A DNA stretch of 24,331 nucleotides from a virus (lineage: Duplodnaviria > Heunggongvirae > Uroviricota > Caudoviricetes). The stretch lies in the IMG/VR virus record IMGVR_UViG_3300042946_000144, positions 1 to 24,331 of that record. One strand, given 5' to 3'. Below are positions 1-24,331 of the stretch, piece by piece. Within the stretch, counting starts at the first letter, position 1, and every line of letters begins with the position of its first letter. The notes below the pieces were generated by a model. It was not told the origin of the DNA, made no database searches, and saw only the letters and a program-made list of their open reading frames with translations. The translations under genes were made by a program, and so were the position numbers.

Positions 1-1810
1 GGAAATTGTTTAAACTAACATCAAATCTAGCAAATTCATTGCTATTCGCTTTGAATACAAGATCTTGAGCATCGTTTGTTCCAATGTAGTTTACATTTTC
101 ATTTGTTCCAGCATTACCTGTAAGTCCCCAACCTGTGCTAGTAGGAATATCAGATAACATTGCAAATGTACCACTTTGATCAGGAAGTGTATATTTTCTA
201 TCTGTAGTTAATGAGTTGTAATTAATTCTAACTTGTTTATTTCCTCCATTTGTAAATACAGTTTGGTTAGGACCGTCTGCTTGAGCAGCTTGTCCAAACA
301 AGTTTACATAGTCATAGTTGTTATTAATACCTGCTTCATATCCAATAGCGTTTACATGATCTCCATTGTTTCCAGTAAGAGAGTTGTACCCGATAGCATT
401 TACAGAAAGTCCATTATTACTAAAACCTGCTGAAGAACCAATAGCAACTACATAAGGTGCAGTGTTACCATATGCTGATTGATTACCCATAGCAACTACT
501 GAAGAACCGCTATTACCATTTGCTGCACTATAACCAATAGCGTCTACATAGTTACCAGAGTTGTTATAAGTAGCATACACTCCAATTCCGTTAACAGACT
601 CACCGCTATTACCATTTGCTGCACCTGTACCAATCGCGTTTACATAATTTCCATCACTGTTAACAGCTGCATTATTACCAATTGCGTTTATATCATTACC
701 TTGTACATTATATGCTGTATTGTATCCAATTGCGTTTATATAATCACCATTTGGTGTTGTCAAATCTGAAGAACCCATTGCATTATCACCAATTGCATTG
801 ATATAGTTTCCTGAGTTAAATCTAGCAGCTTGATTACCAAAAGCATTTACACTATATCTAGTTCCTACCGCATCATTTCCTGCACCAGTTCCTTGATAGT
901 TACGTCCATCAAGTAAATCATGATTGTAGTTAAGAACCTGTTGAAGAGTTGGAGTTGCAACATTATTTGCTATATAACCAGCAACAGCTGCTTGTGTTGG
1001 GAAAAGAACACTAGACGGAGAACCAGAGTTGAACGTAGAATCGTCAGATTTGTTAGCTGAGTTTTCAGGAACAAAACCAAGACCAACGTTTGCAATAGCC
1101 CAGTCAGCATCAGTTGTTGCACCAGCACCGTTTATCAAAGCACGAACACTATATCCGATAAGAACTGCATTACCGTTCATTGTTCCTGCTGTATCTATAT
1201 ACCAAAGATCTCCCTTTTGAATAGCTCCTCCAGATAGGGTGTTTGCTGATGTAGGATAGTTTCCTGTGACTGTAGGATCATAGTTACCATTATCTCTCAA
1301 AAGTCCTGTAGCAACACCATCAACGTAGTCTTTTACAGCTTTGATTGCAGGGTATTTGATTACGCTAGTACCGTCTGTAATAAAGTTTGCTTGTGTTGTA
1401 ACCTTATTTGTTATATCTTCTTTAGCTGTAAGAGCTGTAGAAACAGAGCTTTCTGTAGGATAGAGAACTGTACTTGTACCTAAAGGTCCGTTTGACTTAT
1501 TAGCAACATTTTCCTTTGTAGCCAAATCAGCGTTTACACTCAGTTCTAATGCTGTGATATCTCCTGCTACTTGTATAGATACGTTTGTTATTTCTCCATC
1601 TACATATGTTTTTGCAGCTTTTTGAGATGGGATTAATGTGTCAGAGTTTGCTGTAAAAGTACCATCTATTGAAATTTTGTCATCGTTGATTTTATTATCA
1701 ACAATGTTTTCAAGCATCGTACCAACCCTTGTTGCGGTGTTAGCACCTGTAGCAGTTTCGTTTTTTATAACGCCTGCTTCCGTTAATAATTGCGAATCAT
1801 TCATTGCCAT
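1..1810 (-). CDS. Tail fibre / receptor-binding-like protein, 3'-truncated by the window edge (at least 603 aa); absent from the supplied ORF track
   Basis: Hand translation from ATG at 1808-1810 gives an open frame with no stop down to base 2: MAMNDSQLLTEAGVIKNETATGANTATRVG...GWGLTGNAGTNENVNYIGTNDAQDLVFKANSNEFARFDVSLNNF. It contains twelve 16-aa V/I-N-A-I-G repeats, four xExxxNK...YPxxxAVxxYVD-type repeats, and the motifs PTLQQVL, RKYTLPDQSGTFAMLSDI and WGLTGNAGT...IGTxDAQDLVFK, which I recognise from Bacteroidota tail-fibre-domain proteins. AT-rich leader (ataaaactataaagtc) before the ATG. Confidence 0.88.
   Translation of the reverse strand, partial: MAMNDSQLLTEAGVIKNETATGANTATRVGTMLENIVDNKINDDKISIDGTFTANSDTLIPSQKAAKTYVDGEITNVSIQVAGDITALELSVNADLATKENVANKSNGPLGTSTVLYPTESSVSTALTAKEDITNKVTTQANFITDGTSVIKYPAIKAVKDYVDGVATGLLRDNGNYDPTVTGNYPTSANTLSGGAIQKGDLWYIDTAGTMNGNAVLIGYSVRALINGAGATTDADWAIANVGLGFVPENSANKSDDSTFNSGSPSSVLFPTQAAVAGYIANNVATPTLQQVLNYNHDLLDGRNYQGTGAGNDAVGTRYSVNAFGNQAARFNSGNYINAIGDNAMGSSDLTTPNGDYINAIGYNTAYNVQGNDINAIGNNAAVNSDGNYVNAIGTGAANGNSGESVNGIGVYATYNNSGNYVDAIGYSAANGNSGSSVVAMGNQSAYGNTAPYVVAIGSSAGFSNNGLSVNAIGYNSLTGNNGDHVNAIGYEAGINNNYDYVNLFGQAAQADGPNQTVFTNGGNKQVRINYNSLTTDRKYTLPDQSGTFAMLSDIPTSTGWGLTGNAGTNENVNYIGTNDAQDLVFKANSNEFARFDVSLNNF
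272..856 (-). repeat. Twelve tandem 16-aa repeats (consensus about xYVNAIGxxAxxxNxG), probable beta-roll / YadA-head-like solenoid
   Basis: Units: YSVNAFGNQAARFNSG, NYINAIGDNAMGSSDLTTPNG (5-aa insertion), DYINAIGYNTAYNVQG, NDINAIGNNAAVNSDG, NYVNAIGTGAANGNSG, ESVNGIGVYATYNNSG, NYVDAIGYSAANGNSG, SSVVAMGNQSAYGNTA, PYVVAIGSSAGFSNNG, LSVNAIGYNSLTGNNG, DHVNAIGYEAGINNNY, DYVNLFGQAAQADG. The repeat is seen directly; the fold is inference. Confidence 0.9.
506..624. repeat. Exact 23-nt direct repeat (accgctattaccatttgctgcac) at 506-528 and 602-624
   Basis: The copies are 96 nt apart, exactly two 48-nt repeat units; both encode AANGNSG. Confidence 0.9.
965..1693 (-). repeat. Four dispersed ~30-35 aa repeats in the fibre N-terminal half
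   Basis: aa 40 KINDDKISIDGTFTANSDTLIPSQKAAKTYVDG; aa 99 KENVANKSNGPLGTSTVLYPTESSVSTAL; aa 130 KEDITNKVTTQANFITDGTSVIKYPAIKAVKDYVDG; aa 248 PENSANKSDDSTFNSGSPSSVLFPTQAAVAGYIAN. Confidence 0.8.
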
Positions 1811-1829
1811 GACTTTATAGTTTTATTTA

Positions 1830-2321
1830 TTAGTTAAAAGTTAAATCAAAAGTTTGATCAAATATTCTAGAACCAGAAGGGGAACATCCACAAACAGGAT
1901 TCCAAACTGTATTAATACCTGTTCCAGAAGAGAAGAACATGACATTTGAGTACGTATTTATATACAGTTGACCTATAAATGAAGACTCCATAGTTGGATC
2001 CTCTTCACCAAATATAGGAAGTATTCCATAGATTCTATTATTTATTAAAGTGATCTCTTGATTAATTTGATCAATTTCAACATCAATTCCATCTACTCTC
2101 GTATCTATTTGTTGAATATCTCCAGAAAGTTCAGTGACAGATTCCCCTAAACTTGAAATATTCAAGTTTATAAGTTTCACTGTGTCATCTATGTTTCCTA
2201 GAATTGTGTCTAAATTATCTTTTGGAGAAGCATTTATATTAGAAAGATACTCTCCATTATAAATGACACATACGCTATTTACGTACGTGGCACAGGTTGG
2301 GCAAATTGCAGCTGTTCTCAT
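1830..2321 (-). CDS. Putative proximal tail fibre / fibre adaptor protein (163 aa)
   Basis: ORF track. N-terminal CPTC...CVIYNGEYLSNI...DNLDTILGNID segment, heptad-like stretch (aa ~40-97), GQLYINT..W small domain, C-terminal IFDQTFDLTFN. Lies directly upstream of the fibre gene. Function is inference. Confidence 0.7.
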   Translation of the reverse strand: MRTAAICPTCATYVNSVCVIYNGEYLSNINASPKDNLDTILGNIDDTVKLINLNISSLGESVTELSGDIQQIDTRVDGIDVEIDQINQEITLINNRIYGILPIFGEEDPTMESSFIGQLYINTYSNVMFFSSGTGINTVWNPVCGCSPSGSRIFDQTFDLTFN

Positions 2322-2394
2322 AATGAGTGTAAATTAATTGTTTAGTATGTATTTTCAATGACCTACATTAAATTTTATGACATAATATAGCGAT

Positions 2395-5300
2395 CTATCG
2401 TAGGTTGTTCTCTTTTTGAATTGTGATATCAAACTCTTTAGCAAAGTCAGAATCAAATATAGAGATGTATGTCAGAAGGGACTTTCCAAGAGGAATCATT
2501 CTAGCTCCGTATTTTATAGGCATAGATTTCTGTCTAACTTCATCTGGAGTTTCTGTTTCATCATCCAAATCCATTCCTGTGATTTCTGCAGAAAGGTTAG
2601 ATATAAATCTCTCAATATCGGACATTACAGAAACTGCAGGGAAAACACTACCTGAAAGCACTCTTTGGAACTCTTCAGGGCTATAGAAGAAGCTCACCTC
2701 ACCAATAAACTTATCAATAACCTTTTGGTAATATCTAAATCTATTCTTTGTAGCTCTATCATCATCATCGTCTGGAGCCATAAATCCAAGAGAGAATGAA
2801 GCTCCTAATAAAGAAAGTAGGATGGCTAACTCTTTCATCTGATTTCTTAGATTTGTTCTAACCAAATCAATGAAATCATCCTTTGACATGTTTAGTTCCT
2901 TTCCTGTTTGTTTTCTATACTTCTCTCTGAAGTCTTCATACATTTTATCCAATGCCTCAACACCCCTATCATTCATATTAAGGATGTTCATGACGTTAGA
3001 AGTCTTGTCCTTAATTGATGTTCCTATTACGTAGAACCAGAGTCTCATTCTACCAACGTCATACTTTTCACCTGTAATTGTGCCATCATCCTCAATTCTT
3101 ACAGAAAAATCATCACTAACCTTTCTAAATTCAGAGAAACGTGTATCAATCAGTTTTGGAATCCAGTTTTTGAAAACCATCATGCTTCTGGTCCAAACAG
3201 ACATTTGCATCTTGTTTATGTCTGATTCAGACAAACTACCTGTAACATTTGCAGAAAGTCTTCTTGTTAGGTTTGAAAGTCTTAACATCTCATCCCTATT
3301 TGACATATCCAGTCCTGGGATGACCAACTTACCGTTCTCAAGTTTTTTGGTAGCAGATATTGATTTTGTTCTTTTGAGCTCTTCGATTTCCTCTTCTATC
3401 TTCTTTTGAGTTTCTCTAAATACAGCCGATGAGTTTCCTCTTCCTTTATATTTGTTTTTAACAAAGTCTCTTATGTTTACAATCTTTCCATTATCTACCA
3501 TTACGTTATCCAGAAGAGTTAGAAACATTGTTTTCTCAACGTGTTGCTCTGGTTCTCTCATAAAGAACATTAACATGTCTGAGAAGTTCTGTCTTGTCAA
3601 CCTAGTCATTCCTGCTTTCTTCAAGTTCTCATAGTTAGGATCTTCTTTCAGAGGAAGGAATGCGTCTATTAATTGTACAAACATTTCTCTTTCTTCAGAG
3701 CTTGAGAATCTGTTTCCAACCAACTTTGTCTCATTTGCTAGAAACTCTCTAGCTTTAAAATAGTTTCCAGACTGAGCAGCCACCTGTAAGTTTGCACCAA
3801 ATATATTAATTGCACCTGCCATAAAATCAAGACCAAGTGTCTTAAGTTGGAAAGCTCTATTAGCAGCATCCATTGTTTTTATAAGGGATGTTGCTGAAGG
3901 GTTATCGTTAGGTTTAAACACTTCTCTACCAGTCACCTTATTAACAGCCTTTTTGATAAAATTAGCTACATTTCCAATACCAAGAGGAACGTCTGCATCT
4001 GAAAGAACATACTTCTGTCCATACAGAAGGTTTCTCATAAACTGATCAAACAGCTGTGTATTCTCATCATTTCCTTTTAGTTCCTCAGGTTTTCCGTCAG
4101 CATCAAACACAACATCTCCTGCTCTATTGGTTTTCAAATGGTTCTTGAACTCCTCAACGGTTTTAACAAGTTTAATCTGACCTTCAACCTCAGACATGTA
4201 TTTATACTTCTCCACTTGCTGAATGTACAATATCATGTTCTTGAAAAGATCTTCACTCACCTGAGAGTAGTCATTTACACCAGGAACATCTGTTGCTGAG
4301 AAATCATATGTGTAATATCTAGGAATAGAATTCTCTAATTCACCTGTGATTTCATTAATGCTACCAAGACCAGCATCATCCATTTTCAAATCAAAATTGT
4401 TTGTAAAATTAGATACAGCTGTGGTTCCATAATCCCAAGCAAGAGATTCTGCCATTGTCTTTCTAACAAATGGTAGGAAAACAGAAGACGCTCTATTGCT
4501 TAAATAGTTTACATCTTTTGCTTCTTTGTTAAACTCTGTAATGAAATTGTAAAGATCCATCAAATCTTTGTCATTCATTATAGCCTTATACTCCTTAGAA
4601 AGCCATGTGTCTTTTGGATGTCTTTTGAGGATGTAGTTGTTCCATCCGTTAAAATCATCTCTATCAATATCCCATTTCTTTTTCTCCTGCTCTATCAATC
4701 TCTCTCTGATGTCTTGTTCTTCCTCATCAGTTTCACCATATCTATTCTTCTTGATACGTTCTATTCTTTTCTTCATCATCTCACTTGCCTCAGCTCTATA
4801 TGCATCTAAATCAACGTTCTCTTTAATCCATTCAATATCTCCACCTTTCAGAGCTTTTTCATCAATTGTTTTGTAGAAATCTTTAGAAAACTTCAAAATA
4901 AGTTTGTTGACAATACCACCTTTCTCATCCTTTTGATAGATGGATTGTACAAGTTTTCTAAGATCACCACCTCTTTCAGCAAGTCTTTTTCTAATGTCCA
5001 TCAGACCCTCAACCTTCTTAGATGCTTCCTGGGAAGCAATTGCTCTTGCATTACTTGTAAGTTTTACAAGAATACTCATAGCTGCTGTTGGAAGTTCTGA
5101 TGCACCTCTGAACATTGATGAAAGTCCTTTAACAACAGCTTCTGCACTTAACAGTCCTTTTACAAGGTTTCTTTCTCCAATATGTTTATCTGCAAACTTT
5201 TTATAAGCAATCTCCAAATCAGAATTTGTTTTTCTGATTGCTCTTGATTCCTTAGAAAGGTTAAACAACACTTGCTTTCTGTCAGCAAGAGCTTCTTTCT

Positions 5301-7320
5301 CCTCATCTGTCTTAGCATCTTTCTCCCATTCAGGATTGTAAATCAAGTCACTAAGTACATCATCCACCCTACCAAGAACAGATGCCACTTGCATAAAACT
5401 TCTCATCTCTTCAGCAAAGTCAGAGAGTTGTTTATTGTCAACATCTTTAGATGTAGCAGCCATGTCTTTATAGATCATGTCATAATCATTGATGATGTTA
5501 TCACCTTCTTTTCTCATAACAGTGACCACCTTAATCAATTCTGACATGTTCAATGTTCCTTGGGCCATTCTCATAGCTCTCTTGAGAGTGTTTATTCTCT
5601 CAACCTTAAACTCACGCTCATCCTCATCTGAAACCTCTTCTTTCTGAATTTGTTTTAAAATACCATTCAGTTCAGAAAGGAGTTTATCCAAAGCTTCAAA
5701 TCCTGTAGATTCAGATTTTTCAGAAACAGGAACAAGAGTTAGGTCTGTAATCTTTGTTGTATCTACAGATCCTATTGCTATTCCTTTTAGAGCTAGTGGA
5801 GATTTTGGGTCTGCCTTATCCAATAGTCCAAATTGCATGGATATTGGAATAGCTCTGTTCATACCAAACTCTTTCACTCCATAATTATCTCTCAGTATTT
5901 CCTTATATCTACCAAGCTGAATATTAAAAGCTCCTTGCTTAAACCATGCTATATCATCTCCTTTGATGTGCATGAACTTCCAGTCTATGATGTGTGTCTT
6001 ACCAGAAGGTTCAACCACAAGCATATCGATTGTACCAGCCTCTTTGTTTTTAGAATCATAAATAATCACCTCAGAGAATACAAGTGGAGTTTTACCATCC
6101 TTCGAAAGACTATCTATAAGTTCTACATAATAGTTTTCCAGCATGTCATACATCTGCGTATCTTCTAGATTGAACTTAGAAGGACGAGGATCAGCTTTTT
6201 CTTTTCTTGTACCATCCTTGTTAAAATATCTATCGTGTATTTCTTCAAAGTCTTTATGTCCCTTTACACCAAGAGTTCTTTTAAACTCATTAAACTTCTG
6301 CTCTTCTTTTGTAAACACCTTACCTGGGAACTTTGATCTATACCAAGCCTTCACTCTATCAGTAACCCTCTTAGTGATTCTTTCATATACACCTTCAGCG
6401 TTCTTTGCTTCATACCAGTTATTAGCTTCTTCTGAATCAAGAAGCAGAGGATCTGCTGCCTCTTTACCTTCCACTTTCTTTATACTATCCCTTGTCTCAA
6501 GGATCTTCTGCTGTATGTTTTTCTGTTGGTCAGATAGTTGGAACATCACACCTTCTGAAGCAATATCAGAAACTGTTCCACCAACTTCTCCTTGACTAAC
6601 TATACCAGCAACTTGTTCGAATATAGAGATGTTTGATTTTTTATAAATACCTCTAATCCAATCAGTTATAGCGTTCCACCAACTTCTGATCAAGCTTCTG
6701 TTCTCTTCTTGCATCAGTTCAGGGAACTCTGTAGATCCTTCGCTCTCATTTATAATCAACTCAGCAATCAGTTTATCTACAGCCTCTTTCTTAATCTTAC
6801 GAATATCTGGTTTACCATTAGGAAGCTGATATGCTTTATTGTTCTTATAGGCTTCAAGTGTTTGTTTGTATATCTTGAATCTTTCAATCTTAGCTATCAT
6901 CTCTGTTACCATCTTTGGATTGGTTTGTTCCAAGATGGCTGTAGCTAAATGGACCATTTCCTCTGTAAGGGCAGCATCTTCTTTTCCTTCAGAGACAGCA
7001 ATAACCCCTCTGACAAGATCAGCAACACCACTTGCAGAAGTTACATCTATCTCTGGATGTGCCTTAGCATAGTCTGTAAGTGATTGAATGTCAACACCCA
7101 TCTTCTTAGCAGCTTCTTTCACCTTATTCAAGGTTTCTTCTGAAGCTCTAGATGCAGGCATTTCTTCTATTTGCAACATTATTCCCTTCTCAACATCACC
7201 ATATTCTTCCTGAGGAACAACTCCATCATAACTATCCCATAGGTAGTAGGCAAGATCTTCACCTCTAGCTGCTACAAGATTTTTCCAAGAATCAAGATTT
7301 ACATTAGGACAAGTTGCCAT
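2395..7320 (-). CDS. Large virion cargo / ejection protein (1641 aa) with an N-terminal zincin-like domain and a PD-(D/E)xK nuclease domain
   Basis: ORF track. EEMVH at aa 120-124, G351VKGH, D432, D446WK448, Q468LGRY; long helical C-terminal region; hydrophobic LAILLSLLGASFSLGFMAP near the C-terminus. Coupled to the upstream RNAP gene with a 1-nt gap, as for the large proteins flanking crAss-like virion RNAP genes. Confidence 0.85.
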   Translation of the reverse strand: MATCPNVNLDSWKNLVAARGEDLAYYLWDSYDGVVPQEEYGDVEKGIMLQIEEMPASRASEETLNKVKEAAKKMGVDIQSLTDYAKAHPEIDVTSASGVADLVRGVIAVSEGKEDAALTEEMVHLATAILEQTNPKMVTEMIAKIERFKIYKQTLEAYKNNKAYQLPNGKPDIRKIKKEAVDKLIAELIINESEGSTEFPELMQEENRSLIRSWWNAITDWIRGIYKKSNISIFEQVAGIVSQGEVGGTVSDIASEGVMFQLSDQQKNIQQKILETRDSIKKVEGKEAADPLLLDSEEANNWYEAKNAEGVYERITKRVTDRVKAWYRSKFPGKVFTKEEQKFNEFKRTLGVKGHKDFEEIHDRYFNKDGTRKEKADPRPSKFNLEDTQMYDMLENYYVELIDSLSKDGKTPLVFSEVIIYDSKNKEAGTIDMLVVEPSGKTHIIDWKFMHIKGDDIAWFKQGAFNIQLGRYKEILRDNYGVKEFGMNRAIPISMQFGLLDKADPKSPLALKGIAIGSVDTTKITDLTLVPVSEKSESTGFEALDKLLSELNGILKQIQKEEVSDEDEREFKVERINTLKRAMRMAQGTLNMSELIKVVTVMRKEGDNIINDYDMIYKDMAATSKDVDNKQLSDFAEEMRSFMQVASVLGRVDDVLSDLIYNPEWEKDAKTDEEKEALADRKQVLFNLSKESRAIRKTNSDLEIAYKKFADKHIGERNLVKGLLSAEAVVKGLSSMFRGASELPTAAMSILVKLTSNARAIASQEASKKVEGLMDIRKRLAERGGDLRKLVQSIYQKDEKGGIVNKLILKFSKDFYKTIDEKALKGGDIEWIKENVDLDAYRAEASEMMKKRIERIKKNRYGETDEEEQDIRERLIEQEKKKWDIDRDDFNGWNNYILKRHPKDTWLSKEYKAIMNDKDLMDLYNFITEFNKEAKDVNYLSNRASSVFLPFVRKTMAESLAWDYGTTAVSNFTNNFDLKMDDAGLGSINEITGELENSIPRYYTYDFSATDVPGVNDYSQVSEDLFKNMILYIQQVEKYKYMSEVEGQIKLVKTVEEFKNHLKTNRAGDVVFDADGKPEELKGNDENTQLFDQFMRNLLYGQKYVLSDADVPLGIGNVANFIKKAVNKVTGREVFKPNDNPSATSLIKTMDAANRAFQLKTLGLDFMAGAINIFGANLQVAAQSGNYFKAREFLANETKLVGNRFSSSEEREMFVQLIDAFLPLKEDPNYENLKKAGMTRLTRQNFSDMLMFFMREPEQHVEKTMFLTLLDNVMVDNGKIVNIRDFVKNKYKGRGNSSAVFRETQKKIEEEIEELKRTKSISATKKLENGKLVIPGLDMSNRDEMLRLSNLTRRLSANVTGSLSESDINKMQMSVWTRSMMVFKNWIPKLIDTRFSEFRKVSDDFSVRIEDDGTITGEKYDVGRMRLWFYVIGTSIKDKTSNVMNILNMNDRGVEALDKMYEDFREKYRKQTGKELNMSKDDFIDLVRTNLRNQMKELAILLSLLGASFSLGFMAPDDDDDRATKNRFRYYQKVIDKFIGEVSFFYSPEEFQRVLSGSVFPAVSVMSDIERFISNLSAEITGMDLDDETETPDEVRQKSMPIKYGARMIPLGKSLLTYISIFDSDFAKEFDITIQKENNLR
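5820..6390 (-). other. PD-(D/E)xK (RecB/Cas4-like fold) nuclease domain
   Basis: Ordered motifs GVKGH (6256-6270), SEVIIYD, AGTIDML (D432 at 6025-6027), IIDWK (5977-5991) and QLGRY (5905-5919) match the Gxxx H / E / D / D-x-K / QLxxY pattern of RecB-family nucleases. Boundaries are approximate. Confidence 0.85.
6760..7050 (-). other. Zincin-like domain with EExxH motif
   Basis: ADLVRGVIAVSEGKEDAALTEEMVHLAT (EEMVH at 6949-6963), with downstream EAVDKLIAE (E179 at 6784-6786) at the usual third-ligand position. Boundaries are approximate. Confidence 0.65.
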
Positions 7321-7321
7321 C

Positions 7322-10300
7322 TTAACATTTTGATTTTATAATTTTACCTAATTCAGTTTGAAGCTTTGAAAGAGTGGTCATCTCAGCTGGACTCAAACCT
7401 TTTGTTTTCTTTTTCTCCTCTAGAGCAGATATCTGTTCTTTGAGAGAAGCTTCATCTTCTGGTAGGTCGAGTTGTTCTTCTGAAACAATCTTACCATCTT
7501 TCTTCTTGAGACTCAAGAACTTATCAACAATTCCTTCATCAGCTGCCTCATTTGGAACTTTCAGGAAGTTGTTATCTATTACAGACTCTTTAGCCACATC
7601 ATAAAACTCATTTGCTCTGAAGCTATCACCCCAAGCATTGATCATCTTGTATACGTAGTTCAAGTAAACAATTCCATCTTTTCCTGGAGATTCGTACACA
7701 AAAGGATTTCCTGTAGAATCATACACCTTTTTAAACAGCCCTTTCTTTATGTATGAATAGTCACCCTTTTCACGCATTTCTTTCTTCTTCTGTTTTGTGA
7801 TGTTGTCTTCCCATCTGTATACAATGATATCATTTTGAGCTTCCCTGGTTCTCATTGAAATGTTCAACAACTGAGGAACATCTCCGTTTTTAATTGATGA
7901 TTGTATAGCCTTAGGGATAGTTTTTATTGGAAGATTGTAATAAAGTTTACCCTTCTTACTTTTTCCCCATCTAGCAATCATATAAGGAACTACATCATCA
8001 TTGTTCCAGTTGTTCCTTTCAAAGATGTTCAGGTTATAAAACTCCTCTAAGTTAGGAATTGTTTCTAATTTAGAAAGGGTTTTATTGTAAATTTCTTTGA
8101 AATCCTCATATGGCAATAACGAAGTAAATGATATTGGGGAGTTTGACACACCACTTTGAAGCACTGAAAGATTCTTTATTCCTTCATATAGAGGAGAGTT
8201 GATTGAATTTAGGTAGTCTCTCAGTTCACGGAATGCATATATCAAGCTGTTTTGGTCGTACACTTTATTATCTCTTCCTTTCACCTTGATGTTGTTCACC
8301 CCATCATCTGATATTTTAGTGGAGAACATTGGAGTTAACACATTGACAATGTGATTGTTCTCCATTGGGTGACCTGGTGTTTCTTTAACCTTTGTAACAA
8401 AGTCAAAGAGTTCTTTAGCCACACCACCGTTATCAATCATCACCTCTCTAACAAGCTTGTTGAATTCCTGGTTTGTTTGAACAGCCCAGTCAAACATGTC
8501 AGATACAGCCTTCTGTGAAACTTTTACAAAGTCTCTATCGCTCAAACCAACGTAAGGCAGTAAAACCTTTTCCATTACGTTTCTAACATTAGGCTTATCT
8601 GAGATCAAGATTGTAGAGAATGCATCTCTAAAGTCTGAAATTCTCTTAGCCAAGTTTCCAAGGAATGAATTCTTCAATATTTCATCTACTGAGGAGATGA
8701 TTGTGTTTTGAGCTTTTAACAACTGCATCAGCTTCTTGAATACCAAGTATGGATCATTGATTGTAGCTGTATCAAAGTTAGACCCCTGTGTTACGTAGAA
8801 CATTTGTTCAGCCAACTTAGCATATTTCAAAAACTCATTCAGGATATACTGCTGTTCAACCCTGCCACTAATATCAAACTTAGTCTTACCAATGTTTTCG
8901 AAAAGCTTTGTCTCTGAAGGAAGTTGATCAATATCAGCAAATCTTGCTTCTGTAATGTCTTCTTCCTCATCTATTGCATATTTTGAATCCTTCTTAATTT
9001 CAGAAACATAAGTTGCATTGAATATGTAAGAATATCCAGAATTCTCCAAGCTACGAAGGTAGTCACGGATGATTGGCTGATTCATAAAATAAGCCACAGT
9101 GTCAATAGGTACACCAAGCTTTGTAAGGAATAAGAATGTTCCAGCAACGTTAGGTGATGCTCCAAGTTCCATAATCCAAGGACCTTTGGATATATCCACA
9201 TATCCATCGATGAACTGACCTATGATATCAGAGATGTATTCATTATTAGCATTCTTGATCATAGAGAGGGTTGGAACCATTTTCCCATTAATCTCAATCT
9301 TGTTATACTTCTCAAACTTTATATCTATATCATTAGGATTCATTGTTCCTTTTGTGAGCCAAAACTTATCATCAGCTGATAGTTTGTCAAACCTTGATAT
9401 ATCGATGTATATAGGCTGTCTTTGATTCAAGGAGTGATTTGTCTGGTTTACAGCAGCAATACCAATTGCATACTTACCTGTTACAAATGCATGTCTCAAT
9501 CTTGACATAAAGTGTCTGTTCAACATGTTTCCTGTAGAGGAATAGTCAAACGAATCAAATCCAAGCTTCTCTGTAATTTTTTCAGAAAGTTCTCTTAACT
9601 GATCTGCAGAGTTTGGCTTGATCAATTGTCCAAAGTTTTCTTTACTTGATACAAGGTTTTCTCCAGATTCAACATAGGCATTTTGCAATGACTTCTTATA
9701 CATCTTTTCAAAAATCCTATCTCTAACTTCCTTTCTTGTGGACTTTGCCATGTATTTTATGAAGTCATCTGTAATCTCTTGTTCAGAGAATGCATCTTTG
9801 AAAATGTTAACCATTAGCTTTCCTGATGGAGATTCTTTTGACATATCCTGAAGAGCAAGTCTTTCTTCTTCTAGGATTCTGTCAAGCTCCTTCAGTTTCT
9901 CAGGTTTAATGAATTCCCCAGCATCAAACATTTCGTCAAACTTCTTTCTAGCTTCTGTTCTGTTTATTCCAAAGAATGGAACAGCTTTTAGCTCACCTTT
10001 AGAATTTGTAAATACATTCTTCAGGTAGATTGACAATTTATCAATATCAAAATCCGATCCAACCTTCTTAACCATTCCAGAAGGAATGATTACGTTATCT
10101 CCAAACTCTCTAGGAAGGAACTTTTTAATTACAAATGCATCAATTGAGTTTTGTTTCTGTGTAGGAATACGGAATGCAAGACCTCCCATGATTTTCTTAC
10201 CCTCTTCAGTGAGAACCTTTTCACCATCTTTCTCCTCATACATTCTTTCAAGAATCTCTTCATCTGACAAATCACTCTCAAACCATCTACCCACCATGAT

Positions 10301-13300
10301 TTCACATACACGTTTACCGTCTTTATCCTCATAGAACTTCAAAACATCTGATGTATATGCAGTCTTTCCATTTACAGTTTTCTTTTGGGCACGTACTGAT
10401 TCAAGCATTGTAGAAGGTAGCTGAACCTTAAATCCACCCACCATCTTTTGAGAAATAACTTCTCTATCAGCAATTGAATACAGGATGTTTCTTACAATCT
10501 GGTAAGCTGGAGTTGCTTCAATAATCACTTCTCCATTTAAGAATCCTGATAATGAATCAATTATGTTATCATTAACTTCTCTTTTTAAGATCTCTTCTCT
10601 CAGGGTTTCGCTAACCTTTGCTCTGTTTTCTTCAGGAATTGAGAACTCTCCATCCTTTTCTACAATACCCAGATCATTCAAAAGGTTTCTATATCCCTCA
10701 TCTGTAAGAGCCTTCAGAAGATTTTCATTGTTCTTTATCTCTTTATATAATGGAGATCTTTCTTCTTTTTGTTCTTCACTTAAAGTGATCCACTCTTTAT
10801 ATCTCTTTGCTGTGAACTTCTTACTTTTTTTAGAATCCGCAAAATCAACAGGAACTCCTGATTCCATAAAGTCCATTGTAATCAGCTTAGTCACTTGAGA
10901 ACCTCTTGTCAACTCATCATCCTTAGAGGGAACCTCTGACTGAACACTGATGATAGAGAATGGAATGTTTACAGTTCCTTTGAAAGGAGCTTCATTGAAT
11001 GTGTTGTCCTCATTATAAACAGCATTAGTTTCTGTTGTTCCAACCTTTCTACCACTCTTGAACACAATATAATCTACACCATCTCTTTGCATTTTGTTGT
11101 AAAGCTTCACTGAATTAGATTCAGGATCTAGCTCCATCATAACACGATATGACAGTGGATAGAATGCAAACTTATCCAACACTATATCATTCCATGGATT
11201 ACCATCGTTCTTGTTTCCAGATACGATAGGTTTTTCTGTGGTGTATGCACTTCTAACCATTGGGTTGCCCTGCTTAAGAAGTTCTATTTCTTCTGGGCTT
11301 AACTTAAGCTTCTTATGGTTTTTCTCCCAAGCAATATCATATCTGTATTGTCTTTCCTCATCAGAATTCCATCTACTAGCACGGATTCTGAAATTACGAT
11401 AGGATTTAAAATTGATTATACCAGAACCATCAGTCTCCTCATAGGCATCTTTATACAAATCTTGGTGTCCTGCTATTTCAACTAAAGCCTGAACATCTTC
11501 CATTGTTGCAGAAACAAACTGATCAGTAGTCATGTCTGTATACCCAATATCTCCAGGTTTATATCCCTTGTTCCAAACTTTATTCAAAACTCCATTTATC
11601 TCAGGAGAGTTAGAAAGAATTGCCTGACGAGGTGAGTTGAAGTTCTTGATACGCTTCAGCTCATCTGAATACTGATAAGGATCAGAATATAGAAGTTTGT
11701 GCATTTCTATATTGCTAATCATATAATTGATACTAAGAGCTTCCAAGTTTCTATCCAGGAAGATTTCATCCATTCCTGTTTTAGAATCTTCAAGGTTCAG
11801 ATTATCAGCAATAAATCCATCTTCTGTTAAAGATATTATATTGTAAGACTGTAGAACACCTTTGAAGTTCTTTGTTTCTTTCTGAACATAGTTTTTAATA
11901 GCAGCGTTTATCTTTGATTCAAACTTCTCATAAACACTTTCGATAGATCCTTCTGCTTTAACAATCTCATCATGCAGTTCTTTTCCAAGGATGTTTTTAA
12001 AGAATCTCATATCAGAAGATTCTCTCTGCTTAATGCCAGCTTTCTTCTGCTTATCTGTAAGTTTGAGCTTTACAATGTTTCTTCCTTCTCTAGAAAGTTC
12101 TAGCTCAGACATGAAATATCCTTTGAATATCTCGTTAACCAAGGATAGGCCATATCTCAAATCATTTACAGAAACAGCATTTCCCATGTAAAGCATGTGC
12201 TCCATAGACGCATCTCCAGGGACAAGGTTAAGATAGTATCCAGCAAGATTCAAGTTTATCTCCTGAATAAGTCTGTCTCTATAGTTTAGCTTTGAAGATT
12301 CTTTTCTCTTTCCTCTACTTTCATCCACTGTACCATCTACATATCCAGGTTTGAAAAGTTCTTCAGATCCTTTTATACGATCACCATTCTTAAGGAACAT
12401 TCTTTGAAGAATGTTAGAACCTTTTGTGAAAGAGTCTGTAAAAAGATATTCATATTTTGTTCCTTCAACAGCTTCCTTTGTAAACTCTGGAAGTTGTGAA
12501 AGGAAATCAAAAAGCTCACTCACTGCGTTTGTTCCTATGTAAGATTGAACACGTTCACCGTTTACATTAAAGAATGTACTTTCAAATTCAGGATTTTGAA
12601 TAGCTGCCTGAACAATACCAAGATCAAGTAATCTACCATCCATTTTGAGAACCTTTCCAGATATGGAAACTATCTCATCTGCATCCTTGATACTCTTGTA
12701 TATACCACCAACAGCATCTTTGAACCTTTCAATTTGATTATTGGGGAGTCTTAATATGTCAGCTTTGTTAAATTCAATTCCAAAATGTTTCAAGAACTCC
12801 ACCATTTCTGGAATTGTTCCAATCTTATCTTTCTTCAGAGAATCAGGAACACCTACATATTTCTTACCATCCGCAGACTTTTTGAAATATTTTGTTCCAC
12901 CTTTAATCTTTGCAACCAGATTTTCTCTAAATTCAGACTGAAGTTGTCTAGCAGCTGTTGAAAGATTTGAATCACCAACAACAACATCACCATTTTCAAG
13001 AACAAACACATTCTTTACAGAAGGGTTTTGTTTCTTAAATGTCTTCCAGAAAGCACTAATGAGATTCAAACCATTCTCGTTCTCAACCTTCTTAAGATCT
13101 AATCCAGGAGTTTCCCAACTAGACTTTGTAAGACGTGTGTACAAGTCTCTATAGTTAGGATCATTTTCAGCCATCTTTCTGATCTTCTCCAACATTTGTT
13201 CAACTCCTTGAGAGTTGTGGATATTGTTCATCAAGCTGATGTAAACCTTGCTCATAGGAAGAAGAACATATCCACCTATAGATGATTTTACAGGAACAGC

Positions 13301-16300
13301 TTTTCCTTCCTCATTTATCTTTTTCACACGCATTGTTGCAAGAAGAATCTTTACAGCAGGGCTAGCTTTTCTAAAACTATCTATCTTATTAGCTTCTCCC
13401 CATCCAGATTCTTTTGCTCTCTCATCACTCTTGATGGTTGCCTCATCATTTTCATCAAACTCAATAGAATACACTTTCAGATATTCTTCGTGTTTCTTAA
13501 CAATCTCATCCCACTGAGAGGTGACATTCTTCCAGAGAGCCACTTGTCTATCTATTGATGGTTTAACTTGTTCTCTTGTATATTTACCATCAACAATAGA
13601 TTTTTCAAAAGCTGCTCTGTTCTTAGCAAAGATTGTTTGAACATCTTCTTTCAATCTTGCATAAACTTCTTCTCTCTTGAGCTTTTCATTTATTCTAAAC
13701 AGGTCATCATCGTTCTTAATCATGTCAGTGAGCATCTTGTATGTCATGTGCTCAATGATTTCATGTCTCTGTTTACCAGATATTCCAATTAAGCTAAATT
13801 CACTATCTCCATCAGCATATGCTTCATTTATGTCAATTATTCCTTTTTTAGCATACGACAGATTTACGTGATAAGGGAAGTGGTTTTTGTAATAGCCATT
13901 TCCTATATTAGAGAAAAGCTTCTCTGTATTACTCAATGCTTTCTTTCCTGTAAAGAACTCTTGTATGAAGTTCTTCAGATCATAGAACAACTTGAGAATG
14001 AACGGTCTTCCACTGTTTGGTTTAGGTGGAACCTTTCCTTCTTGTACATAATCTCTGAATTCCTCAGCTAATTGTTCTTTAGCATCTTGATAGTTAGCAT
14101 CCTTATATGCAATTGTCTTACCTGTAACTCTATCTACAAAAGAACCTTTTCTGCTTCTGAATTCTTTAAGCACTGCATTTTGTTCATTTTCATCTGTGAA
14201 CATCTTCCAAACAGCCTCAAAGATTTCATGATATGCTGTACCAACTTCTGCATTCTCATAGATGTAAATAGCTCCATCCTTGAACATACCCCAAGCTTGT
14301 CTACCGTTTGTAGCCTGTATAACATTCTTCACTCTATAGACAGGAACATTTGGGAAGTTCTTTTTCAAGAATTCCTCAACCTTACTCCAATTCTCAGGTT
14401 GGAACTTTTCTATCTCATTCTCAATCAATAGGCGATATTGTTCCTCATCTTCGTCTGTAGAGGAAGCACTTGCTTGTCTAATCATCTCAGCTTCTTCCTC
14501 AGGAGTGAGTGATGCTGTAGATGCATCTGATACAGTGGTTGTAGAAGTAGGTTTAGCCCCACCTTCTAAAGTAGTTAGTTTAAATACTTTATTTTCAAAA
14601 TCTTTTCTATCAAATGTTTCTGTAAACTTCTCACCATCAGGATAAGTTACTTCAACTTCTACAGTATTATCTGTAGCACTTAAAACTTTAACTTTAGTTC
14701 CTTCATAAGATTCTTTTGAAGCAGCTCCATAATCAATGAGAGGTGTAGATATTTCTCCTGAAGGACTATCTATTGCTACTTCTTTATTTTCTAATACATA
14801 CTCAACTCCAATAACTTTAGCATCTGTAGGAGCAGCTGGTTGTGCAGGGGCTGGTGTAGGTTCTTCTTTCTTGTTTATTTTATTCTGAATCTCCTGAAGT
14901 TGAGGAGTGAGCTTCACTATTACGTATTTAGCAATGTTTGCTCTAGCCTCATCTTCTGATATGTTTTTTGCTTTTGCAAGTGCTGCTACAGTTTCCCCTG
15001 TGAAAGTAGGAGTGAAACCTTTAGCACCACCTGTAGTTACAAATTCTTCACCGTTTATAGAAAACTCTACAGATCCATAATCTGTTCCTTTAGAGTCAAC
15101 GATGTTCATTTTGTTTTTAGAAGATCCGCTTAAATCAAACTTATCTCCTGATGGAGTGGGGGTTGGTGTAGCTGTTTGAGCCTTAGGAGCACCTGGTGTA
15201 ACTACAGCTGATGTAGCAGCTTTCTTAGGAGCAGTGATTACAAACTCATCAGCATTGTCTGTTGTATAGAAATAAACACCTTCTCTGTTCACATCATCTT
15301 CACTTGTCAAAGGTCTCATGATTGTAGACAGAGGGAGTTCTTCCGCTTTTCTTCCCTTTTGAGAAAGCAGATATGTCTGATAGTTTGGCCAATAAGGCTT
15401 ACCATCAACTGTTCTTGTAATTGGAGAACCATCTTCTGCAAATCCTACAATCTCATAGTATGGTTTGTTCCAATAGTCCTTACCTGTAGCAAGTGTGGAG
15501 TTAACATTATTGTACATGTTCTCCAAGATCATGAGGATTTGATCTTTGTTATCCCTGATAGACGAAGGTGTGAATGGAAAATCTTTTCCTTTTCCAGACA
15601 TGTTCAACATCCATCTTTGAGAATTCTCATCAAAATCAAACCAAATACTGTTATATCCAGGTCTCTCTTTAGGAGTGCCCCAGTATATAATAGACTTCAA
15701 CCAACTAACTAGAAGTTTAGATTCTTCAGATTTAAGCCCTTTCTCAGGATCAACCATGTTTTTAGAAAGCTTATAGATAGCTTCATACACTGTACTAGCC
15801 TCATTCTTTGTAAGCTTTCTGTTCTTAAGTTTAACCAATCCAATACCAGGGATTCTTAAGAACACCCTTCCTAATGGAGTTTTGAATGAAACTGTTCCTT
15901 CAGAAGCAGTGTCATTTGTTGTTGGTATTTTCAGAACTGGATCTCTCTCAAGTTGGTCTTCTGTTACAAGACCTGCATCAACTACAGAAGTTGTAGCATC
16001 AAAGTTGGTCTTTGTATTACCTTCAGAATCAGTGAGTTTTACGTTTTGAGCAATTCCAAAAGAAGCATCCACTTTATGGAGTTCAAGAGTTGATTTTGCT
16101 AAGGTTGCTTTTCTCCAAGCAGCATATTGTTCCTTCACTTGATTCACCACTTCTGCAGGAGTATCTTTTCTAAACATACTCTCAGCCTTACCACTCTTTG
16201 ACCACTTAGCATCCCACTCAAGTTTCTCTGTAGGATATGTTTGGTAGATGGCACTATCTAGCTTATTATCTCCAGCCTTAAGAGGTTCACCATTTGTATC

Positions 16301-19300
16301 AACAAGTTCAAATGACCCATCGTCATTCAGAGAAACCATTACAAGAGCTATCACTTGATCTCTTGGAATAGACTCATCTATTACACCTTCCTCATTTTTT
16401 CTAAGATGGTCTATTAATCCAGGGATAAGTTGATCCTCGTTACTAGCTGTAATATATACACCACGGATCTTGTTTCTTAAAGACTCTTTTAGTTTTGGAA
16501 GATTTACACCAAACTTATTAGCTCTATCGTGATGAGGTTTTCCTTGGGAAGCAGCGGTTGCTCTTGGGAGAATAGATGTTTCTTTCTTACTCTCTGGTTC
16601 GTATGTTTTGCTAAACTCTTGTGTCTGAACACCTTTGTATTCAGTTCCAAGAATCTCGCTCATGATTTCTTTAGTCTTTAACAAGAGTCTCTCTTGTTCT
16701 TTCTGCTCTTCGTATTTCTTAACAGTTTCTTCAAACGCATCAAGAATAACACTCTTAGCTTTTAACTCCTTCTCATATTCTGACAGCTGACCTTGAATAG
16801 TTTCCAAACTTTCTCTAAGCTCTGATACAGTACGCTCATTAGGAACAATGTCAAGATCTTCCACTTGAGCAACAATATCTTCAACTGTTGCAAGGTCTTC
16901 TTTGAAATTAGGATTGAGTTTTAAGAAGTTAGGATTGGCTTTCAAGAAATCAACCCACTCTTGTCCCATGATTGTTGGAACATTTGGATAGGTAGATTCA
17001 AACTTCTTGATCAAATCTCTAACCAAATCAAGAGCCTTCTCAAGAGCACTCTCTGTGTTATCTATTATCTTAGAAAGAGCATTGATGTTTTCTCCTGTAG
17101 AAAGAATCAATGATTCTAATGAACTAACTTGTTCTTTAATCTCATTCAAGAATTCTCTACTGTCTGTAGGGAGCTCATCGATGTTCTGAGCAAGATCCAT
17201 TAAATATGACTGCGTAAACTCTATCTCATCTCTCTGAGCTTCAAGTTCTTGTATCTCAAGACGCAATTGTTCTTGCATTCTTGACAATCTGTTTGCAGCT
17301 TTAATAGCATTTGCTGTTACCTTCTTGAAGTTACTTTTCTTTGTAACCTCTCCAGCTTTGATTTTATTCTCAATAGCAACAAGCTCGTTTGTAATTCTTT
17401 CAAACTCTGTATACTTCTGCTGAATAAGTCTTGATGTTTTGTCAAACTTTTCAGTGAGATTGTTAAACAGATTGTTGATTATTTCAAGACGAGCACCTCT
17501 CTTCTTATTTATATCTTGAGTTGTCTTACCAGACTCTTCTCTATTCTGTATATCTGCCTGGTCTGCTGCAGTGAGAGTTCTACCAAAAGAGAAAATCCCT
17601 TCATCAAAACCTTCTTTAGGTTTGAATGAATCAAGTGACACTTGTACACTTTGAATCTTACCCTTGCTATCTTTGTATGTAAAATACAGGTCATCGTTCT
17701 CACTATCGTATGTAAGTCTTCCTGCAACCTTACCTTTCTTAGCTTTTCCAGTGTTCCAGTATACAACGTTGTTTATATTTCTAAGATAGAAATTAGCGTT
17801 CTCGTTTGTTTCAACAGAGCTAACCTTACCAAGCTTATAGCTAGCAAGAACTTCTTTCGACACATCTCTAATCTTACCAGAGCTATCCTTTATCTTAATT
17901 GTACCATCTGAGTTCTCACCAATGATTGTTAGTCTTGGGAACTTATAAACTTCATTACCGTCCTTATCATATTCAACAACACTTCCTAAGAAATACTCAA
18001 CACCAGTTTCATAATCCTTAACACCATCTCTGGTTTTAATTTTAACTGTAGGAGTGATTTCTTTATCTGGAAGTACTTCTGCTTGCTCCTCCTTATACTT
18101 CTCTGGAGATTTCATTATATCATTAAGCTCTTGTAAAATAGTTTTTCTACGAAGAGACATATCTAAATAATCAGAAAAATCTTCCTTCATCTGATCCTTT
18201 ACAGCATCTGCAACATCTAGGCTGTTTATACTAGAAACAGCTTTTGAAATAGCTGAAACTACAGCTTCTTCCTTAACTGCTGTTTCTAAATCACCTGCTT
18301 CCCAACTAGCTGACTGTCTTAAAACTTCATTTATGGACATATTGTCTATTCCAGTTGCAGAAATATCACCACCTAGTTCCATCAAACGTTTGTCATAGTC
18401 ATTGATTTTAGAAGATGCATAAACCATCTTATCAATAACTTCATCTGAATATATTCTATTACCTTCTGCATCCAGTCTTCCTCCATAGCGAATGTTGGCA
18501 GATTCATACAATGAGCTAACTTCTCCTACATGATTTTCAAACTCATTTAGTTTTTTCAGGTAGTCTTCTCTTGATAGATTGGTTGGAGCACCACCGTTTG
18601 CTTGAAGATTTTTATATCCATCTTCGGTAGAAGCTTGTTTTCTACGTTCATTTATATCATCATATATCATTTCAGCTCTACCATACTTCACTCTAGTAGA
18701 GATGTAATTGTAAGATTGATCGTGCTTATTATCTAAAAATCCAGATTTATTTCCTTCTCTTACAAACTGTTCACTTTCTTCTTGAAGTTTTATACCTCTT
18801 TGTAAAGAGTTTGTTCTTTCTATGAAAGCTTTTGTAAAAGTGTTATCAGGAGTGTTCAGTTCTGCAAGAAACTGTTTTGTATTTTTATCTCTTAGTTTAT
18901 TTTCTCCATACTTACCTTTTGCTTGCATCAATCCTCCAGAGAGTCCTCCAAGAAGTATACTCTCACCACCTTCCTTGGAAGTGATAGATTCTTTGAAAGC
19001 AGTTGCTGCTGAAGACCCAGCATTTGCAAATGCATCTAAAAGATCATCTGTTTCGTTTCCTTCATATGCTTTATTGTAGTAGTCCTGAACTCCTACATCA
19101 ATTGATGTTTGAAGAAATTCTTGTGCAGATTCTTTTGGATCAAATATGTAAGATTTTACAAATCTGCTAGCTTTTGATAATCTTGATGTAGGCTTTGCTA
19201 CAAATTTACCACCTTCAAGCATAACATCATCTGTAGACTTGAAAGCATTAGCAACAGCTTTGTTTGGTTTATAGGAGCTACCTAAAAGATAAGGAAGTTG

Positions 19301-20374
19301 TGTAAACTCTGTAACAGACAAAACTGCCATGTTAGCCATGAATGATGCATTACCTACATCTTTTGACAACTTGTCTATTTTCTCTAAATCTTGTCCAGTA
19401 GGATCAAATCCCCAAGTATCTCTATACTCTTGTATCTTCTTTTCTCTAAAAGCAGTTGCTGTACCAATAGACTCAAAAGAAGATTCTCCTGCAGAAGAAT
19501 ACAGAGACATTATAGATCTTCTTGTAAAGTCTTGTACACCTTCTACGCGAAGGAACTGGTCTGAAACCTTCTTTAACTCAGTAGCTGCTTTTTCAATATC
19601 ATATACACTCTTAATTTCCTTCTGAAGGATTTCAGCAGCTTCTATGTTCTTACCTTGAGAGAACAGACGTGCTGCACCTTTGTTAAGATTTGAGAAACTT
19701 TTCCAAGCTTCTGTATACTTTCCAACTTTATCAAACATTCCACCAACACCTTTTCCTATAACTCCAATTCCTTTCGCAGCAAGATTTCCTGAGTATATAG
19801 CACCAACTGCAAATCCTGTATTCTTAACTAACTTATCAAATAAGAAGTTTGCAGTGAACAAGTTATCTGGAGAATACCATGCTGCATTCTTCTCATTATC
19901 TGTATAGTAGTTTGGAAGATACCTATTATCTATTTCTTTATTTATCTCATCTAATGACTCACTGATTTCATTTTGCCATACGTCAGAGAGCTTTCCTGAA
20001 AAGAAAGATTTACCTATGCCATACACAGTACCAAGACCTCCAGCAAAAGTTGTAGCTGCAAGACCAACACCTTTCAATGTTCCATTTACAGCCTTGTCAA
20101 GGAATGATTGGTTTCTACCGTGTATATCTTCATTGTTTGCTCCGTATATAACGTTGTTATATCTTCCTGTTAACAGGTCATCAACTTCAGATTGATAAAC
20201 AGTTGACTGCTTTGCACCAGTATCAATAGGAACTGATGCGAACAATGACTCAAGTGTATCTTTTGATTGTCTGTAAGCAAGACTTCCTGTTAACTGAGCA
20301 GGACCACTGTTGTCTAAAGGAACAATATTTCTTGGTCTACCAGGTAGGTTTACAGGTTTTAACTCTTCAGGCAT
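7322..20374 (-). CDS. Giant virion-packaged RNA polymerase polyprotein (4350 aa), crAss-like single-chain double-psi beta-barrel RNAP fused to ejection-type and zincin-like regions
   Basis: 13,053-nt uninterrupted ORF. Catalytic loop GSDFDIDK (D3441-F-D-I-D3445), upstream RIPTQ (R3402), TDGSG (T2981), LDKF and FKSGRKVG, downstream GKYAIGIAA and GYVDISK. DFDID in place of the cellular DFDGD is characteristic of crAss-like virion RNAPs such as phi14:2 gp66 (established knowledge). Confidence 0.93.
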   Translation of the reverse strand: MPEELKPVNLPGRPRNIVPLDNSGPAQLTGSLAYRQSKDTLESLFASVPIDTGAKQSTVYQSEVDDLLTGRYNNVIYGANNEDIHGRNQSFLDKAVNGTLKGVGLAATTFAGGLGTVYGIGKSFFSGKLSDVWQNEISESLDEINKEIDNRYLPNYYTDNEKNAAWYSPDNLFTANFLFDKLVKNTGFAVGAIYSGNLAAKGIGVIGKGVGGMFDKVGKYTEAWKSFSNLNKGAARLFSQGKNIEAAEILQKEIKSVYDIEKAATELKKVSDQFLRVEGVQDFTRRSIMSLYSSAGESSFESIGTATAFREKKIQEYRDTWGFDPTGQDLEKIDKLSKDVGNASFMANMAVLSVTEFTQLPYLLGSSYKPNKAVANAFKSTDDVMLEGGKFVAKPTSRLSKASRFVKSYIFDPKESAQEFLQTSIDVGVQDYYNKAYEGNETDDLLDAFANAGSSAATAFKESITSKEGGESILLGGLSGGLMQAKGKYGENKLRDKNTKQFLAELNTPDNTFTKAFIERTNSLQRGIKLQEESEQFVREGNKSGFLDNKHDQSYNYISTRVKYGRAEMIYDDINERRKQASTEDGYKNLQANGGAPTNLSREDYLKKLNEFENHVGEVSSLYESANIRYGGRLDAEGNRIYSDEVIDKMVYASSKINDYDKRLMELGGDISATGIDNMSINEVLRQSASWEAGDLETAVKEEAVVSAISKAVSSINSLDVADAVKDQMKEDFSDYLDMSLRRKTILQELNDIMKSPEKYKEEQAEVLPDKEITPTVKIKTRDGVKDYETGVEYFLGSVVEYDKDGNEVYKFPRLTIIGENSDGTIKIKDSSGKIRDVSKEVLASYKLGKVSSVETNENANFYLRNINNVVYWNTGKAKKGKVAGRLTYDSENDDLYFTYKDSKGKIQSVQVSLDSFKPKEGFDEGIFSFGRTLTAADQADIQNREESGKTTQDINKKRGARLEIINNLFNNLTEKFDKTSRLIQQKYTEFERITNELVAIENKIKAGEVTKKSNFKKVTANAIKAANRLSRMQEQLRLEIQELEAQRDEIEFTQSYLMDLAQNIDELPTDSREFLNEIKEQVSSLESLILSTGENINALSKIIDNTESALEKALDLVRDLIKKFESTYPNVPTIMGQEWVDFLKANPNFLKLNPNFKEDLATVEDIVAQVEDLDIVPNERTVSELRESLETIQGQLSEYEKELKAKSVILDAFEETVKKYEEQKEQERLLLKTKEIMSEILGTEYKGVQTQEFSKTYEPESKKETSILPRATAASQGKPHHDRANKFGVNLPKLKESLRNKIRGVYITASNEDQLIPGLIDHLRKNEEGVIDESIPRDQVIALVMVSLNDDGSFELVDTNGEPLKAGDNKLDSAIYQTYPTEKLEWDAKWSKSGKAESMFRKDTPAEVVNQVKEQYAAWRKATLAKSTLELHKVDASFGIAQNVKLTDSEGNTKTNFDATTSVVDAGLVTEDQLERDPVLKIPTTNDTASEGTVSFKTPLGRVFLRIPGIGLVKLKNRKLTKNEASTVYEAIYKLSKNMVDPEKGLKSEESKLLVSWLKSIIYWGTPKERPGYNSIWFDFDENSQRWMLNMSGKGKDFPFTPSSIRDNKDQILMILENMYNNVNSTLATGKDYWNKPYYEIVGFAEDGSPITRTVDGKPYWPNYQTYLLSQKGRKAEELPLSTIMRPLTSEDDVNREGVYFYTTDNADEFVITAPKKAATSAVVTPGAPKAQTATPTPTPSGDKFDLSGSSKNKMNIVDSKGTDYGSVEFSINGEEFVTTGGAKGFTPTFTGETVAALAKAKNISEDEARANIAKYVIVKLTPQLQEIQNKINKKEEPTPAPAQPAAPTDAKVIGVEYVLENKEVAIDSPSGEISTPLIDYGAASKESYEGTKVKVLSATDNTVEVEVTYPDGEKFTETFDRKDFENKVFKLTTLEGGAKPTSTTTVSDASTASLTPEEEAEMIRQASASSTDEDEEQYRLLIENEIEKFQPENWSKVEEFLKKNFPNVPVYRVKNVIQATNGRQAWGMFKDGAIYIYENAEVGTAYHEIFEAVWKMFTDENEQNAVLKEFRSRKGSFVDRVTGKTIAYKDANYQDAKEQLAEEFRDYVQEGKVPPKPNSGRPFILKLFYDLKNFIQEFFTGKKALSNTEKLFSNIGNGYYKNHFPYHVNLSYAKKGIIDINEAYADGDSEFSLIGISGKQRHEIIEHMTYKMLTDMIKNDDDLFRINEKLKREEVYARLKEDVQTIFAKNRAAFEKSIVDGKYTREQVKPSIDRQVALWKNVTSQWDEIVKKHEEYLKVYSIEFDENDEATIKSDERAKESGWGEANKIDSFRKASPAVKILLATMRVKKINEEGKAVPVKSSIGGYVLLPMSKVYISLMNNIHNSQGVEQMLEKIRKMAENDPNYRDLYTRLTKSSWETPGLDLKKVENENGLNLISAFWKTFKKQNPSVKNVFVLENGDVVVGDSNLSTAARQLQSEFRENLVAKIKGGTKYFKKSADGKKYVGVPDSLKKDKIGTIPEMVEFLKHFGIEFNKADILRLPNNQIERFKDAVGGIYKSIKDADEIVSISGKVLKMDGRLLDLGIVQAAIQNPEFESTFFNVNGERVQSYIGTNAVSELFDFLSQLPEFTKEAVEGTKYEYLFTDSFTKGSNILQRMFLKNGDRIKGSEELFKPGYVDGTVDESRGKRKESSKLNYRDRLIQEINLNLAGYYLNLVPGDASMEHMLYMGNAVSVNDLRYGLSLVNEIFKGYFMSELELSREGRNIVKLKLTDKQKKAGIKQRESSDMRFFKNILGKELHDEIVKAEGSIESVYEKFESKINAAIKNYVQKETKNFKGVLQSYNIISLTEDGFIADNLNLEDSKTGMDEIFLDRNLEALSINYMISNIEMHKLLYSDPYQYSDELKRIKNFNSPRQAILSNSPEINGVLNKVWNKGYKPGDIGYTDMTTDQFVSATMEDVQALVEIAGHQDLYKDAYEETDGSGIINFKSYRNFRIRASRWNSDEERQYRYDIAWEKNHKKLKLSPEEIELLKQGNPMVRSAYTTEKPIVSGNKNDGNPWNDIVLDKFAFYPLSYRVMMELDPESNSVKLYNKMQRDGVDYIVFKSGRKVGTTETNAVYNEDNTFNEAPFKGTVNIPFSIISVQSEVPSKDDELTRGSQVTKLITMDFMESGVPVDFADSKKSKKFTAKRYKEWITLSEEQKEERSPLYKEIKNNENLLKALTDEGYRNLLNDLGIVEKDGEFSIPEENRAKVSETLREEILKREVNDNIIDSLSGFLNGEVIIEATPAYQIVRNILYSIADREVISQKMVGGFKVQLPSTMLESVRAQKKTVNGKTAYTSDVLKFYEDKDGKRVCEIMVGRWFESDLSDEEILERMYEEKDGEKVLTEEGKKIMGGLAFRIPTQKQNSIDAFVIKKFLPREFGDNVIIPSGMVKKVGSDFDIDKLSIYLKNVFTNSKGELKAVPFFGINRTEARKKFDEMFDAGEFIKPEKLKELDRILEEERLALQDMSKESPSGKLMVNIFKDAFSEQEITDDFIKYMAKSTRKEVRDRIFEKMYKKSLQNAYVESGENLVSSKENFGQLIKPNSADQLRELSEKITEKLGFDSFDYSSTGNMLNRHFMSRLRHAFVTGKYAIGIAAVNQTNHSLNQRQPIYIDISRFDKLSADDKFWLTKGTMNPNDIDIKFEKYNKIEINGKMVPTLSMIKNANNEYISDIIGQFIDGYVDISKGPWIMELGASPNVAGTFLFLTKLGVPIDTVAYFMNQPIIRDYLRSLENSGYSYIFNATYVSEIKKDSKYAIDEEEDITEARFADIDQLPSETKLFENIGKTKFDISGRVEQQYILNEFLKYAKLAEQMFYVTQGSNFDTATINDPYLVFKKLMQLLKAQNTIISSVDEILKNSFLGNLAKRISDFRDAFSTILISDKPNVRNVMEKVLLPYVGLSDRDFVKVSQKAVSDMFDWAVQTNQEFNKLVREVMIDNGGVAKELFDFVTKVKETPGHPMENNHIVNVLTPMFSTKISDDGVNNIKVKGRDNKVYDQNSLIYAFRELRDYLNSINSPLYEGIKNLSVLQSGVSNSPISFTSLLPYEDFKEIYNKTLSKLETIPNLEEFYNLNIFERNNWNNDDVVPYMIARWGKSKKGKLYYNLPIKTIPKAIQSSIKNGDVPQLLNISMRTREAQNDIIVYRWEDNITKQKKKEMREKGDYSYIKKGLFKKVYDSTGNPFVYESPGKDGIVYLNYVYKMINAWGDSFRANEFYDVAKESVIDNNFLKVPNEAADEGIVDKFLSLKKKDGKIVSEEQLDLPEDEASLKEQISALEEKKKTKGLSPAEMTTLSKLQTELGKIIKSKC
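9180..11450 (-). other. Catalytic core of the crAss-type RNAP (two double-psi beta-barrels)
   Basis: TDGSG 11420-11434; LDKF 11168-11179; FKSGRKVG 11039-11062; RIPTQ 10157-10171; DFDID 10040-10054; GKYAIGIAA 9452-9478; VDISK 9185-9199. Confidence 0.88.
13900..14400 (-). other. Zincin-like metallopeptidase-fold domain with HExxE motif
   Basis: AWGMFKDGAIYIYENAEVGTAYHEIFEAVW (H2049-E-I-F-E2053 at 14216-14230), then EQLAEEFRDY (14057-14071) and FYDLKNFIQEFF, the pattern of the MPTase/zincin domains in phage polyvalent proteins. Boundaries are approximate. Confidence 0.8.
16650..17490 (-). other. Long predicted coiled-coil region (about 280 aa) in the polyprotein
   Basis: L/I/E/K/Q-rich heptad-like sequence, e.g. 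LSRMQEQLRLEIQELEAQRDEIEF and LRESLETIQGQLSEYEKELKAK; judged by eye. Confidence 0.7.
18920..20080 (-). other. Gly/Ala-rich hydrophobic segments at the polyprotein N-terminus (candidate membrane-inserting region)
   Basis: TLKGVGLAATTFAGGLGTVYGIG (aa ~99-121), TGFAVGAIYSGNLAAKGIGVIGKGVGG (aa ~186-212), ASFMANMAVLSVTEFTQLPYLLG, ILLGGLSGGLM. Membrane role is inference. Confidence 0.6.
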
Positions 20375-20375
20375 A

Positions 20376-23084
20376 TTATTTCTTTTGTTTCAATTTGTTC
20401 AATTCGTTTGCAATCATAGCAGGAGTAACATTCGGAATAACATTGTATATCTCATTATAGTCTGTAAAATAGACAGGGTTTCCATTAACTGTTGTTTTTA
20501 TAGGAACCATTTCTATTCTTTTAAAGTTAGACATACTTCTATCTTTAGCGTATATTGCTATTCCTAATTTACCTCCAGAAAGTGGAAGTATATCCGCAAA
20601 TGCTGTATAGTCTGAATTTGCAAGACTTCTAAATCTGTTAGATTTAATAGCAGCAGTTGTGTAAGCATTGGGATCTGTAGTGAAAGCACCTAAGTTTGTA
20701 GATCCAAATTGACTTACGTTAGCTCTTGCTCTAAGACCATCTTCTACATAAGGATTAAAAACCCTTCCAGTTATAGTTTCTAAATTTGCTTGGTCAACTT
20801 CTACAGAATGTTTTTTACCTTTTTTATCAGTTACATATATTGTACCTGTCCAAGCTTCACCTTCTTTTGTAGGTCTTTTAGCATCGTATGTAATAAGTCC
20901 ACCAGATTCTGCAAGTGCTGCTGAAATAGCATCTTGATCACCTTCTTCTAATCTTTGAGCATTAAACAGTGGAGCAAGTCTTCCTTTAGCTGCTTTTATT
21001 TCATCATCACTTCCTGATAATGTAGCTGAGAAGTTATCAGATACAACATTTACTTTTTTAAATTTATCAGAAACAGATTCGTAATACTTTTTTATATCTT
21101 TATTGCTTGCTAAACCACTTAGACGTTGTACCAATCCTTTCTGAAGTTGTTCAGCATAGTATTCAAACTCTGACCAACTTCCAAACTTTTTCTTCAATCT
21201 TTCTTCTGCAGTTCTTACACTAGTTCCTGTTTTAAGAAGACCCCCACTTTTCCAAGTGATATAATCCATTTGATCTTGTACAGTTATAGCTGGTCCTTGT
21301 GAAATCTCAATTCCTATATTCCTCTCAACCCAATTCTCAAAACCACTCTTTGAAGCAGGTTTTATCTCAGTTAAGTTTAACTTTTTAGGATCAAGTCCAG
21401 TTTCAGATTTTACTTGTCTATGTATATCTTCTGTTATAGCAAGTCTATTTGTTACATCATTATGCAACTTATTTATTTCGTCTATCTTTTCAAGATCTTG
21501 AACAGATAGCTTTATACCATTTGCTTCAGATCTATTTTTTAAATCTGTAGACCATCTGACAATCCATTGATAAGGGGTTTCTCCATTGGATTTAGCCCAG
21601 CTTTCGATATCTCTTTTTGCAACTTCTCTTGTAAAAGGTTTACCGTCTTTTGTTTTTCCATTATTCACCTTGTACAAAAATGAATAAATGGCATCAAATC
21701 CTTTAAGTTGTATTTGAGATTGTAAATCAGAAGTTATATTTTTATAACTATCTTCAGCATCAATTGGCTCACCTTTGTTCTCAGAATTAATCTCAGAAGT
21801 TGTTGTGGTGTTTATAGGTTTCTTTTTATTAGCATCAGTAGTTTCTACCTTCTTATATCTACCTGTTACAGGATCAAATTCATAATCTGCTTCAAACTTG
21901 AGTGTTTCCAACTGAAGTCTTCTTTCATCTCTTGATGCTGTGGCTAATGCTATCTTTCTATCAAATGCTTCTTTGTTCCTACTAAAGTCCATTTCTTCTT
22001 CCCAGTTCAATTGCTTTCTGAGAGGACTATCTTTCTGTTCTTTCTTAGATTTAATTGTTGTAAATCCGTTTATTAAGTTAGACGTGTAGCTATCCTGATA
22101 GTATTCTATTTTAAATTTTTCAGGATCGATTGTTGACTTTTCCTTGAGGTTTTCTAGTTTTTTTCTATTTATTTCTTGTAGCTCTTTTAGTTCTGATATC
22201 TTATTTTTAACAGCTTCTTTATTATCTGAAGATAAATTATTAGAATCTAATTGAGCCTGCAAGAACAAAAGTTCCTGATTGTTCAATGCATCCCTTTCCC
22301 CAAAATCATTTTCAAATGTTTTGTATATGCTCTCTACAGGAATGTTTCTTGTATTTGCCCAACCATCAATGTAAAGTTGCTTTTGAATATCTCCTTGAGA
22401 CATAACATTAGCAACAATAGCCTTTACCTTATCAGCGTTTGTATCAAGAGTTTCAGTTGCCATAACTCTTGCTGGAATAGGGTGATTGTTTCTATCACGA
22501 AGTATATTACCATTAACATCAGTTTCATACATTTGCTCTATATACTTACTATCTATACCAGCTGCAGCAACATTCTCTCTAATGGTCTTCATAATATCAA
22601 CGTGCTCTGTAAAAGAGTCTGAGAATTTAGCACCAGCGTTTTTATCAGTCAACCATTTATTCGCATCGTTATAGAAAAAGTCTTCATTATTTTTATCAGA
22701 CTTTCCTTTCTTCCTAGCTTCTTCCATTCTTTTTAGCTCATTTCTGTAATGAGCTGTAGAACTTACAGCATTCTGAACTGTTTCATCAGCTGCCACCTGT
22801 TTAGCCATACCAGCTACAGAGTTAACTAATTGATAGTTAGAGAAATCTGAGGCTGCAAAGGTTTGTAACTTTCCACCAAGCTCATTGAGTTTAGACTGCA
22901 GATAGTTCTTATCTACATCTTTATAGATGTCAAGACCAGCAACCTGGTCAATTTGAGATTGTATTTTTGCATATCCCTCGTCATACCTTCTCTGTTTCTC
23001 CATACCCACCTTCACCATTGCCTCTACAGGAATGGTGGAAACATAGGGATTAAATTGCGTTATTGCGTCTGTCCAACTAGCCAT
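20376..23084 (-). CDS. Putative virion cargo / ejection protein (902 aa)
   Basis: ORF track. Helical N-terminus (FNPYVSTIPVEAMVKVGMEKQRRYD...DFSNYQLV) resembles the protein that precedes crAss-like RNAP genes, from recall. First gene after the predicted promoter; 1-nt gap to the RNAP gene; no Cys. Confidence 0.8.
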   Translation of the reverse strand: MASWTDAITQFNPYVSTIPVEAMVKVGMEKQRRYDEGYAKIQSQIDQVAGLDIYKDVDKNYLQSKLNELGGKLQTFAASDFSNYQLVNSVAGMAKQVAADETVQNAVSSTAHYRNELKRMEEARKKGKSDKNNEDFFYNDANKWLTDKNAGAKFSDSFTEHVDIMKTIRENVAAAGIDSKYIEQMYETDVNGNILRDRNNHPIPARVMATETLDTNADKVKAIVANVMSQGDIQKQLYIDGWANTRNIPVESIYKTFENDFGERDALNNQELLFLQAQLDSNNLSSDNKEAVKNKISELKELQEINRKKLENLKEKSTIDPEKFKIEYYQDSYTSNLINGFTTIKSKKEQKDSPLRKQLNWEEEMDFSRNKEAFDRKIALATASRDERRLQLETLKFEADYEFDPVTGRYKKVETTDANKKKPINTTTTSEINSENKGEPIDAEDSYKNITSDLQSQIQLKGFDAIYSFLYKVNNGKTKDGKPFTREVAKRDIESWAKSNGETPYQWIVRWSTDLKNRSEANGIKLSVQDLEKIDEINKLHNDVTNRLAITEDIHRQVKSETGLDPKKLNLTEIKPASKSGFENWVERNIGIEISQGPAITVQDQMDYITWKSGGLLKTGTSVRTAEERLKKKFGSWSEFEYYAEQLQKGLVQRLSGLASNKDIKKYYESVSDKFKKVNVVSDNFSATLSGSDDEIKAAKGRLAPLFNAQRLEEGDQDAISAALAESGGLITYDAKRPTKEGEAWTGTIYVTDKKGKKHSVEVDQANLETITGRVFNPYVEDGLRARANVSQFGSTNLGAFTTDPNAYTTAAIKSNRFRSLANSDYTAFADILPLSGGKLGIAIYAKDRSMSNFKRIEMVPIKTTVNGNPVYFTDYNEIYNVIPNVTPAMIANELNKLKQKK

Positions 23085-23099
23085 AGCTTATTATGTTAG

Positions 23100-23130
23100 C
23101 AAATATAATTTGAAAAATTAAGACTACCAA
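23100..23130 (-). promoter_or_regulatory. Bacteroidota primary-sigma promoter: -33 TTG (23128-23130), 20-nt spacer, -7 TATATTTG (23100-23107)
   Basis: Minus strand reads ttcTTGgtagtcttaatttttcaaatTATATTTGctaacataataagctATG. Matches the established TTG-N(about 19-21)-TAnnTTTG Bacteroides/Flavobacterium consensus; 15 nt separate the motif from the ATG. Confidence 0.75.
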
Positions 23131-23158
23131 GAAACTATAACAGCTTCTGGTAATCTTA
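23113..23158 (-). terminator. Putative intrinsic terminator after the cargo-like gene
   Basis: Minus-strand RNA: UAAGAUUACCA-GAAGC-UGUUAUA-GUUUC-U-UGGUAGUCUUA, an 11-bp plus 5-bp stem with two G-U pairs and one bulge, followed by AUUUUU. Begins 14 nt after the TAA at 23173. Confidence 0.6.
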
Positions 23159-23172
23159 TATAACTGAATCAA

Positions 23173-24331
23173 TTAGAAACCCTTCATAGCTTTTACGATT
23201 CTACCATTTCTACCAGTGTCATCATCTTTCTTGGAAGACTTCCTAGTACCAATGATGTTACCGTTAGCATCGTATGTAAATTCATATCCTGAAGCTAATC
23301 CTCCTTTACCAGAAGATGTTCCAGATCCTCCCACTGTAGCATTAAACTTAGCAAGAGGGTTGTAATTAATTGCTCTTCCTCTATCGTCAAATCTAAAGTT
23401 ATAAAGGTTTTCGTACGTCTGTAATGTTTTGTTTTCCAATCTATTCTTAGCAATCTTATCAGAAATAGACTTAGCAGCTTCCATTGCTTGAGCTTTTGTA
23501 TTAGATCTTGCCATAGCTTGTCTCTTAGCCTGCTCATCCAGAATAGCTAGATTCTTCAACTTAGCATCGTTGAGAGTTGCTATGTTCTGATTGTAAGTAC
23601 CCATTCTCTGAGCTTGGTTATCTCTGAACTGTTGTCCAAGGATGTTTGATTTAGCTCTATTAGCTTGACCCATTATAGCTGCAGCTGCTGCAGGATCTTG
23701 TCTAGCCATTCTTTCTGCAGCTCTTGATTGTGCTGTCACTTCGTTCAGTTGATCCTGATAAGAGACATCATACGGTGTTAAGAGCTGTGGTTGATAGAGT
23801 TGTGCAGGAACTGATTCCAGCTGGTTCATTGAAAGAGCCATCATCTCTGGAGTGAGATCTACATTATAGTCAACGTCTGTAGGTCTTAAGAATGGTGTAA
23901 TTTGATTTACCACCCCAGTCCAATCAAAGTCATCCTTCTTCTTTGAAATATCTTTTTGCTTAGGTATTGGGATTGGTTTGAATTTAGGTTCTGGCATCTT
24001 TGGACCAGGGAATGGTATCGGTATAGCCTTAACTGGGTCTCTCTTCTTATCAATCAATTCATCAACCAGTCTATGATAAGGACCAACTTTTCTATCTTTA
24101 GCCAATCTCTTAGCAATCTTAACCTTTTCATCAAATGTCTTACCTTTAGCAATAGCAGCTTGTACATCTTCAAAATCCTGACCTGAGTAGTTCTCAATGT
24201 CTGATATGATTTGTCTAGCTTTAGAAGGAACACTGAACGCATCATCAACCTTTGGTTTCCAGAGCTTATTGTAATTCTTCCTTGTCCAAAGATCACTACC
24301 AGCCTTATCTAATGGATTGTAATCAATAGAT
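23173..24331 (-). CDS. Cargo-like structural protein, 5'-truncated by the window edge (at least 385 aa)
   Basis: The track's 310-aa ORF starts at a TTG (24103-24105), but the frame stays open to the window edge: SIDYNPLDKAGSDLWTRKNYNKLWKPKVDDAFSVPSKARQIISDIENYSGQDFEDVQAAIAKGKTFDEKVKIAKRLAKDRKVGPYH... Contains a Pro-rich linker and a Gln/Ala/Asn-rich helical C-terminal half. Position upstream of the RNAP block resembles crAss-like cargo protein genes (inference). Confidence 0.75.
   Translation of the reverse strand, partial: SIDYNPLDKAGSDLWTRKNYNKLWKPKVDDAFSVPSKARQIISDIENYSGQDFEDVQAAIAKGKTFDEKVKIAKRLAKDRKVGPYHRLVDELIDKKRDPVKAIPIPFPGPKMPEPKFKPIPIPKQKDISKKKDDFDWTGVVNQITPFLRPTDVDYNVDLTPEMMALSMNQLESVPAQLYQPQLLTPYDVSYQDQLNEVTAQSRAAERMARQDPAAAAAIMGQANRAKSNILGQQFRDNQAQRMGTYNQNIATLNDAKLKNLAILDEQAKRQAMARSNTKAQAMEAAKSISDKIAKNRLENKTLQTYENLYNFRFDDRGRAINYNPLAKFNATVGGSGTSSGKGGLASGYEFTYDANGNIIGTRKSSKKDDDTGRNGRIVKAMKGF

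Follow-up and report, generated by a model that had tools for sequence, protein, structure and literature searches.

The question raised by this locus is why two giant phage proteins that are almost free of cysteine should each carry one exactly where their genes meet. The stretch of DNA analysed here (the window; 24,331 nucleotides) belongs to a virus record that is complete at 111 kb and has an overall cysteine content of ~0.9%. On the minus strand, the junction between a 4350-aa and a 1641-aa protein reads TGT (7325-7327), TAA (7322-7324), G (7321), ATG (7318-7320), GCA ACT TGT (7309-7311). The first TGT is the final codon of the larger protein, Cys4350, while the second encodes Cys4 of the 1641-aa protein (Met-Ala-Thr-Cys), and the two codons lie 16 nt apart from start to start, as a sequence-only reading of this DNA had stated. 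That reading had also counted two cysteines in the 4350-aa protein, which we find at residues 3357 (KRVCEI) and 4350 (the last), a single one in the 1641-aa protein, which is indeed Cys4, and about 7,280 aa of cargo protein, for which our own count is 7,278 aa. Its description of the 902-aa protein and of a partial 385-aa protein as cysteine-free also holds, for the latter within the window only: the 385-aa frame proved to be the C-terminal part of a 1303-aa protein, whose two cysteines both lie beyond the window. A post hoc estimate puts the chance of two of the three cysteines landing in 18 terminal positions at ~2e-5. We rejected errors in the genetic code or in the chosen start as a source of the pattern in the window: table 11 yields intact ORFs, and the ATG is both conserved and the first after the upstream stop.

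Judging from homology, the 4350-aa protein (7322..20374, minus strand) is a Crassvirales virion RNA polymerase (RNAP) in which two modules, A and B, are fused. Module A corresponds to phi14:2 gp67 and crAss001 gp47, module B to gp66 and gp50, and module C to gp65 and gp49. Residues 80-772 and 1944-2115 match gp47 (E 1e-24 and 4e-9), the protein matches phi14:2 gp66 at E 1e-18 to 7e-21, and its DFDID catalytic motif, with D3441 (10040..10054, minus strand), aligns with phi14:2 gp66 and with relatives of crAss001 gp50. These matches place the approximate A/B seam at residues ~2115-2198 (13781..14032, minus strand), which is free of cysteine, as are residues 1-3356 altogether. The internal Cys3357 (10304..10306, minus strand) lies 84 residues ahead of the catalytic motif and outside the putative link described below. 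A cysteine occurs within 150 aa before that motif in 52/67 close RNAPs and 59/141 other RNAPs; an equivalent of Cys3357 is often, not always, retained among relatives, and is missing from phi14:2 gp66. By the same kind of evidence, the 1641-aa protein (2395..7320, minus strand; E 1e-13 to the cr108_1 homolog and 5e-5 to crAss001 gp49) is module C, the last member of the chain, and its C-terminus has no cysteine. The cargo-like 902-aa protein upstream (20376..23084, minus strand) is cysteine-free and provides an off-chain control; by its equivalent position it is a candidate counterpart of crAss001 gp46. Pfam and PHROGs searches returned nothing useful for the giant proteins, and a phmmer search of the window's RNAP half against the PDB gave no match, though gp66 itself is present there (PDB 6VR4). 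From homology to the crAss001 and phi14:2 orthologs, for which packaging and ejection have been shown, we infer that the RNAP-block proteins of the window are packaged in the virion and ejected. crAss001 virions contain three RNAP-associated cargo proteins, which must partly unfold to traverse the tail (PMC10172136).

We surveyed ~340 loci for cysteines at the chain ends, deduplicating the end counts at 60% identity. Where an end faces the next member of the chain, a cysteine is nearly always there: at 43/44 A ends and, in genomes with A inverted, at a further 10/10 (53/54 together), at 115/117 RNAP ends, at 80/81 C starts and at 60/64 B starts. In counting C and B starts we also accepted another Met within 45 residues; counted strictly, B starts give 55/64. 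The four B-start misses are misfiled A+B fusions, that is, free starts. Free ends carried a cysteine at none of 47 A starts and at one of 99 C ends, and the control class of 902-aa proteins had it at 0/19 C-ends and 0/13 N-ends. In a held-out set, fetched afterwards from a different collection, both cysteines were found at 52/53 junctions, the sole miss being a genetic-code artefact, with 0/13 and 0/44 at free ends. Among ~80 close relatives, a cysteine nearly always occurs within the last few RNAP residues and always at position 3-4 of module C, while the sequence around it falls into many unrelated types. Cys4350 (7325..7327, minus strand) is invariant in our alignment of RNAP ends (A1), and Cys4 (7309..7311, minus strand) in alignment A2. 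The expectation that the terminal cysteines would be conserved, and conserved together, is thus borne out by the facing-end counts and the held-out junctions alike.

Chance was rejected as the cause of these cysteines by comparing facing-end occupancy with the interior frequency. Among close relatives the latter is 0.026%, so that at least one cysteine in 10 residues has a probability of 0.0026, against 98-100% at facing ends; by lineage, the chance for any 10 interior residues ranges from 0.0006 to 0.013. All 185 pairs have exactly one cysteine within 15 aa of each end, at 1-10 residues from the C-end and 2-7 from the N-end. In a few genomes the last cysteine lies farther from the end (~50 aa in cr273_1, ~32 aa in L103), which was counted against the reading favoured below. 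RNAP homologs that lack A and C neighbours and sit in bacterial-looking surroundings (L314, L327) have many interior cysteines and no terminal one. Most apparent exceptions were artefacts, comprising intron-type B|B breaks, N-gapped assemblies, a wrong code (L275) and mis-picked starts (L098, L312).

The pair follows the breaks in the chain. Phages with three separate genes (phi14:2, crAss001, DAC15, cr111_1, cr128_1) have both the A/B and the B/C pair, those with A and B fused (the window, Suoliviridae, cr108_1, Flavobacterium phage Fpv1) have the B/C pair only, and those with B and C fused (Intestiviridae; p-crAssphage, cr3_1, cr271_1) have the A/B pair only. Three full A-B-C polyproteins (L252, L253 and L256; 5,005, 5,542 and 5,636 aa) have no cysteine at all. 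Joint loss on fusion, which the sequence-only reading had proposed as a test, is therefore seen both in the named phages and in the polyproteins. The pair is also gained when the chain is split or extended. A close relative (L075), split at the A/B seam, carries at this break a near-copy of the cassette from the B/C ends, including the cysteine pair, and the start of its module B matches the start of the window's module C across 116 residues. Likewise, links inserted between RNAP and module C (L044, 526 aa; L063, 422 aa; L339, 395 aa) carry cysteines at both ends. Short BLAST searches inside fused proteins detected no remnants of a docking cassette.

The pair is equally indifferent to the arrangement of the genes. 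It is kept despite insertions of HNH-like genes and gaps of up to 1.7 kb, and despite inversion, as crAss001 gp47 lies on the opposite strand from gp50; its survival of both insertion and inversion indicates that it acts at the protein level. The inverted genomes reject gene adjacency as the cause of pairing, and translational coupling is excluded as a general cause by the gaps, the HNH-like insertions, the inversion and the fact that cysteine is the last codon in just 56/185 pairs. A related possibility is that ribosomes hop from a take-off cysteine codon over the stop to a matching cysteine codon and so produce a fusion protein, and the layout of the window, TGT-stop...TGT at 16 nt, does resemble this. 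In bypassing of the T4 gene 60 type, the take-off codon stands right before the stop and the matched landing codon follows at a short fixed distance on the same mRNA. Across the pairs, however, the codon distance varies from 11 to 1,769 nt, the cysteine codon mostly does not abut the stop, HNH-like genes intervene, and the partner gene may lie on the opposite strand, as in crAss001-type genomes. The inverted genomes refute hopping as a general mechanism, and we give it almost no credence.

The equivalence of cysteine pair and genetic fusion might also be expected if the cysteines were handles for enzymatic or thioester ligation into a true polyprotein, in a split-intein- or transpeptidase-like reaction. 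In a split intein, IntN follows the Cys and IntC ends in His-Asn before the +1 Cys. Our pairs have only 0-9 residues after the C-side cysteine, Asn precedes the N-side cysteine in 13/185, and neither His-Asn nor a segment of intein length is found. The position of the cysteine floats within the ranges given above and its flanks are unconstrained, with 18 different residues preceding the N-side cysteine. A zincin protease domain has been reported in gp65 orthologs (bioRxiv 10.1101/2020.03.07.982082), which would suit a ligation reaction, but gp66 by itself is an active polymerase in vitro (PMC10136315). Ligation thus seems very improbable to us.

If the paired ends recognise one another, their sequences should vary together, and we compared end similarities with the cysteines masked. 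The similarity of C-ends follows that of the partner N-ends (r 0.67, and 0.62 after removing RNAP-core similarity), and the end-type covariation was reached by none of 500 permutations. Among 41 close relatives it has an r of 0.73, versus 0.13-0.15 for the RNAP core; in distant genomes it is weak (r 0.10). Such covariation does not by itself amount to co-evolution, because neighbouring DNA is inherited together, and this partly explains the signal. One pair type, though, recurs both at the adjacent B/C junction in the clade of the window and, among crAss001 relatives, at the inverted A/B junction, with a mean similarity of 0.19 on both sides versus backgrounds of 0.11 and 0.12, and this sequence comparison offers modest evidence for a signal independent of adjacency.

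We also folded the 45 C-terminal residues of the RNAP together with the 42 N-terminal residues of module C, using an alignment of 24 rows for either chain. The complex model has an ipSAE of 0.65, against 0.02 for the best of three controls; the score mark used is reached by 58/80 solved complexes and 2/110 mismatched pairs, counts that are only roughly valid here as we used our own alignments. At least 96% of contacts are shared between model runs, and partner pLDDT is at least 90. In the model, the RNAP C-terminal docking segment (residues 4336-4350, G-x-I-L-K-x-x-C; 7325..7369, minus strand; model interface 31-45), whose Gly and Cys are conserved, packs on residues 21-29 of module C. The latter belong to the N-terminal docking module (residues 1-36; 7213..7320, minus strand; pLDDT 81.5), which consists of a CPN motif and a helix hairpin (10-19 / 21-30), so that the contact falls on the second helix; the module C interface as a whole comprises residues 1-5 and 21-29. 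Cys4 and Cys4350 (2:4 with 1:45) are among the listed model contacts, with an expected error of 1.4 Å. The N-terminal docking module has no similar PDB sequence and no Foldseek match, although a 42-aa hairpin carries little signal for such searches; given this lack of likeness to the PDB, the model is unlikely to reproduce a complex already solved. The model thus supports binding of the two window termini with their cysteines in contact, a contact rather than the geometry of a bond, in agreement with the earlier proposal to model both terminal peptides together.

Covariation and model both bear on the possibility that each cysteine acts alone, through like-with-like disulfides, another virion part, or lipid or other modification, the pairing being only apparent. 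Multiple copies are packed, and crAss001 gp57 has homotypic disulfides (PMC10172136), so solitary roles are conceivable. Yet both cysteines come and go together with the break and almost never occur at free ends, the cognate end types covary, and the heterodimer model brings the two cysteines together. Solitary cysteines are, in our judgement, quite improbable.

A shared metal bound by the two thiolates, in the manner of a zinc clasp or zinc hook, could form non-covalently in the cytoplasm and would account for the same pattern of presence and absence and for the modelled contact. It would need no oxidant and would thus fit anaerobic hosts. Zinc clasps and hooks take two ligands (CxxC or Cys/His) from each chain, whereas two cysteines at one end occur in none of the 185 pairs, on either side. 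Histidine makes up only 0.5-0.8% of residues near the ends, and no third or fourth ligand is conserved across end types or alignments A1 and A2. A variant would complete the site with acidic residues or with the cysteine pair of a second chain copy, and the capsid zone does fit ~6 copies of each protein (PMC10172136). The sequence-only reading had offered a shared metal site beside a disulfide; with one cysteine per end and almost no histidine it is the less favoured option, and we regard it as unlikely.

The reading that we consider probable combines cognate terminal docking modules with an inter-chain disulfide that would replace the peptide bond. The Crassvirales RNAP cargo block would then be a single linear chain, A-B-C, encoded as one to four or more pieces, and each break would be spanned by a portable two-part cassette, made up of a C-terminal docking segment with its cysteine and an N-terminal module with its own. 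As A and B are fused in the window, only the B/C link (Cys4350 - Cys4) would be left there. Phage assembly takes place in the reducing cytoplasm, and neither an Erv1/Alr oxidase nor a thioredoxin was found in the 111-kb genome; for both reasons, the earlier suggestion that the disulfide itself drives packaging stoichiometry is unlikely, and a sequence in which docking precedes oxidation is the better fit. The ends may dock non-covalently in the cytoplasm, which could set 1:1 loading, and the cysteine pair would be oxidised later, in the released virion or during passage of the periplasm. The disulfide could hold the partly unfolded proteins head to tail through the narrow tail until cytoplasmic reductants break it after delivery, and removal of every other cysteine would prevent mispairing. 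That a covalent bond forms, when it does so and what part it plays in ejection order are inferences. The pair is retained in strictly anaerobic gut lineages, where the interior is less thoroughly purged of cysteine (0.135% versus 0.006-0.026%). The failure to find a thiol oxidase and the retention of the pair in these lineages were counted against the disulfide reading, as were the partial explanation of the covariation by DNA neighbourhood and its weakness among distant genomes. Disulfides between subunits do occur in crAss001 virions, in the tail and in gp57, and mass spectrometry of these virions, reduced and non-reduced, was run by the same authors (PMC10172136).

In wider terms, we lean towards a portable cassette of docking plus cysteine lock that would serve in Crassvirales as a reversible chemical stand-in for the peptide bond, stringing separately encoded giants (~0.6-0.7 MDa in total) into an ordered thread for injection and freeing the modules to split, fuse, invert and be inserted. 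The overall interpretation of the sequence-only reading, a redox-cleavable substitute for gene fusion, is in this sense supported, each computational test that it proposed having come out in its favour. The cysteine rule holds throughout Crassvirales, and so also for the most common phage of the human gut. A link of this kind would explain why cargo genes fuse, split and move freely, while the rule would offer fast annotation of gene starts and chain order, and the end types would make up a set of small end-joining pairs that appear to be orthogonal. Two cultured phages, crAss001 and phi14:2, offer named residues for testing: in phi14:2, C1797 of gp67, C3 and C2179 of gp66 and C3 of gp65; in crAss001, C2339 of gp47, C5 and C2404 of gp50 and C5 of gp49.

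The gp67-gp66-gp65 set of phi14:2 and the gp47-gp50-gp49 set of crAss001 are homologous to the RNAP cargo block of the window and share its catalytic motif and terminal cysteine rule, but A and B are separate in both phages and fused in the window. Fusion of the three cargo genes into one polyprotein in some phages has been published (bioRxiv 10.1101/2020.03.07.982082), and the structural study of crAss001 left open the loading and extrusion order of its giant injected proteins (PMC10172136). Literature searches found no description of cargo cysteine pairs or of a linkage, with incomplete coverage of subscription papers; this agrees with the sequence-only reading, which knew of no such mechanism, and the terminal pair is a real, order-wide and apparently undescribed feature. 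In Schitoviridae, the N4 vRNAP gp50 and DEV gp71-73 show a similarly strong cysteine depletion, which has been ascribed to the oxidising periplasm (PMC11445570); these ejection proteins are, however, essentially cysteine-free, have a T7-like RNAP and come without reported terminal pairs. Periplasm-linked depletion accounts for the low cysteine background, but not for the terminal pair. The docking domains of PKS/NRPS systems are likewise small and exchangeable; they sit as matching partners at C- and N-termini and, in place of a covalent linker, arrange separately encoded giant proteins in linear order. The PDB sequence and Foldseek searches with the N-terminal docking module gave no match to a solved docking domain, the hairpin being short enough to carry little signal. 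The Crassvirales cassette shares with them this ordering by cognate end modules, whereas PKS/NRPS docking domains are non-covalent, lack a conserved cysteine pair and sit on folded cytoplasmic enzymes. In nicked A-B toxins, a single inter-chain disulfide holds the chains together in transit and is reduced on delivery, as we propose here. Those chains, however, come from the cutting of one precursor, while in Crassvirales the products of separately translated genes would be joined one after another into a chain of up to four or more links.

The two cargo junctions in the window (20374-20376 and 7320-7322) share a layout of stop codon, one intervening base and ATG, an arrangement typical of translational coupling. 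Cysteine is present only at the second of them, 7320-7322, and not at 20374-20376. In a close relative, module A and the virion RNAP (module B), fused in the window, are separate genes (L075:0-14827), and their junction bears a near-duplicate of the end cassette found between the RNAP and module C. This suggests that the cassette was copied to create or maintain the A/B split.

Extra links, each with a Cys at both ends, lie between the RNAP and module C in four loci (L044:8115-9693, L063:7600-8866, L339:13688-14903 and L133:13425-16929). HNH-like genes, recognized by motif only, are inserted exactly at cargo gene junctions in two loci (247 aa, L016:9274-9976; 230 aa, L063:8866-9568), and the Cys pair is kept in both. 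Two chain members have their final Cys set back from the end, by about 50 residues (L097:244-17629) and about 32 residues (L103:2129-6374), each followed by a low-complexity tail; stop-codon loss is a possible explanation.

KP06_gp47 of p-crAssphage (L093:1-1552), 5' of the cargo block, has Cys-Arg as its final residues, possibly by chance; the gene that follows has no N-terminal Cys. Within the window, a 163-aa protein (1830-2321) carries five Cys close to its two ends (CPTC...C and CGC), and is followed by a Gly/Asn-rich fibre-like protein (2-1810) whose first 603 aa are free of Cys. A comparable C-x4-6-C-x7-C pattern opens further fibre genes, both in this genome and in relatives.

Three homologs of the crAss-type RNAP, each roughly 3,000 aa long (L314:4399-14320, L327:5182-14182 and L286:1-6676) have many interior Cys, no terminal Cys and no A and C neighbours. 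Their surroundings look bacterial, and they are possibly domesticated or carried by another type of element.

Cargo interior Cys content was 0.135% in a mostly gut set (loci L138-L261 and GenBank gut phages), compared here with L001-L137; the two sets of environmental origin gave 0.026% and 0.006%. The higher gut value is consistent with a relaxed purge of interior Cys in anaerobic hosts. For crAss001, the methods section of PMC10172136 describes mass spectrometry of both reduced and non-reduced virion samples.
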